Below, one piece after another: positions 1-64,000 of a DNA stretch of 64,000 nt (positions within the stretch are counted from its first letter, which is position 1; every line of letters starts with the position of its first letter). The stretch covers positions 181,958 through 245,957 of the forward strand of contig JBAQEZ010000003.1 of the NCBI GenBank assembly GCA_049287005.1, read 5' to 3'. Source of the stretch: Candidatus Moraniibacteriota bacterium. Lineage in GTDB: Bacteria; Patescibacteriota; Minisyncoccia; Moranbacterales; UBA1568. The notes beneath the pieces are model-generated. The model saw only the letters and a list, made by a program, of their open reading frames with translations, had not been told where the DNA came from and did no database searches. The translations under genes were made by a program, and so were the position numbers.

Positions 1-3000
1 TTGCCAGCGGCGCATCAAGTCTGCTGAACAATATCGTCAAAAATAACCGCTACTTCGGCTTTCTGTTTGAAGCGGGAGGTTCTACGGTTTCTGGTGGTCT
101 TGTATCAGGCAGTCCATACGCTATCTTCAATCCTCGTGAACATTCCTTGGGTGTCATTGCCGTTCATAACGTAGATCTTTCAGGGACTACTGCGGCAGTA
201 GTAAACGACGCGGAGTTCTATTCGCTTGATGTAACAAAAAATTATTGGGGTAGTACGACAGGCCCCATCATCAATACCGACATTCAGGGTGCAGGCGTGG
301 CAAACGTTTCATTCGACCCATGGTATGTTAATTCCGGAAAAACGATTCTTTCAAGTGAGATTTCTGGAGGCGACACCGTTACAGCACCGAATGGCGCTGT
401 AGACGTAGAATTGCCTTCTGGTGCTCTCGGCGAGGCCGACCTACCAGCCGGAGTTACCGATGTCGTATTAGACAATGACTCTGGTCTAGATTTGTCGGCT
501 GGATTACAGGATAACGCAGTTACCTTGCAATCTGGAATTGCGGGTGCGGATGTTGTGTTGACCAATTCAGATTTAAGCGGTGTCAGCGCCAGTATTCCTG
601 ATGGAACATTGATTACCGGCCCAACTGGCTGGGATGGCATAATTACACCACCAACTTCTGGGACACCAGCCGGAGATGCTCCTGCAGGATTTGCTGTCGG
701 TGGGACCGTGATTTCAATTGGTTCACCCGATGGGACGCTTACCTTTGATACAGCGGTGACTATTGTATTGCCAGGTGTGACTGGTGCTGTCGGTTACAGG
801 CCATCAGGATCAACTGTGTGGCAAGAAATAACGAATGTCTGTACTGGAACATATGAGAACCCGACAGGTGCCGTATACCCTGGTGAATGTGCCATCAACA
901 ACGGAACCGATACGAAGATTCTCACTTTCCACTTCACGTCATTTGGTGATCTAGAGGATACTGCAGCCCCAACCGTTCCCGTTTTGCTTACTCCAGGTAA
1001 TAATGCATATTTAACAACGCATGACTTTACTTTCTCATGGGACACGGTTACCGATCCAAGCTCTCCGGTATCCTATGAATGGGAATTTTCATATGGAGCA
1101 ACTGTGAAGGGTGATGGTTCGTTCACAAGTAGATCGGGTTTTCACAGTCTGGCGTCTGCATCTGTATATAGTCCAGGAACACCAGACAATATCTATTATT
1201 GGCATGTACGAGCCATTGATTCTCTTGGTAATGCAAGTGCGTGGAGCTCAGCCTGGAAAGTAACTGTCGATACTGTCGCGCCTGCCACGCCTACCCATGT
1301 GAGCCCTGCTGATGGTACGTATACGACCACTGCCAATCTGATCAAGGCTGACTGGAGCGATGTCACGGATTCCAGTACGCCGGTTTCTTATTTCTACCAA
1401 TCTTCTCATTCTACAGCTCTTCATCTTGACGGTTCGTTTGTCAGTCCTGCTTATACTTCAGGAGCGCTTTCAGCTTCAGAAATTCCTACGCCGGGCACGC
1501 CTGCCGGTATCTATTATTGGCACGTGCGCGCAGTAGATGCCGCGGGAAATACAAGCGCCTGGAGCGATGCCTGGCAATTCACTGTCGATAACACTGCTCC
1601 GACAAAGCCAGTGTTTACGGCACCAACAAACAACCTCTTCACGAATGTAAACTTTGTTACCTTGATGTGGTCCAATGGCGATGACACAGGAACAACGCAG
1701 TCCGGAATCAAGGGGCACACGATCCGTTATGCCTTTGTTCCGATGGGTGGCGGCGCGACGATCCCTTGGACATCTGGCCTGATCGCCAGTGGCAACCCCA
1801 AGACGCATAGCGGTACCTACGGCCATGGACAGGGCACCTACACTCTGTATGTTTCCACCACTGACAATGCGGGAAACGTGAGTGCCGAGAGCAATCCTCT
1901 TGTGCTGAATTATGATGCTACGGCTCCCAATACCCCGCTTCTCAATACTCCGTCCGATGGTTTCGTGACCAAAGGTGTAGCGTTTACTCAGAAATGGTTC
2001 GCCGTTTCCGATGCGGTTTTGTATGAATACCAAAGTTGCAACACGGATCCTGGTGATACGGGCGATTCTTGTGGGAGCGTGAAGTGGACACAGAGCTTTA
2101 CTGGACTAACAAAGTCGGTAGGCGCTGGTCAACCTGACAGTCAATTCTGGTGGAGAGTGCGCGCCAAGGATGCGGCGGGAAATTGGAGCGGTTGGAGCGA
2201 ATCGAGAGAATTGAAAATAGACAATACCGCTCCGGTAACGACTGATAGTGGTACGGATGCTGATTGGCATAATTCTGATGTGACCGTGACTCTTTCTTGT
2301 GATGATGGAACGGGTAGTGGTTGTAACAAGACATATTACACGACCGATGGCTCGAATCCTACTTCCTCGTCGAATGAGGGCAATACTGTTGTAGTAAGCA
2401 GTGAAGGCACAACGACGATTAAATACCTCTCCGTGGATAATGCTGGCAATGCAGAAATAGTAAAAACAGCCGGAGAGTCAGTGAGAATCGACAAAACGAA
2501 TCCGGAGAGCGTCATTACCTTTCCAATAAATACTGCCACCAACCAAACTGTCATCACTAATAGTTGGGATGGCTCTATCGCCGGCACTGCCGCAGATACT
2601 ACCAGTAGTGTCGATCACGTCGCACTTTCCATAGAGCGCAGTTCCGATGGAAAATTCTGGAACGACTCAAACTGGGTTTCTGGTACTGAAGTAGGTACGC
2701 GAGTAACGTCCATAGGTACCACAAACTGGACTTATGCTATTATCCAAACCCTAGCCGAGGATACCTATACCATTACATCTCACGCTGTCGATGCCGCCGG
2801 GAATATCGAAAACTCCTATGTGATCACTGTTATCTTGGACAAGACCATCCCGGAAGTAACGCTGACTATCGATCCTGCGAATCCCAATGGAGACAACAAT
2901 TGGTATGCGACGGACCCAACAATCACCCTCGCTGCCAATGATAACTTCAATATTGATCGGATCCAGTACCAATTGAACAGCACAGGAGGTAGCTGGACCA

Positions 3001-3692
3001 CCTATGCTGCGCCAGTCACTCTCGCTGATGGCGTCTGGCAGTTCTACTACCGGAGCATCGATACGGCTTCCAATGCAAGCAGTATCGGCTTGAAAAACGT
3101 CAAAGTGGATACCGTTGATCCGGATAACGTGGATCATCTGGACGCTACCTACAGGCAATTACCAAACAGAGTGCAGCTGACGTGGGACGTGAATGACTCG
3201 GATATCGATTCCGTGTATATCTACCGCGGTAAGAGCAAGAATTTCAGTGTGAACACGATCTCTCGCATCGCCAAAAATAATCGGAATGACACCAACTACT
3301 CGGATGATAATGTCACGCCGGGCGAAAAGTACTATTACAAAGTGGTGACCATAGATAATGCGGGGAACAAGAGCAACGTCAACAGCCTCTCAATTGCTTT
3401 ACCTACCGAAGGAACGCAGGCGGTCGTAAAGAACGAAGGGACGGAAGCGTTGCCTGCGGGCACTGTCTTGGGAACAGAAACGGACAATAGCAATGGCGGC
3501 CAGGTGGAAGGCGCCAATGGTACAGGAGGGGATCAGTCAGGGCAGGTTCTGGGTGCGGAAACCGGTGGCTCGTCCGATAATGGGGGCGGCATACCTTTCT
3601 GGCAGTGGTTGCTCCTGGTCCTCGTTGTGGGAGGGGCAGGCTACTACGGTTACGGAGCCTACTACAAGAATCGCTATGAGCCTCTTCAATAA
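1..3692 (+). CDS. Large cell-surface protein with about 4 fibronectin type III-like repeats, further beta-sandwich/Ig-like modules and a C-terminal TM anchor. It is 5'-partial: the reading frame is open from the first base of the window.
   Basis: Repeated modules of about 100 aa each end in a YYWHVRA(I/V)D-x-(L/A)GN-x-SAWS motif, matching the bacterial Fn3 signature Y-x-V-x-A-x-D-x-AGN-x-S. The C-terminus has a hydrophobic stretch, WQWLLLVLVVGGAGYYGYGAYY. There is no in-frame stop between nt 3 and 147, so the gene starts upstream of the window. Confidence 0.6.
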   Translation, partial: ASGASSLLNNIVKNNRYFGFLFEAGGSTVSGGLVSGSPYAIFNPREHSLGVIAVHNVDLSGTTAAVVNDAEFYSLDVTKNYWGSTTGPIINTDIQGAGVANVSFDPWYVNSGKTILSSEISGGDTVTAPNGAVDVELPSGALGEADLPAGVTDVVLDNDSGLDLSAGLQDNAVTLQSGIAGADVVLTNSDLSGVSASIPDGTLITGPTGWDGIITPPTSGTPAGDAPAGFAVGGTVISIGSPDGTLTFDTAVTIVLPGVTGAVGYRPSGSTVWQEITNVCTGTYENPTGAVYPGECAINNGTDTKILTFHFTSFGDLEDTAAPTVPVLLTPGNNAYLTTHDFTFSWDTVTDPSSPVSYEWEFSYGATVKGDGSFTSRSGFHSLASASVYSPGTPDNIYYWHVRAIDSLGNASAWSSAWKVTVDTVAPATPTHVSPADGTYTTTANLIKADWSDVTDSSTPVSYFYQSSHSTALHLDGSFVSPAYTSGALSASEIPTPGTPAGIYYWHVRAVDAAGNTSAWSDAWQFTVDNTAPTKPVFTAPTNNLFTNVNFVTLMWSNGDDTGTTQSGIKGHTIRYAFVPMGGGATIPWTSGLIASGNPKTHSGTYGHGQGTYTLYVSTTDNAGNVSAESNPLVLNYDATAPNTPLLNTPSDGFVTKGVAFTQKWFAVSDAVLYEYQSCNTDPGDTGDSCGSVKWTQSFTGLTKSVGAGQPDSQFWWRVRAKDAAGNWSGWSESRELKIDNTAPVTTDSGTDADWHNSDVTVTLSCDDGTGSGCNKTYYTTDGSNPTSSSNEGNTVVVSSEGTTTIKYLSVDNAGNAEIVKTAGESVRIDKTNPESVITFPINTATNQTVITNSWDGSIAGTAADTTSSVDHVALSIERSSDGKFWNDSNWVSGTEVGTRVTSIGTTNWTYAIIQTLAEDTYTITSHAVDAAGNIENSYVITVILDKTIPEVTLTIDPANPNGDNNWYATDPTITLAANDNFNIDRIQYQLNSTGGSWTTYAAPVTLADGVWQFYYRSIDTASNASSIGLKNVKVDTVDPDNVDHLDATYRQLPNRVQLTWDVNDSDIDSVYIYRGKSKNFSVNTISRIAKNNRNDTNYSDDNVTPGEKYYYKVVTIDNAGNKSNVNSLSIALPTEGTQAVVKNEGTEALPAGTVLGTETDNSNGGQVEGANGTGGDQSGQVLGAETGGSSDNGGGIPFWQWLLLVLVVGGAGYYGYGAYYKNRYEPLQ

Positions 3693-4230
3693 AGACAGCT
3701 CTCGAAATCTGGTCATCGTCGGACTGGTACTCCTCGCGCTCGCGGAGGCAGTCTCTCTTGCTTTTGTCGGGCCGAGTCAGTCAGGTACCGGTAGCGTCCG
3801 TACCCAAGATGAGCAGCCCGCGGACGTCGCGCAGGCTCCGATTCAGAAGCTGTCTGAGATACGCGGAGCGCGCATTGATGATGGTGCGGGGACGATCGTT
3901 GTCGAAAGATCTTTGTCGGCACAGGTTCAGGCGAGAATATGCTTGACGCTGCCAGGGGGTCTCTGGATATTCCTCTTGCTGGGTTATGTCGCGCTGCTCA
4001 TTTTCAATTTCTCGTATACGTTCGATCGGGCTACCGCGCCACAGTGGGCGTGGGAGGCAGGACTGACCGCGCTGGCGCTCATCGCGTGGTATGCCTGGGA
4101 CGAATGTCGGACCAGTAGCTGGTTTCCTCTGATGGTAGTGAAGTCGGGACTGCTCGTCTTCATCGCGTATGCATATCTTTTGGAGAAAAAACTCTGGGTA
4201 AACAGCGACAAGACAGGGAGCCTGTTTTAG
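3676..4230 (+). CDS. Hypothetical membrane protein with several TM segments. It overlaps the 3' end of the surface-protein gene.
   Basis: ORF beginning at ATG 3676 (MSLFNKDSS...). Hydrophobic segments include LVIVGLVLLALAEAV, GGLWIFLLLGYVALLIF and LTALALIAWYAW. The longer ORF from 3493 lies in another frame inside the upstream gene, so the internal start is preferred. Confidence 0.4.
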   Translation: MSLFNKDSSRNLVIVGLVLLALAEAVSLAFVGPSQSGTGSVRTQDEQPADVAQAPIQKLSEIRGARIDDGAGTIVVERSLSAQVQARICLTLPGGLWIFLLLGYVALLIFNFSYTFDRATAPQWAWEAGLTALALIAWYAWDECRTSSWFPLMVVKSGLLVFIAYAYLLEKKLWVNSDKTGSLF

Positions 4231-4252
4231 CAGTTACTGCGCAAACAGAAAA

Positions 4253-4286
4253 AACCGAGCTTTTCAGGGCTCGGCTTTTCTTTTGG
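4253..4286. terminator. Rho-independent terminator; hairpin flanked by A and T tracts
   Basis: aaaaaCCGAGCttttcaggGCTCGGcttttcttttgg, lying 23 nt after the stop at 4230. Confidence 0.7.
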
Positions 4287-4338
4287 TTCAAAAAGTCTTT
4301 TTTACAAGAGACCGATCTGTCCAAAGAAGGTGAGACTT

Positions 4339-4581
4339 ATGACAGGAACGAGAGCGAGTAAGAATGCGAAACTCACCTCTTCATTTTTTGCCGCCTCTTG
4401 TGCCACTTGTGCACATTTGTCGCAACCGCCTGTAGAACAGGTATCGGTGTTTTGCGTTTCCATTGTTGGTTCCATAATATTTTTTATATTAATTTTTATA
4501 TTAATGTTTATGGTACCCAATTCGACTTTTGGGCTTTGCTTAGCGCATATTGAGAAAGAAAAAACGGGCTGTAGACAATGA
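4339..4581 (+). CDS. Small hypothetical membrane protein (about 80 aa) with Cys-rich motifs
   Basis: An AGGTGAG ribosome-binding site sits 6 nt before ATG 4339. The protein has SCATCAH and CVS motifs and a TM helix (IVGSIIFFILIFILMFMV), and a terminator hairpin overlaps the 3' end. A competing antisense ORF (4302-4520) lacks a ribosome-binding site. Confidence 0.25.
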   Translation: MTGTRASKNAKLTSSFFAASCATCAHLSQPPVEQVSVFCVSIVGSIIFFILIFILMFMVPNSTFGLCLAHIEKEKTGCRQ

Positions 4582-4599
4582 TGTCTTCACCCGTTTTTT
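4561..4599 (+). terminator. Rho-independent terminator
   Basis: ACGGG...agaca-atga-tgtct...CCCGT followed by TTTTTT (4594-4599). Confidence 0.5.
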
Positions 4600-4716
4600 A
4601 TTCCTCAATATAGCTAGTATAGCAGAAAATTGTGGTCTCGTCAACCCCGATCGGGTTTCGACGGTTTTTGTCTCTTCATCCGATGTCAGGTATACTTAAG
4701 AAGTGATATCAGATGA

Positions 4717-5466
4717 GTGATAAGAGATATGGAAGATATGCGCAGGAAAATTTTTGGAACGCTTCTGATTGCGGGGGCGATGCTGCTTTCCGGATGTGCC
4801 ACTCCCGAAGTGCGTAAAGACGCACCAGTAAAAGATGACCTGTCGTTTTATCCCGATGCCAGCAAATCAGGGGTGACCGCTCCCCAAGCATCACCTGGCA
4901 ACAAGACACCGCAAGCTGTGCCAGCCACCCCACCCGTTAATACACTTACCAATAAAAAAATGTATACAACAGCACCGCAGATGGCCATCGACAAGACCAA
5001 GACGTACAGTGCGACCCTGAAGACTGATGCCGGTGATATCGTCATCGATCTCGACACCAAGGCCGTGCCGATCACCGTCAATAATTTTGTTTTTTTGGCG
5101 CGGGAAAAGTTCTATGACCATACGATTTTTCACCGCACGATCAAAGGGTTCATGATTCAGGGGGGTGATCCGGAGGGGACCGGTGCTGGAGGTCCTGGGT
5201 ATCAATTCGTAGACGAACCGTTCGCTGGCGAATACACTCGTGGTACGTTGGCTATGGCCAATGCTGGGGCGAATACCAACGGCAGCCAATTCTTCATCAT
5301 GCACAGAGACACCGCACTGCCCAAAAATTATGTGATTTTCGGGCACGTGACTACCGGTTTGGACGTCGTGGACAAGATCGCGGAAGCTCCCACTCAATCA
5401 GGTGGCGAGGGGTCAGCACCAGTCACGCCGGTTGTCGTGCAAACGATTACGGTCAAGGAGAAGTAG
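4717..5466 (+). CDS. ppiB: Cyclophilin-type peptidyl-prolyl cis-trans isomerase; predicted lipoprotein
   Basis: Lipobox LLSGC after an N-terminal hydrophobic segment. Cyclophilin core FHRTIKGFMIQGGDPEGTGAGGPGY ... GTLAMANAGANTNGSQFFI. Confidence 0.9.
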   Translation: MIRDMEDMRRKIFGTLLIAGAMLLSGCATPEVRKDAPVKDDLSFYPDASKSGVTAPQASPGNKTPQAVPATPPVNTLTNKKMYTTAPQMAIDKTKTYSATLKTDAGDIVIDLDTKAVPITVNNFVFLAREKFYDHTIFHRTIKGFMIQGGDPEGTGAGGPGYQFVDEPFAGEYTRGTLAMANAGANTNGSQFFIMHRDTALPKNYVIFGHVTTGLDVVDKIAEAPTQSGGEGSAPVTPVVVQTITVKEK

Positions 5467-5500
5467 GGGGTACACATGAGATGAAGGATAAAAGGGGTAC

Positions 5501-7033
5501 ATGTTTCCCTGTATCAGAGGGTATCAGCGGAGCAACTCATCTCGTATCATGTGTCTTGCATCAATTATCTTGTATCCTATGTCATCCGTTCAAATCTATG
5601 CTTTCTTGCGCACACTTCTCGTATGGGGAGTTGGGATTTTTGTCTGTGTTGTCGTCGTACGAGGAACGGTTCCTGTAGCCTCTGCCGCCGATCAAGCCTT
5701 GCCCCAGGAAGCCCTGGTTGATTTGGTGAAACCATCAGTGGTACGTATTGCGCAGCATGTGAGCGGAACGGCGAAAATCCCTCACATCAAGGTAGATATA
5801 CTCAAGCATCTGGTGGCCGTGGTGCCCAATGCCTTTACTGAGGTGCCAGTGGACGAGTATTTGGTGGGAAGCGGTTTTGTCATCCATCCGGATGGGTATA
5901 TCGCTACCAATTCCCATGTGGTTTCCGAACAGACAGCCAAAGAAATGATGGCGTCTGATAGCGCTTTGGCGGCGCTGTATGAAAATGCTCTTTTCCTCAG
6001 CGACGTGGAGATGCAGAGTTTTTTACAGACCGAAACAGCCAATAGCTTTAGCAGACAGGTGCTGCAGTTCGTCATCACTCAGAGCGTTTTCGAGCTGAAA
6101 AGCGAAGTAGCAGTCCTCCGTCCAGCTTCCCTGAAGAAGTCGATACCTGATCTGCTGGCTGACGGTTTTCCCGCAACCGTGATTGCAGTGAATGATAACT
6201 TTTCGGAGGATGAGATGGATGTCGCATTGATAAAGATTAATGAATCGCGCTTGCCGGCACTGGCGCTCGGGGAAGGCGGGGCGATTACGGTCGGGAAAAA
6301 AGCGTTTATTTTCGGCTTTCCGGCTACAGCGGAACCCAATCAAAATCATTCTCTGGAAGCCACGTTCACCCAAGGAGTGGTCAGTGCTATCAAACAATCG
6401 ACCGACAAGAGTTTCAAATTGTTCCAGACCGATGCCAAAGTATCCGAAGGGTCGAGCGGTGGTCCTCTTTTCGATGAGTACGGAGCGGTCGTCGGCATAG
6501 TCACTTTTCAAACGGATGAATTGAATCGCTCGCAGGGAGATAATTTTGCCTTTGCTTTGCCGATTGAAATGATACGGGATGCGGCGCGGAAAGCCGGAGT
6601 TCCTCTCTCTGAAGGGCAATACGGCGATAATTTCAAAAAAGGGTTTCTGTATTTTTCTGAGAAACAATGCACGAAAGCAGAAAGTGCTTTCCGCGCAGCG
6701 CTCGAGGGGAATAACGGAACCTTTGTCACAGAGAACGGCCTAGGGGCATATTTCCAGAAATGTGATGCATGGCAAAAGGCGGGGACGGCACTCAATACTC
6801 GCTTCGATAGGATCAAAGCCTCGGTTCGTGCTTTGGGTGATCCCTTTTTCTACCTAGCGGGCGTAGGTCTGCTCTTCGTAGGATTTTTTGGCGGTGCGTT
6901 GTACTGGGTCTTGCGACAGGTGCAACGCGAAGAACGGGAAATCGCGGTGTTGGAAACGCGTTTACGCGCTGATGAGCATCTGCTCAAGCGGTACGAAAGC
7001 GGATCAGTAAAAAAAGAGAAGAAGATTCTTTGA
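5501..7033 (+). CDS. Trypsin-like (S1 family) serine protease with an N-terminal signal/TM segment and a C-terminal TM plus coiled-coil tail. The start is uncertain (alternative Met at 5579).
   Basis: Catalytic triad context: His in GYIATNSHVV, Asp in DVALIKI, Ser in GSSGGPLF. C-terminal TM LAGVGLLFVGFFGGALYWV. Confidence 0.8.
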   Translation: MFPCIRGYQRSNSSRIMCLASIILYPMSSVQIYAFLRTLLVWGVGIFVCVVVVRGTVPVASAADQALPQEALVDLVKPSVVRIAQHVSGTAKIPHIKVDILKHLVAVVPNAFTEVPVDEYLVGSGFVIHPDGYIATNSHVVSEQTAKEMMASDSALAALYENALFLSDVEMQSFLQTETANSFSRQVLQFVITQSVFELKSEVAVLRPASLKKSIPDLLADGFPATVIAVNDNFSEDEMDVALIKINESRLPALALGEGGAITVGKKAFIFGFPATAEPNQNHSLEATFTQGVVSAIKQSTDKSFKLFQTDAKVSEGSSGGPLFDEYGAVVGIVTFQTDELNRSQGDNFAFALPIEMIRDAARKAGVPLSEGQYGDNFKKGFLYFSEKQCTKAESAFRAALEGNNGTFVTENGLGAYFQKCDAWQKAGTALNTRFDRIKASVRALGDPFFYLAGVGLLFVGFFGGALYWVLRQVQREEREIAVLETRLRADEHLLKRYESGSVKKEKKIL

Positions 7034-7055
7034 GGGAGAAAACAAACAATCACCT

Positions 7056-8825
7056 ATGATCAGTCTTTTTGATATTTTGTGGAGCAGGGAATTCCGCTTA
7101 CCGTTTCTGATCATCCTGTGCATATTTTTATCCTTGCTGCTCGGCGAGAAAACGGTGTACGGGGTGGCGATTCTTTTCGGTATAGCGCAGCTGTTGTCCG
7201 AATCCTCTGCGCGCATCAAAAAGAAGCGCTGGAACTTGGACTACCTGGCATTTTTGGCGTTGGGGACATCTCTCGTCTTGGGGGAGTTTTTGGCCGGGGC
7301 AGTGATCGCCCTTATGGTTGCGGTCAGCGCGGCTTTGGAAAAATATGGCGCGACGCGAGCGGAGAAAACGTTGCGAGGGCTTTTTGAAAATATTCCCAAA
7401 ATAGCGCTGATAGTGACTGACGCGGGAACCCATGCGGTGTCTCTGCCGGCGATTCGAGAGGGGGATGTTTTGCTGGTGCGGCCGAATGAAATGCTCGCGT
7501 TTGACGGGTATCTGTTATCGGATCGCGCACTTTTGGATGAGGCGAATCTGACGGGGGAAATGGAGCCTGTTGTTTATGAAGAGACCGCCATGCTCAAAAG
7601 CGGTTCCGTCAATGTCGGTCAGGTGCTGACGATGCGCGTCCTCGGTGATTTCGAACACTCGAGTTATCGGAAAATACTTTCTTTGGTGGAAGAGGGCAAA
7701 TCGCATCCCGCTCCGATGGTACGTCTCGCGGAACGGTACAATATCTACTTCACGTTTTTTTCGCTCGTCCTGGCGTTCGGAGCGTATTTCTCGTTTGGCG
7801 ATTGGCAGCGTTTTCTGGCGGTACTGGTGATCGCGACACCCTGTCCGCTCTTGATCGCCGCTCCGGTTAGCTTTATCGGCGGGTTGAACAAAGCGGCGCG
7901 AAAAAATATTATCATCAAGAGTCCGCTCATCCTGGAACTACTGGCCAAAACGAAGATGTTTTTTTTCGACAAGACCGGTACTCTCACGCTGGGTGAACCT
8001 CGTTTGAAAAGAGTGGAATTGTTGGACAAAGCGTTTTCACAAGAAAAAGCGCTATCTATCGCGGCAGCGTTGGAGCAGCATTCCTTTCATCCTATTGCCA
8101 AAGCCATCGTTCGCGAACACGCCCTGCACGAAGGGACGATACTGGTAGCAGAAGAGGTGGAAGAAAAAATCGGCGAAGGTATTTTTGGGACGATAGCAGG
8201 GGCAGAGTACGGTATCGTGCAGACGAAGGCCAAGACGGAAAACGGGATTGTCGTCGATTTGGTCGTCTCCGCTACGGCGGTCGCGAGATTTTATTTTGAT
8301 GATGAGCTGAAGCCGCAGGTCAGCGATGTTTTCACATACTTGCGTAGTCATGGCTATACGCTGGGGATTTTGACTGGCGATAAGAAAAAGAATGCGGAAC
8401 GGATATTCGGACATTTCAAGCTACCCATCTATGCTGAATGTCGACCAGAACGCAAAACGGAACTCATACAGCGTTATCAGAGAGAGGGGAATCTGGTGGG
8501 TATGGTCGGTGATGGCATGAATGATGCTCCGGCGTTGGCTCTGGCAGATATCGGCATTGTGTTTTCCGGAACGGAAAATAGTGCCTCTATCGAGGCGGCC
8601 GATGTGGCTATTTTCGGACATGACGCTGCCCTCATCCGCGATGCGATCCATATCGGACGCAGATCTTATCACGTGGCTTTCCAGAGCATCCTGATCGGTA
8701 TCGGCTTATCGGCACTGGGCATGATCCTGGCTTTTTTCGGTCTGATATCGCCTTTGTATGGCGCGATTCTCCAAGAAGTCATCGATGTCATCGTGATCAT
8801 CAACGCCCTGCGCTCGACGTATTAG
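7056..8825 (+). CDS. P-type cation-transporting ATPase; short P1B-like form with no N-terminal metal-binding domain
   Basis: Motifs TGE (LTGEMEPV), TM CP-x (ATPCPLLIAAP), DKTGTLT and GDGMNDAPAL. Confidence 0.85.
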   Translation: MISLFDILWSREFRLPFLIILCIFLSLLLGEKTVYGVAILFGIAQLLSESSARIKKKRWNLDYLAFLALGTSLVLGEFLAGAVIALMVAVSAALEKYGATRAEKTLRGLFENIPKIALIVTDAGTHAVSLPAIREGDVLLVRPNEMLAFDGYLLSDRALLDEANLTGEMEPVVYEETAMLKSGSVNVGQVLTMRVLGDFEHSSYRKILSLVEEGKSHPAPMVRLAERYNIYFTFFSLVLAFGAYFSFGDWQRFLAVLVIATPCPLLIAAPVSFIGGLNKAARKNIIIKSPLILELLAKTKMFFFDKTGTLTLGEPRLKRVELLDKAFSQEKALSIAAALEQHSFHPIAKAIVREHALHEGTILVAEEVEEKIGEGIFGTIAGAEYGIVQTKAKTENGIVVDLVVSATAVARFYFDDELKPQVSDVFTYLRSHGYTLGILTGDKKKNAERIFGHFKLPIYAECRPERKTELIQRYQREGNLVGMVGDGMNDAPALALADIGIVFSGTENSASIEAADVAIFGHDAALIRDAIHIGRRSYHVAFQSILIGIGLSALGMILAFFGLISPLYGAILQEVIDVIVIINALRSTY

Positions 8826-8840
8826 AAACGAGGGAAACAA

Positions 8841-8874
8841 AAAGACTCCGCACGTTTTTATGGGAGTCTTTTCG
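8841..8874. terminator. Convergent-gene terminator; stronger in the minus orientation
   Basis: AAGACTCC-gcacgtttttat-GGAGTCTT. The minus-strand reading is followed by TTTTGTTT. Confidence 0.55.
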
Positions 8875-8890
8875 GCTGTAACGCCTGTCG

Positions 8891-10087
8891 TTACTTGTAT
8901 CTCAGAGCTTCCAGGGTATCGATATGAGAGGCTTTGCGGGCAGGGAAGATGCCGGTCAAGAATCCGATAAATGCACCAAAGGTAATGACGGTGACGATAA
9001 ACCACAGCGGGCTGTAGAAGAGGTCGACTGTTCCGCCGCCAAAGCGGTTCGCCACCAGGTTGATGACGATATTGAGACCCTTGCCCCCGAGATATCCGAG
9101 GATTACTCCTCCGAGCGCTCCCAAAAATCCCATCAACGTGGATTCCACGATGAACATCATCGAAATGCTCCCGCGTGAAGCGCCGATGGCTTTCATGATG
9201 CCGATTTCTTCCGTCCGTTCCAGAAGCGCGATGGTCATGGTGTTGAACATGCCGATGGCCGAAACGATAAGGGCTATCATGCCGAAGATCATCAGCACTA
9301 TCTGGACGATGCTGAAAACTTTGTTCGCCTGGTCGATGGTTTCGGAAATAGAAGAGGCGATAAAACCGCGACTCTCTATCTCTCCGCGCACCGCGTTCAG
9401 CACGCTGGTGGTCAGACATTTTACTTTCAGCTTGGTGTAGCTTTCAATGGGAATAGTCGTGAGAGAATCCAGTGAAAGGTAAATGATGTTTTCTTCACCG
9501 GAGACGACGCCGATGACGGTGTAGGGGGTTGGTAGCGTGTACGATGATTTTTGGCCGGACTGGTCCGAGGCAGTGCTTTGGAAGAGCGTGAGCAGAGCGG
9601 TTTTCCCCAACATCTTTTCCGGAGAAAGGTTGAAGATACGCGCCATGGCCGATGTGATGACAATATTTTGGCGCTCGTCTTGAGTGAAAAACCGCCCGTT
9701 TTCAATTTTCAAACCCTCATTTTTGAGGAGCGAAGCAGAAGAGCTTACCGTGCTGACATCGAGAGTGATATCATCGAATTTTCCTTGGCCAGGCGATTCC
9801 AACACCGGAATGACCTCGACGACATCCTGGATATTTTTGAGTTCTTCAGCGGTGGCGCTGTCTAGCTTTTGTCCACTATCGCCTTTCCCCAGCGTGATAT
9901 CCAGCGTGACGAGTGCGTCCGAAGTAGTGATTTTTTGGAGTAGTGTCCGTTGTAATCCGTAACCGAAGGAAACCAGAAAAATAATGGCAGCGATGCCGAC
10001 GCTCATACCAAGAATCGTCAGGAGCGTACGCATGGTGCGAGCCTTGAACATGCGGAGGGAGAGTTTGAGGAGATCGAAAAAACGCAT
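8891..10087 (-). CDS. ABC transporter permease of the FtsX/MacB/LolCE family
   Basis: N-terminal TM MRTLLTILGMSVGIAAIIFLVSFGYG, a large periplasmic loop, and three C-terminal TMs typical of the FtsX domain. Confidence 0.8.
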   Translation of the reverse strand: MRFFDLLKLSLRMFKARTMRTLLTILGMSVGIAAIIFLVSFGYGLQRTLLQKITTSDALVTLDITLGKGDSGQKLDSATAEELKNIQDVVEVIPVLESPGQGKFDDITLDVSTVSSSASLLKNEGLKIENGRFFTQDERQNIVITSAMARIFNLSPEKMLGKTALLTLFQSTASDQSGQKSSYTLPTPYTVIGVVSGEENIIYLSLDSLTTIPIESYTKLKVKCLTTSVLNAVRGEIESRGFIASSISETIDQANKVFSIVQIVLMIFGMIALIVSAIGMFNTMTIALLERTEEIGIMKAIGASRGSISMMFIVESTLMGFLGALGGVILGYLGGKGLNIVINLVANRFGGGTVDLFYSPLWFIVTVITFGAFIGFLTGIFPARKASHIDTLEALRYK

Positions 10088-10091
10088 AGAT

Positions 10092-11423
10092 TTATGAGTA
10101 TTTGAGAAGCATAATGATTTCTATCTCACGGACGATTTTTTCCGCGGTGCTTTTGTTGAGTCCTACGCCTCCAGAGGAAATCTTGCTGTCAAGGCGTTTC
10201 TGGAGTTCGGTTTGGCCAACTTGATTTTCTATGCGGAGTTTGAGCATGGCCTGGAGACGGAGTATTTGTTCGGGGGAAAGGTTGAGATGGAAATGAGTGG
10301 CGAGATATTCTGTAACAGAGAGGATGCCTTCTTGCGCATTTTCTTTGAGTTTTTGCACTTGGCCGAGAATCAGAGCTGTGTGTTGAGTAAATGATTGAGC
10401 GCGCAGCTTGTTCCAACCGGCGCCACCCTCATCGAGAGAGATATCCAGACGCTCTGAAAATGTTGAGAGGTCGATATTATTGAACAGGAGTTCTTTGAGA
10501 AAAGCCTCAGCCATACTGACTTGCTCGTCATTCAACTCAGAGAGGAGGTGTGAGAGGAGCTGTTTCGCCTTGAAAGGTACCAAGAGGATGTCAATCTGTT
10601 GGGGTAGGAGATTTTTGAATGATTCCATGAGCATTTTGAGTTCGAGAGACTCCTTGGATGGTGGCACTATTTCCATACCATCCGAACCTGCCGCGGTGGC
10701 CTCTTTGATTGGGCGTTTTTCCTTGTGCACTTCCTCCTTGATGATGTGCCCATCTTTCATATGAATGACACGATCGGCGTATACCAGATGTTCTGGATTG
10801 TGCGTTACCAAAACGATGGTTTTTTTGTCGACCTCGTTCAGCTCCTTCAGGATTTTGAGTACGTTTTCAGAGCTTTCGCTATCGAGGTTACCGACTGGCT
10901 CGTCCGCGAGAATAATATCGGGGTCATTGATGAGGGAACGGGCGATGGCGACGCGTTGCTTTTGACCGCCAGAGAGTTGGCTGGGAAATTTATCGGCCTG
11001 TTCGACGATGCTGAAACGGCGCAACAGCTGAATGCCGGCTTTTTTCCTGTCGCTGGGGTTTTCACCGCGAAAAATTTTTGGGAGGCAGACATTTTCGAGA
11101 ATATTGAGAGAGGAAATGAGATAGAAAGCCTGAAAAATCATACCGACACCGGTCTGATGGAGATCGAGCTCTTCTGCGCGGGTCATTTTGGAAATGGCCT
11201 TGCCTCGGATATAGACGGTTCCGTATGTGGCGCTCTGCAGTCCGGAAAGGGAATAGAGGAGTGTGGACTTGCCGCAACCGGATGGCCCGTAAATAATGAC
11301 GTATTCGTGCGGATAGATGGTCAGGTTGGTTTCTTCCAATGCGCGCATCTCATTGGATGCTCCCTGGTTGTAGATGACGCGCAGCTTGTCAACGGAAATG
11401 ATGGGATCGATTTGTTCGTTCAT
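10092..11423 (-). CDS. ABC transporter ATP-binding protein (MacB/LolD-like) with a C-terminal extension of about 200 aa of unknown function
   Basis: Walker A GPSGCGKST, signature LSGGQKQRVAIARSL, Walker B ILADEP. It lies 4 nt upstream of the permease, so they form an operon. Confidence 0.9.
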   Translation of the reverse strand: MNEQIDPIISVDKLRVIYNQGASNEMRALEETNLTIYPHEYVIIYGPSGCGKSTLLYSLSGLQSATYGTVYIRGKAISKMTRAEELDLHQTGVGMIFQAFYLISSLNILENVCLPKIFRGENPSDRKKAGIQLLRRFSIVEQADKFPSQLSGGQKQRVAIARSLINDPDIILADEPVGNLDSESSENVLKILKELNEVDKKTIVLVTHNPEHLVYADRVIHMKDGHIIKEEVHKEKRPIKEATAAGSDGMEIVPPSKESLELKMLMESFKNLLPQQIDILLVPFKAKQLLSHLLSELNDEQVSMAEAFLKELLFNNIDLSTFSERLDISLDEGGAGWNKLRAQSFTQHTALILGQVQKLKENAQEGILSVTEYLATHFHLNLSPEQILRLQAMLKLRIENQVGQTELQKRLDSKISSGGVGLNKSTAEKIVREIEIIMLLKYS

Positions 11424-11748
11424 GTTTTTGTTGCCATTTTGCTTTTATCATAGCACAGTTTCCTCCTGAGGATAAAGGGTGTTTCTTCGGCACAGTATGT
11501 CCACGCTCATTGCTTGAGAAAGAAATCCATACTAAAATGACGTAGAGAGGGATTTGATTCGCTCAGAGGGGTATGTATGCGACAACAATCAGTCATTATT
11601 ACGCTGGGGGTCATTCAAATCATCATTTTAACATTATTCGGATTGTATTTTTATCGTTTGGCGCACACGTCTTCTCAGGGTAAGCCGCCAGTGACGATAG
11701 AGAGCGGTCCGTCGCAAGGGGAACAAGAGCCATAATCGATGTGACAAT

Positions 11749-12501
11749 ATGCTGATCGCGCTGCTCAAATTTTTGGATCCGTTGGTCGTCTTGTGTTTTG
11801 AGCTGCATGATTTCGCGAGCAGTTTTATCGCGAAAAATTTTCTTGTGATAAAACGGGGCATGCTGGTAGTCGCTTATCTGAGCTTATTGTGGATTCTGTT
11901 TCCGGAGACGAGAAGAAGTTTCGGGAATGCGGCTGAAGCGATGCTCCTGTTTATTCTGTTCCTGAGCCCGATATCAAAGATTTTCCGTATGCGCCTCTTG
12001 TTTCAGGCGATGGGATTGCGGCGAGAACTGGGCATTCTGATGGGGTGTTTCGCTTTAGTGCACGGAGCGGCATATTTTATTGATCCCGCTTCTTTCTCTT
12101 TCGACATAGCGCCGTATCTGAACACTCATTTTTTTTCCATGCAGCCGCTTTTTTATTTCGGCATCTTTTCGCTCGCACTCACGGTGCCGCTTTTGCTGAC
12201 TTCAAACAACCTCAGTCAGCGTGTTTTGGGCGGAAGAAGATGGAAAATACTGCACCGGATCGTGTATGTGCTTTTGCTGGTCGTGTTGTTGCACGTGCTT
12301 TTCCTCCGGAGCATGCGCGGGGGGTATAGTGTCATAGAGTGGATTCCGCCCATCAGTATTATTTTGGGATATATCTTGCTCAAGGTTCTCGCTTGGAAGA
12401 ATTTTTTGCCCTTCTTGCGTGACGGCATCGCCGATGTTAGCGCACGTTACACAGCGTTTGCTCTCGCGAAGAAGGCCAGGACGCCTTTGCAGGCTCCATA
12501 A
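11749..12501 (+). CDS. Ferric-reductase-like transmembrane domain protein (MsrQ/YedZ-like, heme b)
   Basis: Six TM helices with conserved His residues (GCFALVHGAAYFI; RRWKILHRIVYVLLLVVLLHVLFL), resembling the RLG-x-x-WK-x-LH-x-xVY motif of YedZ/MsrQ. Confidence 0.5.
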   Translation: MLIALLKFLDPLVVLCFELHDFASSFIAKNFLVIKRGMLVVAYLSLLWILFPETRRSFGNAAEAMLLFILFLSPISKIFRMRLLFQAMGLRRELGILMGCFALVHGAAYFIDPASFSFDIAPYLNTHFFSMQPLFYFGIFSLALTVPLLLTSNNLSQRVLGGRRWKILHRIVYVLLLVVLLHVLFLRSMRGGYSVIEWIPPISIILGYILLKVLAWKNFLPFLRDGIADVSARYTAFALAKKARTPLQAP

Positions 12502-12521
12502 TTTTTTATGCAGAGAGGTTT

Positions 12522-13769
12522 ATGGAAACAGTACGATATATGTTGCTCGCAGTGGCTCTGAGCGGAATCCTTCTGATATTTCCGATGGCTTCTTTGGCAC
12601 AGGTGACATCTGGCGGTGCCGCGGATCAGGTGTTGGTCGAAGTGTTTGAACGGCAGGATTGCGCTCATTGCCAGGCGGAAATACAGTATCTGGAGACGCT
12701 GCTTGCGAAGAGAAACGATGTGCGGGTGCAGTATGTCGATATCGGAACCGCCGCGGGAACGGACTTGTTCAATAATTTTACTGAAGCACAGAAACTTTCC
12801 AAGGCCACGCCGATCACGGTGATTGGCGCGACTGTCTTGCAGGGGTTTGATTCAGAAAGAACAACGGGTAAACGCATAGAAAGTTTGATTGATGCGAATA
12901 AGAGTAAACCTGGTATCGGTATCGCAGGCTTGCTATCCGGACAAATGAGTGACATTGAAAAGACCAGGGGAGCGATCTGCGACAGTACGACGGGTATCTG
13001 TACGATGCCAGCACCGGAACCCCTGTTCGTGACGATCCCCTTTACGAGCAAGACTATCGATGCGGCGCAGTATTCGCTGCCAATACTTTCGGGTGTTCTG
13101 GGATTGATCGACGGCTTCAACCCATGCGCCATGTGGGTCTTGGTGACATTTCTCATCGTCCTCGTTCAGATGGGATCGCGCCGCCGCATGTGGACGGTAG
13201 CTGGCCTGTTCATTATCGCGGAGACAGTCATGTATTACTTGATCTTAAACGTCTGGTTTACGACATGGGATTTTGTCGGACTGGATCGTTTTGTAACGCC
13301 GATCGTAGGCATCGTGTCTATCGGAGGAGGACTGTTTTTCCTGTATGAGTGGTATCACTCTGATGGTACTTGCGAAGTGGTGGGTCTCGAAGGACGGGCG
13401 AAAATTTCCGGCCGTATCAAGAAGCTGGCTAGCGAGCCATTCACATGGCTGACCGCTATCGGGGTGGTTGCTTTGGCCTTTTCGGTGAACGTAATCGAAT
13501 TTGCCTGTTCTATCGGTATTCCGCAGGCGTTTACCAAAATTATCCAAATGAATGATTTGAACTTTTGGCAAACGCAGGGCTATATGATGGATTACATTTT
13601 TTTCTATATGATCGACGATTTCCTAGTGTTCGGATTGGCACTCTGGGGCTTTGACAAGCTGCACCTGACGCAATCCTATTCGAAGTGGTCGAATTTGATC
13701 GGCGGTATACTCATGCTGATTCTCGGCTATCTCCTTATTTTTCATCCGGCAGCGCTCCGTTTTGTTTGA
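12522..13769 (+). CDS. Fusion of a thioredoxin-fold (CxxC) domain to a polytopic membrane domain; DsbD/CcdA-like thiol-disulfide membrane oxidoreductase candidate
   Basis: Signal peptide, then a Trx-like region carrying CAHC. The membrane domain carries conserved Cys in GFNPCAMWVL and EFACSIGIP. Confidence 0.5.
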   Translation: METVRYMLLAVALSGILLIFPMASLAQVTSGGAADQVLVEVFERQDCAHCQAEIQYLETLLAKRNDVRVQYVDIGTAAGTDLFNNFTEAQKLSKATPITVIGATVLQGFDSERTTGKRIESLIDANKSKPGIGIAGLLSGQMSDIEKTRGAICDSTTGICTMPAPEPLFVTIPFTSKTIDAAQYSLPILSGVLGLIDGFNPCAMWVLVTFLIVLVQMGSRRRMWTVAGLFIIAETVMYYLILNVWFTTWDFVGLDRFVTPIVGIVSIGGGLFFLYEWYHSDGTCEVVGLEGRAKISGRIKKLASEPFTWLTAIGVVALAFSVNVIEFACSIGIPQAFTKIIQMNDLNFWQTQGYMMDYIFFYMIDDFLVFGLALWGFDKLHLTQSYSKWSNLIGGILMLILGYLLIFHPAALRFV

Positions 13770-13793
13770 ACGTAGGCCAATAATCTGGTATAA

Positions 13794-14672
13794 TTGTCGA
13801 GTAATAATGTGTTAATGAAAAATGCTATGGAAACAGGTGATATGTCTCCTCAGGAGGGAACAGGAGAAAAGAGGTTCGGCAAGGACGCCTTGCTCGTTGC
13901 CGGGGCGGTGCTTTTAGCCGGCTTGATTATTGCGGGATCTGTTGTCGCGGCGACACAAAAGCTGTCATCTCCATCCGTAACGACCGCTCAACCGGCAGCG
14001 GCACCGACAGCTGATAAAGGAGCTCAGCAACCATCCGACCCGAGCGTTACCCTTGATCAAATAAAGGGTCTGTTCAATGGTAAGAATATTTCATTCGGCA
14101 AGAAAGACAGCAAGGTGCTGTTTGTCGAGTTCAGTGATCCGAGCTGCCCATTTTGTCAGGTAGCCGCCGGAAAAAATCCAAACCTCAACAAGCAAATAGG
14201 TGCGCAGTTCACTCTGGTGAGTGACGGAGGTTCATATGTGGCTCCGGTACCGGAAATGAGAAAGCTGGTAGACGCCGGCAAGGCCGCGTTCGTATGGATC
14301 TATACGAATGGACACGGCAACGGTGAAATGGGAACAAAAGCCTTGTATTGCGCTCAGGAGAAAAAGAAATTTTGGGAAGTCCATGATTTGCTCATGAGTG
14401 AAGCCGGGTACAACATGATGAATACCGATGTGAAGAATGACAAGACCAAGTCCGGCGTTGTGGCAGACTTCTTGAAAAACGCGGTGAGCGCCAGCGATAT
14501 GAAATCCTGCCTGGATAGCGGCAAGTACGATAGTCGTATCGTAGAGGACACGGCCACAGCTAGCCAATTCGGCCTGAGCGGTACCCCGAAATTTTTCATC
14601 AACACCGAAAACTTCAAGGGAGCGTACAGCTTCAAAGACATGCAAGCCAGCGTCGATAAGTATCTCAAGTAA
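13794..14672 (+). CDS. DsbA-family thiol:disulfide oxidoreductase, membrane-anchored
   Basis: N-terminal TM, then FVEFSDPSCPFCQ (CPFC active site). A second conserved region runs FWEVHDLLMS ... GTPKFFIN, including the cis-Pro. Confidence 0.65.
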   Translation: MSSNNVLMKNAMETGDMSPQEGTGEKRFGKDALLVAGAVLLAGLIIAGSVVAATQKLSSPSVTTAQPAAAPTADKGAQQPSDPSVTLDQIKGLFNGKNISFGKKDSKVLFVEFSDPSCPFCQVAAGKNPNLNKQIGAQFTLVSDGGSYVAPVPEMRKLVDAGKAAFVWIYTNGHGNGEMGTKALYCAQEKKKFWEVHDLLMSEAGYNMMNTDVKNDKTKSGVVADFLKNAVSASDMKSCLDSGKYDSRIVEDTATASQFGLSGTPKFFINTENFKGAYSFKDMQASVDKYLK

Positions 14673-14795
14673 ACCGTGGCTTTACGGGTTCTGAGAAAAG
14701 AGGGCCTTTGCGACCAGCAGAGGCTTTTCTTTTTTGGTATACTGTAAGTAGTAGAATAATTTGGACGTGAAACGTCCAAATGTCAAATATATTGT

Positions 14796-16334
14796 ATGTC
14801 TCTTCTCAATCAACTGAGGGAATGGCGGAACAGTCAGGCGCGCACCGAAGGCGTGGAAACATTTCGTGTTTTTCCGAACGCTGTTTTGGACGCGCTCGTC
14901 GGCACCCTCCCTCAGAACAAAGAAGAGATGCTTGTTATCAAGGGTATCAAGGAAGCGAAGTATCGGAAATATGGAGCCGCTCTTTTGAAGATTCTTTCGG
15001 AACAGACGCCCTCTGGAAAAAAATCACCCGGCACCGCTCACTTGGAGGTTCAGCCTCCAAGTTATAGGGAAGACGGGAAAAAGGAAGATGAAGACCCGAC
15101 TCTTTCAGTGAGCCAGTTCCTTGATGGATTGAATACGGAGCTGTCCGGTATGGCAGCGCGTGTGCAGGGGGAAGTATCGAGCGTAGATGAGCGGGAACGC
15201 GTGGTCTATTTCACCATCAAAGATAGCAAGGATGAGAGCACTCTCAACTGTCTCATTTTCCGTTATCAGTATGATATTTCCGGAGTGAAAATCGCTCTTG
15301 GAGATGAGATTATCGTCGAGGGGAGTCCGGAGATTTACAAACTGAGCGGACGCTTGAGCCTGAAAGTCGGCGTGATAGAATTGTTCGGCGAGGGGGCGCT
15401 CAAGAAAGCCTATGAAATGCTTCGCTTGAAACTCGAACAGGAGGGATTGTTCGCGCCCGAAAGAAAGCGGGTCTTGCCGGAATTTCCGGAACGCATCGCG
15501 CTCATTACCTCGGAGCAGGGCGCGGCCATCGGAGATTTCACGATGAACCTCGGCGCGCAGGGTTTCCGCGTCACGTTTTATCCGACGAGCGTGGAAGGAA
15601 AAAAGGCGGTGTTTGAAATTATCAAAGCCGTACGGTATTTCAATCGGCATCCTGAAAAGTACGATGTACTCGTTATCGTGCGGGGTGGCGGCAGCCTAGA
15701 GAGCCTGCAAGCATTCAATAACGAAACCTTGGTGCGCGAGGTGGCAGAGTCGCGGATCCCGACGCTTTTGGGCGTCGGTCATGAAAAGGATATCACTCTG
15801 GCCGCCTTGGTTGCCGATATGATGGTGTCGACGCCGACGGCGACGGCCAAGCAGCTGCGCTTCCATTTTGACGAGGCCAGACACTCGGTGCGTCATTTCG
15901 AAGTACAGTTGCCGACGCTGTTTCGCCAGCAGCTTTCGGATGTCAGAAATAGGCTCGCCTCAGATAGCGAAGTCCTGCTCGGCCATTTGCATTCCTTCCG
16001 GGAATTGGTGACGACGCTGCGTCAGGATCTGGTAGAGAGACTGTTTCTTGTCCAGGCTCTCATAGAGGGAAAAATCGAACTCTTGAGGCAAGGGAGAAAG
16101 AGTTTGATGAATGGATTTGGAGCTCTTTTTGAGCGGATCACGGAGCGGATCAAGCATAGCGGCGAACGTCTGGAACAATACGATCCGACGCGCGTTCTCA
16201 AGCTCGGGTATAGTCTGGTGAGGAAAGGCACGCAGGTCGTAAAAAGTATCTCAGACGTGAAGATCGGTGATATACTGAGCATACAACTCAGTCATGGTAA
16301 GTTGAATGCAACAGTAGAAGAAATAATTAAATAG
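14796..16334 (+). CDS. xseA: Exodeoxyribonuclease VII large subunit carrying an N-terminal HRDC-like domain
   Basis: XseA core: OB-fold region VVYFTIKDSKDESTLNCLIFRYQY, catalytic region VIVRGGGSLESLQAFNNE ... LLGVGHEKD. Residues 1-70 resemble HRDC (LREWRNSQARTEGVETFRVFPNAVLDALVGTLPQNKEEMLVIKGIKEAKYRKYGAALLKI). Confidence 0.85.
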   Translation: MSLLNQLREWRNSQARTEGVETFRVFPNAVLDALVGTLPQNKEEMLVIKGIKEAKYRKYGAALLKILSEQTPSGKKSPGTAHLEVQPPSYREDGKKEDEDPTLSVSQFLDGLNTELSGMAARVQGEVSSVDERERVVYFTIKDSKDESTLNCLIFRYQYDISGVKIALGDEIIVEGSPEIYKLSGRLSLKVGVIELFGEGALKKAYEMLRLKLEQEGLFAPERKRVLPEFPERIALITSEQGAAIGDFTMNLGAQGFRVTFYPTSVEGKKAVFEIIKAVRYFNRHPEKYDVLVIVRGGGSLESLQAFNNETLVREVAESRIPTLLGVGHEKDITLAALVADMMVSTPTATAKQLRFHFDEARHSVRHFEVQLPTLFRQQLSDVRNRLASDSEVLLGHLHSFRELVTTLRQDLVERLFLVQALIEGKIELLRQGRKSLMNGFGALFERITERIKHSGERLEQYDPTRVLKLGYSLVRKGTQVVKSISDVKIGDILSIQLSHGKLNATVEEIIK

Positions 16335-16344
16335 CACGACTCTT

Positions 16345-16545
16345 ATGGCGAAGGTAAATTTGAGCGACTCTCTGAAGAAAGTGCAGGAAATCATCCGCTG
16401 GTTCGATAATCAGGAAGAGGTGGACGTGGAAAAAGGATTGGAAAAAATCAGAGAGGGCACGGTCCTGATCAAAGAGAGTCGCACGCGCCTGAAAGAAATC
16501 GAAAACGAATTCGAAGTGGTGAAAAAAGAACTCGAAAAAGAATAG
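16345..16545 (+). CDS. xseB: Exodeoxyribonuclease VII small subunit
   Basis: 66-aa helical protein lying 10 nt downstream of xseA; matches XseB-like features (EKGLEKIREGTVLIKESRTRLKEIENE). Confidence 0.8.
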   Translation: MAKVNLSDSLKKVQEIIRWFDNQEEVDVEKGLEKIREGTVLIKESRTRLKEIENEFEVVKKELEKE

Positions 16546-16588
16546 GGCGTGGTATAATCGAAACACAAACAAAAACATACAGGAGGGT

Positions 16589-18295
16589 ATGAAACATTTT
16601 TCAGGTGATATTTCTTTGGTTTTGGGCGGAGCGGCCGGGATGGGCGTGCAGACCGTCGAGGCGCTTCTGGTGCAGGTGCTCAAACGTGAAGGCTACCATG
16701 TTTTCGCGAGCAAGGAGTACATGTCTCGCATCCGCGGCGGGAGCAATTCGACAGAAATCCGGATTACTAATAAAAAGCGCGCCGCCTTCGTCAAGCGGAT
16801 CGATTTTCTGTTCGCTATGGACAAAGATGTGATACCGCATCTGGAGAAGCGTATCAGTAAGCAGACGATTCTCCTGGGCGAACGCGAAAAAATAGCCAGT
16901 ATTGACGGGCAGCACCAGATAATCGATGTGCCCTTCACGCGTTTTGCCAGCGAATTGGGTAATCCGATTTATACCAGCACGGTAGCGGTAGGGGTGGCAC
17001 TCGGCATCTTGCAGGCCGATGAAAAAGTGTTCGAAACCTACCTGCGGGAGCATTTCGTCCGCAAGGGCGGAGAAGTCGTGCAAAAAAATATCGAAGCCGG
17101 AGCGAAGGGGTATATGTTCGGCAAGCATATTGCCTACAACGAAGGCATCGAAGTGAATCTGGCCAAAAGCAAGGCCGTGGAACAGGAGATTTTATTGGAT
17201 GGGAATGATGCCCTGGGATTAGGCGTGTTGGCGGCCGGTTGCAACTATATTTCCTCGTATCCGATGTCGCCCGGGACGGGACTGCTCGCTTTTTTGGCAG
17301 AGCACGGTAAAGCCTGCGGCGTGGTGGTGGATCAGGCGGAAGATGAGATCGCGGCCATCAATCAGGGTATCGGAGCTTGGTATGCTGGAGCGCGAGCGAT
17401 CGTGACGACCTCGGGCGGCGGTTTTGATCTGATGGTGGAAGGAGTGAGCCTCGCGGGGATGATAGAAACACCGATCGTCGTGCATATCGGTCAACGTCCG
17501 GGTCCGGCGACGGGGCTCCCGACACGTACCGAACAAGCTGATCTCAACCTGGTTTTGTACGCCGGACACGGAGAGTTCCCGCGGGCTATTTTTGCTCCAG
17601 GCACTCCTGAGGAAGCGTTTTTGGTGGCGCAACAAGCATTTCATATCGCTGACAAGTATCAGATCCCGGTGTTTATTCTGACGGATCAGTACTTTTTGGA
17701 TTCTCTCCGGAGTTTTTCTCGCAAGAACCTGCGCATGTTGCCGCCGAAAAATTTCATCATCAAAACGACAGCGGATTATCAGCGTTATGCCCTGGCCGCG
17801 GACGGCGTTTCTCCGCGGGGCGTGCCGGGATACGGTGCGGGGCTGGTGGGTGTCGACAGCGATGAGCATGACGAGGCGGCACACATCACGGAAAGCGCGG
17901 AGATGCGTGTGGCGATGCACGAAAAACGATTGCGGAAAATGGTGAAGATCCGCGAAGAAACCTTCACGCCGACGGAGATCGGAGACGTGAAGCATGCGGA
18001 CACGGTCGTCGTGTCATGGGGATCCAATCGTGGTGTGCTGGAAGAGGCACTGGAAACGGTGGGGCACGAAGGTATTGCCGGGTTGCATTTCCATCAGGTG
18101 TATCCGCTGCCGGCAGAAGCGAAGAAACTGCTCACGAAGAAAAAAGTTGTGGTGATGGAAAACAATGCCGGCGGGCAGTTTGCTAATCTTCTCAGGCTCG
18201 AATACGGTATCAAAGTGACAGAAAACATTTTACAGTATAATGGCGATCCGTTTTCCGTGGAGGAATTAATCGCACAGCTGAAGAAGCTTTTGTAA
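16589..18295 (+). CDS. korA: 2-oxoacid:ferredoxin oxidoreductase alpha subunit (gamma-alpha fusion)
   Basis: N-terminal gamma-like domain (GGAAGMGVQT ... RIRGGSNSTEIRI). Alpha domain GNDALGLGVLAAGCNYISSYPMSPGTG ... ETPIVVHIGQRPGPATGLPT. Confidence 0.85.
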   Translation: MKHFSGDISLVLGGAAGMGVQTVEALLVQVLKREGYHVFASKEYMSRIRGGSNSTEIRITNKKRAAFVKRIDFLFAMDKDVIPHLEKRISKQTILLGEREKIASIDGQHQIIDVPFTRFASELGNPIYTSTVAVGVALGILQADEKVFETYLREHFVRKGGEVVQKNIEAGAKGYMFGKHIAYNEGIEVNLAKSKAVEQEILLDGNDALGLGVLAAGCNYISSYPMSPGTGLLAFLAEHGKACGVVVDQAEDEIAAINQGIGAWYAGARAIVTTSGGGFDLMVEGVSLAGMIETPIVVHIGQRPGPATGLPTRTEQADLNLVLYAGHGEFPRAIFAPGTPEEAFLVAQQAFHIADKYQIPVFILTDQYFLDSLRSFSRKNLRMLPPKNFIIKTTADYQRYALAADGVSPRGVPGYGAGLVGVDSDEHDEAAHITESAEMRVAMHEKRLRKMVKIREETFTPTEIGDVKHADTVVVSWGSNRGVLEEALETVGHEGIAGLHFHQVYPLPAEAKKLLTKKKVVVMENNAGGQFANLLRLEYGIKVTENILQYNGDPFSVEELIAQLKKLL

Positions 18296-18296
18296 G

Positions 18297-19163
18297 TTGG
18301 AACCTATGCTTGATAAGAAAATATACGATATGCCGAGGGGGACGGATATGGCCTGGTGTCCAGGCTGTGGCAATTTTCCTATTTTGAATATCGTGAAGAT
18401 GGCCCTGGCGGAGCTGGATATACCGCCAGAGGATGCGGTCATCTGTTCCGGTATCGGCCAGGCTGCCAAGACACCGCATTATCTGCGCGTCAACTATTTC
18501 AACGGTCTGCATGGCCGGGCTTTACCTCCGGCCATCGCCATCAAGGTGGCCAATCCGCGCTTGACCGTCATCGCTGAGAGCGGTGATGGGGATACGTATG
18601 GCGAGGGTGGCAACCATTTCATCCATACCATCCGTCGCAACCCGGACATCACGAGCATCGTCCATGATAATATGATCTATGGCCTTACCAAGGGTCAGGC
18701 TTCGCCGACCAGCGAGAAGGGCCTGAAGAATCCTATCCAGAAAGACGGCGTCATCGTGGATCAATTCAATCCTCTGGCCGTCGCACTCTCGCTCGATGCC
18801 ACGTTCGTGGCCCGCGCCTTCACGGGGGACATTGTGCAGAGCAAAGAAATCATCAAAGCGGCCATCCTCCACAAAGGCTATGCTCTCGTCGATGTCTTCC
18901 AGCCGTGCGTGGTGTTCAATAAGCAGAATACCTATCAGTGGTTCAAAGACAAGGGCTACTACGTGGATGAAAGCCACGACAAGGGAGACAAGATGAAGGC
19001 GCTGTCACTGGCTTTCGATCTCGAGCGTTTGGCACTCGGCATCATCTATCAGCGCGAGGGCAAACCCACCTATGAAACACTCATCCGCGAGGGCAGCGAG
19101 CCGCTCTATAAAAGCACATTGGATAAACGGGCTTTGGACGCCTTGATCGATACCTATCAGTAA
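18297..19163 (+). CDS. korB: 2-oxoacid:ferredoxin oxidoreductase beta subunit (TPP-binding)
   Basis: WCPGCGNF, and TPP motif SGDGDTYGEGGNHFIHTIRRNPDITSIVHDNMIYGLTKGQ. Its start abuts the korA stop. Confidence 0.85.
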   Translation: MEPMLDKKIYDMPRGTDMAWCPGCGNFPILNIVKMALAELDIPPEDAVICSGIGQAAKTPHYLRVNYFNGLHGRALPPAIAIKVANPRLTVIAESGDGDTYGEGGNHFIHTIRRNPDITSIVHDNMIYGLTKGQASPTSEKGLKNPIQKDGVIVDQFNPLAVALSLDATFVARAFTGDIVQSKEIIKAAILHKGYALVDVFQPCVVFNKQNTYQWFKDKGYYVDESHDKGDKMKALSLAFDLERLALGIIYQREGKPTYETLIREGSEPLYKSTLDKRALDALIDTYQ

Positions 19164-19164
19164 C

Positions 19165-19191
19165 AAAAAACCGCTCAGAGAGCGGTTTTTG
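19165..19191. terminator. Bidirectional rho-independent terminator between the convergent korB and DUF59 genes
   Basis: aaaaaaCCGCTcagagAGCGGttttt. Confidence 0.75.
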
Positions 19192-19509
19192 TCAATCAAG
19201 GCCGAGTTGGATCTTGGAGTCCTCGGACATTTTGTCGATCGTCCAGGGCGGATCGAAGGTGAGATTGATTTTCACTTCGTTGACCGCGGGAATTTCCATC
19301 ACCTGATCCTCGATTTCTTTCTGTATCTGCGCGAAGAGAGGACAGCCGATGGTCGTCAGGGTCATAGTGATGGTACACACCCCTTCTTTGTTTACGATCA
19401 CTCCATAGATCAGCCCCAAATCCAAAATAGACACGCCCAATTCGGGATCGAGCACGAGCTTGAGCTTTTCTTTCACTTTAGCCTTGAGGGATATTTTTTC
19501 TGCTGACAT
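19192..19509 (-). CDS. sufT: DUF59/MIP18-family Fe-S cluster assembly protein (SufT-like). An alternative upstream start at 19566 would add 19 aa.
   Basis: MSAEKISLKAKVKEKLKLVLDPELGVSILDLGLIYGV ... CTITMTLTTIGCPL, the typical DUF59 pattern (VxDPE ... D/NLGLI ... TxxxCP). Confidence 0.6.
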   Translation of the reverse strand: MSAEKISLKAKVKEKLKLVLDPELGVSILDLGLIYGVIVNKEGVCTITMTLTTIGCPLFAQIQKEIEDQVMEIPAVNEVKINLTFDPPWTIDKMSEDSKIQLGLD

Positions 19510-19674
19510 GACTTTTAGCGTGAAGAAAAGGTACAAAATAGAAATCAATTTGAGAAAAGATTTCAAAATGTTTTTTAGGGAGCCTTTAGCGAAATTGCTT
19601 CGGTACGGCTCATCTAAAAACTTTTGAAATCTTTTCAGTACCTATCTTTATTTTATGGAGCTTAGCTCCAAAGA

Positions 19675-19947
19675 TTATTCCGGGAAAATGACTTTGCCTG
19701 TCTCATCCTTGATGATGATGGCGGCTACCGGACAGGAACGCGCGGCGTTCAAGATGATGTCCTGGCTATCTTGATCGACGGTCGCCAGGATAGAGGCTTT
19801 GCCGCTGTCATCGAGAGCGAATGTCTTGGGCGCCATGGCAGTACAGGGCGCCGCGCCGATACAGGCGCCATGATCGACTTCTACGGTCCAACCATTGTTC
19901 ATTTTTACGGGTCCGGCTGGTCTGGCTTCGTCTTTCCATTGTGACAT
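19675..19947 (-). CDS. Small mono-cluster ferredoxin
   Basis: 90 aa with Cys ligands in HGACIGAAPCTAMAP and ARSCPVAAI (C-x-x-x-x-x-C ... CP pattern). Confidence 0.75.
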   Translation of the reverse strand: MSQWKDEARPAGPVKMNNGWTVEVDHGACIGAAPCTAMAPKTFALDDSGKASILATVDQDSQDIILNAARSCPVAAIIIKDETGKVIFPE

Positions 19948-20065
19948 ACGCTTTTATGGTTACATTGTTACATTGTTTTATAGCCGAGCATTCAGTCCTG
20001 ATGAGCCATGAAACAATACAACCATGAAACCGCTTCTGCTTCTTTATGACGACGGTATCTTCGGT

Positions 20066-20431
20066 TCAGACTTTGGAAAGGAGAGCTTGGTGCAACGTTT
20101 CCAAGGAGAGGAGTCCGCACTTCAGCCGATTGGGCGAAAGCGTGACACCGAGCAGATCGAGCACATGCTTGGGTTCCAGGGCGAGCGCTTCCCCAAGCGG
20201 CTTCTTTTTGGCGTATTCTGTCAAAAGCGAAGCGGAAGCCTGGGAGATGGCGCAACCGGAACCGGAAAACTTCACATCTTCTATGATATCATTTTTGACG
20301 ATTATGTCTATGCGAAGCGTATCCCCGCACGCCAAGTTGGCGGCATCGGCGCGATGGGTCGCTTTTGCCAAGACTCCGTGGTTGCGGGGATTGCGATAAT
20401 GATCCAGGATGAGATCTTGGTAAAGGGACAT
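20066..20431 (-). CDS. sufU: SUF-system Fe-S scaffold/sulfur acceptor SufU (IscU/NifU-like N-terminal domain)
   Basis: NPRNHGVL ... NLACGDTLRIDI ... FSGSGCAISQASAS ... LKCGLLSLETL, the conserved Cys/Asp ligands of SufU. Confidence 0.8.
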   Translation of the reverse strand: MSLYQDLILDHYRNPRNHGVLAKATHRADAANLACGDTLRIDIIVKNDIIEDVKFSGSGCAISQASASLLTEYAKKKPLGEALALEPKHVLDLLGVTLSPNRLKCGLLSLETLHQALLSKV

Positions 20432-20432
20432 A

Positions 20433-21659
20433 TTACTTGGAAAACAGGGTTTGAATTTCTTTCAGCACAACAATCAATCTTTTGATGTTGTTTTCATTGT
20501 TGTAGAGGGAAAAGCTGATACGGGTTGTGGCATGTAGATGGAGACTCCTGTGGAGAGGGGTGGCACAGTGCTCGCCGGCTCGCACGCAGATGTTCTGTTC
20601 GCCCAAGAGGTGAGCGATATCATGCGGGTGGATGTTTTCGAAAGAGAAAGCGATGATACCGCCGCGCTTCGCCGGATCAAGCGGACCGACGATGCGGATA
20701 GTCTCGCCGAAGGTTTCCTTCAGGCGTTTGAGAGCGTACGCGGTGAGCGCCATTTCGTGGGCGCGGATGTTGTTTGTCCCGATACTTTCTACGTACTCGA
20801 TAGCGGCGCCCAGAGCGATGACCCCCCCGATATTGGGTGTCCCCGCTTCAAAACGATAGGGGCTGTCTTTGTACAGTGTTTCTTTCGCGCAGGCGTCCAG
20901 AACCATGCCGCCGCCGAAATGGATAGGATGAAGCGTTTCCAGGAGCGACTGTTTTCCATAGAGGACGCCGACGCCGGTTGGTCCGAACATCTTGTGAGCG
21001 GAGAAGGCGACAAAATCAGCGCCCCACTCGGAAACAGCCAGGGGCAGATGCGAAACGGCCTGAGCCGCATCGACGACTACGATAATGTGCGGGTGGATGC
21101 TTTTTATGAGTGCGGTTATTTCTTGGACCGGATTGATGGTGCCGAGGACGTTCGAAACAGCGGAGAAAGCGACTACTTGGGTATGCTCATCAATGAAATT
21201 TTTGAGTACGGCGATATCCAGCAGTCCTTCTGGTGTGATGGGGAGCACGCGAAAATCAAGAGAGCGCCTCTTGGCCAATTCTTTCCAGGGAAGGAAATTG
21301 GAATGGTGTTCCATCTCTGTCGTCGCGACATTGTCTCCCGGCTGGAGCCGGTCAGCCAGCAGCTCTGCGACCAGATTGAGCGCGCCGGTCGCGCCGGCGG
21401 TAAAGATGATTTCCTGGGAGCTGGCGGCTCCGATGAAAGAGGCAATTTTCCCCCGTACCGCTTCGAACTTCTCTGTCGCTTTTTCGGCCAAGGGGTAGAG
21501 TCCGCGGGCGATATTGGCGGAATAGCGTTCTAGGTACTCCCGTTCCGCGTCAATGACGATCTGGGGCTTGAGAGCGGTGGCAGCCGAGTCTAAATACACG
21601 AGATCTTTTTCGTGTGTAAAAAGAGGGAAATCGAATTTTGCTTGCTTGATGTCTTTCAT
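20433..21659 (-). CDS. sufS: Cysteine desulfurase SufS (class V aminotransferase fold)
   Basis: YLDSAATALKP ... PLP-Lys region FSAHKMFGPTGVGVLYGK ... active-site Cys RAGEHCATPL. Confidence 0.9.
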   Translation of the reverse strand: MKDIKQAKFDFPLFTHEKDLVYLDSAATALKPQIVIDAEREYLERYSANIARGLYPLAEKATEKFEAVRGKIASFIGAASSQEIIFTAGATGALNLVAELLADRLQPGDNVATTEMEHHSNFLPWKELAKRRSLDFRVLPITPEGLLDIAVLKNFIDEHTQVVAFSAVSNVLGTINPVQEITALIKSIHPHIIVVVDAAQAVSHLPLAVSEWGADFVAFSAHKMFGPTGVGVLYGKQSLLETLHPIHFGGGMVLDACAKETLYKDSPYRFEAGTPNIGGVIALGAAIEYVESIGTNNIRAHEMALTAYALKRLKETFGETIRIVGPLDPAKRGGIIAFSFENIHPHDIAHLLGEQNICVRAGEHCATPLHRSLHLHATTRISFSLYNNENNIKRLIVVLKEIQTLFSK

Positions 21660-22252
21660 AGTGCTTGTAAATATTCTTTCAGTGTAGCGGTTATTGCTTG
21701 CGTGTCTATACCCCGGTCCTCTATTTTTAACAGGGCGTCATTGAAAAAGCCTTGCACCAGAAGCGTTTTGGCTTGTGCCGGCGAAAGGCCGCGTGTCTCA
21801 GCGAAAAAAAGAGCTTCTCTGTTGAGCGGACTGGCGGTGGCCGCATGGCGGCATTTCACGTCATCGGCCAGGATTTCCAGCACGGGGTTCATGGAGGCGA
21901 AGGCATCAGGAGAAAGGAGGAGGGCGCGGCTCTCCTGTGAAGCATCGCTTTGTGGAGCATGCGCGGCAATGAAGATGAGTCCCTCGTACGTGTAGCGCGA
22001 TTCATCCGACACGACGCTTTTGACGAGCGTATGAGAGACGGTTTTTGGGGCGAGATGTTGCTGTCGTATCCGCAAAGAAGACGTGTCGGCGTTCTTTCCG
22101 ATGAAAAAAGAAAAAATGTGCGCTTCCGCGCCGCTCTCGGCGAGCTCAAACACGACGTCTCCCGAGCGATTGAGCATGAAGAAGACAGCCTTTTCGTCTT
22201 GGCCGAGGCGGTAGGTATTTTTATAGTCTTGTGAGATGTCTCTGAATTGCAT
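21656..22252 (-). CDS. sufD: Fe-S cluster assembly protein SufD (short form)
   Basis: C-terminal SufB/D signature LADDVKCRHAATASPL. Overlaps sufS by 4 nt (ATGA). Confidence 0.7.
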   Translation of the reverse strand: MQFRDISQDYKNTYRLGQDEKAVFFMLNRSGDVVFELAESGAEAHIFSFFIGKNADTSSLRIRQQHLAPKTVSHTLVKSVVSDESRYTYEGLIFIAAHAPQSDASQESRALLLSPDAFASMNPVLEILADDVKCRHAATASPLNREALFFAETRGLSPAQAKTLLVQGFFNDALLKIEDRGIDTQAITATLKEYLQAL

Positions 22253-22266
22253 AAGGTAATAATTTG

Positions 22267-23706
22267 TTATCCCACACTTCCTTCCATTTCCATGTTGATC
22301 AATCGGTTCAGTTCTATCGAATATTCGAGCGGAATCTCTTTGACGACCGGATCGATGAAGCCGTTGACGAGCAATCCTTCGGCATCTTCCTTCTTGATAC
22401 CGCGCGAGGTGAGATAGAACAACTGTTCCTCGCCTATTTTCTCCACCGTCGCTTCGTGTTCGAACGTGGCGCTCTTTTCCTTGATCGACATCGTCGGGTA
22501 CGTGTCTGAGCGTGAAGTATCATCGAGGAGAAGAGCGTCGCAGACGACGGAGGCCTTGGCATTTGTGGCACCGCGTCCGATATGCACCAAACCGCGGTAG
22601 GAAGTCCGCCCGCCATCTTTGGAAATGGATTTGGAAACAACGCGGGAAGTGGTATCGGGAGCCAGGTGCACCATCTTCGCGCCGGCATCCTGATGCTGGC
22701 CCGCGCCGGCATAGGCGATGGAGAGGACTTCGCCGTGAGCGCCGCGTCCCGTGAGATAGACCGCCGGGTATTTCATGGTGACGCCGGAGCCGATATTGCA
22801 ATCCACCCATTCCATCACGGCATTTTCTTCCGCTCGCGCGCGTTTGGTGACGAGATTAAAAATATTTTTGCTCCAGTTCTGCACCGTGGTGTAGCGGACG
22901 TGCGCGTTCTTGGCGACGAATATCTCTACCACCGCTGAATGTAGCGAATTGGTCGTATAAATCGGAGCCGTGCAGCCTTCGACATAGTGCACGGAACTGC
23001 CTTCTTCCGCGATGATGAGCGTGCGTTCGAATTGGCCGAAGGCCTCGGCGTTGATGCGGAAATAGGCCTGGAGCGGCAGCTTGACTTTCACGCTTTTCGG
23101 TATGTACACAAAAGAGCCGCCGGACCAGACGGCGGAATTGAGCGCGGCGAATTTGTTATCGTGAGCCGGGATCAGTGTGCCGAAGTATTTCTTGACGATA
23201 TCCGGATATTTTTTGACCGCCGTATCCATATCACAGAAGATAACGCCCAGTCGGTCGAGTTCGCGACTGATGCTCTCGTAGACTACTTCGGATTCATACT
23301 GCGCGGAAACGCCGGCGAGAAATTTTTTTTCCGCTTCCGGCACGCCGATGCGGTCGTAGGTTTCTTTGATCTCCTGCGGCAGGTCATCCCAGCTCGTCGC
23401 CTGCTTGTCGGTCGCTTTGAGATAGTAGGTGATAGCGTTGAAATCAATTTTGGAAAGATCGGCGCCGAAGCTGGGCATCGGTTTGCTCTTGAAAATTTCA
23501 TAGGCGCGCAAACGCAGATTCCGCATCCAGGCAGATTCATTTTTGATCTGGGAAATTTCAGCCACGATTTTTTTATTCAGACCCAGGGTGGTTTTATGCA
23601 CCGAGCGTTCCGGCATGGCGAAACCGAACTTGTAATCTCCGAAGTCGATGTTTTTTTTCTTTGCGTCTCGCATATTATTTGATGTGTTCGAATCCCTTTT
23701 GTTCAA
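22267..23706 (-). CDS. sufB: Fe-S cluster assembly protein SufB. An alternative start at 23673 would remove a 32-nt overlap with sufC.
   Basis: Long SufB-specific conservation, including EGCTAPIYTTNSLHSAVVEIF ... GAKMVHLAPDTTSRVVSKSIS ... VVCDALLLDD. Confidence 0.9.
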   Translation of the reverse strand: MNKRDSNTSNNMRDAKKKNIDFGDYKFGFAMPERSVHKTTLGLNKKIVAEISQIKNESAWMRNLRLRAYEIFKSKPMPSFGADLSKIDFNAITYYLKATDKQATSWDDLPQEIKETYDRIGVPEAEKKFLAGVSAQYESEVVYESISRELDRLGVIFCDMDTAVKKYPDIVKKYFGTLIPAHDNKFAALNSAVWSGGSFVYIPKSVKVKLPLQAYFRINAEAFGQFERTLIIAEEGSSVHYVEGCTAPIYTTNSLHSAVVEIFVAKNAHVRYTTVQNWSKNIFNLVTKRARAEENAVMEWVDCNIGSGVTMKYPAVYLTGRGAHGEVLSIAYAGAGQHQDAGAKMVHLAPDTTSRVVSKSISKDGGRTSYRGLVHIGRGATNAKASVVCDALLLDDTSRSDTYPTMSIKEKSATFEHEATVEKIGEEQLFYLTSRGIKKEDAEGLLVNGFIDPVVKEIPLEYSIELNRLINMEMEGSVG

Positions 23707-24391
23707 TTATTTTGGCGAGAGCGCTGGTTCCCGTGCTGACGAGACGGCCATCTTTGATGATCAGAACTTCCTCTGGCTTGATATATTTGAGCAAGCGCGT
23801 CGAGTGGGTGATGAAAACGAGAGTGGTAGTCTTGGGCAGATGCTCTTTCAGGAAGTGAGCAATAGTGCGGAGCGCGTCGACATCGACGCCGGTATCGATT
23901 TCGTCCAACAGGGCGAATTTCGGAGCCAGGAGAACGGCCTGGAGGGCTTCCAGCTTTTTCTTTTCTCCGCCGGAGAAACCATCATTGAGAGAACGTTTCA
24001 AGAGTTCATCTTTGATGCGGAGTTCTTTGGCATATTCTTTTATTTGTTTATGCAGGGTAACCGGATCCACTTGTTTTTCGAGAGCGAGCCGGAGGAGTTC
24101 GAAGACGGTCACTCCTGGCAGCATCATGGGTGTCTGGAAAGAGAGAAAAATACCCAGTCGGGCCCGTTTATCTGGGGAAAGGTTTTTGATGTTCCTGCTA
24201 TTCGCCAGTATCTTGGATGCGCGAGAATACACAATATTCGGATGTCCCATGATGGCACTCGCCAGGGTGGATTTACCGGAGCCATTCGGGCCCATCAGCG
24301 CATAGGTTCTGCCTGGCTTGAAATCAAACGAGATGTCGTCGAGGATTTTCTTGTTTGCGATGGAAACAGAGAGATTTCTGATGTGCAGCAT
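23675..24391 (-). CDS. sufC: Fe-S cluster assembly ATPase SufC
   Basis: Start MLHIRNLSVSI at the internal Met (track ORF extended to 24490). Walker A GPNGSGKSTL, signature FSGGEKKK, and SufC-type MGHP motif. Confidence 0.9.
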   Translation of the reverse strand: MLHIRNLSVSIANKKILDDISFDFKPGRTYALMGPNGSGKSTLASAIMGHPNIVYSRASKILANSRNIKNLSPDKRARLGIFLSFQTPMMLPGVTVFELLRLALEKQVDPVTLHKQIKEYAKELRIKDELLKRSLNDGFSGGEKKKLEALQAVLLAPKFALLDEIDTGVDVDALRTIAHFLKEHLPKTTTLVFITHSTRLLKYIKPEEVLIIKDGRLVSTGTSALAKIIEQKGFEHIK

Positions 24392-24398
24392 AGGGGTG

Positions 24399-24809
24399 TT
24401 ATCGTGAAATATTTTTTGGAATGAGACTGGCGATAGAAATGTCCGAAAGCGTTTCCTCGATCTTATTTTCCAACGCGCGCCACACTTCATTGGTTTGGCA
24501 GTGGCTCACATGGAGACAGGGCAGGATGCCTGCGACAGAAGCGGTGAATGTTTTGATCGGTCCGTCGAGTGCGCGGAGGATGTTCCAGACACTGATACGG
24601 TCTGTTTCGCGCGCCAAAGCATAGCCACCGGCCGTGCCTTTGGTAGCCTCTACGATACCGGCTCGGCGGAGACTTTGGAGGATTTTTTCCAGATAATCTT
24701 CTGGCAAGCCCTCCGCGGCGGCGAGAGCATGAATAGAAAGCGTCGTATCGGTTTGGGCGAGAGCTACTATGGCTCTGAGCCCATAATATGCTTTCTTTGA
24801 TACCTTCAT
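24399..24809 (-). CDS. Rrf2-family transcriptional regulator (IscR/SufR-like)
   Basis: N-terminal wHTH AYYGLRAIVALAQ ... LSIHALAAAEGLPEDYLEKILQSLRRAGIV, plus a C-terminal Cys pair (CLHVSHC). First gene of the suf operon. Confidence 0.8.
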   Translation of the reverse strand: MKVSKKAYYGLRAIVALAQTDTTLSIHALAAAEGLPEDYLEKILQSLRRAGIVEATKGTAGGYALARETDRISVWNILRALDGPIKTFTASVAGILPCLHVSHCQTNEVWRALENKIEETLSDISIASLIPKNISR

Positions 24810-24824
24810 GATATTTTCATAATT

Positions 24825-24841
24825 CAGACTAATTTAGTCTG
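24825..24841. promoter_or_regulatory. 17-bp perfect palindrome CAGACTAATTTAGTCTG, 16 nt upstream of the rrf2 start; candidate Rrf2/IscR-type operator
   Basis: Its core GACT-AATTT-AGTC matches the IscR type-1 consensus half-sites (GACTR-www-YAGTC). Confidence 0.5.
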
Positions 24842-24937
24842 ATATTAATAGAAAAGGCAGATTTTGTCAACCTTACTGTGGACAAGGAGACTGCTTCCTG
24901 CTACAACTCCGAGAGTAGTTTAACAGTGAGGTGAGAC

Positions 24938-25333
24938 ATGAATGCTTCCTATGAAGGCGTATGGTACAGTCCGGGACAGCTGTTTTGTGAGCTCGGCGTG
25001 GAGCGGCTGTATGTGTACCGTCCGCGCCGCCCTTTGGACAGGAGCGTCGTTCTCGATATCATCGAACTCGATGAGAATATCCGCAATTATGGTCTGGCGT
25101 TTCTTTTCCTCCCTATGGAAAATGGCGCGCTGGAGCCGATTGTGTTTTGCGAGAATGATACGGAGCAGTCCGTCTGTCTCTTTCTTACGTTCGATTATAC
25201 GGAAGGAAAATTCTTTTTCGGCTTGCGTGCGAAAGGGGGGAACGAGGTCGTCTCTCGCACCCTTCTTGAGATGCGGTTCAAGTGCCGAGCGCTGTCGTTT
25301 GAGAGGGACACTTTCTTCCTTTTTCCTTCGTGA
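24938..25333 (+). CDS. Hypothetical protein (131 aa)
   Basis: AGGTGAG ribosome-binding site 5 nt upstream of ATG 24938. The composition is more protein-like than the overlapping antisense ORF (24920-25351), which is R/K-rich. Confidence 0.3.
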   Translation: MNASYEGVWYSPGQLFCELGVERLYVYRPRRPLDRSVVLDIIELDENIRNYGLAFLFLPMENGALEPIVFCENDTEQSVCLFLTFDYTEGKFFFGLRAKGGNEVVSRTLLEMRFKCRALSFERDTFFLFPS

Positions 25334-25433
25334 CTCCTTGAGAATCTTCAAGCCGTCGCGAGGGATTTTTGTTTTTTATGACCAACGGGGCATGGTTTCT
25401 TTTTTTTGAAAAATACAGTACACTGGTGCAACT

Positions 25434-26684
25434 ATGATCAAACCAGGTGATGTGGAAATTATGGCGCCAGCTGGAAGTTTTGAGAGCTTGGCGGCGGCCA
25501 TCAAGGGCGGATGCGACAGCGTCTATTTCGGCGTGACCCAGCTCAATATGCGTGCCCGGGCGGCGGCCAATCTGACGCTGTCCGACCTGGCAGAGGTGGC
25601 GCGGATCTGTCATGCAAAAAACGTCAAAGCCTATTTGGCGGTCAACACGCTCCTGTATGATCATGACACGCAGATCATGCGCAAGCTCGTGGACGCTGCC
25701 AAAGAAAATACTATCGATGCCGTCATCGCGTTTGATTTCGCGACAATACAGTATTGTAACGAGATCGGCATGCCAGTGCATATATCGGTACAGTTTTCTG
25801 TTTCCAATTATGAGTCGCTGAAGTTCTTCGCGACGATGACGAATCGCGTAGTGCTAGCACGCGAACTGACGCTCGATCAGATGCGCGTGATACATGAGCG
25901 TATTGAAAAAGAACAACTCATGGGGCGAGAAGGGCGGCTGATGGAAATAGAGGCGTTTGTGCACGGAGCGCTCTGCGTGGCGCAATCGGGACGCTGTTTC
26001 ATGAGCACGTATACGGATAATGCTTCCGCCAATCGCGGAGCCTGCTTGCAGAATTGTCGCGGGCAGTACAAGGTGACTGATATGGAAACTGGCAAAGAAC
26101 TCGTGCTGGACAATCATTATGTGATGAGCGCGGCGGATATCTGTACGATTGATTTTTTAGATGAACTCTTGAAAGCTGGCGTGCAGACATGGAAAATCGA
26201 GGGACGCGGACGTTCTCCGGAATATGTCTATACGGTAGTCAAGACATACCGGCAAGCACTCTGTGATTTGGCAGCGGGTGAATATACGAAAGCAAAGGTG
26301 GTAAAATATTTCGAAGATTTGAAGACGGTCTATCATCGCGGATTGTCGCATGGGAACTATTATCTGGGTCGCGAATTGGACGCTTACGGTGATGCATACG
26401 GATCGAAATCCACCAAAGAGAAGGTTTTTGTCGGTACGGTGAAAAAATATTTTGCCAAAGCGGGCGTGGCTGAGGCAATGATTGATGCCGGTACTCTGGC
26501 TCAGGGTGATGAGATCCGCATCCTGGGTGCCACAACGGGAGTGTACGAAGGAGGTGTCAGCGAGCTCCGGGCGGCCGACATGACACCCCGAACAAGCGGA
26601 AAAAAGGGGGATATCGTGACCTTTCCGGTGACGGAACGAGTGCGCGTGAATGACAAAGTATATTTGTGGAAAGATAAGAAATAA
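25434..26684 (+). CDS. Peptidase family U32 (collagenase-like protease or RNA/quinone-modification enzyme family)
   Basis: N-terminal signature MIKPGDVEIMAPAGSFESLAAAIKGGCDSVYFG and the central conserved region CVAQSGRCFMSTY. Confidence 0.85.
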   Translation: MIKPGDVEIMAPAGSFESLAAAIKGGCDSVYFGVTQLNMRARAAANLTLSDLAEVARICHAKNVKAYLAVNTLLYDHDTQIMRKLVDAAKENTIDAVIAFDFATIQYCNEIGMPVHISVQFSVSNYESLKFFATMTNRVVLARELTLDQMRVIHERIEKEQLMGREGRLMEIEAFVHGALCVAQSGRCFMSTYTDNASANRGACLQNCRGQYKVTDMETGKELVLDNHYVMSAADICTIDFLDELLKAGVQTWKIEGRGRSPEYVYTVVKTYRQALCDLAAGEYTKAKVVKYFEDLKTVYHRGLSHGNYYLGRELDAYGDAYGSKSTKEKVFVGTVKKYFAKAGVAEAMIDAGTLAQGDEIRILGATTGVYEGGVSELRAADMTPRTSGKKGDIVTFPVTERVRVNDKVYLWKDKK

Positions 26685-26688
26685 TTTT

Positions 26689-26925
26689 ATGGGTACTCAG
26701 AAGATCACTCTCTGTCATAAAAGGAATGATTGCATCGGTTGCGGGTCGTGCGCGCTCTTGGCGCCGGACAGATGGCAGATGAATGAACAGGACGGAAAGG
26801 CGGATCTGCGCGGTGGCGAATGGAAAGGCGGTGAATTTGTCGTGGCGAAAATCGAGGGAGAGGAACGTGCGGCCAATAAGCAAGCGGCCGATGCCTGCCC
26901 GGTGGGGATTATTCGACTAGATTAA
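26689..26925 (+). CDS. Small ferredoxin-like protein (78 aa)
   Basis: CIGCGSCALLAP ... ADACPVGIIRL. The track ORF begins at 26650, but the ATG at 26689 lies just after the U32 stop. Confidence 0.55.
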   Translation: MGTQKITLCHKRNDCIGCGSCALLAPDRWQMNEQDGKADLRGGEWKGGEFVVAKIEGEERAANKQAADACPVGIIRLD

Positions 26926-27020
26926 AGAGAATCTTTTATAAGTTTTCCCTTTTCTTTCCCCTTTTTCTCCGTCGAACATTTCCGAAAAAAGTCGCCGACA
27001 AAAGAGCTGTCCTGCTCTAA

Positions 27021-27056
27021 GAGCCGAAACGGCTCCGAGCGTCACGCTCATTTTAT
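27021..27056 (+). terminator. Tandem hairpins followed by a U-rich tract
   Basis: GAGCCGaaacGGCTC then cGAGCGtcaCGCTC followed by ATTTTAT. Confidence 0.5.
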
Positions 27057-27106
27057 ACCGGCACTTTTATCGCAAATGTTACCGCTGTAGATCGGGAGGG
27101 CAGAAA

Positions 27107-28201
27107 ATGAAAAACTTACAAAAGATTCATAAAGATAATAAGAGTTTTTTTATGCAGCCATATCTCGGATTTTGGGGAAAATTAGAGAAACCGTTTTTCG
27201 TTCTGGCGCCACTGGCCAATGTCACGGACGCGGTGTTTCGGCGCGTCATAACGAAGTATTCGAAATACGGAGGAAAAGATATAACAAATGGCTCGGAGGC
27301 AAGTTTACCCGCCGAAGCGCTGCGCGTAGGAGGGCCGGATGTGACGTGGACGGAATTCGTCTCGGCGGACGGGCTCTGTCACCCCAGGGGGCGCGAGGCA
27401 CTCATGCGCGACCTGTCTTTTACCGAAGGCGAGCGGCCGATCGTGACTCAACTCTTTACAGCGCATCCGGGAGCGATGTTCGAGGCGGCAAAATTCGTCG
27501 CGGAGCTCGGGTTTGATGGCATTGATATCAATATGGGTTGCCCCGACAAGAATGTGATGAAGCAGGGAGCCGGCGCGACACTGATGAAAGATCCAAAGCT
27601 GGCGCAGGAGATTATTCGAGCGGCACAAGAGGGAATAAAAGCTTCTGGAAAAGAAATACCGATTTCTGTGAAGACACGCCTCGGATTCAATGAGGATAAC
27701 TTGGAGGCGTGGCTGCCGGTGTTGCTTGAAACACGGCCGGCGGTTATTACGGTACACGCGCGGACAAAAAAGGAAATGTCTAAAGTGCCGGCTCGTTGGG
27801 GGAGGATCAAGCGTGCGGTAGAGATCGCGGCGGGGAGCGGGACACTTATCATCGGCAATGGCGACGTGAAAGATCTGCGCGACGCGGGAGAGAAAGCGCG
27901 GGAGACCGGCGCGGATGGTGTCATGCTCGGACGGGCGATCTTCGGCAATCCCTGGTTGTTTGATAAAAACAAAACCGCAGTAACGGTGGAAGAAAAATTA
28001 CAGGCTGCCGTCTGGCATACGCGGCTCTTTGAAACGGTGTGGGGGGATACGAAAAGTTTCGAGCTGATGAAAAAGCACTACCAATCCTACGTCAATCACT
28101 TTCCCCAGGCGAAGGAGCTGCGCGTCCAGATGATGGCGTGTCATTCCGCGCGCGAGATAGAGAAAGTAGTGGCGGATTTTTTGGCTCAGAGTCGGGTGTA
28201 G
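27107..28201 (+). CDS. dus: tRNA-dihydrouridine synthase (DusB-like)
   Basis: FVLAPLANVTDAVFRRV ... DINMGCPDKNVMKQGAGATLM ... KTRLGF. GGGAGGG ribosome-binding site before the ATG. Confidence 0.85.
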   Translation: MKNLQKIHKDNKSFFMQPYLGFWGKLEKPFFVLAPLANVTDAVFRRVITKYSKYGGKDITNGSEASLPAEALRVGGPDVTWTEFVSADGLCHPRGREALMRDLSFTEGERPIVTQLFTAHPGAMFEAAKFVAELGFDGIDINMGCPDKNVMKQGAGATLMKDPKLAQEIIRAAQEGIKASGKEIPISVKTRLGFNEDNLEAWLPVLLETRPAVITVHARTKKEMSKVPARWGRIKRAVEIAAGSGTLIIGNGDVKDLRDAGEKARETGADGVMLGRAIFGNPWLFDKNKTAVTVEEKLQAAVWHTRLFETVWGDTKSFELMKKHYQSYVNHFPQAKELRVQMMACHSAREIEKVVADFLAQSRV

Positions 28202-29289
28202 CTGGTCTGGAGCTTCTGCTCCTTGCGGAATCTTTCCATGGCCAGTCCGATCAGCCTGTCGATGAGTTCGGTATAGGGGATACCGCTCGCTTCCCACAAT
28301 TTCGGATACATGCTGATCTCTGTAAAGCCGGGGAGCGTGTTGATTTCGTTGACGATGATCTCGTCCTTATCTGTCAGGAACACATCCACTCGTCCCAGGC
28401 CCTCGCAGGAGAGGGTTTGAAATGTTTGTACGGCGAGGGTCTGTATTTTTTGCAAGACGGTGTCTGAGATCTTGGCCGGGATTTCTATGCGGGCGCCTGT
28501 TCCGTCGATATATTTGGTTTCGTAGGAATAAAACTCGTCCGCCAGCACCACTTCGCCGACCGTGGAGGCGATCGGGTCAGCGTTGCCTAAGACGGCACAT
28601 TCCAGCTCCCTGCCCTGGATATATTCTTCAATCAGGATTTTGGAATCATACTGAAATGCTGCGCGGATGCTCTCCCTGTACGCGGCTTCATTATGGGCTT
28701 TGCTCACGCCGACCGATGATCCGAGATTGGCTGGTTTGATGAAACAAGGAATGCCGATGGTTTCTCGGATGCTCTCGTACTCGGGGATGGCTTCTTCAGA
28801 GCGGAGGGCGATGAATTTCCCGATAGGCAGGTGAGCGTCGCGGAGTAGGCGTTTCATCACGTCCTTGTCTATGCCGACGGCGGAGCCCAGCACGCCCGCT
28901 CCGACGAACGGGACGTCGGCCAGCTTGAGCAATCCCTGGACAGTCCCGTCTTCTCCGAGCGGTCCGTGGAGAATGGGAAAAATAACATCGAGCGTTAGGG
29001 CGAGGGCGTCGTTCGATAGAGGGAGCATCTCGCCATGCCTTCCTGGAATTAGGGCGACGGCATTGCCCAGCTCATGCAAGGGCACGTAGGCCGGATCCCG
29101 GCTCTCCAGGAGGAAGGTTTTTTCGTCGAGCAGGTGCCACTTGCCTGATTTATCGATGCCGATCAGGATCGGGTTGTATTTCTCCTTGTCGATGGCCGTG
29201 AAAATATTCTTGGCTGATTGCAGGGAGACTTCATGCTCCGTCGATTTGCCTCCGAAGAGAATGCCGACATTGATTTTTTTCTCATGCAT
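28186..29289 (-). CDS. ddl: D-alanine--D-alanine ligase
   Basis: INVGILFGGKSTEHEVSLQSA ... ATP-grasp core ... EINTLPGFTEISMYPKLW. Confidence 0.9.
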   Translation of the reverse strand: MHEKKINVGILFGGKSTEHEVSLQSAKNIFTAIDKEKYNPILIGIDKSGKWHLLDEKTFLLESRDPAYVPLHELGNAVALIPGRHGEMLPLSNDALALTLDVIFPILHGPLGEDGTVQGLLKLADVPFVGAGVLGSAVGIDKDVMKRLLRDAHLPIGKFIALRSEEAIPEYESIRETIGIPCFIKPANLGSSVGVSKAHNEAAYRESIRAAFQYDSKILIEEYIQGRELECAVLGNADPIASTVGEVVLADEFYSYETKYIDGTGARIEIPAKISDTVLQKIQTLAVQTFQTLSCEGLGRVDVFLTDKDEIIVNEINTLPGFTEISMYPKLWEASGIPYTELIDRLIGLAMERFRKEQKLQTSYTRL

Positions 29290-29399
29290 AGCGGGTTCTG
29301 AAAAAAGTTAGTATGGAAAAATTTGAAAAGTTTTTCCAGCAGTTCTTTGGGATTTATACAGTATATCACGGCGTTCTCGATCTCTAAATCAGCATTGGT

Positions 29400-29436
29400 T
29401 AAAAAAATGCCTCGGTACGCGTTGCGCACCGAGGGC
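29400..29436 (-). terminator. Rho-independent terminator downstream of pyrC
   Basis: Minus-strand reading: GCCCTCGGTGCGCaaCGCGTACCGAGGC followed by ATTTTTTT. Confidence 0.75.
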
Positions 29437-29465
29437 TTGATTGGCGTCCATTTGGACTGAGAGGT

Positions 29466-30575
29466 TCAACTCGAGACTGCTTGCCATTCGATCGTTTCGC
29501 CGGCGCACAGGGGAACGACTTTATCGTCACCGTAGTCGTCACTCTCAGACACAGTCCATGGCTTGCGCTCGATGATGATAAGGTCATTGTTGAGCGGTAG
29601 GTCACGTGTTAGGGCGCCGTTCACGCTCATGAAGTTTTCCAGCCGGTCATCTAATGCCCCTGCCGCTTCGAAGGCTGCAACGTACATGGGGACGCTCACG
29701 GGGGCGACATAAGCTCCGGCACAGCCGCAATCCGCGAGCTTGGCTTTGCCTCTGGGGCCATGTTCCGGATGCGGGGCGGTGTCGTCGCCAGCACAGAACT
29801 TCTGGCTTCCCGACACGATTGCTTGAATGATCGCGTCCTTATCCCCGATATGTTTGTAGAGAGGCAAACAATAGCGGAAGGGCCGGAGACCGCCTTCGAA
29901 AAGGCTGTTGATGGAATACCAGAGATGTTGCGGCGTGACTGTCGCCGTCACGTTTGCAGAGGTATTCAATACGAACTGCACAGCTTCTTTTGTGGTGATA
30001 TGTTCCGCCACGAGGAGCAGGTTCGGGTGCTCTTCCACTGTCGGCACCAACTCCTCCTGGATGAAGTAGCGTTCGAGATCGAGGATGTCCGAATGCACCG
30101 CTGATTCACCGTGTACCAACAGGCGCACGCCGTACTCTGCCATAGCTGCGATGGCATCATCGACATCACGGAGACTGGGTACGCCGGCCTGGGAGCCCGT
30201 GGTGCCATGGGTGGGATTTTTCGGATAGAACTTGAAGTCCATCCCGTGCACTTTGGCGAGCCGGACATCTTCTACGGTTGTGCCCTTATGCAGGTAGACC
30301 GTCATGTGCGGAAACCGCTCGGCCCGTTCCTTCGAGAAGCCTTGTGTGATGAGGGTAGCAACGATTTCCTGGCGATAGACGAGCGCCTCGAATGGCGTCA
30401 TGATCGGCCCGGTATTGGGCATAATGGTCATCCGGGCGTAGATGCGAGCCGACTCGGCCGCGACTGCTTCCATTTGCTTCCCTCTGCGGACATGGCCGTG
30501 CCAATTGTCCGGCCGCCGCATTGAGAACTTCATAATCCGACCATCCGGATCTTGTTGCAGGACTCGCATTGCCAT
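29466..30575 (-). CDS. pyrC: Dihydroorotase, class II (E. coli PyrC-type). The likely start is the internal Met at 30533.
   Basis: IMKFSMRRPDNWHGHVRRG (HxH metal site), TIMPNTGP, LLVHGE, FVLNTSANVTATVTPQHL, and LGTDSAPH-equivalent AGDDTAPHP. The architecture is co-linear with E. coli PyrC. Confidence 0.85.
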   Translation of the reverse strand: MAMRVLQQDPDGRIMKFSMRRPDNWHGHVRRGKQMEAVAAESARIYARMTIMPNTGPIMTPFEALVYRQEIVATLITQGFSKERAERFPHMTVYLHKGTTVEDVRLAKVHGMDFKFYPKNPTHGTTGSQAGVPSLRDVDDAIAAMAEYGVRLLVHGESAVHSDILDLERYFIQEELVPTVEEHPNLLLVAEHITTKEAVQFVLNTSANVTATVTPQHLWYSINSLFEGGLRPFRYCLPLYKHIGDKDAIIQAIVSGSQKFCAGDDTAPHPEHGPRGKAKLADCGCAGAYVAPVSVPMYVAAFEAAGALDDRLENFMSVNGALTRDLPLNNDLIIIERKPWTVSESDDYGDDKVVPLCAGETIEWQAVSS

Positions 30576-30638
30576 GATTCTTTCCTTTCAGTATGGCCGA
30601 GGCTATGGGCCGGTTGTGAGATGTGCTGCGGAGATGTT

Positions 30639-31655
30639 TCACAGCATACAGGAGCCGTCGAAGACGGTGTAGGCTCGCGCAATGATACTGCGGAGCCGCC
30701 AGGGACGGAGCAGGGCAACTGATGCGATAGAAACAGAGTCCGCGCCTGCCTTTTTTAGGCGGTCGACATGGTTGGCGCAGAGAATTCCGCCACCAGCGTT
30801 GATGTGCTTCTTGAATCCCGCTTGGCGCGCTTTCCGTACCCAGACTTCTACCTCTTTCAGGAGCGGCCTGCCGGATAATCCGCCGCCACCCAAATGATCG
30901 AGCGGTGACTTGCCGGTGAAGATGCTGAGCGGAAAATAGAGTGCCTTTTGGAACCACGTCAGTGTCGACCAGGGGAACGCGTTCGTGACACAGACCCCGG
31001 CGCACTGCGGATGCTCCGAGAGCTTGACGGCCGCTTCCGGTTGCATCAAGGTGTTGATCTTGAAAACAATCTGTACGTCCGGCAAAGAGCGAGCCTGGAT
31101 TTCCAGATAGCCCAAGCCCTCTTTGAGGATGATGGCATCGGACTTCTTACCCGCTTTGACATTTGGGCAACTTATGTTGACCTGAGAGAAAAACTGGGCC
31201 AAAAATTGGTGACGGTGTTCAGAGAGCATCACACAAAAATGTTGAAATTCCGCGAGATGTATGCGCACCGTGTCTTCATCGGTGGCTCCTTTTGCGATGG
31301 ACATGAACGAAATCATGAAGGGTTGTGTCATCTTTTGCCAGATGTTCCTTCTCAGCAGAGACAGGGCGCCTGGGCCGCTGAGACCGACGGCATTGAGCAA
31401 GACGCCCAAGAGAAACTGCCAGGGACCTATGATGATGCACGCCGGTCGGAATTCCTTGGGAGTGACTCCGTCTTCTCGCATGGGCATATTGCCCTTGTTG
31501 GAGAGCAGGGTGGTGGTCTTCGCGACGAACAAGACGCCGTTAAACGTGAAGCGTTTGCCGAAGAGTTGTGTGCAGATTCGGTGGAACGGGAAGCCCTCGC
31601 CGAAGAAGTTTTGCACGCCAGACATTCCCCAGATGGGAGGCAGAAGAGTTTTCAT
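30639..31655 (-). CDS. pyrD: Dihydroorotate dehydrogenase family protein
   Basis: ISCPNV, GGLSGRPL and NAGGGI motifs of the DHOD/DHPD TIM-barrel. Adjacent to pyrC. Confidence 0.75.
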   Translation of the reverse strand: MKTLLPPIWGMSGVQNFFGEGFPFHRICTQLFGKRFTFNGVLFVAKTTTLLSNKGNMPMREDGVTPKEFRPACIIIGPWQFLLGVLLNAVGLSGPGALSLLRRNIWQKMTQPFMISFMSIAKGATDEDTVRIHLAEFQHFCVMLSEHRHQFLAQFFSQVNISCPNVKAGKKSDAIILKEGLGYLEIQARSLPDVQIVFKINTLMQPEAAVKLSEHPQCAGVCVTNAFPWSTLTWFQKALYFPLSIFTGKSPLDHLGGGGLSGRPLLKEVEVWVRKARQAGFKKHINAGGGILCANHVDRLKKAGADSVSIASVALLRPWRLRSIIARAYTVFDGSCML

Positions 31656-31833
31656 TTATTTCCCCTTTCAGGGTCAGTTAGTTGAGTTGTTAATGTGCCG
31701 CAAAACTGGGAATCCAGCTTTGGGTTATGATAGGGGAAGAGGGCTGGAGAGTCAAGAAAAAACCGCTGGCACGCTTTCTTTTTCCGGGGACTGGATATAT
31801 ACTGAGAGCCGGTTCAAAACAGCATCATTTTTT

Positions 31834-32889
31834 ATGAAAATAGCGGTACTCGTTTCGGGCGGGGTGGATAGTTCGGTGGCTTTGCGGCTGCTCCAGGAAG
31901 AGGGGCATGAACTTACGGCTTTCTATCTCAAAATCTGGTTGGAAGATGAATTGTCTTTTTTGGGTGAGTGCCCCTGGGAGGATGATTTGGCATACGTGCG
32001 CGCGGTCTGCGAGCAGGCCCACGTGCCGCTCGTCGTGGTGCCATTCCAGAAAGAATACTGGGCACGCGTCGTCGCTTATACGATCGCCGAGGCGCAGGCG
32101 GGTCGGACGCCGAACCCGGATATGCTCTGCAACGCGCGCATCAAGTTCGGCGCGTTCTATGAGGCGTTCGGGAAAAATTTCGACAAGGTGGCGACCGGGC
32201 ACTACGCCTGGACCGAGGAACGAGACGGAAAAACAGTGCTCATGATGTCACCGGATCCGATCAAGGATCAGACCTATTTCCTTTCCCAGCTGTCGCAGGC
32301 CCAGGTGGCGCAGGCGCTTTTTCCGATCGGGAAATATGAGAAACGGGAAGTGCGGGAGCTCGCTTCGGAATTCAAACTGCCGAACGCAGCGCGTAAGGAT
32401 AGCCAGGGCATCTGTTTTTTGGGCAAGATCCCCTTCGATAAGTTTCTGGAGTATCACTTGGGCAAGCACCCGGGCCAGCTGATCGAATACGAGACAAAGA
32501 AAGTGTTGGGCGGGCATGACGGCTTCTGGTATTTCACGGTTGGGCAGCGGCGCGGCATCAAACTCCACGGCGGGCCCTGGTACGTGGTAGCGAAAAAGCC
32601 CGAGACGAACGAAGTCTTCATCTCGCACGGAGAACACCACGCAGAATTAGCCCGGGATGTGTTTATCGTCGGCGGACTGAGTTGGATTGCTGGGAGTCCT
32701 CTGGAGAAAACTGAGCTGCAGGTCAAGATACGCCATGGCGCCAAGATGTATCCGGCCGCGATCGAATTTCTGGAAAATGATAAATTGCAGGTAACATTAA
32801 AAGAAAAAGACCAGGGTGTTGCCGCTGGTCAGTTCGCCGTATTGTACGACGGAAAGGAGTGTCTGGGTGGGGGAATGATTTTGGAATAA
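31834..32889 (+). CDS. mnmA: tRNA-specific 2-thiouridylase MnmA
   Basis: MKIAVLVSGGVDSSVA (PP-loop SGGxDS), the NPD-x-x-CN motif in PNPDMLCNARIKF, and C-terminal barrel domains. The track ORF 31261-32889 over-extends upstream across pyrD. Confidence 0.9.
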   Translation: MKIAVLVSGGVDSSVALRLLQEEGHELTAFYLKIWLEDELSFLGECPWEDDLAYVRAVCEQAHVPLVVVPFQKEYWARVVAYTIAEAQAGRTPNPDMLCNARIKFGAFYEAFGKNFDKVATGHYAWTEERDGKTVLMMSPDPIKDQTYFLSQLSQAQVAQALFPIGKYEKREVRELASEFKLPNAARKDSQGICFLGKIPFDKFLEYHLGKHPGQLIEYETKKVLGGHDGFWYFTVGQRRGIKLHGGPWYVVAKKPETNEVFISHGEHHAELARDVFIVGGLSWIAGSPLEKTELQVKIRHGAKMYPAAIEFLENDKLQVTLKEKDQGVAAGQFAVLYDGKECLGGGMILE

Positions 32890-33039
32890 TTTTGAATTTC
32901 TCATTTTGAATTTTGATTCAAAATTGAATAGTTTCATTCAATAAAAATTTATTCAAAATTTAAAATTAATAATTCGAATTTTATTTCGTATGAGGTAATG
33001 AGAATCTATTCAAGTAAAATAAAATATTTCGAAGTAGTA

Positions 33040-33999
33040 ATGCATGATTTCTTCACGAAAGTCGGGCGGGAGCATCTGCCGTGGCGCAGGAAGAACATCA
33101 CGGCCTACGCCGTGTGGGTGTCGGAAATCATGCTCCAGCAGACGCAAGTGAACCGCGTCACGGAATATTATGGGCGCTTTCTCAAGCGTTTTCCGACGGT
33201 GGAAACTTTGGCAGGGGCCAGCTGGGTGGAATTCCTGCCGTATTATCAGGGGCTGGGCTATTATCTGCGAGGGCGCAATATGCTGCGGACAGCGCAGACC
33301 GTCGCGACCGAGTACGGCGGGACATTTCCGCGCGACAAGCGCTTGCTCGAAACATTGCCGGGGATAGGACCGTATACGGCTGCGGCGATCATGAGCTTCG
33401 CGTACGGAGACGATCATCTGGCCTGGGATACGAACCTCAAGCGCGTCATCGGACGTTTCTTTTTTGGAGGTAAACAGCTGGTAGAGGATGAAAGTTTTTG
33501 GGAAGAGAAATTCCAAACGCCGAAGAAAACACTCAATGCGGCGCTCATGGATTTCGGGAGCGCCATCTGCGTGGCGCGGCCGAAGTGCAAGGCCTGCATG
33601 CTCCGGAGCGCTTGCGTCTATTATCGGGAGAGAGGCAGAGGCGAGATGCAAGATAAGGGGCAAGAAAGAGAGAAGAAAGAGGGAAACATTGATTGGAAGG
33701 AGGCGCGGGTATACGTTTTCCTGCACGAGAAGCATCAAAAATATTATTCTTCCAAGAAAAAAAGTTTCCAGCCGTTCATTCTGCCTGCTGGTTACAATAC
33801 GCGCACCGGCATCAAAAAATATTTCCAGGAGAAATATGGCCTGCTCCTCTCGGTCCGGCCACCGCACAAGAAAGAGGTGATCAAAGGCCAGCCGACGCTT
33901 TCGGTCAACGCGCAGATCCTGCTCGGTGAGCCGCCGTTCGGGGTATTTTCAAAAGCGAGCGTGAGGGAGTATAATAAACTCGAACCTAAAAAGCCATAA
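33040..33999 (+). CDS. mutY: A/G-specific adenine DNA glycosylase (MutY family) with a C-terminal MutT-like domain. An alternative start at 32998 is possible.
   Basis: LPWRRKNITAYAVWVSEIMLQQTQV ... HhH-GPD LPGIGPYTAAAIMSFA ... 4Fe-4S loop CVARPKCKACMLRSAC. Confidence 0.85.
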   Translation: MHDFFTKVGREHLPWRRKNITAYAVWVSEIMLQQTQVNRVTEYYGRFLKRFPTVETLAGASWVEFLPYYQGLGYYLRGRNMLRTAQTVATEYGGTFPRDKRLLETLPGIGPYTAAAIMSFAYGDDHLAWDTNLKRVIGRFFFGGKQLVEDESFWEEKFQTPKKTLNAALMDFGSAICVARPKCKACMLRSACVYYRERGRGEMQDKGQEREKKEGNIDWKEARVYVFLHEKHQKYYSSKKKSFQPFILPAGYNTRTGIKKYFQEKYGLLLSVRPPHKKEVIKGQPTLSVNAQILLGEPPFGVFSKASVREYNKLEPKKP

Positions 34000-34016
34000 A
34001 CTCATAGTTCAATGCC

Positions 34017-35075
34017 ATGCAACTCAAACACCTCAATGTTTATTTCTTTTTCTTCCTCTTGCTTTCTGTCGGGGCCGCGGTATTTTTCATTTTCCAGCCA
34101 TTTTTGACGGCCATCGTGGCGGCGGCCATCCTCGCGGCTCTTTTCAAGAAACCCTATTTTACTTTTCAGAGATGGACCCGTGGGCACAAGGGCTGGAGCG
34201 CGTTCTTCACCTGTCTGGTGGTGGTTTTTATCGTTGTGACGCCGATTTTTTTGGTACTCAGTCTGGCTATCGGTGAAGCGAACAATCTGTATCACACGCT
34301 CAGCGAGGAATCTTCGCTTGAAAAAATCATCAATCAGACCGTCGAGACAGGGCGCTCTATCCCATATCTCAATATTTTCTTTGATACGCAAACACTCAAT
34401 CAGGCTCGTATTTTGGATGATATCAAACGATTCAGTCAGAACTCCCTCGGATTGATCCAGGCCGCCTATCAGGGGATTACCAGCTTCCTCTTCTGGGTAT
34501 TTGTGATGTTCTTCACGCTCTTCTACTTTTTGATCGACGGCAAACAGATGCTCGGACATCTGATGAACTTGAGCCCTCTGCAAGATGAGCATGACAAGCT
34601 CCTGATCAAGAAATTTGTCTCTATCAGTCGCGCCACGCTCAAAGGATCAATTGTGATAGGGTTGATCCAGGGTTTTCTGGGGGGAATCACTTTTTGGATC
34701 GCCGGTATCCCATCGCCCGTTATTTGGGGATTGGTCATGGCGCTCTGCTCCATCATTCCCATGGTCGGCTCAGGCCTCATCTGGCTGCCAGCCGGTATCA
34801 TCATGTTTCTGCTCGGGGATATTTGGCAGGGAGTGTTCATCTTTGCGGTGGGCATAGGGATCATTTCCGTGATAGACAACGTCTTGCGTCCCAAGCTCGT
34901 CGGCAGAGATACGGAGATGCACCCGCTTCTGGTGCTGTTCGCGACGCTGGGCGGTATTTCTCTGTTCGGCTTGTCGGGATTCATCATCGGGCCGATTGTC
35001 GTCTCGCTCTTCATGGCTTTGGGCGAAATCTACGATATCGAGTTCCGCGATCAGCTCAAAGAGTACAACCAATAG
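34017..35075 (+). CDS. AI-2E family transporter (PerM/UPF0118)
   Basis: 8 TMs with the conserved C-terminal region GLIWLPAGIIMFLLGD ... LRPKLVGRDTEMHPLLVLFATLGG. Confidence 0.8.
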   Translation: MQLKHLNVYFFFFLLLSVGAAVFFIFQPFLTAIVAAAILAALFKKPYFTFQRWTRGHKGWSAFFTCLVVVFIVVTPIFLVLSLAIGEANNLYHTLSEESSLEKIINQTVETGRSIPYLNIFFDTQTLNQARILDDIKRFSQNSLGLIQAAYQGITSFLFWVFVMFFTLFYFLIDGKQMLGHLMNLSPLQDEHDKLLIKKFVSISRATLKGSIVIGLIQGFLGGITFWIAGIPSPVIWGLVMALCSIIPMVGSGLIWLPAGIIMFLLGDIWQGVFIFAVGIGIISVIDNVLRPKLVGRDTEMHPLLVLFATLGGISLFGLSGFIIGPIVVSLFMALGEIYDIEFRDQLKEYNQ

Positions 35076-35128
35076 TAGTTACAAGTTTGTAAAGTGAAAA
35101 AGTTTGTAAAGTATCAACTTCGAACTTT

Positions 35129-36007
35129 ATGAATTTGAAAGACTTTATGAACTCTTTTTGGCGGCATCTTCCGGAAACCATAAACCCGATCGCATTCACG
35201 GTCGGTTTTTTTTCATTGTATTGGTATGCGGTGTTTTTTCTCGGCGGCGTTTTGGGGGCCTGGTTGCTGGCGCGCTTCTGGGCGCGGAGAGGCATGGCGC
35301 CCTGCGCAGAGGAGGAAATGTTCGATGTCCTGCTGTTTCTTTTTTGCGGAGCTCTGGTGGGCGGGCGTATCGGCTATGTGCTGTTTTATAACTTCGATCT
35401 CTTTCTGGGAACCCCGCTGGCGATCATTTCTCCGTATGATTTCCAGCGCAGCGCGTGGACCGGTATTTCCGGCATGAGTTATCACGGCGGCTTGATCGGG
35501 GCGACGGCGGCCCTGTACTGGTGGGCGCGCACAAAAAATATCCCTTTTTGGAACATGGCGGATTTTGTCGCTTTGCTTGTGCCGGTGGCGACGTTTTTCG
35601 GGCGTTTGGGTAATTTTTTCAATGTGGAACTCTCCGGCAGGGTGACAACGGAGCCTTGGGGGATGCTGTTTCCTGCTATTGCGCCCAGAGGAGTCTTGCG
35701 GCATCCCTCGACGCTCTATGAAGCTTTTTTGGAAGGCATCGTCCTGTTCGTGCTCATGATGTTACTGCGTAAGAAGATGCCCTTTTCCGGGGCGCTGGCC
35801 TGCGTCTATATAGCCGGGTATGCGAGTGCGCGCTTTCTGGGGGAGTATTTCCGTGCGCCGGACGAACAACTCGGACTTTTTGCCGTTCCTCTGGCTGGCG
35901 AACTCACTGCGGGGCAGCTTTTTTCTGTTGGTATGCTCGGTATGGCGGGCGTGATTTTCGTATGGCTCAAACATCAAAATCATGTTAAACTGATACAAAA
36001 GAAGTAA
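35129..36007 (+). CDS. lgt: Prolipoprotein diacylglyceryl transferase
   Basis: YGLFYAIG-type N-terminus (YWYAVFFLGGVLGAW), GRIGYVLFY, and the Lgt signature in MSYHGGLIGATAAL ... GRLGNFFNVELSG ... PW. Confidence 0.9.
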   Translation: MNLKDFMNSFWRHLPETINPIAFTVGFFSLYWYAVFFLGGVLGAWLLARFWARRGMAPCAEEEMFDVLLFLFCGALVGGRIGYVLFYNFDLFLGTPLAIISPYDFQRSAWTGISGMSYHGGLIGATAALYWWARTKNIPFWNMADFVALLVPVATFFGRLGNFFNVELSGRVTTEPWGMLFPAIAPRGVLRHPSTLYEAFLEGIVLFVLMMLLRKKMPFSGALACVYIAGYASARFLGEYFRAPDEQLGLFAVPLAGELTAGQLFSVGMLGMAGVIFVWLKHQNHVKLIQKK

Positions 36008-36026
36008 ATTACTTTATGCATCTGGT

Positions 36027-36449
36027 ATGTTTGAAAAGTTTGAAAAGAAGACCATAGCTATTCTGCTTGGAACGCTTGTCGTTGTGGGCGGCTTGGTTTA
36101 CTGGGGGCTTCAGGATAATGGTCAGTCTCAGATAGTCGATGATCCGGATGCCATCGTGTACTATTATGGCGAAGGCTGTCCGCATTGCAAGGTGGTTCAG
36201 GATTTTCTTGATGACAATGACATCGCCGCAAAAGTCTCTTTCGAGAAGAAAGAGGTGTGGTCTGATAAGCAAAATGCTGCTGAAGTGGGTCGGCGCGCGA
36301 AGGTCTGCGGCATCAAGCCGGATGGCATGGGCGTGCCGTTCGTTTACGGTGGCGATGGGCGATGCTATATCGGCGAGCCGGATGTTATCAACTTCTTCAA
36401 AATCAAAAGCGGTATGAACACAGAGGCGCCTGCTGCAACACAAAACTGA
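36027..36449 (+). CDS. Membrane-anchored thioredoxin/glutaredoxin-like protein
   Basis: N-terminal TM, then YYGEGCPHCKVVQDFL (CPHC active site). Confidence 0.6.
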   Translation: MFEKFEKKTIAILLGTLVVVGGLVYWGLQDNGQSQIVDDPDAIVYYYGEGCPHCKVVQDFLDDNDIAAKVSFEKKEVWSDKQNAAEVGRRAKVCGIKPDGMGVPFVYGGDGRCYIGEPDVINFFKIKSGMNTEAPAATQN

Positions 36450-36462
36450 CAACAATATCCTC

Positions 36463-37452
36463 ATGAAATTACCGCTTCCTTATCAAAATCAATTTTCACA
36501 GGGTCTCTATAAGCAGAGAAAAATGCTGGATGTCGTGATGCCGCATCGACTGGTTTCTCCTGTCAGAAATACATCGCAGGATGTTCGTGCCCAGAGCGTG
36601 GACATCAAGGTGACAGCAAAGAAGCGCGGATTCGATGGTATCCGTACGGAGAAACGCGCGCTTCTCCAGCAGCTGAGGACACGGTCGTTTCAGGATATTT
36701 TATGGCGTTTGTTCCGTAAAACGGAGCTGTACTGCCGTTTCGTGAAGCGGATCATCATCTCCTTCACTCCGAATATTGCCCCGCACAAGATGCTTTATGG
36801 GTCACTGATCGGCGGGGTAGCCTTTGGCATCGTTTCCATGGGATTCATAGAACATTTTTTTGGACCAGGAGTCTTTGCTCGTTCTTCCATAGAGCAGTCG
36901 GTAGCCGTCGCGACAGGAGATCCAACTGACACGGCCACCTCGATCTCTGGAGAAAATGTTGACCTGGGGCAATCGGATCAGGGGAGCGGATCAGACATCT
37001 TTTTTGAGTATTTCAATGAAGCGGCGGATGAAAAATATAAGGAGAATGTCAAAGAGATGGTCAAGGGTTACCCGATTGAGGCCATGTTGCCGTATATTTT
37101 CGAGCAAGATCGGTTGACCGTGGCGTTTCTCATAGGTATTGCCAAGAAAGAAAGCAACTGGGGGAAGCGCGTTCCGGTGCTTGATGATCAGGATTGCTTC
37201 AATTATTGGGGCTATCGCGGGATACGCCGGATGATGGGGACGGGCGGGCACACCTGCTTCAATAGTCGTCAAGACGCCGTGGAAACGGTTGCCAAGCGCC
37301 TCAACACGCTTATCCGCTCTGAGGCACTCAATACGCCGGAAAAAATGATTGTCTGGAAATGCGGGTTCAGCTGCAGCGGGCACAGTCGCGAAAGCGTGAA
37401 AAAATGGATCAGTGATGTGGATATGTACTTCAGCCAGGTGGGCGACGAATAG
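36463..37452 (+). CDS. Membrane-anchored protein with a GH73/glucosaminidase-like domain; putative peptidoglycan hydrolase (paralog 1)
   Basis: FLIGIAKKESNWGKRVP resembles the GH73 catalytic motif (A-x-x-ESGWG-x-S). A downstream FNYWGYRG resembles the YNF/Y-x-GI motif. N-terminal TM. Confidence 0.4.
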   Translation: MKLPLPYQNQFSQGLYKQRKMLDVVMPHRLVSPVRNTSQDVRAQSVDIKVTAKKRGFDGIRTEKRALLQQLRTRSFQDILWRLFRKTELYCRFVKRIIISFTPNIAPHKMLYGSLIGGVAFGIVSMGFIEHFFGPGVFARSSIEQSVAVATGDPTDTATSISGENVDLGQSDQGSGSDIFFEYFNEAADEKYKENVKEMVKGYPIEAMLPYIFEQDRLTVAFLIGIAKKESNWGKRVPVLDDQDCFNYWGYRGIRRMMGTGGHTCFNSRQDAVETVAKRLNTLIRSEALNTPEKMIVWKCGFSCSGHSRESVKKWISDVDMYFSQVGDE

Positions 37453-37470
37453 GTGGGTATGAAAATTGGA

Positions 37471-37499
37471 AAAACACCTTCAATAAGGTGTTTTTTTGT
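37471..37499 (+). terminator. Rho-independent terminator
   Basis: AACACCTTcaatAAGGTGTT followed by TTTTTTTGTG. Confidence 0.75.
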
Positions 37500-37647
37500 G
37501 TCTGTGGATAAGATGATTGACGAAAAGCCAGAAGTTTGGTATCCTTGGGTTTCTGTTGCTAAGAGGTTTTTGCCACCTTTCTGTCTGTGTCAGGAAGAGC
37601 AAGACCTTAATCCGTAATGCTGTTTCAGGGGCAATTACAGGCTTTGA

Positions 37648-38472
37648 TTGCAGGATGGGAACAGTCACGCTATGAAGAATGGTTTCGGTGCAAGGAATTT
37701 TGGAAACTCTCTCTCGCAATTGAATATGCTCTGTCAAAGAGCGCTTTTGACGAAAAGCGGCATGTATTCCTGTCTCGCTTTTTTTTCTTTCGGTATGATG
37801 GGAATCGTACCTGTTTTGCCACGGATACCAGAGAGCGCTTCTGTTGTTCGAGGGACACTCGCGGCTATCAGTGAAAAGACGTCGGAAAATCCCTCGGCTA
37901 TGGAGCGCTGCTATTGGCAGGAGGATGTGACGCAGTTTTTGACTTTGCAAGAACAAAAGAAGGGGATCTCCCAAACAGATATCCCTTGCGCAAAGAAGCT
38001 TACGGCCAATAACCCAGAAGCGAAAAAGAAACGAATCGTTTCCGAGACTGAACTGGGCACGACGATTCATGAATTGACAGACGGATATCCGCTGCAGGCA
38101 ATGGCACCGATGATTGCACAGTATGATCGCGGCGTAGCCGCTCTCATTGTTGGGATTGCCAAGAAAGAAAGCAATTGGGGGAAACGCGTCCCACTGGATA
38201 AGGAGGGAGCAGACTGTTTCAATTATTGGGGATACAAAGGGGCGGGGACTCGCGGCGTCGCGATGGGACATGGCTGCTTCGGCAGTCCTGAGGAGGCTGT
38301 TACGGCCGTTGGCAATCGTTTGAAAACATTGGTGGCACTGAGAGAGACGAGCGCGCCGGCAGATATGATCATCTGGAAGTGCGGTTCCAGCTGCAAGGGT
38401 CACAGTGATGAGAGTGTCAGAAAATGGATCAGTGATGTTTCTCTCTATTATAATCGCGTAGCCTTCAAGTAA
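37648..38472 (+). CDS. Paralog 2 of the GH73/glucosaminidase-like domain protein. The start is uncertain.
   Basis: LIVGIAKKESNWGKRVP ... CFNYWGYKG ... IIWKCGSSCKGHSDESVRKWISDV, about 50% identical to the preceding gene over the C-terminal 150 aa. Confidence 0.4.
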   Translation: MQDGNSHAMKNGFGARNFGNSLSQLNMLCQRALLTKSGMYSCLAFFSFGMMGIVPVLPRIPESASVVRGTLAAISEKTSENPSAMERCYWQEDVTQFLTLQEQKKGISQTDIPCAKKLTANNPEAKKKRIVSETELGTTIHELTDGYPLQAMAPMIAQYDRGVAALIVGIAKKESNWGKRVPLDKEGADCFNYWGYKGAGTRGVAMGHGCFGSPEEAVTAVGNRLKTLVALRETSAPADMIIWKCGSSCKGHSDESVRKWISDVSLYYNRVAFK

Positions 38473-38716
38473 TGATGGTTGTAATCGCCTGGCAGCGTCC
38501 CTGTCGGGTGATTTTTTTTATTTTCTTTTCCGCAGACTTCATGAGGGCCGCAACGAAGTTTTGCGTACTGAATATCGGATACGAAGACAGTCGTGCCGTA
38601 TGGTGACGGAGTAACGGTAGCATCGCGCGTCATGAGCGGGAAATCATATGTTTTGGTACGATACGCATGGCTCACAACCCTGCGTCAAGTTACGCAAAAG
38701 GAAGTATATAAAAAAC

Positions 38717-38745
38717 TTGACAAGTATCAGTGAAAATGCTATGAA
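38717..38745 (+). promoter_or_regulatory. Candidate sigma70-type promoter (TTGACA-17 nt-TATGAA) with an upstream A/T-rich region
   Basis: TTGACA at 38717-38722, a 17-nt spacer, TATGAA at 38740-38745, about 120 nt upstream of the lipoprotein start. Confidence 0.4.
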
Positions 38746-38865
38746 GACCGCACAAGTGAGAAACTTCCTTCGCTTAAAAAAGTGCGGGGAGCGGGTAATG
38801 GAAGAGGATGTCCTTTAATAGTTGTTCAACAACGCCCTAACGGGCACACGAAAGAGAGGCTCAAG

Positions 38866-40329
38866 ATGGAAAGCTCCAGAAACGTTGGTCGTGGTTCGAT
38901 CATTTGGGCGGCCCTTGTGGCTGCGTCTATTTTCCTTTCCGGCTGCGGTGGCGGCGATGGGGGGAACGAAGGGAGCGGGGGAGTAGCCCCGCCTCCCGCA
39001 CCGACCACCGTCGAGGTGGTCTGCCCCAATGGGAAGCCTTCGACGGGAGCAACGACAGCCGAGGCGAAGGCCGCCTGTCTCGTTCCGGTCGTACTCTCGG
39101 TCGTTCCGGCCGATGGCACCAAGAAGGTGGCTCTTCCCTTCGCGGGGATCGTGGTGGTGACAGACAGTCTGCTCGATATGGGCAGCTTCACGGTTACCAT
39201 CAGTGTGGGCAGCAGTGTGACGGCCAGCGGGCCTGTCACGAAGACCGACGACAAGGGATTCAAGTATCTCCCCTCGGTGGTTCTCCAGTACGGCCAGGCC
39301 TATAGCTACCTCATCAAGGGGGCGGATACGTTCGGCAAGCCGATCGAGGCCAGCGGGTCGTTCACTACGGCCACGCAATCCTTCGACAAGGCGGTGGTAT
39401 CGGGGGCAGTGTCCATCACCATGATGGATCTCACCACATCTGCCACCCAGACGCCGACGATTACCGATAGCGGTTGTCTCGGCGTGGCCTATAACGGTCA
39501 GACGGGGATGATCCGCATCTACTGTTCCGCATCCCCGACCACGAAGTATTTCTGGGATGTCGACCCTATCACGGCAGCCGCGACACCGGTGACAGCACCC
39601 TTCGCGGGCTTTGATGGGGTGGCCAAGGCGCTCTTGTCTATCGGCGCGAACGGCCGGCAGTACTATGTAGTCGGCTTTCCTCTGAGCGGCAAATCCAGCT
39701 CGCGGGTGGTGGCAGTGGATAACGGCGGCACCAAGCTCGCCGAAATCCCGCTCTCAACTCATGCTACTTCTTCCGACTACATCCTCTGGATGCAGCTGGA
39801 TGAAGCGAGCGGAAAGCTGTGGATCGCTTCCCGGGGCGGCGTTCTGGATCGTATTGATCTGGGGACGCTGAAAACCGATCTGTCTATCGCCACGGCCACG
39901 ACGCTCAACATGATGAAAATCATGGGTGGCAATGTCATCGTCGCTGTGGACCGCACGACATCCGGAGCCGACGCCCTCGTTTTCAACAAGCTGACGGGAG
40001 CCAAAGTGAAGGAGATCGCTTTGCCGGCTACGGGAACAACCGGTGTCAGGCTGTCGTATGGCATGGTGCTCACGACAAGCGATATCGTGATCGCGTCACC
40101 GGGCGGATACTACCGTCTTGACCCGGAAACCTTTGCCGTACGGGGGTTCGTGCCGGTCGCTGTGTTTTTCGGCGGCACCTCCGATGACATGATCAGTGTC
40201 AGCGGGCACGTCTACGGGAATCACGCGGATGACATCTTCAGTCTTCCGCTGGATCTCTCGGTGGCGACGAAAATCGCCACAGTAGCCGGCTCGCGGGGTG
40301 TCACGCGCGTCACGAACGTTACGCCCTAG
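38866..40329 (+). CDS. Hypothetical secreted lipoprotein (about 490 aa, beta-rich)
   Basis: Start MESSRNV with an AAGAGAGG ribosome-binding site. Signal peptide plus lipobox IFLSGC followed by a Gly-rich linker. Threonine/valine-rich beta-strand pattern throughout. Confidence 0.5.
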   Translation: MESSRNVGRGSIIWAALVAASIFLSGCGGGDGGNEGSGGVAPPPAPTTVEVVCPNGKPSTGATTAEAKAACLVPVVLSVVPADGTKKVALPFAGIVVVTDSLLDMGSFTVTISVGSSVTASGPVTKTDDKGFKYLPSVVLQYGQAYSYLIKGADTFGKPIEASGSFTTATQSFDKAVVSGAVSITMMDLTTSATQTPTITDSGCLGVAYNGQTGMIRIYCSASPTTKYFWDVDPITAAATPVTAPFAGFDGVAKALLSIGANGRQYYVVGFPLSGKSSSRVVAVDNGGTKLAEIPLSTHATSSDYILWMQLDEASGKLWIASRGGVLDRIDLGTLKTDLSIATATTLNMMKIMGGNVIVAVDRTTSGADALVFNKLTGAKVKEIALPATGTTGVRLSYGMVLTTSDIVIASPGGYYRLDPETFAVRGFVPVAVFFGGTSDDMISVSGHVYGNHADDIFSLPLDLSVATKIATVAGSRGVTRVTNVTP

Positions 40330-40354
40330 TTCCTTCAGAGTCGCACTGATGACT

Positions 40355-40394
40355 CGCCGCTACGCACAGTTTTCCCTGCGTAGCGGCTTTTTTA
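40355..40394 (+). terminator. Strong rho-independent terminator
   Basis: CGCCGCTACGCAcagttttcccTGCGTAGCGGC followed by TTTTTTAT. Confidence 0.85.
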
Positions 40395-40479
40395 TACTTG
40401 CAACCACTCGACAGATTTCTTGATGAGTATCCAGTGCGAGGTTTCGTGCTCTCTCTTTTTGTCCGTTCCCCTCCGTTCT

Positions 40480-42657
40480 TCAGGCATGAGAATCGTCTGA
40501 GTCGGCGGCGTACGAGGCGGGGCTGTCAGAATGTGAATATATATACGTATCACGCAGGCCTAAATCCTTTGTGAGGAGGAGTGCCGCTTCGATCAACTGG
40601 TCGGATAGCGCGGCGTTTTCCGTTATGCCGGTCGATGTGGACGCTCGCGGGTATTTCAGGAGCAGCGTCTGTCCGTATGGGTGACGCTCTTCCGGGCAGT
40701 CATCTGGGACGATACCCACGAATTCCGCTCCCCTCAGGACGACTGATTGCGGCGCACAATGAAAATTCGCAAGACAGAGGGCAAAACATACGATAGTATT
40801 GCCATGTTGATTCCCGCTGTCAGACGTCAGCAACCGTGAAGCGGGTGTACAGAGGAGTCGGTCACTACCGAGATCTGTACGAAGAAGCGTAATCTGTCCG
40901 GCGATATTCCCATTCCTCTCTGTAGCGATAAGCACGAAATGTTTGGCAATATTTTTTTCATACTGCTTTTCATCCACCGTCAGCGGCTGCCAGCATTGAT
41001 GGTAAAGCTGATAGGAGGCGTGTATTCTGGGCGAGTGCGGAACAAGAAGAGAAAACGTGAGGTGATCCGTTTTCAAAAGTTCCTGTATCAGTTCGAACTG
41101 ATTCGGCGGCAGCTGTTTCTTGAGAACAGTGCGCTGCACTTTCCCCGTCGAAGTCATAGGGAGTTTTTCTGATGCGATGGAGGTGATATATCGTGGGGTC
41201 TCATAGGTGCTGATGTGCGGCGATTCCGAGAGCAACAGGAGTTTCAGATGTCTCGTCTTGTTCTCAATATCGACGCCGGGCTTCCAACAAATGGCAGCCG
41301 CGACCTCCTCTCCATAGCGATCATCCGTTACGCTGATGACGTAGGCCTGATCGATATCGGCCGATATTTTCTTGAGACTATTTTCTACGGCGGAGGGAGA
41401 AATATTGACACCGCCTTTGATGATGATTTCTTTTTTTCTCCCTTTGAGGAAAAAGAAACGCCGCCCTTCGAGAATTTTGAACAATCCGATGTCTCCCGTC
41501 AAAAAATATCCGTCCCGAAAAGCTGGCTCTCCGCCCACGTATCCATCCATGACAGCCGCTCCTGCAACGATAAGCTCGCCCTCTTCGTTTTCGTTGAGGA
41601 TTACACCGGCGTCATCCGCAATTTGCAGATCCGCCCAGGGCATCGGAATACCGATAGAATTCGCTTCAATCATCTCTTGATACAGGTTCGCAGAGAGATC
41701 CATCGGTACGCCCGTCACACGGAGGGACGTTTCGGTTTGACCATAGCCTTGATAGAGCGGGATGTGGTATTTATTGTGGAATTCAAAAACGCTTTGCGCA
41801 ATGACGGGAGCAGAACCGATCTGGATCCGATTCAAGAGCAGCTCTTTTTTTACGGACGCGTATTCGGACTCGCGGCTGAGTTGGTCGTGCACGATGGACT
41901 GAACGATGGACGTGAACGTCGTACGGGTTGCGGCGGCCTGATGCCAGAAGTTCGAATTCGAATACGCCGGGGGGATGGCGATGGAGCCGCCAGACAGCAG
42001 TGTCGCGAGACAGAACGTTGTTGAATTGATATGGTGGAGCGGCAAATTGACGAGAAAACGATCTCGTTCCTCTATCCGCAGCCAGTGGCGGATGCCGTTC
42101 GCGTTCACTACGAGATTCTGTAGTGAGAGTTTCGCGCCCTTAGGATAGCCGGTGGTTCCGGAGGTAAATAAAATAAGCGCGAGGTGCGACAGGTCGTCTG
42201 CCCATGGCGTGTTCCCGATCGCTGTGCGCGGCAATGCGGAAAATATCTCGATCTTGATTCCCGAAAAACCGTCACGATCGATAGTTTCAGATATTTTGTC
42301 TTGGATGATGAGCAGCTTGGCGTGGTTCAGCGCGATTTTGTACCGATAGAGCTCGCTGGTATCATGCTTGACGTCGAGGGGAACGGTAACGATACCTATG
42401 CTCCATGCCGCCCAACTGAGTATCAGGAGTTCTGTTGAGTTGCTGAACGCCAGCGCAATGCGGCTGTCTTTTCGGAGCCCTAACCCCAAGAGGTAGGCGG
42501 CGGCATCTTCTATCTTTTCTGCCAGCCGACCATAAGAAATCTCCTCAGTGATGAGCCCATCTTGCGCGCAAGAGAGGAGAGCGATCTTTTCGGGATTATT
42601 TTTCGCCGCAGAAGCGAAGAAAGAGTGAAGATTTTCAGCGGGAGAGGTCGCTTTCAT
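40480..42657 (-). CDS. AMP-dependent synthetase/ligase (fatty acyl-AMP ligase or acyl-CoA synthetase-like adenylation enzyme) fused to a C-terminal domain of about 195 aa of unknown function
   Basis: ANL-superfamily core motifs: LFTSGTTGYPKGA (A3), YGQTE (A5), LTGDIG (A7), GRKKEIIIKGGVNISP (A8), PMTSTGKVQR (A10 Lys). The C-terminal region (GNTIVCFALCL ... VLRGAEFVGI) has no motif I can assign. Confidence 0.8.
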   Translation of the reverse strand: MKATSPAENLHSFFASAAKNNPEKIALLSCAQDGLITEEISYGRLAEKIEDAAAYLLGLGLRKDSRIALAFSNSTELLILSWAAWSIGIVTVPLDVKHDTSELYRYKIALNHAKLLIIQDKISETIDRDGFSGIKIEIFSALPRTAIGNTPWADDLSHLALILFTSGTTGYPKGAKLSLQNLVVNANGIRHWLRIEERDRFLVNLPLHHINSTTFCLATLLSGGSIAIPPAYSNSNFWHQAAATRTTFTSIVQSIVHDQLSRESEYASVKKELLLNRIQIGSAPVIAQSVFEFHNKYHIPLYQGYGQTETSLRVTGVPMDLSANLYQEMIEANSIGIPMPWADLQIADDAGVILNENEEGELIVAGAAVMDGYVGGEPAFRDGYFLTGDIGLFKILEGRRFFFLKGRKKEIIIKGGVNISPSAVENSLKKISADIDQAYVISVTDDRYGEEVAAAICWKPGVDIENKTRHLKLLLLSESPHISTYETPRYITSIASEKLPMTSTGKVQRTVLKKQLPPNQFELIQELLKTDHLTFSLLVPHSPRIHASYQLYHQCWQPLTVDEKQYEKNIAKHFVLIATERNGNIAGQITLLRTDLGSDRLLCTPASRLLTSDSGNQHGNTIVCFALCLANFHCAPQSVVLRGAEFVGIVPDDCPEERHPYGQTLLLKYPRASTSTGITENAALSDQLIEAALLLTKDLGLRDTYIYSHSDSPASYAADSDDSHA

Positions 42658-42800
42658 AGCTTTGAATTACGAAGCGCTGCGATATCCAGAGACAATCTTT
42701 ATCACCAAAAGCAGGCTTATTTTAAAACATGATAAGTATAACATATATGAATTTCGCGATCTGCAAGATCCGTTGAAGCGCATTGGTTTCAAAACCTCAT

Positions 42801-42829
42801 TTGAAATTGTCGCCGTATTCTGTTAAAAT
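42801..42829 (+). promoter_or_regulatory. Candidate sigma70-type promoter TTGAAA-17 nt-TAAAAT
   Basis: TTGAAA at 42801-42806, a 17-nt spacer, TAAAAT at 42824-42829, about 40 nt before the 42868 start. It lies in the divergent region between the FAAL-like gene and the PKS-like operon. Confidence 0.5.
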
Positions 42830-42867
42830 AGAAGAGTTAAAGCCTGCGTTTTTAATCAATTAAAGCA

Positions 42868-43281
42868 ATGAGAAGTATGAAAATCAAAACATTATTAGGA
42901 GTCTCTGCCGTCTACATGGGACTGCTTGGACTCGGATTTTTATTGGTGCCGGGAATGATGAGTCTCGGGGCGGTTCCTGCGGGGGCATCTGCGGCGATGA
43001 TCGCCTACCTGCGTATCCCTGCCAGCCTGTTCATCGGCATAGCGGTTGTCAATTGGATGGTAAGGAAAGCGGAGCCCGATGCTGCGCTGCGAGTCATCGT
43101 TTTTGGCAACATGGTCGGTTTTGGTCTGACGGCTCTCCTGGAGGTGCTCAGCGCGTTCAGCGATAACCGTATCTCTACTTTTGTATTCGCGGCTATCAAT
43201 ATGTTTTTCGCGGTTGCTTTTCTTTTGGCGCGAGGGCAAGCGCAGCAAGCCAATCCTCAGGACCCCGGACATTTTGAGTAG
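42868..43281 (+). CDS. Small 4-TM membrane protein of unknown function
   Basis: 137 aa with four hydrophobic helices (LLGVSAVYMGLLGLGFLLV; LFIGIAVVNWMV; VIVFGNMVGFGLTALLEVL; FVFAAINMFFAVAFLL). Confidence 0.45.
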   Translation: MRSMKIKTLLGVSAVYMGLLGLGFLLVPGMMSLGAVPAGASAAMIAYLRIPASLFIGIAVVNWMVRKAEPDAALRVIVFGNMVGFGLTALLEVLSAFSDNRISTFVFAAINMFFAVAFLLARGQAQQANPQDPGHFE

Positions 43282-43483
43282 TCGTTGTTAGGCGCCTCTT
43301 CCCAGGTGACCCAAGAAAAACGTGCAATCGCTCGTGATTTATGGGTCATCTGCTCTGCCGGTCTTGTTCTGCGCGGGTACTCTGCGATTCACGGCAGGCG
43401 TACAACCTCGAGCATACGCTCGCGGGGGTTCAGGCAACGCGCTCTGCCAAAAAGCGAAACTCAGAAGGTAATCACGATACTGC

Positions 43484-45562
43484 ATGAAAAGGCACTCCTA
43501 TTACAATAATGATATTTGCGTTGTTGGCGTGGGGTGTGTTTTGCCTGGCGCGCGTAATCCTCGTGAATTTTGGAAGAACATCCTTGCAGAAAACTGTTCC
43601 ATAAAAGAAATGCCCGAAGAAAGGTTCAAAAAAAGCCTTTATTTCAGCAACGACAAAAACGAAAAGGACAAAGCGTATTCCAACCAGGCGGCGTTCATTG
43701 AAAATAGCTGGCTGGAAAAAATATGCGAAGATGCGGGCTTGGATTTCTCAAAAAACAATAGGCTGCAGGTCATGTCCGTTGAAGCGGCGCGACAAGCTCT
43801 GTCTTGTTTACGAGCCGGTTCCCTGAAAAAAAGAACGGAAAACACCTCCGTGTTTTTGGGATGCATGGAAACGGACGCCGGCTTTGCTTTAGAGAAATTT
43901 TTTTCTTATAATGAAACATCGCTGAAGAAATATATTGAAAAAAGCGGACTGAAGGATCAGCAGCGGATTTTTGGAGCGATCAAAAAACATTGCGGCGGAG
44001 GCGGGAGCACCGCCGAAAATGAAAAAATCGCGACGGTGCTGGCAATGTCAGCGGTCAGCGCGATCAAGAAACAATTCAGCGTGCGAGGAGAAGGTGTTCT
44101 CGTGGATGCCGCCTGCGCTTCGTCTTTGGCGGCTCTCGATACGGCAGCGAATGCCTTGAGAAACTATCAGACTGATTTCGCGATTACCGGAGGGGCGGAG
44201 AGCAATTTGAAACCCGATTCTTTCGTGTTATTCAGCAAGGTTGGCGCCTTATCGAGCGGCACCTGCCTGCCTTTCGACAAAAGAACCGACGGTCTGTCTC
44301 AGGGCGAGGGAGCGGTCATTTTCGCTCTACAAAGGATGGAAGACGCGGTGAAAGACAAGAACAAAATTTATGGCGTCATACAATCCATCGGCGGTTCCAG
44401 TGACGGCAGAGGGTCCAGTCTGTTTTCGCCGTCTTTGGGGGGTCAGCTTTTGGCTTATGAAAGAGCGTATCAAGGCCTCGATAAAGAGAGTGTCGATTAT
44501 ATCGAATGTCATGGCACTGGCACGAAATTGGGTGATTCGATGGAAGTGAAATCACTGAACAAATTTTTTCCTAGCGGGAAGATCCCTATCGGTTCGGTAA
44601 AATCACTGATCGGACACACCAAAGGAGCCGCCGGAGCCGCCGGACTTTTGAAATGTCTTTTGATGATGGAAAAGAAAACGATCCCGTCTTCGCGATATAT
44701 CCGATCCTCTATGGCGCCTCAAGAGGGGACAGTCTATACGAATAAAAAACCGATGCAGATTCGGCGCAAAAACAAGCCACTGCGTTTCGGAGTTTCTTCA
44801 TTCGGATTCGGCAATATCAATTACCATGTGGTGCTGGATGAATTCAAGGAGAACGGGGCAGTGATGCCGCCAGCGGTGAAGAAGCCGGCGGGTGAGCGCG
44901 AAATCGCGGTCATAGGAGAGGGTTCGGCGCGTTACGATGAAATCGATCCCAGTTTGTTCGTGGAAAAATTCAAGATTCCTCCGAAAAGCCTTCCGCACAC
45001 GGACAAAATACAATTATTGGCGCTGTCCGCCGTGCATGACGCTTTCGAAAAATCCAACATCAAAATCGATTCCTTGGATAAGGAAAAAGTGTCCGTTCTC
45101 TCCGCTTCCATCATCGGATTGGATGCGGCTTTGGATTTTGCTTATCGGATAATGACGTTTGAATTTCAGGAGGCTTTGAATTTTCTTGATGAAGAGTCGC
45201 TCAATGCGATGGTAACGTATAAGAACAGGTTTCCTGAAGTGACGGAAGATACCGGTCCCGGTATTCTGAACAATGTCATTGCGGGCAGGATCTGTAACAC
45301 GTTTGATTTCAAAGGGAAGAATTTCAATATTGATGCGGATCTCAATTCTTTTCCTGCAGCCTTGAAGATAGCTCTGGCAGAGTTTGCCAGATATGATGGC
45401 ATCATCGCGCTGGTGTTTTGCGAAGAAAAGCTCGATAAGAAAAGAATGCGCATTGCAAGGAAGCAGGCCGTATCCTGTATCTTGCTCTCGACGCTTGATG
45501 TGGCGAAACAAGAAAATTACCCGATTCGCAGGCTGATTAAAAGCGTACACTATCATGAATAA
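43484..45562 (+). CDS. Type I PKS-like beta-ketoacyl synthase with a C-terminal degenerate KS-like (chain-length-factor-type) half
   Basis: KS active-site Cys in VLVDAACASSLAALD, His in ECHGTGTKLGD and His in SLIGHTKGAAGAAG. The C-terminal 260 aa are KS-like but have Ser/Gln in place of the catalytic Cys (VLSASIIGL). Confidence 0.85.
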   Translation: MKRHSYYNNDICVVGVGCVLPGARNPREFWKNILAENCSIKEMPEERFKKSLYFSNDKNEKDKAYSNQAAFIENSWLEKICEDAGLDFSKNNRLQVMSVEAARQALSCLRAGSLKKRTENTSVFLGCMETDAGFALEKFFSYNETSLKKYIEKSGLKDQQRIFGAIKKHCGGGGSTAENEKIATVLAMSAVSAIKKQFSVRGEGVLVDAACASSLAALDTAANALRNYQTDFAITGGAESNLKPDSFVLFSKVGALSSGTCLPFDKRTDGLSQGEGAVIFALQRMEDAVKDKNKIYGVIQSIGGSSDGRGSSLFSPSLGGQLLAYERAYQGLDKESVDYIECHGTGTKLGDSMEVKSLNKFFPSGKIPIGSVKSLIGHTKGAAGAAGLLKCLLMMEKKTIPSSRYIRSSMAPQEGTVYTNKKPMQIRRKNKPLRFGVSSFGFGNINYHVVLDEFKENGAVMPPAVKKPAGEREIAVIGEGSARYDEIDPSLFVEKFKIPPKSLPHTDKIQLLALSAVHDAFEKSNIKIDSLDKEKVSVLSASIIGLDAALDFAYRIMTFEFQEALNFLDEESLNAMVTYKNRFPEVTEDTGPGILNNVIAGRICNTFDFKGKNFNIDADLNSFPAALKIALAEFARYDGIIALVFCEEKLDKKRMRIARKQAVSCILLSTLDVAKQENYPIRRLIKSVHYHE

Positions 45563-48500
45563 GAGCCAAGGACATTATTTCGGACGATACGATATTGTCG
45601 GGATCGCATATAGGGGCCCTGATTTTTCAAGACGGTGTTTTGTTTTTCCGGGGCAGGGATCGGCCTTTCCCGGGATGTGCAAAGATGAGTACCTCGCATT
45701 CAATATCATCCGAGAAAAATTTGCGCTGGCCGATGCGTTGGTGCAAAAATTTCACTTTCCCAAAATATCGGATTATATCTTACATCCTGACGGACTCAGC
45801 CAAGAAACGCTGCCGGCCATGGCGAATCTGGCTCTTTTTACTCTGGAGTCGGCCTTGTGTGATGTCCTGATTTCTTTGAAAGTTACTCCTGAGGTTATCA
45901 CCGGCCACAGTTTCGGTGAATACACGGCACTCGTGGCCTCGGGCATCCTCCCCTTTGAAGAAATGATCGCTATTATTTACCATCGAGATATGTTCTGTCC
46001 GCAGGCGCATGCTCTGGGTTTTCTGATAGCGGTGAACGCGGACGTCAAACAAGTGAAAACCATTCTGGGAACAAGGGAGTATCATATCAGCAATATCAAC
46101 AGTCCCAGACAGACTGTCATCGCGGTTGCCAAGGACGCCGTCGCTGCCGTCGCGCAGATATTTGAAAGCAAAAAAATAAAGCATAAAGTTTTATATAATG
46201 TGCCTCAGCCGTATCACTCCCCGTATTTGGAAGGATCCAAAAAGAAGATTAAAAAATATTTAAAAACCAAGCAATTTTCCTTCAGCAAGCCTAAAATCCC
46301 ATTTTTTTCCTCAGTTTTGAAGAAACTGATTGACGAAAATAATTTTAAAAAAGAAGATATAGACAAGATTCTGATCAACCAGATTACGACCCAAGTTGAT
46401 TTTATCAGTCAAAGCAAGTCGATATACGACCGCGGCTGCTCTTATTTTTTGGAAGTGGGTCCAAAAAAATTATTCGCCGTTTTTATCGATGACATTATGG
46501 CAGCGGATGCTAAGGAAGTAAAAACCGACTGCGCGCTTGGTGTGCTGCGCCAAGAGAAGCAAAATGATTTCAAACCAGTCAGTCTGAAGGGCCATAAACT
46601 GTTTACCCTGATCAGCCAGACCATCGGGAAAATCACGGGTTATGAAATCGAGAAAATATACCCCGAAGGCAGATTCCAGGAAGATTTGGGCATCGATTCC
46701 ATAAAAAGAGCCGATATCCTGCTGACGGTGTTTGATGAACTGAAGATCTTGCTGGGCGAGGATTTCAACACCTCGGAATTTAAAAGCATCAATGACGTCA
46801 TCGCGTACATCGAAAAGGCGAAGGAGGAGGGACGGACGAGGAAAGCCCTGTCCGTGGGTGCCGCTCTGGCACAGGAAAAGACACGCTTCAAAAGATATAT
46901 TTTTGTGCCGGTCGCAGAGTCTTTGCCGCAAAAGTATTTTTTGGACGCTTCTCGCAAGGATGGATATTTTCTACTGCCTCTTTCTGACATTGTGCGAAAG
47001 AGTGGGGATGCTTTGGAGCGGCTACGATCTTTTTGCGAGGCACTCGGGAAGAAAATGAGGAGACCCGACATCATCATCCTCGCCGATGGGATCCAGTTTG
47101 ATTTCGCTACGATGATGCTGATTTTCAAGTTCTTCAGGGAGTACGCGCGTTCGGCAGTCGAAGATGGGGTGAATGTGGTTCTTCTTTCCGCGGGTCGAGA
47201 TGCGCACCCCTATATCTATGGGCTGGCTTCTTTCCTGAAATCCCTGAAAAAAGAATTCCCCGGGATGTTTTTCAAGCACATCCATTATGACAGGATGGGC
47301 GCTGAGCGAGAGGCGCTGCGCGTCGCTTGCCAAGAAGCGCGGGAAACTGACGGTATGGATGTCGTGTATAAAAACGGAAAAAGATTTGTTTTGAAACCCA
47401 GGCTTGCGCAAGCAGGAAAGAAACCAAACTTGAATGAGAGCTCGGTGGTTGTGGCGATCGGCGGGGCAAAAGGCATCACTTTTTCGCTCATCAAGAACAT
47501 CTCACGAAAATACAAGCCGGTTCTCTATCTGGCTGGTAAAAGTCGGGAAGATGACAAGGTGGTGCGGGCTCATATCGAGGAGCTGAAGAAAGAGAATCCC
47601 AACATATATTATGCATCACTCGATGCCTGTGATATGAGATCTCTGGATAAGCTTTTTGCCAGCATAAAAAAGCAGCATAAAAAGATTGATCTGGTGATCA
47701 ACGGCGCGGGTACGGTCAAGATAGGATTCTTGAAAGAAAAAACTGATGAGGATATGGAGTCTGAATTCTATAACAAAGTCCTGCCCGCTTTTCATATTTT
47801 AAACCTCGCATCAAAATATAAGCCCAAGAGAATCATTCATTTTTCATCCATCATTTCAAGATACGGCAGCGCCGGCCAGAGCGTTTATACGGCAGCGAAT
47901 GAACTCGTGAGCGGATTAACCGCGGCCTATGCCACGGTTCTGAAAAAGTCCGGCACCAGAGCGTCTGTCGTTCATTGGCCGCCATGGGATAGCATAGGAA
48001 TGACCGGGAACCAAGGCGTGTCCCAAAAATTGAAAGAGGCCGGGGTTTCCTTGTTGGGCTCGAGGAAGGCGGATACATTATTTTTGTCCGACCTCTCTTC
48101 TCCCGGAGAAGGCGCGGTGTATTATCTGGATGAAGCGGACGACAGATTCTATTCCTTTGCCTTGAATAATCTGGAGCCATTTCGGTCTTTGATAGGCGAG
48201 ATAGCGGATCCCTTCAGTCTTTCGGCATCCAGGGCAGTTTTCCGTAAAATATTCGATTTGCAAAGCGATACGTATCTGAAAGATCATATGGTACGCGGCA
48301 CAAGCTATGTCCCGGCCGCGGTGGGAATAGGCATGTTCCTGTGTTTGGGGAAAATGTATGGGAAGCGATTTCCCGTGCTGAAGAATATCGCCATAAATAA
48401 TCCGATCATAGTGAAGGAGAGGCCGGCGGAGTGTTTGTTGGAGACCACGAGCAAAGATGGGCTTCATTTGTTCTCTATAAAATCGTATGTACCCCACTTC

Positions 48501-49013
48501 TCTGCCGAAGCGGCGTACCCAGAAGAAAAGAAGATACCCCCGCGGCATTTCGTGAAAAGAGGCAAGAAAATTGAAGGCAGCACCGTCTATGCCGATTATG
48601 CCTTGAAGAATAGTCTCTTTCTGGGGACGGTTTTCCAGTCCATAGAACGGATATGGATCGGGGGGAATAACGTGGCTCTGGCTGTTATCAATAACTCCGT
48701 CTTGCTTCCGGTGTTTGGCCTGAGCATGTATGATAGATTGATTCAATGGATCGACGCCTCTTTCCAGGCGCTGGGTGTCGCGGCGCTCAGACACGACGCC
48801 ATCCTGTTGCCGGTAGGCGTTGCCAGTCTTTCCTTTTTTCCCAACGCCGAAATTTCTCAGCGTGTGTATGCGATACCTTCGTCAGTCGTAGCTACCGACG
48901 CTGGTGTGCAGGGGGATGTGGCATTGGTCAACGAAAAAGGGGAAGTGATTCTTGATTTAGTCGGGATTTTCCTGAAGAAGACAGAAGATAATCAAATATC
49001 AAACGAAAAATGA
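45555..49013 (+). CDS. Multidomain PKS-like protein with acyltransferase, ACP, ketoreductase and dehydratase domains, in that order
   Basis: AT: FPGQGSAFPGM and GHSFGEY. ACP: EDLGIDSIKRADIL (phosphopantetheine attachment Ser). KR: VVVAIGGAKGITFSL Rossmann fold and YTAANELV. DH: H-x-x-x-G-x-x-x-x-P in DHMVRGTSYVPAA and a D-x-x-x-Q motif in WIDASFQAL. Overlaps the KS gene stop by 8 nt. Confidence 0.85.
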   Translation: MNKSQGHYFGRYDIVGIAYRGPDFSRRCFVFPGQGSAFPGMCKDEYLAFNIIREKFALADALVQKFHFPKISDYILHPDGLSQETLPAMANLALFTLESALCDVLISLKVTPEVITGHSFGEYTALVASGILPFEEMIAIIYHRDMFCPQAHALGFLIAVNADVKQVKTILGTREYHISNINSPRQTVIAVAKDAVAAVAQIFESKKIKHKVLYNVPQPYHSPYLEGSKKKIKKYLKTKQFSFSKPKIPFFSSVLKKLIDENNFKKEDIDKILINQITTQVDFISQSKSIYDRGCSYFLEVGPKKLFAVFIDDIMAADAKEVKTDCALGVLRQEKQNDFKPVSLKGHKLFTLISQTIGKITGYEIEKIYPEGRFQEDLGIDSIKRADILLTVFDELKILLGEDFNTSEFKSINDVIAYIEKAKEEGRTRKALSVGAALAQEKTRFKRYIFVPVAESLPQKYFLDASRKDGYFLLPLSDIVRKSGDALERLRSFCEALGKKMRRPDIIILADGIQFDFATMMLIFKFFREYARSAVEDGVNVVLLSAGRDAHPYIYGLASFLKSLKKEFPGMFFKHIHYDRMGAEREALRVACQEARETDGMDVVYKNGKRFVLKPRLAQAGKKPNLNESSVVVAIGGAKGITFSLIKNISRKYKPVLYLAGKSREDDKVVRAHIEELKKENPNIYYASLDACDMRSLDKLFASIKKQHKKIDLVINGAGTVKIGFLKEKTDEDMESEFYNKVLPAFHILNLASKYKPKRIIHFSSIISRYGSAGQSVYTAANELVSGLTAAYATVLKKSGTRASVVHWPPWDSIGMTGNQGVSQKLKEAGVSLLGSRKADTLFLSDLSSPGEGAVYYLDEADDRFYSFALNNLEPFRSLIGEIADPFSLSASRAVFRKIFDLQSDTYLKDHMVRGTSYVPAAVGIGMFLCLGKMYGKRFPVLKNIAINNPIIVKERPAECLLETTSKDGLHLFSIKSYVPHFSAEAAYPEEKKIPPRHFVKRGKKIEGSTVYADYALKNSLFLGTVFQSIERIWIGGNNVALAVINNSVLLPVFGLSMYDRLIQWIDASFQALGVAALRHDAILLPVGVASLSFFPNAEISQRVYAIPSSVVATDAGVQGDVALVNEKGEVILDLVGIFLKKTEDNQISNEK

Positions 49014-49636
49014 AGCATCCGAAAGACTTTCGTGGCCAAACCAGGCTCGCGACCCGCGTCGCTCGATCTCTGGCGCAGCCACAGGGACAGGCGCAAGCGG
49101 ATCTATGGGATATAGACCAGCAACGGTCAGTGGCGGATGTGTTGGTGTATGAGTTGACGGGGAAAAAAATGAGCCGTTCCCAAATGGGCAGACCCCGTAT
49201 CGGTACATCGGCGGACGTATCTCTCTCCCATAAGAATGACTTTGTTGCCGTGGCTACCGTTCCGGCGCCGTACAGGATCGGCATTGATGTGGAACATCTC
49301 GTGACCGGCTTGAACGCAGAACTTTTTTTCGGGCCGGCAATAACAAGCCGTGAGTTGCCTTTTTTCAAGACGTTTTGTGAAAAAAACAACTTTTCTTATT
49401 CTTCCGGAGTTGCCGTCTTCTGGTCCATCAAGGAATCCTTTTTTAAGTGTCTTGATTATGATTTCAAACCTGCTAAGATAAGCGTGCGGAGCATTTCAGG
49501 AAAAGGGAAAATCCGTTTTGATATGTCTGATGAAATAAAAACACTGATGGAGGGGAGAGGCTTGGCGCTGTGTTCGTCAAAGACGCTGTTGCGGGGCGAG
49601 CATATTTTTTCTCAAACAGTCATGAGAAAAATGTAA
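49010..49636 (+). CDS. 4'-phosphopantetheinyl transferase (Sfp-type)
   Basis: PPTase motifs G-x-D in RIGIDVEHL and W-x-x-KES-x-x-K in FWSIKESFFK. ATGA overlap with the upstream gene. Confidence 0.75.
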   Translation: MKHPKDFRGQTRLATRVARSLAQPQGQAQADLWDIDQQRSVADVLVYELTGKKMSRSQMGRPRIGTSADVSLSHKNDFVAVATVPAPYRIGIDVEHLVTGLNAELFFGPAITSRELPFFKTFCEKNNFSYSSGVAVFWSIKESFFKCLDYDFKPAKISVRSISGKGKIRFDMSDEIKTLMEGRGLALCSSKTLLRGEHIFSQTVMRKM

Positions 49637-49645
49637 GGTCGTTCT

Positions 49646-50713
49646 GTGGACACATACCAATATCATATGAAGCATCAACAGGAGGCCCTGCAACGCTGGC
49701 AGACACTGGATATCATAAAAACCGTCGGGCTTTTGGGTGCGCTTTTTTTCCATGTTTTCGTCTGGTGGTTCGGAAAAAATTGGGGAGCAACAGGCGCCGC
49801 CTTCTATAGTTTCATCGGAGCACCCGTGTGGCTCATGCTTACTTTTTTGGTAGTCATCCATTTTCTTCTGTTGTCCGCGGGCGCCTCATTGTACTTTTAT
49901 CTGAAGAAATATCAGCCAACGCTCAAAACAATACTGCTTCGAGTAGTCCTGTTATTGTTACTGGGTGTCGTATTCGGATTGAATCTGCACCCTCTGGTGG
50001 TGTTTTGGAATGTTTTTATGCTGTATGCCGTTTCGGTCTTGACCATTTTTCTCCTGGATCGTTATGTCGGAAAGCGGGCGATTATGATGCTGACCGCGGC
50101 ATCTCTCCTCCTCACGCCTTTTTTGCGTTTCTTTTTGGGTACGATGGCTCCGCAGCATTATGCGTCGTACGTTCTTGTCGGTGACCCGGCGGGTATCGCA
50201 AGTTTTTACCCTTTTTTTCCATGGTTTTTTCTGATGGGCGCTGGATTCTTAACCAGTCATTTCTATCGCCAGTACCAGAAGGCAAAACTCCTTGGATATG
50301 GGTTGTTTGGCGGAGCGATAACTACATTGCTCGTCGTGCCCTTTTTGCGAATACCTGATTTTACCAATATTTTCGGCTTCACCTCTCAAATGTCGATAAG
50401 TTATGCCGTGCTCATGGCTTCCACTTTCATTTTTCTGGTCTCTTGGCTGGAGTTGCTTTTGCACAACATAAAACTTTCTCCGTATAACCCGGCTGTCGCT
50501 CTCGGCAGGCACATTTTGCCGGTGTATCTGACGACGGTTTTTATCACTCTGATCATGGTGCCTCTGATGAAACAATACGTACACTATAGAGACGGTACCC
50601 GTGTTTTTCTGATTCTTGAGATCATGACATTTCTCATCGCGTATCTGGTGGCGGCTCTGTTGACGTGCCGCGCCGTTAGACGGAGAGATCATCGCGCGGC
50701 CCCTTTTGCATAA
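49646..50713 (+). CDS. Integral membrane acyltransferase (acyltransferase-3/OafA/OpgC-like family)
   Basis: N-terminal family signature R-x-x-x-LD-x-x-K-x-x-x-x-x-x-V-x-x-x-H in QRWQTLDIIKTVGLLGALFFHVF. About 10 TMs. GTG start with a TAAGGT ribosome-binding site. Confidence 0.55.
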   Translation: MDTYQYHMKHQQEALQRWQTLDIIKTVGLLGALFFHVFVWWFGKNWGATGAAFYSFIGAPVWLMLTFLVVIHFLLLSAGASLYFYLKKYQPTLKTILLRVVLLLLLGVVFGLNLHPLVVFWNVFMLYAVSVLTIFLLDRYVGKRAIMMLTAASLLLTPFLRFFLGTMAPQHYASYVLVGDPAGIASFYPFFPWFFLMGAGFLTSHFYRQYQKAKLLGYGLFGGAITTLLVVPFLRIPDFTNIFGFTSQMSISYAVLMASTFIFLVSWLELLLHNIKLSPYNPAVALGRHILPVYLTTVFITLIMVPLMKQYVHYRDGTRVFLILEIMTFLIAYLVAALLTCRAVRRRDHRAAPFA

Positions 50714-50760
50714 TGGTTCGATTATGTTATTATAATCATATGAAAAATTAAACATATATC

Positions 50761-52959
50761 ATGAAAAATAAATTTTTTGGAGCGCTTTTTATTTTCGTTT
50801 TTATCACCATGCTCAGCGCGCCGCGCGCGGCTCAGGCGGGCAGTGTGGCTGATGCCGTAGGGGATGCCGTAGGGAATGGGATATCTATAGTCTCAGGGGT
50901 CGTTCAGGGAACGGTAAATTTGGTTACTGGCGAAAGTTTCAGCTCGGGCTATTGCGATGGTTTTAATTCTTTGGGCGGCACGGGCGATGGAGGCATTCTC
51001 AATCCGGGTAGTTGTGACGGTGGCGGTGGTGGTTCTTGCGTGGGCAACTACGGCCAATCCTGCGGCAGTTGCGGGGGTGTGATTCAGTGCGACGGTGCCT
51101 GTAGCGACACGAGCAACTCCGGCGCCAGCTGTTCATCGTGCAATGCGTGCGGGGCCTGCAGTGGAGGCAGTATTCAATGCAACGGAGCTTGCAGCGCCGG
51201 AGCTCCTGCTCCAGCGCAAACAGGAAGGACCGGGCATTCCTGCTCGGAGTGGGATGATCCGGGCAATGATCAATGTTACGCCGGTTCCGTAGATGAAGTT
51301 TTCTATTGTGATGGTTCCTGGAATTATGAAAATAACGGCTGTTATGGAGTAAGTTGTTGCGTTCCGTATGCGGGTTCCTCTTGTTCGGCCACTTCTTCTC
51401 CCAATGCCTGCGGTGACACCGACACAAACTATGGCAGCTACACCTGCGAGGGTGCCTGTACGGCGTCAGCGCCGAGTGCTCCTCCGATAACAGAAGTAGG
51501 GAGGACTACCTATGATTGCTCAACTTTCAATGATGCCAACAATTGTTATGCCGGCACCGTAGACGGGGTTGGGTTTTGCGATGGCTCATGGCAAGCCCAA
51601 AACAACAATTGTTACAATATATCCTGTGGGCCGGTATGCGTTCCGTATGCGGGTTCCTCTTGTTCGGAGACTTCTTCTCCCAATGCTTGCGGTGACACGA
51701 ATACCAGCAATGGCAGCTACGACTGCAATGGTGCCTGTACGGCCTCTACGCCTGTTCCTCCTGCCACTCCATGGTATGTGGGCGCCACCTGTTATTCTTC
51801 CACGAACTCCTGCGGGCAGTGGGACAGGGGAGCATACGATTGCAACGGTTCCTGCAGCGCCTCCACCCCTGACGAGCCTTGGTATGTGGGCGTCGGCTGC
51901 TCATCATCCGCGAACTCCTGCGGGCAGCGGAACTCAGGGACGTATGATTGCGGGGGCTTCTGCAGCGCCTCCACCCCGTCGGATAGCAGTTGTCCATCAT
52001 CTTGTGCTTCGAATGAAGGTCAGGCTTGCACCTCATCCGCGAACTCCTGCGGGGATACCAATGGAGGATCCTACGATTGCAACGGTTCCTGCAGCGCCTC
52101 CACCCCGGATGATCCATGGTATCTCGGCGTAGGCTGCTCATCATCCGCGAACTCCTGTGGACAGAGAAACAGCGGGACATATGATTGCAACGGTTCCTGC
52201 AGCGCCTCCACTCCGTCGGAGAGCTCCTGTTCTTGTGTTGCGAATAATTGCGCGGCGAGCACCTGTTCGAACGATACCTGTTGGAACGGATGCAGTACCG
52301 TGTGGGGCGATGTGTCCTGTATACCCGCACCCACTATCAATATCTTCAACGCCGCGCCTCTTTCTATCATGAGTGGAAACTCTTCAACCCTCACCTGGAC
52401 CACCTCCAATGCTTCATCCTGCTTCGCTTCCAATGGCTGGAGCGGCTGGAAAACCAATACGGGCGGCAATGAAACAGTCTGGCCCGCATCCACCACCACC
52501 TATGCTCTCGAATGTTGGAACAGTGACGGTGTCACAAGCGGCGTAGCGAGCAGGACCGTGACCGTGACCGCCGCGGTTCCTGCGCCCTCACTCACCTTCT
52601 TGGTCAGTTCGCCATCACTCAGTTCGGGGCAATCAGCCACGCTACAGTGGAACGCTGCGAATGCTGCGACCTGCACCGCGACTGGCGATTGGAGCGGAAC
52701 GAAAGCCACCGGCACACAAAGCGAGACACAATCCAATATCACCAGCTCCAAAACCTACTATCTGGAATGTTGGAACGGCGCGAGTGTTTCTACCGGCAAA
52801 AAGATGGCAACGGTGACATTGTTGGCCTGCGTGCCTGATTGCAGTGCCGCGAAAGCCGGTGCGGTCTGTGCCGGTCAGCCATACAGTGACGGTTGCAGCG
52901 GAACTTGCAATAATGCTGCGCGTCACTGCGATTACAACTGGAAAGAAGTGGCGCCGTGA
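50761..52959 (+). CDS. Secreted cysteine-rich tandem-repeat protein with two C-terminal Ig/Fn3-like domains
   Basis: Signal peptide MKNKFFGALFIFVFITMLSAPRAAQA. Repeated modules of about 35-40 aa such as PWYVG-x-GCSSSANSCGQRNSGTYDCNGSCSASTP, and CVPYAGSSCS-x-TSSPNACGDT modules. Two C-terminal domains of about 95 aa (LTWTTSNASSC ... YALECWN; LQWNAANAATC ... YYLECWN). Confidence 0.55.
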   Translation: MKNKFFGALFIFVFITMLSAPRAAQAGSVADAVGDAVGNGISIVSGVVQGTVNLVTGESFSSGYCDGFNSLGGTGDGGILNPGSCDGGGGGSCVGNYGQSCGSCGGVIQCDGACSDTSNSGASCSSCNACGACSGGSIQCNGACSAGAPAPAQTGRTGHSCSEWDDPGNDQCYAGSVDEVFYCDGSWNYENNGCYGVSCCVPYAGSSCSATSSPNACGDTDTNYGSYTCEGACTASAPSAPPITEVGRTTYDCSTFNDANNCYAGTVDGVGFCDGSWQAQNNNCYNISCGPVCVPYAGSSCSETSSPNACGDTNTSNGSYDCNGACTASTPVPPATPWYVGATCYSSTNSCGQWDRGAYDCNGSCSASTPDEPWYVGVGCSSSANSCGQRNSGTYDCGGFCSASTPSDSSCPSSCASNEGQACTSSANSCGDTNGGSYDCNGSCSASTPDDPWYLGVGCSSSANSCGQRNSGTYDCNGSCSASTPSESSCSCVANNCAASTCSNDTCWNGCSTVWGDVSCIPAPTINIFNAAPLSIMSGNSSTLTWTTSNASSCFASNGWSGWKTNTGGNETVWPASTTTYALECWNSDGVTSGVASRTVTVTAAVPAPSLTFLVSSPSLSSGQSATLQWNAANAATCTATGDWSGTKATGTQSETQSNITSSKTYYLECWNGASVSTGKKMATVTLLACVPDCSAAKAGAVCAGQPYSDGCSGTCNNAARHCDYNWKEVAP
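51740..52240 (+). repeat. Intragenic near-identical DNA tandem repeats encoding the Cys-rich modules
   Basis: Units such as GCTCATCATCCGCGAACTCCTG(C/T)GG ... TATGATTGCAACGGTTCCTGCAGCGCCTCCAC recur at about 51840, 51900, 52080 and 52140. Confidence 0.7.
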
Positions 52960-53048
52960 TACAGAGGAGAAGAGAAACGGCTTGTGCGAGACGCAAGGTG
53001 ATAGTATAATAAAAATATCCCATTAATTAAATAAACAGACATAAAAAT

Positions 53049-53351
53049 ATGTTGGAACAATCTCAGCGACCGGTGAAAGTTGTGTTACTTGTGGTATTGG
53101 CTATCGCTCTGATAGCGCTCGTCTCTGTGATTTTGGCGCAGAGGGGCATGTTCGGTAATCCGGCTCCTACTCCGCAGCCTGTTTCCAAAACGACGATCCC
53201 TGTGCCGACAGGAACTGCCACCGCTCCGGCTTCTACTGCTACTCCGGTTGTCCCGAAGCAACTCAAGGACTTACAAGATCAGGTGAACGCCGGCACGCTT
53301 TCTCCCGCAGAAGCCAAAAAACGGTTGGAAGCTCTCTCAGTACCCAAGTGA
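53049..53351 (+). CDS. Small membrane-anchored Pro/Thr-rich protein
   Basis: TM VVLLVVLAIALIALVSVILA followed by a PAPTPQPVSKTTIPVPTGTATAPASTATPVVP low-complexity linker. Confidence 0.35.
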   Translation: MLEQSQRPVKVVLLVVLAIALIALVSVILAQRGMFGNPAPTPQPVSKTTIPVPTGTATAPASTATPVVPKQLKDLQDQVNAGTLSPAEAKKRLEALSVPK

Positions 53352-53407
53352 CTTCCTCTCACGCTTCTTGTTGACGCCAAGAAGCAAGGAAGAGAAGCAG
53401 AGCAAGA

Positions 53408-53444
53408 CTGCCCCGCTGATAATCAGCGTGGCAGCTTTTTGTTT
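53408..53444 (+). terminator. Rho-independent terminator
   Basis: CTGCC-c-CGCTGA-taa-TCAGCG-t-GGCAG followed by CTTTTTGTTTT. Confidence 0.6.
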
Positions 53445-53510
53445 TAAAGGAGAGTCTTTTGAGGTATACTACAGAAAGACTTTCAAGACAGAGCCTCTAT
53501 CATTAAAGGA

Positions 53511-54461
53511 TTGGTACCTATGACGTGGGTGTTTGTAGCGTTGCTGGGATATTTTCTCAATTCCGGAGCGGCGATATTGGACAAGTATCTTCTGTCGGGA
53601 CCGATCAAGGGGCCGGCGGCGTATGCTTTTTTCGTTTCCTTGTTCAGCCTGTTCACGCTTCTTTTCATACCTTTCGGTTTCCAGTTTTTCGGTTGGGAAT
53701 CGACCGGAATTTTCTTGCTTTCCGGCATCTTGTTCCTGTACGGTCTGGTGGCGCTGTACACCGCCGTGCAAGGACAGGAAATCTCACGTATTTCGCCTTT
53801 GGTTGGCACGGTGGTTTCTCTGGTAGCTTTTGGGGCGGCAATCTTTCTTCCTCATGCTTTGGGAGAGACGTTCTTTACCGTGCGATATATGTTTGCGCTC
53901 ATGTTGCTGATCGGGGGCGGATTGCTTCTTTCGTTCGATCTGCCGCTCCGACAGGGCGAACGCATTTCCCGATTCGTATTTGTCGCGGGCTTGGCCATGG
54001 GAGGGTCGCTCCTCCTTTTGAAATACGGATACGGACAGGCGAATTTTATCAGCGGTTTGGTGTGGTCGCGCCTGGGTATGTTTCTGGCAGGATTGAGCCT
54101 TCTTTTTGTGCCGCAGTTCCGACGTCAGATTTTTGGTGATGCCAAGCAAGCGACTGGGTCATCCAGAACGGCCGTCCATACGGGCATCGTCTTCGTAGCC
54201 AACAAAGCGTGTGCGGGACTGGCCACCCTGCTCATCACGTATGCGACGTTTTTGGGGCCGCTCTCTTTCGTGCAGGCTCTGTCTGGCATGCAGTATGTCT
54301 TTCTTCTTCTGCTGGCGTTGCCGCTCTCTCTCCGTTTTCCGCGGATATTCGGTGAGCGGCTTTCTTTCTGGGACTGGTTCCAGAAAATATGCGCTATCGC
54401 GCTTATCGGTTTGGGATTATGGCTTTCTGCTACCGGCGGAGTGAAGTTGTTATTTATGTGA
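53511..54461 (+). CDS. Polytopic membrane protein (about 10 TM; DMT/EamA-like candidate)
   Basis: Ten hydrophobic helices arranged as two five-helix halves. No diagnostic motif recognised. Confidence 0.45.
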   Translation: MVPMTWVFVALLGYFLNSGAAILDKYLLSGPIKGPAAYAFFVSLFSLFTLLFIPFGFQFFGWESTGIFLLSGILFLYGLVALYTAVQGQEISRISPLVGTVVSLVAFGAAIFLPHALGETFFTVRYMFALMLLIGGGLLLSFDLPLRQGERISRFVFVAGLAMGGSLLLLKYGYGQANFISGLVWSRLGMFLAGLSLLFVPQFRRQIFGDAKQATGSSRTAVHTGIVFVANKACAGLATLLITYATFLGPLSFVQALSGMQYVFLLLLALPLSLRFPRIFGERLSFWDWFQKICAIALIGLGLWLSATGGVKLLFM

Positions 54462-54517
54462 TGTTACCTTTTTTAGATTCATGGGAGAAAAATTTGCAAT
54501 AATTTTTTTGTGAGAAA

Positions 54518-55534
54518 GTGCATATGTGGCATGTGTTGAAGATAATTGGTATCGTAGCATTGACAGTCGTCGCAGGCCTGTCCGCGGTATTTGGCTATTT
54601 CAATCTTGCCGGACCCGCTCCGCGTCAGGACGTGAAGTTGGGCATGACTTTTTCATCGCGCTACGCGACTGACCTGGGTCTTGATTGGAGAAAAACCTAT
54701 CTCGCGCTTCTCGATGAGGTGGGCGTGAAAAAACTCCGTCTGCCGGTCTATTGGGATCTCGTGGAAACAAGTCCGGGCGAATACCATTGGGGCGATCTTG
54801 ATTGGCAACTGGGAGAAGCAGAGAGGCATGGCGCCGATGTCATCCTCACTATCGGGCAAAGAGTGCCGCGCTGGCCGGAGTGCCATATTCCTGCTTGGGT
54901 GGATCAATCCGCGGATACCAGACAGGCCGCATTGCTGCATTTTATGGGGAAAACTGTCGAGCGTTACAAGAATAATAGAACAGTCATTACGTGGCAGGTA
55001 GAGAACGAACCGTTCTTGGTATTCTTCGGCGTGTGCCCGCCTTTGGACAGCGCTTTTTTAGATCAGGAGGTCGCTTTCGTGAAGGGTTTGGATCCTACTC
55101 GCCCAGTGCTGTTGACCGATAGTGGTGAGTTGTCATTGTGGATCAGCGCGGCCAAGCGCGGGGACATTTTTGGTACGACGATGTACCGGCATATTTGGAG
55201 CAGTAAATACGGATATATCACCTATCCGATCGGGCCGAATTTTTTTCGTGCCAAGGCGTGGTTGGTGCGTACTTTTACTCGGCAAAATAATCTCATGGTC
55301 ATCGAGCTCCAAGCGGAACCGTGGGCCTCCGGGTGGGTGGCAAATGTTTCGCTCGCGGAACAGTTCCGTACCATGGACGAAACGAAACTCAGAGAAAATG
55401 TCGAATATGCGAAGCGCGTCGGCTTTGGAGAAGTCTATCTGTGGGGCGGAGAATGGTGGTATTGGCTTAAGGTTGAGAAAGGCTATGGTGCCGTCTGGGA
55501 CGAAGGAAAAAAAATCTTTAGCGAACAACAGTAG
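54518..55534 (+). CDS. Membrane-anchored glycoside hydrolase, clan GH-A (GH5/cellulase-like TIM barrel)
   Basis: N-terminal TM. Conserved NEP acid/base motif in ITWQVENEP, and RLPVYW ... H-x-x-GDLDW features typical of GH-A barrels. Confidence 0.6.
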   Translation: MHMWHVLKIIGIVALTVVAGLSAVFGYFNLAGPAPRQDVKLGMTFSSRYATDLGLDWRKTYLALLDEVGVKKLRLPVYWDLVETSPGEYHWGDLDWQLGEAERHGADVILTIGQRVPRWPECHIPAWVDQSADTRQAALLHFMGKTVERYKNNRTVITWQVENEPFLVFFGVCPPLDSAFLDQEVAFVKGLDPTRPVLLTDSGELSLWISAAKRGDIFGTTMYRHIWSSKYGYITYPIGPNFFRAKAWLVRTFTRQNNLMVIELQAEPWASGWVANVSLAEQFRTMDETKLRENVEYAKRVGFGEVYLWGGEWWYWLKVEKGYGAVWDEGKKIFSEQQ

Positions 55535-55566
55535 CGTGAGCATTTGAATTCGGTGCTTCTGTCATT

Positions 55567-56121
55567 ATGCAAAAAAGGAAAGAACTTATTCTCGTTATTC
55601 ACAATGTCCGAAGCGCTCTCAATGTCGGCGCGTTGTTCCGGACGGCAGATGGCGCAGGAGTCAAGCGTATTTTTCTCACCGGTTATACTCCGTGCCCGCA
55701 TCCCTTGGGAGAAAGCGCTCTCCCGCCGGCCTATCTGACACCGGCACAAAAATCACTAGCGAAGACGGCTCTGGGTGCCGAAAAAATCGTCTCTTGGAAA
55801 AAATCAGTATCGCCCGGTAGGGTGCTGGCCGAGCTGCGTCAAGCGGGTTTCGCCATCGTAGCCTTGGAACAACACGAGAAGAGCATCGATTACCGAGAGT
55901 ACGCGTCAGAAGCAGGCGTAGCGCTCGTGATCGGAAACGAAGTGCGCGGGCTGGATGCGAAAATTCTCAAGCAGTGCGATGTAATTTTGGAAATCCCGAT
56001 GCGCGGAGCAAAGAATTCGCTCAACGTCTCAGTCGCCGCCGGCATTGCTCTCTATCAAATAGGGGGTATAATGGAGGCAGGGTATCCTATAAAAATAAAA
56101 ACCGTATGCTCAAAAAAATAA
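55567..56121 (+). CDS. SpoU/TrmH-family RNA 2'-O-methyltransferase
   Basis: LILVIHNVRSALNVGALFRTADGAGV ... IGNEVRGLD ... LEIPMRGAKNSLNVSVAAGIALY (SPOUT knot motifs). Confidence 0.8.
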   Translation: MQKRKELILVIHNVRSALNVGALFRTADGAGVKRIFLTGYTPCPHPLGESALPPAYLTPAQKSLAKTALGAEKIVSWKKSVSPGRVLAELRQAGFAIVALEQHEKSIDYREYASEAGVALVIGNEVRGLDAKILKQCDVILEIPMRGAKNSLNVSVAAGIALYQIGGIMEAGYPIKIKTVCSKK

Positions 56122-57563
56122 ACCTGTTTGCCGTACTGGCGATTACTTTGGTAGTCGGAGGAGTGGTCGTGTGGGGAGGATATGGTGTCAAGTTTTTTAG
56201 CGGAGCTGTTTTTGCTGAGGACCGTGCTCTCGGCGACGGAGTACCGGCAGCGGATTCAGTCAAGAAGATTGACACGCCGAAAATGACCGATACGCGTTCA
56301 GAGACGACGGTGTCACTGAAACAAGAAGAAACACAGAAAGAAGCAAAAAAAGCAGAAGAGAAGCGTTCTTCAGCGGAAACCAGCGTCAAGAATGTGTCGG
56401 GATCTGCCGTATCTTCTTCGCAAGACACCAACAAGCCCCGCGTGCAGGAGAAAAAAGTAGAAGTGACCACCAAAACCGCCGATGCGACGAAGGTGGAATA
56501 TTATATTCAGCCGAAACAAGAGAGCGTGGTGGCGTCGTCCGTAGCAAAGAAGCAGCTTCCTCAGTCTGCCTTACGGGTGGAGACACAGGAGACGAAAGCG
56601 GCGGAGGTAAAAACCACCGCGGCAGAGACGGTAGCGACAAAAAATTATCTGGGAACAGCCGCCAATGACAATCCTGGAGAGTGGAATCTGACTATTGACA
56701 CTGAAAAACGCTTGCCGAATGGCGAATATCAGATTGTTCCGAAGCTCTATCAGAAAGATGGCACGATCGTGAATGGCAAGGGGACGGCGCTTACCGTGAA
56801 TGATCCGAGGGAAACGTTATCTCCGGAGGAAAAGGTGAAATTCGAGTATTCCGAGGCAGACACGGACGGCGATGGTGTTCCGAATAAAGAGGAAATCCGT
56901 TTCGGCACCAATCCGACGCTCGCTGATTCCGACGGAGACGGTTTCCTGGATGGGGACGAAATAAAAAAAGGTTTTAACCCGCTGAAATTTTCGTCTGGCG
57001 ACAAGAGTGACAAGGTGGTGTTCGAATCTCCCAAGACGGTCGCGGCAACAACGGACAACGCCGCCGCATCGCCGGCAACAGAAAAACGGACGGTGGATGA
57101 CAGTCGTTTCACGGTCAACGCGGTCGCGATGGCCGATATTCCCGCTACCGGAGGTACACAGAAAAAGGCGGCGCGTTTTTCCGGGAAGGCTCTGCCGAAT
57201 ATTTTTGTCACGCTGTACATCTTCAGCGACCCGATTATCGTAACGGTCAAGACGGATGCGGAGGGAAATTGGACGTATGATCTGGATAAAGAGTTGCCGG
57301 ACGGAGACCATGAAGTCTACGTGGCGGTAACGGATAATGTCGGGAAAATCACCTCTCAGAGTCGGGCTTTGCCATTCGTGAAGACGGCTGACGCTATCGT
57401 GATGCAGCCACTCACCGCTGCTACGGCAGGAGAAATACAGAAGAACACCTCGCCGCTGGAGCGGTCACGAACAGAAATTATGGTGAGTGCCGCTATCATC
57501 ATTGCCAGCTTTATCGGGGTTGCCCTGGTGCTGATCGGCCGCCGATCCTCGTTTATTCGCTAA
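56106..57563 (+). CDS. Surface-anchored protein with calcium-binding (thrombospondin type 3-like) Asp repeats, an Ig-like domain, and TM segments at both termini
   Basis: Start MLKKINLFAVLAITLVVGGVVVW. DTDGDGVPNKEE ... DSDGDGFLDGDE repeats. C-terminal TM IMVSAAIIIASFIGVALVLIG followed by RRSSFIR. Confidence 0.5.
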   Translation: MLKKINLFAVLAITLVVGGVVVWGGYGVKFFSGAVFAEDRALGDGVPAADSVKKIDTPKMTDTRSETTVSLKQEETQKEAKKAEEKRSSAETSVKNVSGSAVSSSQDTNKPRVQEKKVEVTTKTADATKVEYYIQPKQESVVASSVAKKQLPQSALRVETQETKAAEVKTTAAETVATKNYLGTAANDNPGEWNLTIDTEKRLPNGEYQIVPKLYQKDGTIVNGKGTALTVNDPRETLSPEEKVKFEYSEADTDGDGVPNKEEIRFGTNPTLADSDGDGFLDGDEIKKGFNPLKFSSGDKSDKVVFESPKTVAATTDNAAASPATEKRTVDDSRFTVNAVAMADIPATGGTQKKAARFSGKALPNIFVTLYIFSDPIIVTVKTDAEGNWTYDLDKELPDGDHEVYVAVTDNVGKITSQSRALPFVKTADAIVMQPLTAATAGEIQKNTSPLERSRTEIMVSAAIIIASFIGVALVLIGRRSSFIR

Positions 57564-57567
57564 AGAC

Positions 57568-58953
57568 GTGAGCATGTTTTTTCAAGCCATCGAAAAAGGG
57601 ATAGTTTTCACGCGGAAAAATCCGACGATTCTGTATTCGCTTGCCCTCATTGTCGTCATTACGGGAGCGCTGTTCGCCAATAGCTATTATTCTCTCAAAA
57701 AATTTCAGGATACCGCCGACGCGCTCCTCAAGAGCAAGGCGGTGCTCGCGGAAAATATTTTCCGCACCCTCGGCAGCGACTTGCTGCGTGATCCCGTATC
57801 TCTCCAGGTGAAACTCGACCAAGTGAAGGAAGAGAACAGCGACGTAGCGGAAATAGCCGTCTTCAGCCGTGCCACCGACGACGATTCTTTTATTACAATC
57901 GCCGCGACGGATCAGTCGTCTATCGGTACCCCGGTTGCCGAAGTGTCTTTGCCGTATCTCATCGCTTGGCAGGATGGACGCGTCGCGTCGACGTTTCTCA
58001 CCAATGAGAACGGTGAGCGCTATTGGAATGTTGTGAAGAAAATAACGGATGCAAGCGGCCACGGACTCGGGTTGATTGTTTTCCAGCTCTCGCTCAAGGA
58101 ACATGACGCCTTCGTGGAGAAAGCCATTCTTCAGGCGTACGCGGTTTCTCTTCTCTCCCTCTTTTTTGTGCTGTTGCTTCTGATGAACCACATGCGTTTC
58201 TTTCGTTATGCGCTACGTGTGACGAAGCTGGAAGAAGTGGATCATATGAAAGACGACTTCATCTCCATGGCAAGCCATGAATTGAAAACGCCGTTGACGG
58301 TATTACGCGGGTATGTGGATCTGTTGAAAGAGAGCGTTGGCGTACCGCGTTCGGAAGAAACTGCTCAGCAGACGCAGACATATCTGGAAAACATGGACAG
58401 TTCCATCGCGCGTTTGAATGATCTGATCGAAGATATCTTGAATGTTTCCCGTATCGAACAGAACCGTCTGCCTATTGCCATCGCACCAGTGGATCTTTTG
58501 CCTCTTTTATCCGATATAGCCGCACAATTTTCCGTATTAGCGAAGAGCAAGGGGCTCATCTTCCAGTATGAACCGCAAACGCCGCTGTCAGTCGCTGCTG
58601 ATCCGGCACGCGTGAAACAGATACTGGTCAATCTTGTAGGGAATGCCGTCAAATACACGCCTCACGGGACCGTCACGCTTTCCGTGAAAGAGGCGGATGA
58701 CGCGGTTGTCGTGGAAGTAGCGGACACGGGTCTGGGTATCGCCGCCGAAGCCGTGCAGAATCTTTTCGCCAAGTTTTATCGCGTGAAAACAGGCTCCACG
58801 GCCAAGATTTCCGGCAGCGGCCTCGGCTTGTGGATCTCTCGGGAGATTGCGCGTCAGATGGGTGGAGACATCACCGTCGAGAGCATCGAGGGTGTCGGAT
58901 CGCACTTTCATCTGCGTTTGAAAAAGTTTGTGCCTCTCAAATCAGGACAATGA
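57568..58953 (+). CDS. Sensor histidine kinase with two N-terminal TMs and a periplasmic sensor loop
   Basis: H-box FISMASHELKTPLTVL, N-box LVNLVGNAVKYT, G1 VADTGLGI, G2 GSGLGLWISREI. Confidence 0.85.
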   Translation: MSMFFQAIEKGIVFTRKNPTILYSLALIVVITGALFANSYYSLKKFQDTADALLKSKAVLAENIFRTLGSDLLRDPVSLQVKLDQVKEENSDVAEIAVFSRATDDDSFITIAATDQSSIGTPVAEVSLPYLIAWQDGRVASTFLTNENGERYWNVVKKITDASGHGLGLIVFQLSLKEHDAFVEKAILQAYAVSLLSLFFVLLLLMNHMRFFRYALRVTKLEEVDHMKDDFISMASHELKTPLTVLRGYVDLLKESVGVPRSEETAQQTQTYLENMDSSIARLNDLIEDILNVSRIEQNRLPIAIAPVDLLPLLSDIAAQFSVLAKSKGLIFQYEPQTPLSVAADPARVKQILVNLVGNAVKYTPHGTVTLSVKEADDAVVVEVADTGLGIAAEAVQNLFAKFYRVKTGSTAKISGSGLGLWISREIARQMGGDITVESIEGVGSHFHLRLKKFVPLKSGQ

Positions 58954-59675
58954 AAACCAAAAAAAACAAGATCGCTATATTTGATATCGATGGAACGATT
59001 TTTCGCAAGAATCTTCATTTTGAGCTGATTAATGAGCTGTCATGGATGAAAGTTTTCCCCGCAGCAGTGCGCAATAGATTGACGGAAATCTATACCAGCT
59101 GGTTGCAACATGAGGGAACGTATGAGGATTATCGCAAGGCTCTTGTCGCGTTATATGCCGAGCATATCCAGGGGTGTTCGCAGGCAGACGTACTCAAGGC
59201 TTGCAAAGTACTGATTCCTTTTCACGCCAAGCGTACGTATATCTTTGCAGAAAAACTGATCAAAAAGCTCCGTGCCGAGGGATATCATTTGATCGCCGTG
59301 TCCGGTTCGCCTATCGAAGTGGTAGAGGAATACAACCGTCAGTATTTGAAATTCGACAATGTGTTCGGGAGCATCTATACGCTTGACGCTGAAAAGAGGT
59401 ATACTGGAGCGGCGGAATTCGAACCGTCCAGAAACAAGGGTCACGTGGTGGAACAATACGTGTACGAACACAAGCTGACGTTCAAGGACTCGTACGGCGT
59501 GGGTGATACGGAATCAGACATCAGCCTGCTCAAGCTTGTGGAAAACCCGATCGCCTTCAATCCGAACAAAAATCTGAAGGCAGTCGCTGAAAAAGAGCAT
59601 TGGAAAATAGTGGTAGAGAAAAAAGACGTTGTCTATGAAGCAACCTCGGAAGGGCTTCATGATCTCAAACTATGA
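58950..59675 (+). CDS. HAD-superfamily hydrolase (HAD-IB/PSPase-like)
   Basis: Motif I IAIFDIDGTIF, motif II in VSGSP, motif IV GVGDTESD. ATGA overlap with the kinase stop. Confidence 0.75.
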   Translation: MKTKKNKIAIFDIDGTIFRKNLHFELINELSWMKVFPAAVRNRLTEIYTSWLQHEGTYEDYRKALVALYAEHIQGCSQADVLKACKVLIPFHAKRTYIFAEKLIKKLRAEGYHLIAVSGSPIEVVEEYNRQYLKFDNVFGSIYTLDAEKRYTGAAEFEPSRNKGHVVEQYVYEHKLTFKDSYGVGDTESDISLLKLVENPIAFNPNKNLKAVAEKEHWKIVVEKKDVVYEATSEGLHDLKL

Positions 59676-59787
59676 ATCTCGGCAAGTCTCTCGACAATTT
59701 CGTACGAAGAACGTTGTGGCTGTGGCTGCCGTTTTATGCTTTTTTTGATCTCATCAAAGAGCTGGGAGAGCGATCCAGTAAGAAGAA

Positions 59788-60210
59788 ATGACGTATATGC
59801 AAGATTGGCTGAAACTATTTCCGCTTTGGTCGCGCGGAGCATCGCTCCTGTTGTGGATGGGAGTGATTTTCTTTTTTTCCTCTCTCCCCGGCAGCCCGTA
59901 TCCTTTTGAACCGACCTGGTCGTATTTTCTGGAACGCAAGAGCGCGCATGTGATGGAATACGCCGTGCTGACGATTCTCGCAGTACGCTTCGTGTACGCG
60001 GCTTTTCCGCGAGAAACTTTTTTGAACATTCTGCTGGCGGCGACGCTTTTCTCTGTCGCATACGGATCATCCGATGAATTGCATCAATTTTTCGTGCCAT
60101 ACCGCGGAGCGAAAATAAGCGATGTTCTTATAGACAGCCTCGGCGCGTTATCTCTTGCGTGCGTTTATTATGCCCTCTACCGAAAAAAGAGCCGTCTTTC
60201 GCGCCCATAA
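59788..60210 (+). CDS. VanZ-like family membrane protein
   Basis: 4 TMs, with a conserved SSDELHQFFVPYRGAKISDVLIDSLGA matching the VanZ signature (DE-x-x-Q-x-x-x-P-x-R ... D ... N/D-x-x-G). Confidence 0.65.
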   Translation: MTYMQDWLKLFPLWSRGASLLLWMGVIFFFSSLPGSPYPFEPTWSYFLERKSAHVMEYAVLTILAVRFVYAAFPRETFLNILLAATLFSVAYGSSDELHQFFVPYRGAKISDVLIDSLGALSLACVYYALYRKKSRLSRP

Positions 60211-60355
60211 AAGATGTTGGGTTGTCCGGCCTCATTTTTGGCAACGTTTATGGCGTAACGAAGCTCTTTCCTGCGTCTATCGTGGCTGAAGCTTGCGCGC
60301 CCTTTTCTTTGTTGAAACGCAGAGAAGGACTCCTGCGTCCAAAAGGAGCGCGGGA

Positions 60356-60384
60356 TTGACAAAAGTGAGTTTATCAGCTACAAT
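60356..60384 (+). promoter_or_regulatory. Consensus sigma70-type promoter TTGACA-17 nt-TACAAT upstream of nusA
   Basis: TTGACA at 60356-60361, a 17-nt spacer AAAGTGAGTTTATCAGC, TACAAT at 60379-60384. A leader of about 105 nt runs to the nusA ATG at 60497. Confidence 0.7.
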
Positions 60385-60496
60385 AGTTTATGAAAGTAAG
60401 GCTGGTATGGAAGTTCGCTCGTGGCGAGCTTTTTTCGTTCAAATGTCATATTCGGTCATAATTCGTAATTTTTTTATCCATAATTCACATATTACT

Positions 60497-61780
60497 ATGC
60501 CAAAGAAGAAACAGACCGTAGAAGAAACAGGAGCTGCTGAAGAGGGGAGTCTTTCTGGGCGCCTCGGCGAATTTGGAAGCGCGGTAATGCAGATCGCCGA
60601 AGAAAAGGGCATTTCCAAGGAACGGGTCTTGGAAGTAGTCGAGGCAGCGCTCGCGGCCGCCTACAAGAAAGACTACGGCAAGAGGGGCCAGGTAATCCGG
60701 GCGGCCTTTGACGAGGTGCAGAAAGAGGCGAAGTTTTTCTTGGTTAAAGAAATTGTCGATGAGACGACGCGTGAATTTGTCGAAGAAAACGATGAAGAGA
60801 TTGCTGACGCTCATCAGGCCAATGAAGTGAAAGAAGCGAGTGAAACGGATGAGGAGCGTTTGCCGCGCTTCAATCCAGAGCGCGATATGCTGCTTGCAGA
60901 AGCGAAGAAATTGAAAAAAGGCATCAAGCTCGGCGAAACGATCGAGTTGCCTCTCGAGAGCCACGATGAATTCGGACGAGTGGCCGCTCAGACTGCGAAG
61001 CAGGTGATTATCCAGCGTATCCGTGAAGCGGAACGTGAATCGATGTTTATCGAATACAAAGAAAAAGAAGGCCAAGTAGTCAATGGTATCGTCCAGCGTG
61101 TCGAAGGACGCAATGTCTTCGTTGATCTCGGAAAATCTATCGGCATCCTGTTTCCTTCAGAGCAGATCGAAGGAGAAAACTATCGTGTTGGACAACATTT
61201 GAAAGTGTTCCTCGTGCGAGTAGAGTCGGATACCAAGGGACCGGGGCTGCTCCTGTCGCGTATCCATCCGGAGATGGTGCGTCACTTATTTTCGCTCGAA
61301 GTGCCGGAAATCTTTACGGGTACCGTAGAGATCAAAGCCATCGCGCGTGAAGCCGGCTCTCGCACCAAGATTGCTGTTTTTTCAGCTGAAGAAGGTGTTG
61401 ATCCGATCGGCTCTTGCGTCGGGCAGAAGGGGACGCGCGTGCAGGCTATCATCGATGAATTGGGCGGAGAAAAAATCGATATTATCGAATGGAACGAGAA
61501 TGTAGAGAAGTTCATCAGTGCCGCCTTGTCGCCAGCCAAAGTGCTTTCCGTCACATTGTTTGAGGCGGAGAAGCGGGCGCTGGTGAACGTGCCAAACGAT
61601 CAGTTGTCGCTGGCGATCGGCAAGCGCGGACAAAACGTGCGTCTGGCTGCCAAGCTGACTGGTTGGAAAATCGATGTGGCAAGCGACGAAACGCTGGGCG
61701 TCAAGGAAGTTGCTCAGGAGGCAGAGGCGATTGTTTCGGAAGACGCGTCGGAAGCTGTTTCTGAGGAGGTAAAAGAATAA
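60497..61780 (+). CDS. nusA: Transcription termination/antitermination factor NusA
   Basis: N-terminal domain, S1 (VNGIVQRVEGRNVFVDLG) and tandem KH domains (GSCVGQKGTRVQAI ... SLAIGKRGQNVRLAAKLTGWKIDV), with an acidic tail. The track ORF is over-extended upstream. Confidence 0.9.
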   Translation: MPKKKQTVEETGAAEEGSLSGRLGEFGSAVMQIAEEKGISKERVLEVVEAALAAAYKKDYGKRGQVIRAAFDEVQKEAKFFLVKEIVDETTREFVEENDEEIADAHQANEVKEASETDEERLPRFNPERDMLLAEAKKLKKGIKLGETIELPLESHDEFGRVAAQTAKQVIIQRIREAERESMFIEYKEKEGQVVNGIVQRVEGRNVFVDLGKSIGILFPSEQIEGENYRVGQHLKVFLVRVESDTKGPGLLLSRIHPEMVRHLFSLEVPEIFTGTVEIKAIAREAGSRTKIAVFSAEEGVDPIGSCVGQKGTRVQAIIDELGGEKIDIIEWNENVEKFISAALSPAKVLSVTLFEAEKRALVNVPNDQLSLAIGKRGQNVRLAAKLTGWKIDVASDETLGVKEVAQEAEAIVSEDASEAVSEEVKE

Positions 61781-61818
61781 TGTATTTTTTCGGATATAAT
61801 TATTGTAAATGAAAAATT

Positions 61819-62349
61819 ATGAATTTGTGGCATGAAATTTCAGCCGGCGAAGACGTACCGAATATCATCAATGTCATTATCGAATGTCCCAAAGGCTCCA
61901 AGAATAAGTATGAGATCGATAAGGAAACCGGTCTTATCAAGCTGGATCGAGCCATGAAGACGAGCCAGGATTATCCGTTCGATTACGGGTTCGTGCCGCA
62001 AAGCTTGTGGGAAGATAATGATGCTCTCGACGTCGTATTGTTATCGACCAATCCTTTGCATCCCGGGATTCTGGTGGAAGCCCGACCGGTCGCCATTATG
62101 AATATGGTGGACTGCGGCGAAGGGGACGACAAGATCATCGCGGTTCCCAAGAGCGACCCCCGTTTTGATGAAATCCTGAATCTCGGCGATATCAATAAGC
62201 ATACGCTCAAGGAGATGCAGCATTTCTTCGAGACCTACAAGACGATTGACGGAAAAAAAGTCGTCGTAAAAGGTTTCAAGAAGAAAAGCGACGCGCTGAT
62301 CGCCGTCAAGAAAGGATTGAAAATGTACAAGGAGAAGTACGGAAAATAG
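61819..62349 (+). CDS. ppa: Inorganic pyrophosphatase (family I)
   Basis: IECPKGSKNKYEID ... DYPFDYGFVPQSLWEDNDALDVVLL ... DDKIIAV. Confidence 0.9.
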   Translation: MNLWHEISAGEDVPNIINVIIECPKGSKNKYEIDKETGLIKLDRAMKTSQDYPFDYGFVPQSLWEDNDALDVVLLSTNPLHPGILVEARPVAIMNMVDCGEGDDKIIAVPKSDPRFDEILNLGDINKHTLKEMQHFFETYKTIDGKKVVVKGFKKKSDALIAVKKGLKMYKEKYGK

Positions 62350-62397
62350 ACACGCGGCTCGTGAATCGACCGCTTAAGACGTAATTGTTCTGAAACT

Positions 62398-63687
62398 ATG
62401 GAAGTAACCGTAAAAAAACTGCCGAAATCGAAAGTGGAAATTTCCGTGACCCTGCCATGGGAAGAATGGAAGGGCGAGATGGATCATGCGGCTGAACATT
62501 TGGCGAAAGATGTGAAGGTAGCCGGTTTTCGTCCGGGCAAGGTACCGCGCGCTGTCATCGAAAAGCGTGTCGGCAAAGAGGCGATCCTCATGGAAGCGAC
62601 CGAACACGTCATCGATCATTCTTATCCCACGGTCCTCAAAGAGCACAAGATCGAGGCGATCGGTCGTCCGGAAGTGACATTGGGGAAAGTCGCTTTGGGC
62701 GAGCCATGTACCTATAGTGTGGTGACAACAGTGATGCCTGAAGTGATGCTTGCATCATGGAAAGACGCAGTGAAAAAAATCAATGCCGATTTCGCGAAAC
62801 GGCAAGATACGATTGAAGATGTGGAGATTGACGTGGAACTGGGAAAATTGGCCGATATGCGCGCGAAGCTGGTGACAGTGAATCGTGAAGCCAAGCTGGG
62901 CGACAACGTATTGGTAGATTTTTCCGTCATGCAAAGTGGCGTGCCTATCGAGAACGGGAAAAGCGAGAAGCACCCGCTGGTCTTGGGGAAGGGCGTCTTC
63001 ATTCCGGGGTTTGAAGAACAGCTGCTCGGCATGCGGGCGGGTGAGGGAAAAACATTCGAACTGACTTTCCCGGCGGAATATCACGCGAAACAGCTGGCTG
63101 GAAAACCGGCTACCTTTCAGGTGAAGCTCGGGGTGGTGCAAGAGCGCGACGTGCCGATTGTCGACGATGCTTTTGCCAAAGGGCTGGGGAGTTTCGAGTC
63201 GCTCGAGAAGTTGAAAGAAAATATGCGCGAAGGGATGCTTGAAGAGAAGACAATAAAAAGCAACGAAGATCATCGTACTACGATTCTCGACAGCCTCGTA
63301 GAAAAAGCTACCATCGATTATCCAGAAGTCCTGGTGCAGGAAGAACAATCTCGGATGGTGCGTGAATTCGAAACGCAGATCCAGTCCATGGGACTCAACT
63401 TCGCGGAGTATCTCGCTCAGACGAAGAAAACGGAAGAAGAGATGAAGAAAGAGTGGGAGCCGCAGGCGAAAAAGCGTCTGGCCGCCCATCTCATATTGAA
63501 TATGCTGGCGGATACAGAGGAGATCGATATCGATAGTCAGGAAGTCGAGGCCGAAATGAATAAAACACTCTCGAGCTACAAGAATATCAAGGACATTGAG
63601 AAGAACATCGATATGGAGCGTCTCTACAGCGCGACACGCGGACAGTTGCGCAATGCGAAAGTTTTTGAGTTTCTCGAAAAACTCTGA
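62398..63687 (+). CDS. tig: Trigger factor
   Basis: N-terminal ribosome-binding domain with GFRPGKVP, a central FKBP-like domain, and a C-terminal helical arm. Confidence 0.9.
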   Translation: MEVTVKKLPKSKVEISVTLPWEEWKGEMDHAAEHLAKDVKVAGFRPGKVPRAVIEKRVGKEAILMEATEHVIDHSYPTVLKEHKIEAIGRPEVTLGKVALGEPCTYSVVTTVMPEVMLASWKDAVKKINADFAKRQDTIEDVEIDVELGKLADMRAKLVTVNREAKLGDNVLVDFSVMQSGVPIENGKSEKHPLVLGKGVFIPGFEEQLLGMRAGEGKTFELTFPAEYHAKQLAGKPATFQVKLGVVQERDVPIVDDAFAKGLGSFESLEKLKENMREGMLEEKTIKSNEDHRTTILDSLVEKATIDYPEVLVQEEQSRMVREFETQIQSMGLNFAEYLAQTKKTEEEMKKEWEPQAKKRLAAHLILNMLADTEEIDIDSQEVEAEMNKTLSSYKNIKDIEKNIDMERLYSATRGQLRNAKVFEFLEKL

Positions 63688-63796
63688 TTTCGGATGCGAG
63701 ATGTTCGATGCATGATGAGTGGTGTATGACGGAATCTTTGAAGTTTGTCTTTCTTTATCGCTTATCCATTATCTCTTATCAATTACCCTCATTCTT

Positions 63797-64000
63797 ATGA
63801 AGAATCAATACCTCATTCCCATGGTGGTGGAAAAGACCAGCGCGGGCGAGCGGGCGTACGATATCTACTCGCGCCTGCTCAAGGATCGCATCATCTTCAT
63901 TGGTTCGCCGATCGATGATGGCGTGGCAAACGCTGTGATCGCGCAGCTCCTCTTTCTCGAATCGCAGAATGTGAAAGAGGACATCAAAATGTATATCAAC
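63797..64000 (+). CDS. clpP: ATP-dependent Clp protease proteolytic subunit; 3'-partial, running off the window end
   Basis: [53 protein letters not shown], matching the ClpP N-terminus. Confidence 0.85.

Follow-up and report, generated by a model that had tools for sequence, protein, structure and literature searches.

Exonuclease VII (ExoVII) is made up of a large subunit, XseA, and a small subunit, XseB. In the window (the whole 64,000-nucleotide stretch of Candidatus Moraniibacteriota DNA that was analysed), the large subunit carries an HRDC domain at its N-terminus and is followed by an ORF for a likely small subunit. The features of the locus are:

14700..14728 (+): terminator-like hairpin after the DsbA-like gene, a 12-pair stem followed by a T-run, CTTTTTTGGT
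14796..16334 (+): xseA, HRDC-fused exonuclease VII large subunit, 512 aa, ATG start, stop codon included
14802..14996 (+): HRDC domain, residues 3-67, a RecQ-type five-helix bundle (Pfam, AF2, Foldseek)
14997..15104 (+): linker, residues ~68-103, disordered and hypervariable (pLDDT, alignments)
15105..15386 (+): XseA N-terminal OB fold, residues 104-197 (Pfam tRNA_anti_2; alignment to 8txr_A)
15447..15833 (+): XseA catalytic domain, residues 218-346, with D247, R296, H329 and D332 (alignment to 8txr_A)
15834..16331 (+): long helix, residues 347-461, the presumed XseB-binding stalk, and C-terminal beta domain, residues 462-512 (AF2; HMMER)
16345..16545 (+): putative xseB, divergent exonuclease VII small subunit, 66 aa, 10 nt 3' of xseA

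The DsbA-like gene upstream of xseA ends at 14672 with its own stop codon. The intergenic RNA between the two genes folds with a z-score of -4.66, and the hairpin sets xseA apart from the upstream ORF.

The 66-aa ORF downstream of xseA has XseB as its only family match. Two profiles find it, both under their curated cut-offs: Pfam Exonuc_VII_S (22 bits, cut-off 24, E 1.7e-4) and TIGR01280 xseB (24.8 bits, cut-off 35, E 1.6e-5, profile positions 4-55 of 57). A PDB sequence search gave no meaningful match. Among 80 related loci from GTDB species genomes, 66 contain an XseB-like ORF. We read the ORF as a probable, divergent XseB.

The XseA part of the fused protein looks complete and, judged by its conserved residues, catalytically competent. 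The NCBIfam model xseA (TIGR00237, equivalog level) matches residues 120-508 with 311 bits (cut-off 180), and Pfam Exonuc_VII_L (PF02601) matches residues 218-505 with 221 bits (cut-off 35.9). The OB fold is recognised as tRNA_anti_2 at residues 104-193 (51 bits); a second OB-fold family, tRNA_anti-codon, scores 25 bits over residues 122-196, just below its cut-off of 27. Alignment to E. coli XseA (8txr_A) gives E 3.9e-40, with a second HMMER stretch at residues 445-510. D247, R296, H329 and D332 align with E. coli D155, R205, H238 and D241, which are needed for nuclease activity (PMC3439923); these four residues are invariant in 52 homologs. In the OB fold, E. coli F63 and R64/R68/R69 act in DNA binding (PMC3439923); only F63/R64 are kept here, as F155/R156, while R68/R69 are replaced by D160/I161.

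The full-length AF2 model has a mean pLDDT of 80.6 and contains an OB fold, an alpha/beta catalytic domain and a small C-terminal beta domain. The helix at 347-461 spans 115 residues, and strands lie at 474-506. In a Foldseek search with this model, the best PDB match is E. coli ExoVII (8txr), with E 3e-25.

Canonical XseA (E. coli, 8txr) has the same OB fold, D/R/H/D catalytic residues, helical stalk and C-terminal domain and, if the 66-aa ORF is indeed xseB, the same adjacent gene. It differs in its N-terminus. The protein described here has about 100 extra residues, comprising the HRDC domain and a disordered linker. The published description of XseA has four domains with the OB fold first (PMC3439923), and the alignment to E. 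coli XseA begins only at residue 123 of the query; canonical XseA thus lacks an HRDC, as originally supposed. The original prediction put some 70 residues ahead of XseA. An HRDC does occupy residues 1-70, but the canonical XseA start is preceded by about 100 residues.

The HRDC domain is named for its C-terminal position in helicases and RNase D. In the window protein, Pfam HRDC (PF00570) matches residues 3-67 over profile positions 4-68 of 68 with 68.2 bits (cut-off 23.8, E 6e-19). The sequence originally quoted for the domain, FRVFPNAVLDALVGTLPQNKEEMLVIKGIKEAKYRKYGAALLKI, is present in the ORF as written. The NCBIfam recQ model matches residues 3-69 through its C-terminal HRDC segment only (model positions 524-590, 43.9 bits, cut-off 640). 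Across NCBIfam searches of this region, recQ scores up to 48.8 bits and rnd 17.8-21.4 bits (rnd cut-off 299).

Structure prediction agrees with the profile search. Residues 1-72, modelled alone with 46 homologs, give an AF2 pLDDT of 93.5 and five helices (3-18, 22-25, 28-37, 42-46 and 53-69). In a Foldseek search of the PDB, each of the top 32 matches is an HRDC domain, led by that of E. coli RecQ, 1wud (TM 0.90, rmsd 0.6 A over 66 columns, E 2.6e-4); RNase D and Rrp6 HRDCs occupy ranks 16-30, with RNase D 1yt3 at E 7.6e-2.

A profile built from diverse fusion HRDCs gives a similar order in the PDB. The D. radiodurans RecQ domains HRDC3 (2rhf, 67.9 bits) and HRDC1 (2ma1, 66.1 bits) and the E. 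coli RecQ HRDC (1wud, 60.7 bits) share the five-helix fold and align without gaps. Scores fall progressively for BLM, WRN and exosome component 10, the Rrp6 homologue (at most 22 bits); RNase D is absent among the matches at E <= 0.01. The proposal that residues 1-70 form an HRDC is borne out by the profile score and the predicted fold, which together identify the N-terminal domain as a genuine HRDC, nearest to those of bacterial RecQ. The 64-kb window, cut from a contig of 766,823 bp, contains no second HRDC.

Two other identities for the ORF were considered and rejected. Pfam shows no helicase domain, and the recQ model is matched in its HRDC part only; likewise there is no DNA_pol_A_exo1 domain, and rnd is matched in the HRDC region only. 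With neither a helicase core nor a DEDD domain, the ORF is neither a RecQ helicase nor an RNase D.

The fusion is widespread among related genomes. Among the best 120 homolog clusters (56-79% identity), more than 110 combine PF00570 with PF02601. A HMMER search with residues 1-215 against 1.84 billion representatives (50% identity) gave 62 matches at E <= 1e-30 and 384 at E <= 1e-10. Among 149 listed representatives, 106 have HRDC, OB fold and catalytic domain, and 11 more are fragments with HRDC and OB fold; domains were called with local HMMs made from the alignment, and ten proteins were spot-checked with Pfam. The fusion layout is found in at least 117 clusters (50% identity), and the architecture extends to sequences with only ~31% identity. 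Six more divergent fusions score 46.7-70 bits with Pfam HRDC, while one, P0182, is a weak match at 25.5 bits.

The HRDC motif was also confirmed in 138 GTDB species-representative genomes; the scanning motif, [IV]KGIK[ED][AKR]K[YF], favours Moranbacteria-like HRDCs and undercounts the 'KGIG' type. A single ORF encodes HRDC, OB fold and catalytic domain in 76 of the 80 GTDB loci that were fetched from independent species-level genomes. Of the other four, three are truncated at contig ends and one is frameshifted.

Source records that name an organism assign the fusions to Moranbacteria/Moraniibacteriota, Lloydbacteria, Minisyncoccota or 'Patescibacteria group'. Many ENA third-party MAGs are labelled 'uncultured Bdellovibrionales', 'Saccharibacteria' or 'Gammaproteobacteria'. 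The XseA proteins from these MAGs are 38-66% identical to the window protein, compared with 40-79% for Moranbacteria-labelled records. As these identities fall inside the Moranbacteria range, the labels are not trusted and are not taken as evidence of other phyla.

The original prediction allowed for a separate upstream gene having been mis-joined to xseA by a frameshift. This case fails. The upstream gene has its own stop codon and is followed by the hairpin, the HRDC is joined in frame to a complete XseA within a single ATG-started ORF, and the proposed survey of XseA N-termini found the single-ORF form in 76 of the 80 species-level genomes covered. Homologs begin at the same MSLL position in the alignment. 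Nothing was seen that speaks for an assembly error or a wrong start codon. An HRDC call is missing in a few homologs (P0094, P0095, P0107, P0110 and P0113); of these, P0113 has truly lost the domain, and the DNA upstream of its gene encodes no HRDC. An artefact is thus practically out of the question, and the fusion is almost certainly real and conserved.

The variants that lack the HRDC are informative about its status. Close homologs P0095, P0107 and P0113 are 421 aa long and have no HRDC. Two contigs, L081 and L082, encode P0113 and have the gene order of the window (ferric-reductase-like, 415-aa membrane protein, DsbA-like, XseA, XseB, POR), plus one YgjP-like gene. In both, XseA begins at a point corresponding to window residue ~92-102 and is 67.6% identical over residues 102-512. 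The gap upstream of xseA in these contigs is 67 bp, and a search of it found no HRDC remnant.

Since a syntenic XseA exists with neither the module nor a remnant of it, the HRDC and linker form a clean, discrete N-terminal add-on, and the HRDC is an accessory, not an essential part. In a close relative the core enzyme functions with no HRDC, whose contribution may therefore be subtle. The fusion reaches down to low sequence identity while the HRDC-less forms sit among close relatives, and for this reason the latter more likely arose by secondary loss.

The HRDC and OB fold are separated by a linker of about 30-35 residues, with a pLDDT below 50 over residues 73-98. The linker had been described as Lys/Glu-rich. 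It does follow the HRDC as proposed, but besides Lys and Glu it is also rich in Ser, Pro, Asp and Gly. Its length varies from 29 to 77 aa in close homologs, from 15 to 62 aa in the GTDB loci and from ~8 to 85 across the alignments. Mean pairwise identity in the linker is 0.13 in close homologs and 0.09 in the diverse set. The corresponding values for HRDC and OB fold are 0.66 and 0.78 in close homologs, and 0.38 and 0.37 in the diverse set. The HRDC is conserved to a degree comparable with the OB fold while the linker is randomised, which suggests that it is under purifying selection.

Residues that an HRDC needs for ssDNA binding are known from E. coli RecQ (EcRecQ). Binding of ssDNA by the EcRecQ HRDC is abolished in Y555A (PMC4464074), and mutation of K587 lowers its ssDNA affinity 10-fold (PMC2396406). 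In the alignment with the fusion, EcRecQ Y555 corresponds to F23, and both EcRecQ K587 and R806 of D. radiodurans RecQ (DrRecQ) correspond to K55. A set of 263 distinct fusion HRDCs has, without exception, an aromatic residue at position 23 (Y 51%, F 48%, rarely W) and a basic one at position 55 (K 96%, R 4%). Besides K55, the surface residues R11, K49, G50, Y59 and G60 are invariant or nearly so in this set.

The fusion HRDCs are also basic, with a median pI of 9.5 and 93.5% above pI 8. The DNA-binding EcRecQ HRDC has a pI of 9.9, compared with ~4.9 each for the DrRecQ HRDC3 and BLM HRDC, which are acidic and regulatory. The fusion domain thus resembles the EcRecQ HRDC in its charge and in its Y555 and K587 equivalents, and it is held by a flexible linker as in RecQ (PMC4464074). 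It differs in position, being N-terminal on a nuclease here and C-terminal on a helicase in RecQ, and in having no helicase core in the same ORF.

Many HRDCs, that of the poor binder BLM among them, likewise combine an aromatic residue at position 23 with a basic one at position 55. Conservation of the pair is thus compatible with DNA binding without proving it. The HRDC of WRN reportedly does not bind DNA.

The role favoured for the HRDC, with a probability of roughly 60%, is that of a tethered auxiliary module which binds ssDNA or junctions and recruits or retains ExoVII on its substrates. The domain would bind ssDNA or single-strand/double-strand junctions weakly, through the surface used by the E. 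coli RecQ HRDC (F23, K55 and its basic surroundings). A precedent is the model for RecQ, in which a tethered HRDC is held at high local concentration and captures nearby ssDNA (PMC6773442). E. coli ExoVII is XseA4.XseB24, and DNA drives its dissociation to XseA2.XseB12 (PMC10835039). Because XseA is present in ExoVII as a dimer or tetramer, the holoenzyme would have two to four flexible arms, each ending in an HRDC.

With tethers of ~35 residues, two to four such arms may provide avidity for ssDNA tracts, gaps, forks and tailed ends. This avidity would recruit the nuclease to gapped, forked or tailed DNA, or retain it there. The arms could also deliver ssDNA to the OB fold and the active site, raising the local substrate concentration and lengthening residence. 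Both the basic charge and the conservation of the ssDNA-binding residues agree with the earlier suggestion that the HRDC could direct ExoVII to particular DNA structures.

HRDC functions vary widely, and the BLM and DrRecQ HRDC3 domains mainly make intramolecular contacts (PMC2396406, PMC4464074). The fused HRDC could accordingly be a regulatory or protein-interaction module and not a DNA binder. It may fold back on the OB fold, the catalytic domain or the neck helices and gate access or the tetramer-dimer equilibrium; or it may recruit a partner such as SSB, topoisomerase or RecA. There are parallels for regulation in both protein families. Firstly, in BLM the HRDC is packed against the ATPase core, and regulation by DrRecQ HRDC3 involves an interdomain surface (PMC2396406, PMC4464074). 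Secondly, the N-terminal OB folds hold the E. coli ExoVII tetramer together, partly occlude its active sites and so control activity sterically through tetramer assembly (PMC10835039); an addition at the N-terminus is for that reason in a good position to influence assembly.

However, both of these regulatory HRDCs are acidic, whereas the fusion HRDCs are basic and always keep the equivalents of the ssDNA-binding residues. The linker is hypervariable, at 15-77 aa, which argues against a fixed docked geometry. A regulatory or interaction role, although the main rival, is consequently judged unlikely, though far from negligible.

HRDC domains also occur in nucleases that act on RNA. The domain could bind RNA as in RNase D and Rrp6 and send ExoVII to RNA-DNA hybrids or RNA-containing substrates. 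These enzymes share the HRDC fold, as the Foldseek ranks and the weak rnd match show. Sequence and structure are nearer to RecQ HRDCs, however, both in profile score (recQ 48.8 versus rnd 21.4 bits) and in fold comparison (1wud versus 1yt3), and the E. coli ExoVII tetramer is dissociated by DNA substrates but not by RNA (PMC10835039). An RNA-directed role is very improbable.

That the HRDC is a functionless, neutral leftover of domain accretion is hardly credible: a close syntenic relative does without it and P0182 retains only a weak match, but the domain is as conserved as the OB fold down to ~31% identity beside a randomised linker, and R11, K49, G50, K55, Y59 and G60 are (near-)invariant at its surface.

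A more specific version of the DNA-binding module can be considered for the organisms concerned. Patescibacteria have reduced genomes and depend on hosts; competence machinery and missing nucleotide synthesis have been reported for them (PMC11809585). The HRDC may choose DNA ends and make ExoVII structure-targeted for a job which is absent from model bacteria, although this is doubtful. The enzyme might stand in, in compact form, for RecQ/RecJ-type processing of gaps, forks or D-loops, or it might capture and degrade imported ssDNA for nucleotide salvage.

RNase D and Rrp6 are the closest precedent for an exonuclease with an HRDC, because a nuclease is combined with this accessory domain in them too. 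They are DEDD 3'-5' exonucleases with a C-terminal HRDC, and their nuclease fold is unrelated to that of XseA, which is dehydroquinate-dehydratase-like (PMC10835039). Their substrate is RNA and not DNA. In the fusion the HRDC is N-terminal and loosely tethered, not packed into a ring, and its similarity to rnd is weak.

Full-text literature searches that paired HRDC with exonuclease VII, XseA or Patescibacteria gave incidental co-mentions only, and the HRDC-XseA architecture appears to be undescribed in the literature searched. The NCBI entry with the identical protein is named 'MAG: exodeoxyribonuclease VII large subunit [Candidatus Moraniibacteriota bacterium]'. Public annotation of this plain kind hides the HRDC in protein names. 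Domain databases do compute the PF00570 match; the architecture is therefore visible to anyone who looks, yet it has apparently not been studied.

The E. coli structure paper of 2024 calls the mechanism of ExoVII end-selectivity unclear and states that the role of the N-terminal OB folds in tetramer opening needs substrate-bound structures (PMC10835039). The fused XseA and the near-isogenic HRDC-less XseA of L081 offer a comparative system for the recruitment, oligomeric state and processivity of ExoVII. The addition of a nucleic-acid-binding module to a repair nuclease is unsurprising in kind; its value lies in a natural handle on ExoVII substrate recognition. The fusion extends the range of the HRDC to an N-terminal module on an unrelated nuclease fold, and it adds to the sparse picture of DNA repair and DNA metabolism in Patescibacteria.

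Several loci that encode HRDC-XseA proteins carry doubtful taxonomic labels (L006, L012-L016, L020-L023 and others, as well as L057, L062, L067, L072 and L075-L077). In GTDB/ENA they are third-party MAGs whose titles read 'uncultured Bdellovibrionales', 'Candidatus Saccharibacteria' or 'Gammaproteobacteria'. Their proteins are 38-66% identical to the Moranbacteria protein, which falls inside the range of the Moranbacteria-labelled records; the labels look like placeholders or misassignments.

Two further cases are irregular. The MAG SRP286056_co1_478 has two separate HRDC-XseA loci, L054 (CAYLMF010000028.1) and L055 (CAYLMF010000015.1), which could be a paralog pair or could reflect a mixed bin. 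In locus L053 (489-2104), xseA is split over two overlapping ORFs, one with HRDC and the OB fold and the other with the catalytic part; a frameshift or a sequencing error in that MAG could explain the split, or the gene could be a pseudogene.

The N-terminus also varies among XseA homologs outside the window. DUF559 (PF04480) is an endonuclease-like family. In P0132 (NCBI NTV55437.1; Candidatus Moranbacteria, 623 aa, partial), a DUF559 domain (residues 67-169, 124 bits) interrupts the linker that joins a truncated HRDC to the OB fold, so this linker tolerates or recruits a second nuclease-type domain. P0259 (565 aa) has approximately 200 residues ahead of its OB fold, and these match no Pfam family. 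P0182 (480 aa) has a weak and partial HRDC match (25.5 bits). The N-termini of P0259 and P0182 may be other or decaying modules on XseA.

Upstream of the window xseA are a small hairpin and a cluster of three genes in succession (11749-14672):

11749-12501: ferric-reductase-like membrane protein, first gene
12522-13769: multi-pass membrane protein, 415 aa, second gene, with a glutaredoxin-like CxxC region at its N-terminus
13794-14672: DsbA/thioredoxin-like protein with a CPFC motif, third gene
14759-14779: perfectly paired hairpin, about 9 bp: TTTGGACG-TGAAA-CGTCCAAA

The 415-aa protein matches no Pfam family. The cluster appears to be an extracytoplasmic thiol-disulfide oxidoreductase module, and the same order of three genes is kept in L081, a contig with an HRDC-less xseA. 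The hairpin lies 3' of a terminator-like hairpin (14700-14728) and ends 17 nt 5' of the xseA start codon; it may serve as a leader or a regulatory element. The ATG has no obvious Shine-Dalgarno sequence in front of it.

L081 and a second contig, L082, carry syntenic xseA genes without HRDC:

L081, 2501-3766: HRDC-less xseA, 421 aa
L082, 1310-2575: HRDC-less xseA, 421 aa

In both, HRDC and linker are wholly absent, the gap 5' of xseA is 67 bp, and XseA is 67.6% identical to residues 102-512 of the window protein. Both also have a YgjP-like gene between xseB and POR, which the window lacks. These two xseA genes provide a natural HRDC-less control.

Follow-up and report, generated by a model that had tools for sequence, protein, structure and literature searches.

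A conserved 25-bp dyad at the rrf2-suf promoter of Moranbacteria is very probably the operator of an IscR-like Rrf2 repressor

Introduction

The described systems closest to the locus analysed here are Rrf2-family regulators of Fe-S cluster biogenesis, and on several occasions Fe-S loci have recruited Rrf2 genes (PMC9973013). In E. coli, the type-1 consensus of IscR is ATASYYGACTRWWWYAGTCRRSTAT, and [2Fe-2S]-IscR bound at such sites represses isc (PMC3899308). In M. xanthus, RisR, which falls into the phylogenetic group IS6 and whose gene comes first in risR-sufBCDSUT, leaves a footprint of TkGAC-N7-GTCCw with AT-rich flanks, and it is the holo form of this protein that represses (PMC9973013). 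The ligands that hold the cluster may be non-canonical; R. sphaeroides IscR binds an Fe-S cluster with a single Cys (PMC4618611), and in NsrR the cluster ligand Asp8 is supplied by the partner subunit (PMC5411485).

The window, i.e., the whole 64-kb stretch of Candidatus Moraniibacteriota DNA analysed here, contains a suf operon that is headed by an Rrf2 gene, and an earlier note on this DNA had drawn attention to a palindrome directly upstream of that gene. To our knowledge, there is almost no experimental knowledge of transcription control in CPR/Patescibacteria, and a literature search for Rrf2 in Patescibacteria found no earlier work. The analysis reported here indicates that the palindrome is very probably the conserved site by which an IscR-like Rrf2 repressor shuts off its own suf operon.

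Results

The operon lies on the minus strand, which the earlier note had left unsaid, and, by matches to Pfam and NCBIfam, reads rrf2-sufC-sufB-sufD(short)-sufS-sufU; all six genes that had been assigned to a suf operon headed by an Rrf2 regulator were confirmed by these matches. The regulator gene (24399..24809, minus strand; ATG 24809-24807, stop 24401-24399) encodes a 136-aa protein with a Pfam Rrf2 match at E=1.4e-32. It is followed by sufC (23675..24391, minus strand; TIGR01978, 249.5 bits, above the cutoff), which starts with the ATG at 24391, 7 nt past the rrf2 stop codon by our measurement rather than the 8 nt given in the earlier note, and by sufB (22267..23706, minus strand; TIGR01980, 702.8 bits), for which an ATG at 23673 is a more likely start than the listed TTG at 23706. 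The short sufD-like gene (21656..22252, minus strand; 198 aa) encodes a product limited to the C-terminal half of the SufBD core (positions 96-232 of the Pfam SUFBD_core profile) and scores 150 bits against TIGR01981, below the cutoff of 222; a short sufD-like gene is found at the same place in most of the orthologous loci that reach that far. The last two of the six genes are the cysteine desulfurase gene sufS (20433..21659, minus strand; TIGR01979, 498.3 bits) and sufU (20066..20431, minus strand; TIGR01994, 100.8 bits, above the cutoff).

Past sufU, at a distance of 118 nt, lies a 90-aa ferredoxin-like ORF (19675..19947, minus strand) with a C-x2-x-x-C...CP motif that was recognized by eye, and beyond it a sufT-like (DUF59) gene (19192..19566, minus strand; Pfam FeS_assembly_P; TIGR02945, 101.9 bits, below the cutoff), whose true start is likely the ATG at 19509. 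An operator, a promoter and a minus-strand terminator were looked for in the gap between sufU and the ferredoxin-like ORF and none was found, and a search for a second promoter or terminator between sufU, this ORF and the sufT-like gene gave nothing convincing; the ferredoxin-like ORF may be co-transcribed with the suf operon. On the other side of the regulator gene, a divergent 131-aa ORF (24938-25333, plus strand) has neither a Pfam nor an NCBIfam match. Its weak homologues (28-41% identity) occur upstream of rrf2 in three loci only (L019, L033 and L040), and it is therefore not a conserved partner of the operator.

The sequence CAGACTAATTTAGTCTG at 24825-24841 is, as the earlier note had claimed, a perfect 17-bp palindrome; a direct read of its arms (CAGACTAA and TTAGTCTG) and its centre found the arms fully complementary around a central T. 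Fifteen nucleotides lie between the palindrome and the rrf2 ATG, so that the palindrome ends at -16. Perfect palindromes of the 8-1-8 type number four in the 64-kb window against a shuffle mean of 1.0, and at least one is present in 65% of shuffles; as such a palindrome is thus within chance in 64 kb, we rejected palindromicity as evidence of function and looked for significance in position, motif identity and conservation instead. Perfect palindromes with arms of 8 nt also lie at 186, 23962 (within sufC) and 32909 (8-1-8) and at 41087 and 57749 (8-0-8) of the window, and none of them matches the operator weight matrix described below. The core GACTAATTTAGTC is the sole zero-mismatch match to GACTRWWWYAGTC in the window; when up to two mismatches are allowed, this degenerate core has 17 matches against 9.3 expected, and all but the real site have two mismatches.

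With regard to position, the palindrome starts at the base that directly follows a sigma-70-type promoter, TTGACA-17 nt-TAATAT, on the minus strand (24870->24842). The -35 hexamer TTGACA (24865..24870, minus strand) was found by a consensus scan, and TTGACA stands at the equivalent place in 61 of 70 orthologues; the -10 hexamer TAATAT (24842..24847, minus strand) follows after a 17-nt spacer. Because the palindrome comes immediately after the -10 box, it covers the predicted transcription start, which would lie about 7 nt past that box, near 24835 and within the palindrome. A site that abuts the -10 box is what autorepression would predict, and the suggestion that the palindrome is a candidate operator for autoregulation therefore gained support. 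Downstream of the palindrome, an upstream out-of-frame ATG opens a 4-codon mini-ORF (MKIS*, ATGAAAATATCATGA; 24806..24820, minus strand, read from the sequence) that arose by an 11-nt tandem duplication of the 5' end of the Rrf2 gene (ATGAAAATATC / ATGAAGGTATC) and whose TGA overlaps the real rrf2 ATG. This upstream ATG, 4 nt past the palindrome, is at the place of the start codon in 17 orthologues; in the common orthologous arrangement, the entire 5' leader (~18 nt) would be operator sequence. No Shine-Dalgarno sequence was recognisable before rrf2 (24810-24824) or before sufC (24392-24398).

Conservation was assessed in an orthologue set of 74 loci, obtained by scanning one genome per species, in which Rrf2 identity runs from 81% down to 50%; 73 of these loci have upstream sequence, and the 74 sites counted here are those 73 plus the window. 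A Candidatus Moraniibacteriota MAG encodes a protein 100% identical to the window's regulator, and relatives with 65-82% identity are numerous in the same CPR lineage. The gene order rrf2-sufC-sufB-sufD is found in all 74 loci, and the upstream neighbour is variable. In every one of the 73 loci with upstream DNA, GAC-N7-GTC stands directly past a TTGACA-N17-TAnnnT promoter; by chance, GAC-N7-GTC occurs in 2.8% of shuffled 200-nt upstream regions. The earlier note had regarded a lack of conservation in orthologous regions as fatal to its proposal, and the palindrome is instead kept in 73/73 loci, down to an Rrf2 identity of 50% and between unconserved flanks. Invariant in 74/74 sites are GAC/GTC at ±4 to ±6 as well as A at -12 and T at +12, and the invariant core columns carry 1.83 bits, compared to 0.1-0.4 bits per column in the -35/-10 spacer. 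As columns are invariant out to ±12, the functional unit is a 25-bp dyad (24821..24845, no strand; minus-strand reading ATAT-CAGAC-TAAATTA-GTCTG-AATT), which has the 17-bp palindrome (24825..24841, no strand) as its core and, as one outer flank, the final 4 bp of the -10 hexamer. The family consensus of this dyad over the aligned Moranbacteria sites is AWAT-CAGAC-TAAWTTA-GTCYG-AWTT.

A 25-column weight matrix was trained on the 73 orthologous sites, with the window left out. The window operator scores 37.0 bits on this matrix (range of the training sites, 19.3-40.1) and is the only match of at least 8 bits in 64 kb; the maximum over 20 shuffled windows was 10.5 bits. The earlier note had suggested that further copies might lie before korA, the ferredoxin or the sufT-like gene, but the matrix scan at 8 bits found no second site in the 64-kb window and these three genes are thus without an operator; likewise, each 5-kb orthologous locus with upstream sequence has exactly one site. 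The notion that the palindrome is a functionless product of chance could draw on the four perfect 8-1-8 palindromes of the window and on their presence in 65% of shuffles, and yet conservation in 73/73 loci, a fixed position at the promoter and the lack of conservation in the rest of the intergenic sequence leave it a negligible probability; we regard it as already refuted by the comparative data.

The distance between the operator and the -10 box is 0-7 nt in 70 loci, whereas the distance between the operator and the ATG ranges from 4 to 144 nt, which indicates that the place of the operator is tied to the promoter and not to the translation start. Separately, inserts of 9-144 nt between operator and ATG were observed in 38 of the 74 sites (within L001-L068); they are heterogeneous and repeat-like (e.g., in L002, L003, L005, L013, L009, L010 and L014-L017), and several contain GC-rich hairpins or repeat units like CTGAGCnTGTCGAAG. 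In L002, L003, L005 and L013, a remnant of the first ~15 nt of the gene is kept upstream of the insert. These features suggest that small mobile or REP-like elements have inserted repeatedly between operator and ATG. In one further locus, L072 (2501-2883), the Rrf2 frame leaves the family after about residue 33 and the operator is intact; a frameshift, a pseudogene or an assembly error are possible reasons for this divergence.

A palindrome this close to a gene could also act as an RNA hairpin of the 5' leader that affects mRNA stability or translation, rather than as a DNA operator. The palindrome, if fully transcribed, folds at -7.4 kcal/mol (z = -3.8), and in the common arrangement it lies just 4-7 nt before the start codon, as such a hairpin might. 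However, the predicted transcription start is inside the palindrome, and the leader from there on has no structure (-0.9 kcal/mol, z = 0.4). Variation among the 74 sites is not compensatory either: the commonest pair at ±7 is an A/C mismatch (34/74 sites), positions ±2 and ±3 are complementary in only 33-37 of 74 sites, and the invariant ±12 positions are outside any stem. In addition, it is the distance to the -10 box that is kept and not the distance to the ATG, and an Rfam scan of 24300-25500 found no RNA family. We rejected the hairpin model on the grounds of non-compensatory variation and promoter geometry and consider it highly improbable; the unstructured leader, the non-compensatory halves, the constant distance to the -10 box and the empty Rfam scan together point to transcriptional control at the DNA level.

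The identity of the dyad as a binding site of the Rrf2/IscR type emerged from comparisons with published sites. The earlier note had remarked that the core resembles the half-sites of the IscR type-1 motif, and against the published consensus ATASYYGACTRWWWYAGTCRRSTAT the core agrees at 13/13 positions and the 25-mer at 19/25, with the same 25-bp register and with the A and T at ±12 invariant; 19/25 is equal to or better than the agreement of accepted P. aeruginosa sites (68%, 76%). When the Moranbacteria matrix was run on the 3-kb E. coli locus, two 25-mers of the iscR promoter ranked first and second in the same register, with low scores (2.1 and -2.1 bits); we take these two to be the known type-1 sites of that promoter. 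The dyad also has the features of a RisR-type site, i.e., GAC-N7-GTC, invariant in 74/74 sites, with AT-rich flanks at a suf promoter.

Outside Moranbacteria, the 18-mer TCAGACWAAWTTAGTCYG was found in at least 120 metagenome contigs. Among the matches listed, 24 of 120 contigs have an Rrf2 gene whose start is 13-115 nt away from the centre of the site; 22 of these 24 Rrf2 proteins have 26-39% identity to that of the window, 21 of the 22 distant proteins carry the canonical three-cysteine Fe-S motif, and most of the 22 genes are followed by iscS/nifS-iscU-like genes. Among the same listed matches, about ten more sites are directly upstream of a cysteine desulfurase gene or sufB, and a Pfam census of 132 flanking ORFs had Rrf2 (24) and Aminotran_5 (9) on top. 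The recurrence of Rrf2, desulfurase and sufB neighbours across metagenomes thus marks the operator as a widespread IscR-type box. A separate group of contigs (L084, L115, L145, L151, L154, L162 and L168; 63-68% GC) has the box 15-104 nt upstream of a sigma-factor gene. These genes look like alphaproteobacterial RpoH by eye (N-terminus ...LPMVVSESNLARYLQEIRTFPMLEPD...), and Sigma70_r2 was found in seven flanking ORFs; an RpoH-like gene may be a conserved member of the regulon in a different phylum.

The operator also co-varies with the adjacent regulator. Residues 39 and 41 are in the recognition helix, with E41 as the equivalent of E. coli IscR E43, and position ±8 is C in 100 of the 110 half-sites that go with Y39 and E41 but in 4 of the 38 that go with F39 or Q/H41 (Fisher p about 4e-20, a value not corrected for kinship among loci). 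This co-variation bears on whether a transcription factor other than the adjacent Rrf2 protein binds the site, a possibility that is raised by metagenome boxes preceding genes that have no Rrf2 gene next to them. Such a factor would have to account for a box that stands with an Rrf2 gene in all Moranbacteria loci (74/74) and, in other phyla, with distant Rrf2 genes, that matches footprinted Rrf2 sites, and that varies in step with residues of the Rrf2 recognition helix; we hence regard binding by a different factor as very unlikely and retain the adjacent Rrf2 protein as the probable ligand of the dyad.

The regulator belongs to the Rrf2 family by score (PF02082, 113 bits, cutoff 30; TIGR00738, 118 bits, cutoff 73.3). 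It is below the cutoffs for IscR sensu stricto (TIGR02010, 80.4 bits vs 207.55; NF008110, 56.8 vs 275), for the Xanthomonas-type SUF regulator (TIGR02944, 77.9 bits vs 110.65) and for CymR (NF047409, 80 bits vs 195), and its context is suf and not cysteine metabolism. Among solved structures, that of the T. potens regulator (4CIC) comes closest to it, at 96 bits. As in IscR, its gene is the first of an Fe-S biogenesis operon (rrf2-sufCBDSU in the window, rrf2-sufC-sufB-sufD in 74/74 loci), and in sequence terms the protein appears closest to IscR, although its putative cluster loop has just C98, H103 and C104. From the (Cys)3(His)1 set of IscR (Cys92, Cys98, Cys104 and His107), only C98 and C104 align; a residue other than Cys stands at position 92, and an invariant Asn at position 107. 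The three conserved cysteines of the RisR type (C92, C102 and C108) are matched by two in the window protein. Since Cys92 and His107 are absent and the IscR score is 80 vs 207 bits, cluster binding is not assured.

Loop classes were counted over the 73 Moranbacteria loci and the window. Four deep-branching proteins have C-x8-C-x5-C without H103, 63 (including that of the window) have C98-x4-H103-C104, and five, which form one subclade, have Y98-x4-H103-C104 and hence one cysteine in the loop; the remaining two are L072, with two cysteines and no H103, and L074, which is incomplete. The first Cys of the ancestral C-x8-C-x5-C has thus been lost in 69 of 73 complete proteins (72 loci and the window), and H103 is invariant among the regulators with a reduced loop, L072 excepted. 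In the wider family, 137 of 150 representatives have three cysteines, and the reduced pattern is seen in the five closest only. The loop change concerns Rrf2 residues 90-107 and can be followed in loci L063-L065, L067-L071 and L073. The operator is unchanged across all loop classes.

As the loss of the cysteine coincides with the gain of the histidine, H103 would appear, from the aligned proteins, to be a ligand replacement for the lost cysteine. We tentatively propose, as a possible rather than an expected outcome, that Moranbacteria have rebuilt the sensor, with the first cluster Cys lost, H103 gained beside C104 and, in one subclade, C98 changed to Tyr, and have left the operator classical; if a cluster is still held, its coordination would be (Cys)2(His)1+X, with (Cys)1(His)1+X for the subclade, and neither is known to have been described in the Rrf2 family. 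A competing explanation keeps the same operator and autorepression and holds that Fe-S occupancy is no longer sensed, the regulator responding to thiol oxidation, a metal ion or a partner protein, or serving as a constitutive brake. The loss of the first Cys in 69/73 complete proteins, with the further change of C98 to Tyr in five loci, fits this explanation, as does the retention of three cysteines by 137/150 wider relatives; the regulator, left with two cysteines or one, is as similar to CymR as to IscR (80 bits each), and CymR is a precedent for a cluster-free Rrf2 protein. By contrast, the presence of H103 where the first Cys is lost and the invariance of C104 suggest replacement and not decay, R. 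sphaeroides IscR (one Cys) and NsrR (Asp of the partner subunit) are precedents for non-canonical ligation, and the genomic context is purely Fe-S biogenesis. On balance, we consider a cluster-free regulator unlikely, albeit far less so than the alternatives that concern the site itself, and Fe-S sensing by the regulator is what we infer.

Discussion

We consider it likely that the adjacent Rrf2 repressor acts on a 25-bp operator with the palindrome at its core and in this way negatively autoregulates rrf2-sufCBDSU, with Fe-S occupancy as the likely signal. A winged-helix Rrf2 homodimer would bind the dyad, with one CRGAC half-site read by each recognition helix and with the wings touching the AT-rich DNA on either side as far as ±12. 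From the final 4 bp of the -10 hexamer, the operator would extend over the predicted start (roughly -10 to +15), and since it covers the end of the -10 box and that start, a bound repressor would block RNA polymerase; the control would be repression and not activation. Negative autoregulation would thus apply to rrf2-sufCBDSU and possibly also to the downstream ferredoxin-like and sufT-like genes. The signal would most likely be Fe-S cluster occupancy on the C98/H103/C104 loop: the protein would bind with its cluster loaded, and a shortage of clusters, or damage to them, would empty the site and let the SUF machinery be made.

An autoregulated Fe-S operon of the IscR/RisR type in a CPR bacterium extends a known type of circuit rather than representing a new one, and the unusual part is the altered ligand loop of the regulator, not the palindrome. 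For an essential Moranbacteria pathway, the locus provides a well-supported triplet of regulator, operator (a 25-bp motif) and promoter (clearly of the sigma-70 type), which can be tested directly in vitro or after transfer to a heterologous host. In addition, distant phyla have the IscR-type box in common while the regulator's sensor loop has diverged; if the proposed rebuilding of the sensor is true, this CPR lineage, whose genome is minimal, has a rebuilt Rrf2 cluster coordination.

Among the known systems, CymR of Bacillus and Staphylococcus is a cysteine-poor Rrf2 protein that, like IscR, scores 80 bits to the window protein, but it is a regulator of cysteine metabolism without a cluster, and here the genomic context is a different one and the score stays below the CymR cutoff of NCBIfam. 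R. sphaeroides IscR is alike in being an IscR-like repressor that heads an isc-suf operon and in being cysteine-poor with non-canonical ligands, with a cluster still bound; it differs in its target, a 19-bp Iron-Rhodo-box, in its large iron regulon and in the place of its lone cysteine, which is elsewhere in the protein (C142). The T. potens IscR (4CIC) is the nearest solved relative by sequence at 96 bits, and its gene reportedly precedes a sufCBDSU operon in an organism said to be SUF-only (Santos et al. 2014). It has three cysteines, compared to two in the window protein, and their spacing is presumably C-x8-C-x5-C, as in the deepest Moranbacteria orthologues.

M. xanthus RisR shares with the window an Rrf2 gene at the head of a suf operon and a GAC-N7-GTC palindrome in AT-rich DNA; unlike the window's regulator, RisR has three cysteines (C92, C102 and C108), its cluster is probably [4Fe-4S], a separate isc operon is under its control too, and its gene order is sufBCD rather than sufCBD. 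The differences from E. coli IscR are several: two or three sites there and one here, a site over the -35 region there and over -10/+1 here, an isc operon there and a suf operon here, and an outer half-site of YYGAC there and CRGAC here; moreover, the window's regulator is without Cys92 and His107 and scores 80 bits against an equivalog cutoff of 207, and type-2 sites and an activation role are not evident here. Both systems nevertheless have the Rrf2 gene first in an Fe-S biogenesis operon, sites that overlap the promoter in an arrangement for autorepression, and a 25-bp dyad built around a core of GACTR-WWW-YAGTC; the equivalents of C98, C104 and E43 (here E41) are kept in the window protein.

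Follow-up and report, generated by a model that had tools for sequence, protein, structure and literature searches.

A Patescibacteria fusion of an acyl-CoA ligase with a decarboxylase-type GNAT-like domain and its degenerate copy in a Moraniibacteriota genome

The gene described here is located in a 64,000-nucleotide stretch of a Candidatus Moraniibacteriota contig, referred to below as the window. The gene codes for an acyl-CoA ligase with a C-terminal extension and lies divergently beside a block of polyketide synthase (PKS)-like genes (Table 1). The A10 lysine of the ligase (K506) is followed by 219 residues. An extension of about 195 residues behind the A10 motif had been predicted from this DNA, and residues about 530-725 with the stop codon do occupy 40480-41070; the stretch can be aligned to over 100 homologues without any change of frame. 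Within the extension HLTFSLLV begins at residue 532 (nt 41064), and residues 712-725, SPASYAADSDDSHA, make up the acidic tail. The gene could be aligned by tblastn over its full length, in a single frame, to the homologues P0002 and P0009. A protein from a Moraniibacteriota MAG at NCBI (P0001) differs from the window protein by one residue over its 677 aa. A promoter and terminator scan of 40200-43550 gave nothing over the shuffled expectation, and nothing in this region points to an internal start from which the tail could be expressed as a gene of its own.

Table 1 Features of the fusion gene and of the adjacent PKS-like block (positions within the window)
Feature	Position	Strand	Basis or remark
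Whole gene, acyl-CoA ligase + GNAT-like domain fusion	40480..42657	-	725 aa, ORF list; stop codon 40480-40482
Residues 1-517, AMP-forming acyl-CoA ligase (ANL) part	41107..42657	-	Pfam, NCBIfam, PDB sequence matches
A10 motif PMTSTGKVQR, residues 500-509, catalytic Lys506	41131..41160	-	motif position
Residues 518-709: linker helix, then degenerate GNAT-like domain of the CurA GNAT_L / decarboxylase type	40531..41106	-	
VCFALCLANFHC, residues 623-634: remnant active-site strand, deletion junction, kept His633	40756..40791	-	HMMER alignment to 2REE, column counts
DDCPEE, residues 652-657: Cys654 for Arg, Glu657 for Asp	40687..40704	-	column counts; pLDDT < 50
LLLKYP, residues 665-670: kept Tyr669 (CurA Tyr419)	40648..40665	-	column counts
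Acidic C-terminal tail, residues 710-725	40483..40530	-	non-conserved; predicted disordered, pLDDT < 50
Divergent PKS-like block, 137-aa membrane protein first; probably a separate system	42868..49636	+	Pfam
KS	43484-45562	+	Pfam
AT-(weak ACP)-KR-DH	45555-49013	+	Pfam
PPTase	49010-49636	+	Pfam

The ligase part carries the core motifs TSGTTGYPKG, GYGQTE and GDIG and the A10 lysine. The A10 motif PMTSTGKVQR was unchanged in an alignment of 18 homologues, and the window protein keeps 191 of the 198 ligase columns that are conserved in its family. Pfam AMP-binding (PF00501) matched residues 15-373 at 1.2e-58, and AMP-binding_C (PF13193) reached 24.3 bits over residues 424-506, slightly below its cut-off of 24.5. 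The best NCBIfam matches were acyl-CoA ligases below their curated cut-offs, headed by NF004837 with 271 bits against a cut-off of 476. No substrate-specific equivalog was reached among the best 25 of 108 matches, which all fell far under the curated cut-offs, so that the substrate of the ligase cannot be read from them; the MatB literature provided no usable clue to it either. The closest PDB sequences are those of oxalyl-CoA synthetase 6qjz (4e-43), 5ie0, FadD13, MenE and the malonyl-CoA synthetase MatB (4fuq, 1.3e-29). Similarity to fatty-acyl-CoA, feruloyl-CoA and o-succinylbenzoate-CoA ligases was also found (NCBIfam, PDB). The enzyme had been compared with starter-unit-loading fatty acyl-AMP ligases (FAALs). 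Its best solved relatives are CoA ligases, and residues 42-515 align to residues 46-510 of the CoA ligase FadD13 without space for a FAAL-type insertion of about 20 residues. By its sequence, the N-terminal part resembles an acyl-CoA ligase more than a FAAL. Pfam detected no PP-binding (ACP) match in the protein, and the chain ends after the tail domain.

Fusion of this ligase to the same tail was found in over 100 Patescibacteria/CPR homologues with lengths of about 745-760 aa, originating from MAGs of Kaiser-, Lipton-, Morani- and Parcubacteria. Of the 8000 candidates that were scored, 2493 matched at E<=1e-10. Among the best 120, almost all covered 96-100% of the query with 50-67% identity and a length of 740-790 aa; a few were shorter and fragment-like. 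A search for related loci, with a single intact tail as query, revealed ligase and tail in one contiguous frame at 26 out of 26 loci examined. The original prediction had left it to an alignment of homologues whether the fusion is conserved, and it is. The fusion constitutes a protein family that occurs widely among Patescibacteria/CPR and lacks annotation; current labels in its sources are limited to ‘AMP-dependent synthetase’, ‘long-chain acyl-CoA synthetase’ and ‘class I adenylate-forming enzyme’. No literature on a family of ligase-GNAT-like fusions in CPR was found.

The tail of the window protein shows no Pfam match, and its sole NCBIfam match, PaaK, is at chance level (E 0.14). Used as a query by itself, it retrieved nothing in a word-indexed protein search and no solved structure in a PDB sequence search. 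An exhaustive HMMER search with the window tail yielded 29 cluster representatives only, all belonging to the same family or representing its fragments. A Pfam scan of 28 tail sequences gave one weak Acetyltransf_1 match (E 0.078) besides noise; the domain is covered by no Pfam model. Searching a large protein database with the family profile A2 added no new architectures, its yield being confined to 26 short pieces of proteins from this same family. The earlier statement that the extension has no assignable motif holds for Pfam, NCBIfam and the window sequence alone, but not for the family profile, in which a CurA-type motif set is apparent.

Compared with PDB sequences, profile A2 detected the SxtA MT-DC structures 7ucl/7uci (E 2e-6), CurA GNAT_L 2ree (1e-4) and GphF 6mfc (0.12). 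The AF2 model of the intact domain of P0009 (pLDDT 93.9, pTM 0.90) had 7uci, 2ref, 2ree and 6mfc as its top four Foldseek matches, with E values of 4.5e-8 to 3.4e-6. Identity in the structural matches was 23-26% for the decarboxylases versus about 10% for acetyltransferases. Residues ~518-709 thus make up a domain with a GNAT fold that shares its ancestry with the GNAT-like decarboxylase domains of PKS loading modules (CurA GNAT_L, GphF, SxtA DC). The suggestion that a new domain was present is not supported as far as the fold is concerned, which the model, Foldseek and the profile all place in a known group.

PKS GNAT-like domains have been described previously (PMC10127204; PMC11685415). His389 and Thr355 have been put forward as the catalytic dyad behind decarboxylation by CurA (PMC3701320), with Tyr419 holding the catalytic His and Arg404 touching Thr355; decarboxylation falls drastically in the T355V mutant. 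Canonical GNAT transferases, unlike CurA with its His-Ser/Thr dyad, employ a Tyr general acid and a Glu general base. An acetyl S-transferase activity was at first reported as well for CurA GNAT_L, possibly via Arg404 (PMC3701320). Residues of the present family were put into CurA numbering by means of the HMMER alignment to 2REE. Of 117 homologues, 116 carry the His equivalent to His389 (in ‘FH’), and 111 have a Ser, within a C-x-S-x-C motif, at the position of Thr355. The equivalents of Arg404 (R of GRPED) and Tyr419 (Y of LLKYP) are found in all 117. The two Cys beside the Ser are conserved in 116/117 and 109/117 homologues.

The window copy departs from this pattern. Ala626 (in CFALC) stands at the position of CurA Thr355 and the family Ser, and Cys654 replaces the equivalent of Arg404, making the window protein the sole sequence without this Arg. 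It is likewise the only one without the Asp seen in 117/117 homologues, which is exchanged for Glu657. Two more near-invariant positions are occupied by Gln and His. The family motif YAYSRPGGLA corresponds to YIYSHSDSPA in the window; the Arg of its SRP, present in 115/117 homologues, is a His. An in-frame deletion of 31 codons is situated at about nt 40773/40774, visible as a gap in a tblastn alignment that remains in a single frame, and it reduces the Ser-to-His spacing to 6 residues; CurA has 33 there, and the range among the 117 homologues is 35-69. The same deletion junction occurs in P0001. Conserved tail columns are kept at 35 out of 61 positions. The window copy still has His633 (in NFHC) and Tyr669, as well as the two Cys of its C-x-S-x-C motif.

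A relative-rate test with 115 outgroups gave practically equal ligase identities for the window protein (0.613) and its two sisters (0.610/0.607). Tail identity was 0.377 for the window protein against 0.491/0.466 for the sisters, with the window lower in 115 of 115 comparisons. The tail of the window protein has evolved at an accelerated rate. Its AF2 model has no helices left between the strand of the Ser position and the one that follows. The pLDDT is < 50 at residues 632-641, 656-661 and 710-725 and about 70-90 in the sheet core, a confidence borrowed from the intact homologues in the alignment. Low complexity or disorder, once considered as a way in which the prediction of a domain might fail, is restricted to the last 16 residues. 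When only the excess divergence was simulated as neutral, about 10% of the sequences stayed free of stop codons; this fell to 0.45% when all divergence was taken as neutral. Neutral, pseudogene-like decay of the tail may be compatible with the first of these results. Four other family members with Ala at the Ser position look intact otherwise, so that the Ser-to-Ala exchange alone is no proof of inactivity. With the loss of universally conserved residues and of a 31-residue segment, the domain is unlikely to be catalytically decisive in the window protein, and the decarboxylase domain of this copy is probably inactive.

The reading that we infer from these data, to which we assign a probability of roughly 60%, is that the family combines a ligase with a decarboxylase for malonyl-type thioesters, and that the window copy is a ligase with a vestigial, catalytically dead tail. 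In intact members the ligase part would convert a malonate-type carboxy-acid into its CoA thioester. The C-terminal domain would subsequently decarboxylate this thioester by its His and Ser pair, supported by the Arg and Tyr, presumably yielding acetyl-CoA or another shortened acyl-CoA. The window protein would have ligase function only, with a tail kept structurally but without catalysis; its degenerate tail next to a fully conserved ligase makes a role as ligase only the most probable one.

Two observations may hint at the substrate. Oxalyl- and malonyl-CoA synthetases are among the nearest solved ligases. Furthermore, tdh-like and kbl genes lie downstream on the same strand in 5-6 of the 24 non-redundant loci, including the divergent locus L025; kbl is missing from L010. 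Kbl is a glycine C-acetyltransferase, an acetyl-CoA enzyme. Other considerations speak against such a route. The two steps would spend ATP to obtain acetyl-CoA, which is of questionable physiological sense in CPR. The substrates of the PKS GNAT-like domains are reported to be bound to an ACP, and an ACP is not fused to this protein.

The main competitor, unlikely but deserving serious attention, holds that the window tail was re-purposed, for folding, oligomerisation or docking (e.g. to the PKS), or that loss of the decarboxylase was adaptive and allows intact malonyl-CoA to reach the AT-KS from the ligase as extender units. The reading frame has remained unbroken despite the accelerated divergence, the sole indel being in frame, and the sheet core is still predicted, though with confidence that derives from intact homologues. 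The open frame, the retained His633, Tyr669 and both Cys, and the simulation together mean that some constraint, possibly for another function, may persist. The gene is also located divergently beside KS, AT-KR-DH and PPTase genes, in the window as in its closest relative. This relative, however, has an intact domain next to the same PKS neighbours, so that PKS adjacency does not demand the loss.

The wider distribution of the PKS genes bears on the same question. They adjoin the ligase in 2 of the 26 ligase loci, i.e. in the window and in the closest relative (L002), with the same arrangement; the other 24 loci lack it. At the majority of the family's loci no PKS gene lies closer than 10 kb, and in most genomes the fusion is found among housekeeping genes. 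Conversely, the PKS module occurs in 15 other metagenome loci, none of which (0/15) has the ligase nearby, which counts against re-purposing for the PKS. The adjacency of ligase and PKS is lineage-specific. A general link between the tail and the PKS module was considered and rejected on these counts. The original prediction that the tail may set the substrate or acceptor of a PKS pathway appears weak on the same counts.

It is improbable that the domain of the family is a true GNAT acyltransferase, comparable to an N-acyl-amino-acid synthase or an S-acyltransferase, passing the acyl group from CoA to an amine, a hydroxyl or the thiol of a carrier protein. The GNAT fold would suit this, as would the acetyl S-transferase activity originally reported for CurA GNAT_L (PMC3701320), and the two conserved Cys flanking the Ser could hold an acyl intermediate. 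Against it, the top four structural matches all decarboxylate malonyl-type thioesters, and the family keeps the His-Ser/Thr dyad that was contrasted with canonical GNATs (PMC3701320).

Regulation of the protein by itself would be another role for a GNAT fold attached straight after the A10 motif. Acetylation of the A10 Lys is a classic way of regulating ANL enzymes (Pat/AcuA systems), and the domain might in the same manner be a lysine acetyltransferase that silences its own ligase at K506. This is very improbable: no protein-lysine acetyltransferase targeting ANL enzymes appeared near the top of the structural matches, and the conserved residues are the decarboxylase set. An artefactual origin of the extension, whether by frameshift, by read-through, by assembly fusion of two genes or as a disordered low-complexity tail, can practically be dismissed, despite the acidic, non-conserved and predictedly disordered last 16 residues and the missing Pfam match. 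The fusion recurs in many independent assemblies and at all 26 loci examined, runs in one frame over its whole length and has a high-confidence fold when intact, and the deletion junction of the window copy appears again in another public record, with one residue different elsewhere; the frameshift or assembly error that had been considered is unsupported.

With the tail recognised as a GNAT domain of the decarboxylase type, about 210 unannotated residues throughout a Patescibacteria family gain a concrete candidate reaction, and the family may represent a fused ‘activate then decarboxylate’ enzyme that yields acetyl-CoA or another acyl-CoA. To our knowledge, the GNAT-like domain was until now tied to assembly lines, such as those of cyanobacteria and myxobacteria, and to their loading modules. 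The range of these PKS domains is extended to a new architecture and a new phylum. A more far-reaching proposal is tentative and rather doubtful: the CPR fusion might be a free-standing route on one polypeptide from malonate or another beta-carboxy acid to acetyl- or acyl-CoA in organisms of minimal metabolism, and the first decarboxylase of the GNAT-like, PKS-loading type to work with no ACP fused to it and away from any assembly line, possibly related to the ancestor of the PKS domains, with the window copy as a natural decarboxylase knock-out beside a PKS-like module that needs malonyl-CoA. Being degenerate, the window copy is unfit for predicting the starter unit of the neighbouring PKS-like genes.

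Several known systems resemble the family in part. With the PKS GNAT-like domains (CurA 2REE/2REF, GphF 6MFC, SxtA DC 7UCI/7UCL) it shares counterparts of His389, Arg404 and Tyr419, and has a Ser for Thr355. Those domains reside in a loading module before an ACP, in cyanobacteria and myxobacteria, whereas the family domain is C-terminal on an acyl-CoA ligase, without ACP, and occurs in Patescibacteria. The family furthermore adds a C-terminal helix-strand-helix of ~40 residues and the C-x-S-x-C motif. Of the shared residues the window copy keeps His and Tyr but has lost Ser and Arg, together with 31 residues.

Conversion of malonate to malonyl-CoA, followed by decarboxylation, is performed by the separate enzymes MatB and MatA (malonyl-CoA decarboxylase, MCD). 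The chemistry proposed for the family would be the same, with an ANL ligase and a GNAT-fold His-Ser decarboxylase (4FUQ; 2YGW, 4KSA), but with both putative activities on one chain. MCD has an N-terminal helical oligomerisation domain that the family protein lacks, and an Asp where CurA and the family carry Arg404 (PMC3701320). Oxalyl-CoA synthetase and FadD13 are nearer to the family ligase than MatB.

FAALs share the adenylating type of the ANL superfamily, and PKS-like neighbours are present in the window genome. Unlike in FAALs, the best matches of the family protein are CoA ligases, no ACP follows, and PKS adjacency is confined to the two loci mentioned. The acetyltransferases of the Pat type are likewise two-part proteins in which a CoA-thioester-related domain is joined to a GNAT fold. 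The large domain of Pat is NDP-forming and its GNAT domain a lysine acetyltransferase; in the present family, by contrast, the large domain is AMP-forming, and sequence, structure and conserved residues all assign the GNAT domain to the decarboxylase type.

The ligase-tail gene codes for a protein of 725 amino acids, in which Pfam recognizes an AMP-binding domain (residues 15-373, 1.2e-58) and, at a borderline score, AMP-binding_C (residues 424-506). No Pfam match was found beyond AMP-binding_C, nor when the last 206 residues were scanned alone, and a scan of tail sequences showed that no Pfam model covers the tail. Many NCBIfam acyl-CoA-ligase models match up to approximately residue 517, all far under their curated cut-offs, and the tail itself matched NCBIfam at chance level only. 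The A10 motif PMTSTGKVQR occupies residues 500-509. The original prediction had described an unassigned C-terminal domain by three sequence strings, which were located at residues 532-539, 623-634 and 712-725. Its description and coordinates were correct, as ~210 residues past the ligase part are without an assigned family in Pfam and NCBIfam.

A protein search with the whole protein as query returned thousands of matches. The best 120 are nearly all 740-790 amino acids long, with 96-100 % query coverage and 50-67 % identity, while the few shorter proteins among them are apparently fragments. These homologues originate from MAGs of Kaiserbacteria, Liptonbacteria, Moraniibacteriota, Parcubacteria and the "Patescibacteria group". 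Whether the fusion is conserved had been left to a multiple alignment of homologues. Indeed, the tail is conserved in an alignment of 18 sequences (blocks LAGQIA-IRT, VCISICS, DPV--FH-KPKGG---GA-LV-VIP-GRPED-SSLGYNMLLKYP and QLIEAVLL-A-D-GI--VYAYSRPGGLA), and each of the 26 genome and assembly loci retrieved encodes ligase and tail contiguously. Two homologues aligned to the window by tblastn over their full length, in a single alignment and a single frame. Furthermore, P0001, a partial NCBI protein from a Moraniibacteriota MAG, is identical over 677 amino acids bar one ligase-part residue and has the same tail sequence. Together with the many full-length homologues, these data exclude a frameshift or gene-fusion artefact. 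A low-complexity tail is likewise excluded, save at the very end, where 16 acidic residues lack conservation and are predicted to be disordered.

The window tail alone retrieved nothing in an indexed protein search and matched none of the solved structures. An exhaustive HMMER search of 1.8 billion cluster representatives yielded 29 matches only, all belonging to the same family. A profile of 28 homologous tails (A2) matched, among PDB sequences, the SxtA methyltransferase-decarboxylase didomain (7UCL/7UCI, E 2e-6), the loading GNAT_L domain of CurA (2REE, E 1e-4) and the GphF GNAT-like decarboxylase (6MFC, E 0.12). These matches bear out the guess that the tail might be GNAT-like and, at the level of sequence, place it among the decarboxylase-type GNAT domains. 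It is not a new fold, since this domain type is already known from these three proteins.

A catalytic dyad of His389 and Thr355 has been proposed for the malonyl-CoA decarboxylase activity of CurA, most of which was gone in H389A, H389N and T355V mutants. This dyad is common to malonyl-CoA decarboxylases; Tyr419 of CurA holds the His and Arg404 contacts Thr355, whereas canonical GNAT transferases have Tyr and Glu in place of the dyad (PMC3701320). HMMER alignment to 2REE (CurA numbering being the chain index plus 215) matched Thr355 with the Ser at the centre of the family's C-[IV]-S-I-C motif, His389 with the His of "FH", Arg404 with the Arg of "GRPED" and Tyr419 with the Tyr of "LLKYP". The Ser is present in 111 and the His in 116 of 117 full-length homologues, the Arg and Tyr in all 117. 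By this alignment the family keeps the whole decarboxylase residue set, and it is mainly for this reason that decarboxylation would be the preferred chemistry of the family, ahead of acyl transfer and lysine acetylation. In alignment A2 the Ser position is flanked by two cysteines (C-x-S-x-C), the first conserved in 116/117 and the second in 109/117 sequences; CurA has only the second. A sub-family with shorter tails (P0109, P0114, P0115, P0118 and P0120 type) lacks a hairpin of 27 residues behind the LAGQI strand as well as the PKGG loop, and all four of Ser, His, Arg and Tyr are kept. Tail size thus varies naturally within the family, though not where the window copy has its deletion.

The closest solved relatives of the ligase part are the oxalyl-CoA synthetases 6qjz (4e-43) and 5ie0, with feruloyl-/fatty-acyl-CoA synthetase, FadD13, MenE and malonyl-CoA synthetase (4fuq, 1.3e-29) as further relatives. 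Residues 42-515 align with FadD13 46-510, leaving no room for a FAAL-type insertion. Both this alignment and the CoA ligases being the closest relatives speak against the earlier reading as a FAAL. The short-dicarboxylate ligases among the best relatives would fit a substrate bearing another carboxylate that the tail could take off, although scores are similar for ligases of fatty-acyl and aromatic-acid type. It is proposed that, in the family, a malonate-type acid is adenylated by the ANL part and turned into its CoA thioester. The GNAT-like part would bind this thioester and take off the beta-carboxylate via the His/Ser pair, supported by Arg and Tyr, which would yield acetyl-CoA or a shortened acyl-CoA.

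The window copy has Ala626 at the family Ser position, Cys654 at the invariant Arg and Glu657 at the invariant Asp, as well as Gln where Tyr stands in 116/117 and His where Arg stands in 115/117 homologues. Ser-to-His spacing is 6 residues, compared to 35-69 in the 117 homologues, and tblastn revealed a clean in-frame deletion of 31 codons. In the AF2 model of the intact P0009 tail domain, the deleted segment corresponds to residues 121-150, which take in a loop and one helix as well as the beginning of the His-carrying helix. An AlphaFold model of the full window protein still predicts the tail strands, but strands 621-629 and 645-650 are not linked by any helix, and pLDDT is <50 at residues 632-641, 656-661 and 710-725. 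Of the columns at least 90 % conserved in the 117 homologues, the ligase part of the window protein retains 191 of 198, the tail 35 of 61. A tail score this low is otherwise seen in just four highly divergent family members, whose ligase part has diverged as well. Relative rates were compared with the sisters P0002 and P0003 against 115 outgroups. Ligase-part identities are 0.613 for the window and 0.610/0.607 for the sisters, i.e. equal rates, while tail identities are 0.377 versus 0.491/0.466, lower in 115/115 comparisons. The window lineage thus shows a clear excess of tail change. There are two caveats to this picture of degeneration: four family members that otherwise look intact share the Ala at the Ser position, and the reading frame of the tail is still uninterrupted. 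When neutral change was simulated in a simple way, 10 % of runs were stop-free if only the excess divergence was neutral and 0.45 % if all was neutral. The data would fit a vestige under recently relaxed constraint as well as a non-catalytic role that has been retained. Three of the residues and segments defining an active GNAT-like decarboxylase are altered or missing in the window copy, which is best classed as a degenerate homologue and not counted among the functional members. Its decarboxylase activity has probably been lost, leaving a ligase only.

Divergently upstream of the ligase-tail gene lie genes for a 137-aa membrane protein, a ketosynthase (KS), an AT-(weak PP-binding, E 0.002)-KR-DH protein and a PPTase. 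Within the KS protein, PF00109 matches once more, in part, at aa 461-692 (2e-9), a second KS-like region. The same neighbours are found at locus L002 of P0002, the closest homologue (66 % identity). The other 24 ligase-tail loci have no PKS-like module genes within up to 10 kb, and neighbours in Kaiserbacteria-type loci are carbamoyl-phosphate synthase, UvrC, Ddl, an RRM protein and RmuC. The KS/AT-KR-DH/PPTase module was found in 15 metagenome loci (L027-L041, KS identity 56-66 %), and the ligase gene is on none of these contigs, four of which have 9.5-10 kb of sequence upstream. The adjacency is therefore lineage-specific and weak evidence for a shared pathway. The suggestion that the tail may determine the substrate or acceptor of the pathway is left without a demonstrable PKS tie. 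The module in the window also includes a 355-aa protein without a family, downstream of the PPTase; in most of the 15 contigs its homologue lies upstream of KS. The neighbouring PKS-like module needs malonyl-CoA. Speculatively, a ligase no longer destroying malonyl-CoA could be useful to this module; an intact tail persists in the sister lineage, which has the same neighbours, so tail loss is not required.

Linkage to tdh-like and kbl genes, seen in about a quarter of ligase-tail loci, is more widely spread than the PKS-like adjacency. In 5 of the 24 non-redundant loci, the divergent L025 among them, both genes follow the ligase-tail gene; the pair is absent from the window. The kbl product is a glycine C-acetyltransferase (579 bits, NCBIfam cut-off 460), an enzyme that interconverts acetyl-CoA and glycine with 2-amino-3-oxobutanoate. 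Because this reaction uses acetyl-CoA, the linkage hints at acetyl-CoA as a plausible metabolite common to kbl and the ligase-tail family. The window also encodes a POR subunit, which gives the organism at least one further way of making an acyl-CoA. Two adjacent paralogous ORFs, neither with a Pfam match, share a ~130-residue C-terminal region with conserved Cys/Trp-rich sequence (GIAKKESNWGKRVP...CFNYWGY...WKCG-SC-GHS-ESV-KWISDV). A 515-aa ORF convergent with the ligase-tail gene (GC ~0.60 versus ~0.50 around it) has a lipoprotein-like N-terminus (LSGCGGG) and a weak Ig-like (Big_5) match only, and may be horizontally acquired.

Coordinates of the ligase-tail gene and of other features in the window and in comparison loci
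Feature	Position	Strand	Remarks
Ligase-tail gene, 725 codons	40480..42657	-	ORF list; 40480-41070 is its 3' end
C-x-S-x-C site of the tail	40774-40788 (residues 624-628)		both Cys kept, Ser gone
31-codon deletion	~40773/40774
Compact PKS-like module	43484-50713	+	KS, AT-(weak PP-binding)-KR-DH, PPTase, 355-aa protein without family
POR subunit	16589-18295	+	POR_N plus POR; pyruvate/2-oxoacid:ferredoxin oxidoreductase
Paralogous ORF, first	36463-37452	+
Paralogous ORF, second	37648-38472	+
515-aa ORF	38782-40329	+
tdh-like/kbl genes directly after ligase-tail gene	L007 11580-13991	same as ligase-tail gene	also L008, L010 (tdh-like gene only, without kbl), L017, L023, L025

Database names for family members refer to adenylate-forming enzymes only, and a literature search on the tail family found nothing. 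The combination of an ANL ligase with a decarboxylase-type GNAT domain, without an ACP, appears to be undescribed, as do its mostly housekeeping neighbourhoods in Patescibacteria, the C-x-S-x-C motif, the extra C-terminal helix-strand-helix and the sub-family lacking the hairpin. The local copy serves mainly as a caution against over-reading neighbouring biosynthetic genes. The chemistry proposed for the family is the same as that of MatB plus MatA/MCD, but would be united on one chain. It is also that of the PKS GNAT-like domains, from which the family differs in having no ACP. CurA GNAT_L, GphF and SxtA DC are of the same domain type as the tail, while MCD is more distant.

Follow-up and report, generated by a model that had tools for sequence, protein, structure and literature searches.

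The window analyzed here, a 64,000-nucleotide stretch of DNA from a Candidatus Moraniibacteriota bacterium, carries a gene for a 692-amino-acid (aa) ketosynthase (KS) protein, and its C-terminal part raises a question: is this a second KS-like domain that has lost its active site, of the chain-length factor (CLF) type, and what kind of polyketide synthase (PKS) would it serve? A preliminary description, made from the sequence alone, had proposed a canonical Cys-His-His KS followed by a further 260 aa of KS-like pattern, likened the protein to PfaC and to the type II KS-alpha/KS-beta pairs, and argued for an iterative mechanism. The 692-aa open reading frame on which it was based is present in the ORF list (Table 1), and its product is 100% identical to P0001, an NCBI-annotated protein of a Candidatus Moraniibacteriota MAG. 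More than 110 full-length homologues, 639 to 718 aa long, were found, and all conservation counts for KS and C-terminal columns given below refer to 113 full-length homologues.

Table 1. Features of the ketosynthase locus; positions are those of the window.
Feature	Position	Strand	Basis or remark
KS + half-CLF protein gene, 692 aa	43484..45562	+	ORF list
Active-type KS domain, residues 1-460	43484..44863	+	PF00109, PF02801, partial PF16197
KS catalytic triad codons	Cys211 44114-44116; His343 44510-44512; His378 44615-44617	+	
Linker between KS and half-CLF, residues 461-472	44864..44899	+	low pLDDT; variable, gapped alignment
Half-size Cys-less KS-like domain (half-CLF), residues ~473-692	44900..45559	+	N-terminal half of thiolase fold only
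VLSASIIGL, residues 538-546	45095..45121	+	beta-strand matching KS residues ~121-128
Family signature TEDTGPGILNNVIAGRICNTFDFKGKNFNID, residues 587-617	45242..45334	+	most conserved half-CLF stretch, directly before the Cys-equivalent position
Leu620 codon, counterpart of catalytic Cys211	45341..45343	+	BLAST self-alignment, HMM alignment, hhalign
AT-ACP-KR-DH protein gene, 1152 aa	45555..49013	+	Pfam Acyl_transf_1, KR, PKS_DH_N, PS-DH
Phosphopantetheinyl transferase-like gene, 208 aa	49010..49636	+	weak PF01648 ACPS match, 24.8 bits (cut-off 25)
Polytopic membrane protein gene, 355 aa	49646..50713	+	related to HGSNAT-type transmembrane acyltransferase family

The N-terminal part of the protein matched PF00109 (residues 9 to 288) and PF02801 (residues 296 to 403), and Cys211, His343, and His378 are invariant in 113 of 113 homologues, which bore out its description as a canonical KS. 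This KS is PUFA-synthase-like by sequence, as is that of PfaC: its best full-length match among PDB sequences is the PfaC KS (6RIW; residues 10 to 456 against 3 to 454, E = 2.7e-54), and the top NCBIfam match of the 692-aa protein is the PfaA model TIGR02813, whose score is far under the whole-protein cut-off because PfaA is much longer.

When residues 461 to 692 were searched alone, PF00109 (E = 2e-9) and TIGR02813 (E = 6e-12) were again matched, and comparison of the C-terminal-region profile with the family's own KS profile by hhalign gave a probability of 97.4% (E = 1.6e-11). The latter pairs residues 505 to 688 with KS residues 90 to 302, ending at the border of the two thiolase halves, and the C-terminal domain itself ends exactly where PF00109 ends. 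Neither PF02801 nor the His-His half was found in the domain, which is followed by at most 21 residues in any of the 113 homologues. The region is thus KS-like, as had been proposed, but smaller than the 260 aa given for it (about 220 to 232 aa). A missing CLF half at the start of the next gene was rejected as well, since only 28 residues precede the AT there, and about 50 in fused relatives. Judged from these alignments, residues ~473 to 692 represent the N-terminal half of a KS in catalytically dead form, and we refer to them as the half-CLF. In thiolase-fold enzymes, both the dimer interface and the lining of the acyl pocket are supplied by this N-terminal half.

To place this half among known proteins, a profile was needed, because the C-terminal region, when searched against PDB sequences as a single sequence, yielded only chance matches to phage proteins (E ~1). 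The profile search matched CTB1 at an E value of 1.5e-6 versus only 0.29 for the 6RIW CLF, and ApeC gave no match at E values up to 1. In a library of 1.84 billion proteins, the half-CLF matched KS N-terminal halves of multimodular PKSs (E = 1e-25 to 1e-30). At the sequence level, then, the half-CLF is nearer to the KS N-terminal halves of ordinary type I PKSs than to the PfaC CLF. A model of the half-CLF alone also had PKS ketosynthases as its best fold matches, with 165 to 204 residues aligned to KS chains, and not an unrelated thiolase-fold protein.

The catalytic Cys had been thought to be replaced by a Ser within VLSASIIGL. This assignment did not hold. Three independent alignments, namely, a BLAST self-alignment, an HMM alignment to the CTB1 KS motif DTACSS, and hhalign, concurred in pairing NIDADL620NS with VDAAC211AS, and Leu620 is therefore the counterpart of Cys211. 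VLSASIIGL corresponds instead to the KS strand TSVFLGCM (residues 119 to 128), with hhalign pairing VSVLSASIIGLD with TSVFL-GCMETD. The more general proposal of a second domain devoid of the catalytic Cys was confirmed: Cys occurs at this column in 0 of 113 homologues, in which Phe (47), Leu (27), Gln (9), Thr (7), Ser (4), Ile (4), Val (3), Glu (3), and others are found. Such variability argues against a specific chemical role at the position.

Conservation is concentrated elsewhere in the domain. The motif NNVIAGRICNTFDFKGKNFNID pointed out earlier is present at residues 596 to 617, within the most conserved stretch of the C-terminal region, where G593 is invariant and E588, L595, N596, N597, V598, G601, R602, N605, F607, G611, N615, and D617 are each conserved in at least 90% of the 113 sequences. 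Thirty half-CLF positions are at least 85% conserved, TEDTGPGILNNVIAGR among them. Mean identity of the homologues to the 692-aa protein is 43% over the half-CLF versus 49% over the KS, and the two identities are correlated across homologues (r = 0.95). Moreover, the half-CLF is not absent from orthologues: it occurs with the same boundaries in all 113 full-length homologues, which come from CPR bacteria, DPANN archaea, Bdellovibrionota, and other phyla. Two myxobacterial proteins of about 1130 aa (P0088 and P0092) were rejected as fused orthologues, since they consist of an inactive KS, an active KS, and an AT, with both KS domains complete and their order reversed, and a gammaproteobacterial hit of the genome scan (L035) was a false positive whose "half-CLF" match lies inside a genuine KS. 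A limited open-access literature search, which is not proof of novelty, returned nothing specific on this architecture or on PKSs in Patescibacteria, DPANN, or Bdellovibrio.

The AlphaFold2 model of the 692-aa protein has a pLDDT of 95.6 and a pTM of 0.95, with the half-CLF above 90 almost throughout and residues 461 to 470 of the linker (mean pLDDT, 67) as the sole low-confidence block inside it. AlphaFold was trained on many KS dimers and may put any KS-like piece at a dimer interface. In a Foldseek search, the best match was 6RIW, the crystal structure of the PfaC KS-CLF (E = 8e-46; TMq, 0.77, versus 0.51 to 0.56 for the rest). Superposition on 6RIW covered 642 residues at 2.4 Å, whereas all other PDB chains aligned with the KS only, over about 340 to 440 residues, which indicates that the half-CLF of the model occupies the CLF position. 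In silico, the half-CLF is thus predicted to lie against the dimer face of the KS, like the partner in KS-CLF, in an intramolecular pseudo-dimer. The earlier equation of this architecture with that of PfaC and KS-alpha/KS-beta was nevertheless not supported, since the partner in those systems is a full thiolase fold and here it comprises only half of one.

Downstream, the AT-ACP-KR-DH gene starts 8 nucleotides before the KS gene stops (ATGAATAA, read directly). Its product has the single ACP of the cassette (PP-binding, residues 341 to 442; 21.6 bits against a cut-off of 20.8) and a DH motif HxxxGxxxxP, read directly in the translation. Wherever a related locus offers enough sequence, this gene comes next 3′ of the KS gene, and the domains run collinearly as KS, half-CLF, AT, ACP-KR-DH; in 29 of 30 loci the two genes are separate and abut, and in the remaining one they are fused. 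Fused KS-half-CLF-AT relatives of 1779 to 1981 aa also exist (e.g., P0132, P0140, P0157, and P0173). The gene pair is found in CPR bacteria, DPANN archaea, and Bdellovibrionota, often together with genes for a phosphopantetheinyl transferase (PPTase) and a membrane acyltransferase-like protein. PPTase homologues lie directly 3′ of the PKS genes in the CPR/DPANN loci L004, L006 to L009, L017, L018, and L026. The 355-aa membrane protein has no Pfam match of its own, and it is homologous to KS-adjacent membrane proteins of L003 (E = 2e-16) and L004 (E = 2e-9), both of which score above the Pfam cut-off for PF07786 (HGSNAT_cat); its tblastn matches adjoin PKS genes in L003, L004, L006 to L011, L018, and L026. 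This protein is a candidate for the enzyme that off-loads the product, and no thioesterase was identifiable for the cassette. The Pfam scan of the neighboring genes did not find an enoylreductase (ER), and the scanned genes in the vicinity of the cluster had neither PfaD-type ER nor FabA-like DH domains, both features of PUFA synthases.

Among known systems, PfaC of Moritella marina likewise has an active KS with a Cys-less KS-like partner in the same chain. Its CLF is, in contrast, a full thiolase fold (about 430 aa) with two FabA-like DH domains after it, whereas the 692-aa protein has only the N-terminal half (~220 aa) and then ends. In the actinorhodin KS-alpha/KS-beta (1TQY), both chains of which are good fold matches, an active KS also forms a heterodimer with an inactive, Cys-less partner; KS-beta, however, is a full-length protein of its own, usually with Gln at the Cys position, whereas the domain described here is fused and half-length and has Leu there (Phe in most relatives). 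A half-size CLF has its nearest structural precedent in ApeC, from the aryl-polyene synthases, in which the first thiolase half is kept and the second lost (PMC8358021). ApeO-ApeC, known from PDB entry 6QSP and an A. baumannii structure (PMC8358021), further resembles the present system in having KR and DH without ER, and its product is a polyene. ApeC is, however, a separate polypeptide among discrete type II enzymes, whereas the half-CLF shares a chain with the KS, and the remaining synthase domains lie together in a type I-like multidomain AT-ACP-KR-DH protein. Because the PfaC CLF is matched so weakly and ApeC escapes the profile search, the resemblance may reflect convergent truncation rather than shared descent, and the half-CLF may have lost its second half independently of ApeC.

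The remaining domain order, with the ACP before KR and DH, is that of PfaA and of the enediyne PKSE, and a PPTase comes next in PKSE as well. We know of no half-KS insert between KS and AT described for either. PKSE is a single KS-AT-ACP-KR-DH-PPTase polypeptide, in contrast to the three genes and extra half-KS found here. Membership of the enediyne PKSE family, which the domain order had raised, was not supported: the DynE8 AT (presumably entry 4AMM) is not among the best 60 PDB matches of the AT in the AT-ACP-KR-DH protein, and no Pfam families matching the enediyne accessory genes (thioesterase, E3 to E5) were found among the neighboring genes. The locus resembles PUFA-synthase-like iterative PKSs in its PfaA-like KS, in the position of its ACP before KR/DH, and in the PPTase-like gene that follows.

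We consider it probable that the half-CLF folds onto the active KS as its pseudo-heterodimer partner in a compact, iterative, ER-less PUFA-synthase-like PKS. It would fold back on the dimerization face of the KS in the same chain, giving, in the manner of the PfaC KS-CLF didomain and the ApeO-ApeC heterodimer, an intramolecular pseudo-heterodimer in which it stands in for the second KS protomer, completing and closing the acyl-binding tunnel, and it probably helps to set chain length. To our knowledge, even in PUFA synthases the CLF has no firmly established role in setting chain length. The half-CLF would lead directly into the AT subunit, which is the product of the next, translationally coupled gene and is fused in some relatives, and KS-half-CLF, AT-ACP-KR-DH, and the PPTase would together form the synthase. 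An iterative PKS without ER is our best reading of the locus, and the single-module gene set fits the iterative mechanism proposed at the outset. The expected product would be a polyenoyl or otherwise unsaturated acyl-ACP, which the co-conserved membrane acyltransferase-like protein may pass to an envelope acceptor.

Other roles for the half-CLF, and another mode of synthesis, were weighed against this reading. Loss of the catalytic Cys and of the entire His-His half, along with the variable residue at the Cys position, could be taken to mean that the domain is left over from a second KS or module, is decaying, and no longer has a function. Its identical boundaries in homologues of such diverse phyla, its divergence at nearly the rate of the KS with near-invariant motifs retained, and the high confidence with which it is modeled make this very improbable. 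A KSQ-like decarboxylase that primes the synthase from malonyl-ACP, as proposed for type II CLFs and loading-module KSQ, was suggested by the homologues with Gln at the Cys-equivalent position, but these are only 9 of 113, with Leu in the 692-aa protein and Phe or Leu in most homologues, and the two His residues needed for decarboxylation belong to the thiolase half that is wholly missing. We give this role next to no credence and rejected it.

The half-KS could also be a purely structural adaptor that replaces the KS-AT linker and docks the AT-ACP-KR-DH subunit, with no effect on the tunnel or on chain length. It lies exactly between KS and AT, as judged both by gene order and by the fused relatives named above, the split genes are translationally coupled, and the match to PF16197, the canonical linker family, is partial and under the cut-off (24.3 bits against 33; profile positions 9 to 51 of 111). 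There is also a parallel in PfaB of the gammaproteobacterial PUFA synthases, whose pseudo-KS (KS′) lacks Cys-His-His, is shorter in some species, directly precedes the AT, and may be a scaffold according to the authors (PMC12895367); unlike the half-CLF, KS′ has no active KS fused to it and shows poor conservation. Nevertheless, the model puts the half-CLF on the KS dimer face, where known partners line the tunnel, and the motif that is best conserved in it lies beside the former active-site helix, so that we regard a purely structural role as doubtful. Adaptor and tunnel partner are compatible roles, and both could coexist. As for the chemistry, the synthase might, in place of iteration, extend an acyl starter from an outside source only once. 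An AMP-ligase gene lies upstream (40480..42657, minus strand); it was rejected as a core component, since it is absent from nearly all other loci.

Taken together, the cis-fused half-CLF is a compact variant of the known KS-CLF arrangement. If its role as pseudo-heterodimer partner is true, it would be the smallest known way to meet the need of a KS for a dimer partner in a type I-like PKS, with about 220 residues for the whole protomer, and would help to define the minimum that a CLF must supply as well as to engineer compact iterative synthases. Most lipid biosynthesis is usually described as missing from CPR bacteria and DPANN archaea, and the cassette is among the few polyketide/lipid biosynthetic systems seen in them; its product could bear on how their cells build or decorate the envelope. 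A bolder reading, which strikes us as unlikely, is that of a minimal monomeric iterative PKS, with the cis-fused half-CLF as second protomer, that has spread horizontally among the ultra-small, episymbiotic CPR bacteria and DPANN archaea and the predatory Bdellovibrionota, the transmembrane acyltransferase putting a polyene-like chain on the envelope as a host- or prey-interaction lipid. Were this true, organisms otherwise poor in lipid biosynthesis would possess a lipid dedicated to interaction.

Pfam annotation of the 692-aa protein placed a complete ketosynthase (KS) in its first two thirds (PF00109 at residues 9 to 288 and PF02801 at residues 296 to 403), followed by a partial, sub-threshold PF16197 match at residues 413 to 459. 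When the last 232 residues were scanned alone, the sole Pfam match was PF00109 (profile positions 76 to 173 of 252, E = 2e-9), and the N-terminal KS part of TIGR02813, the PfaA model, matched the same region at E = 6e-12. The second KS-like element reported at 44800-45562 (residues ~439 to 692) is thus real and far beyond chance; we refer to it as the half-domain, or half-CLF, by likeness to chain-length factor (CLF). The protein has a 100% identical NCBI entry, which comes from the MAG of a candidate-phyla-radiation (CPR) bacterium, Candidatus Moraniibacteriota.

Three independent alignments agreed that Leu620 is the equivalent of the catalytic Cys. BLAST self-comparison paired FSVRGEGVLVDAAC211ASS with FDFKGKNFNIDADL620NSF, HMM alignment of the family profile with the CTB1 KS motif DTACSS indicated the same residue, and so did a profile-profile alignment of the C-terminal region with the family's own KS (97.4% probability, E = 1.6e-11, 180 aligned columns). 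The preliminary description had taken VLSASIIGL, with Ser for Cys, as the mutated active site; in the profile-profile alignment this stretch falls instead on the KS strand TSVFLGCM (residues ~119 to 128). That alignment spans KS residues 90 to 302 and stops there, at the thiolase-half boundary, because the protein ends, and it shows no counterpart of the His-His half (PF02801) in the half-domain. Among 113 full-length homologues, Cys211, His343 and His378 are invariant, column 620 is occupied by F (47), L (27), Q (9), T (7) and others but never by Cys, and at most 21 residues follow the domain end. We ruled out that the missing CLF half is hidden in the next gene, where only 28 residues precede the acyltransferase (AT). 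Hence, the second half is KS-derived and Cys-less as first described, but it comprises the N-terminal thiolase half only.

An AlphaFold2 model built from the 113-sequence alignment had a mean pLDDT of 95.6 and a pTM of 0.95, the linker at residues 461 to 470 being its single soft spot. As revealed by Foldseek, the PfaC KS-CLF crystal structure of Moritella marina (6RIW) was the first match (E = 8e-46, query-normalised TM 0.77), with all others at 0.51 to 0.56. On this ranking, the half-domain is predicted to sit on the KS at the place of the CLF N-terminal half in a KS-CLF pseudo-dimer, a placement towards which AlphaFold is possibly biased for any KS-like piece. Thiolase-fold condensing enzymes are obligate dimers, as seen in KAS and KS-CLF structures, and their dimer interface and acyl pocket are built mostly by the N-terminal halves. 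Since these halves provide both, a cis-fused, dead N-terminal half could supply the partner function to the KS: it would cover the KS dimer face, finish the acyl tunnel and possibly restrict chain length, the role of full-length CLF in PfaC and type II systems. In the model, the protein would work like a KS-CLF pair.

The half-domain is not absent from orthologs, the architecture being common to more than 110 homologues of 639 to 718 aa. It averages 43% identity to the window protein, compared with 49% for the KS, and the two identities correlate across homologues (r = 0.95), which contradicts a decaying remnant. Thirty half-domain positions are at least 85% conserved, and conserved positions cluster in TEDTGPGILNNVIAGRICNxFDFxGKNFNID (residues 587 to 617), directly before the former active-site position. 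A KSQ-like decarboxylase is excluded by the absent His-His half and by the rarity of Gln at the Cys position. A purely structural KS-to-AT adaptor fits most of the data, has an analogue in the pseudo-KS before the AT of PfaB (PMC12895367) and can coexist with the KS-CLF-like reading; that this would be the sole function of the half-domain, we consider improbable.

As to origin, the half-domain profile gave 4737 matches at E up to 1e-3 among 1.84 billion representative proteins. The top matches were ~690-aa proteins carrying the domain at ~460 to 690, and several proteins of 1779 to 1981 aa were also matched; in four of these, Pfam found KS, half-KS, AT and KR in a single chain, and DH too in two. 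Weaker matches (E = 1e-25 to 1e-30) were N-terminal halves of true KS domains in large PKSs. The half-domain thus clearly derives from type I PKS-like ketosynthases. Compared with the Pfam KS model, the KS (residues ~128 to 190) and the half-CLF (~547 to 590) each bear a helical insertion of ~45 to 60 residues. The two insertions align with each other (hhalign, KS versus half-CLF), and this shared feature suggests that a KS from the same PUFA-synthase-like lineage was duplicated to give the half-CLF.

The proposed kinship with PfaC and KS-alpha/KS-beta architectures is partly supported: the predicted arrangement resembles a KS-CLF pair, but the partner is half a thiolase fold, and in this one defining feature the protein departs from PfaC-type fused KS-CLF. 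ApeC, the half-size CLF of aryl-polyene synthases, is discrete, whereas the partner here is fused, and a profile search of PDB sequences detected no sequence link between them. In profile searches the half-domain is more similar to the N-terminal halves of ordinary type I KS domains than to the CLF of PfaC, and hence may represent an independent truncation. Among known "secondary lipid" synthases are KS-CLF-AT fusions, of which HglC is an example, and KS-MAT-CLF-ACP-KR types (PMC3098273); none of them is described with a half CLF. Two myxobacterial proteins (P0088 and P0092) have the reverse order, a dead full-length KS with Phe or Tyr for the catalytic Cys (VDAGFASS/VDAGYSSA) preceding an active KS and AT, and represent a different solution, with the dead KS placed first. 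The searched literature, limited in extent, contained no report of this cassette or of a cis-fused half-CLF, which does not prove novelty; the architecture is a neat minimalisation of a known arrangement, not a new principle.

Genes of the PKS cluster and its flanks in the window
Feature	Coordinates	Strand	Basis or remark
KS-halfCLF ORF, 692 aa	43484..45562	+	ORF list
AT-ACP-KR-DH gene	45555..49013	+	Pfam; ACP = PP-binding, 21.6 bits
PPTase-like gene	49010..49636	+	borderline ACPS match
Polytopic membrane protein gene, 355 aa	49646..50713	+	no Pfam match; homologous to KS-adjacent membrane proteins
AMP-binding protein gene, 725 aa	40480-42657	-	acyl-CoA/acyl-AMP ligase-like; divergent from PKS genes
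Predicted membrane protein gene, 137 aa	42868-43281	+	between ligase and KS genes; no recognisable function
732-aa protein gene	50761-52959	+	downstream of cluster; no family match or recognisable function

The AT-ACP-KR-DH gene has an 8-nt overlap with the KS stop codon (ATGAATAA), and an HxxxGxxxxP motif was read in the translated DH. No enoylreductase (ER) or thioesterase was recognised in family scans of the neighbouring genes. With a single KS, AT, ACP, KR and DH but neither an ER nor additional modules, the system is most economically read as an iterative synthase, which would yield an acyl chain that is unsaturated or of polyene type. The 355-aa membrane protein is homologous to KS-adjacent membrane proteins of a Desulfobacterales locus (L003, 8874-9983, E = 2e-16) and a Nanoarchaeota locus (L004, 5983-7089, E = 2e-9), both of which exceed the cut-off of PF07786 (HGSNAT_cat, the HGSNAT-type transmembrane acyltransferase family). 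This acyltransferase-like protein is a candidate off-loading enzyme that may pass the product of the PKS across the membrane. A PFFPWF motif is conserved in membrane proteins adjoining PKS genes in CPR, Desulfobacterales, Lentisphaerales and DPANN loci. The AMP-binding protein, which has a C-terminal extension of ~200 aa lacking a Pfam match, may be a lineage-specific starter-activating enzyme, since its gene is missing from almost all other related loci. Among these loci, the 732-aa protein had a weak match in L006 only. Elsewhere in the window lie mnmA, lgt, nusA and trigger factor, all ordinary housekeeping genes of bacteria.

Among 33 related loci, all those on sufficiently long contigs have KS, half-CLF, AT and ACP-KR-DH in collinear order. 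In 29 of 30 loci the end of the KS-halfCLF gene coincides with the AT gene start or lies shortly before it; in the other the two genes are fused, in agreement with the fused proteins of 1779 to 1981 aa in the representative library. The fused locus, from a Bdellovibrionales MAG (L025, 2359-6498), is the sole one of the 30 with no stop codon between KS-halfCLF and AT-ACP-KR-DH. The pair is accompanied by the PPTase and membrane protein genes chiefly in loci from CPR and DPANN. Within L003-L034, the pair occurs mainly in Patescibacteria, DPANN (Woesearchaeota and Nanoarchaeota) and Bdellovibrionota, and also in single Lentisphaerales, Nitrospinia, Desulfobacterales and "Methanosarcinales" MAGs. 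Scanning of a genome collection recovered the gene from Patescibacteria, Woesearchaeota, ~18 Bdellovibrionota MAGs, Lentisphaerales and Nitrospinia. The Nanoarchaeota contig L004, which bears a bacterial-type PKS, also encodes TBP, MCM and RNase P p30 and is thus truly archaeal. Patescibacteria, DPANN archaea and Bdellovibrionota are lineages of episymbionts and predators, and the spread of this architecture among genomes of CPR, DPANN and Bdellovibrionota merits further attention.
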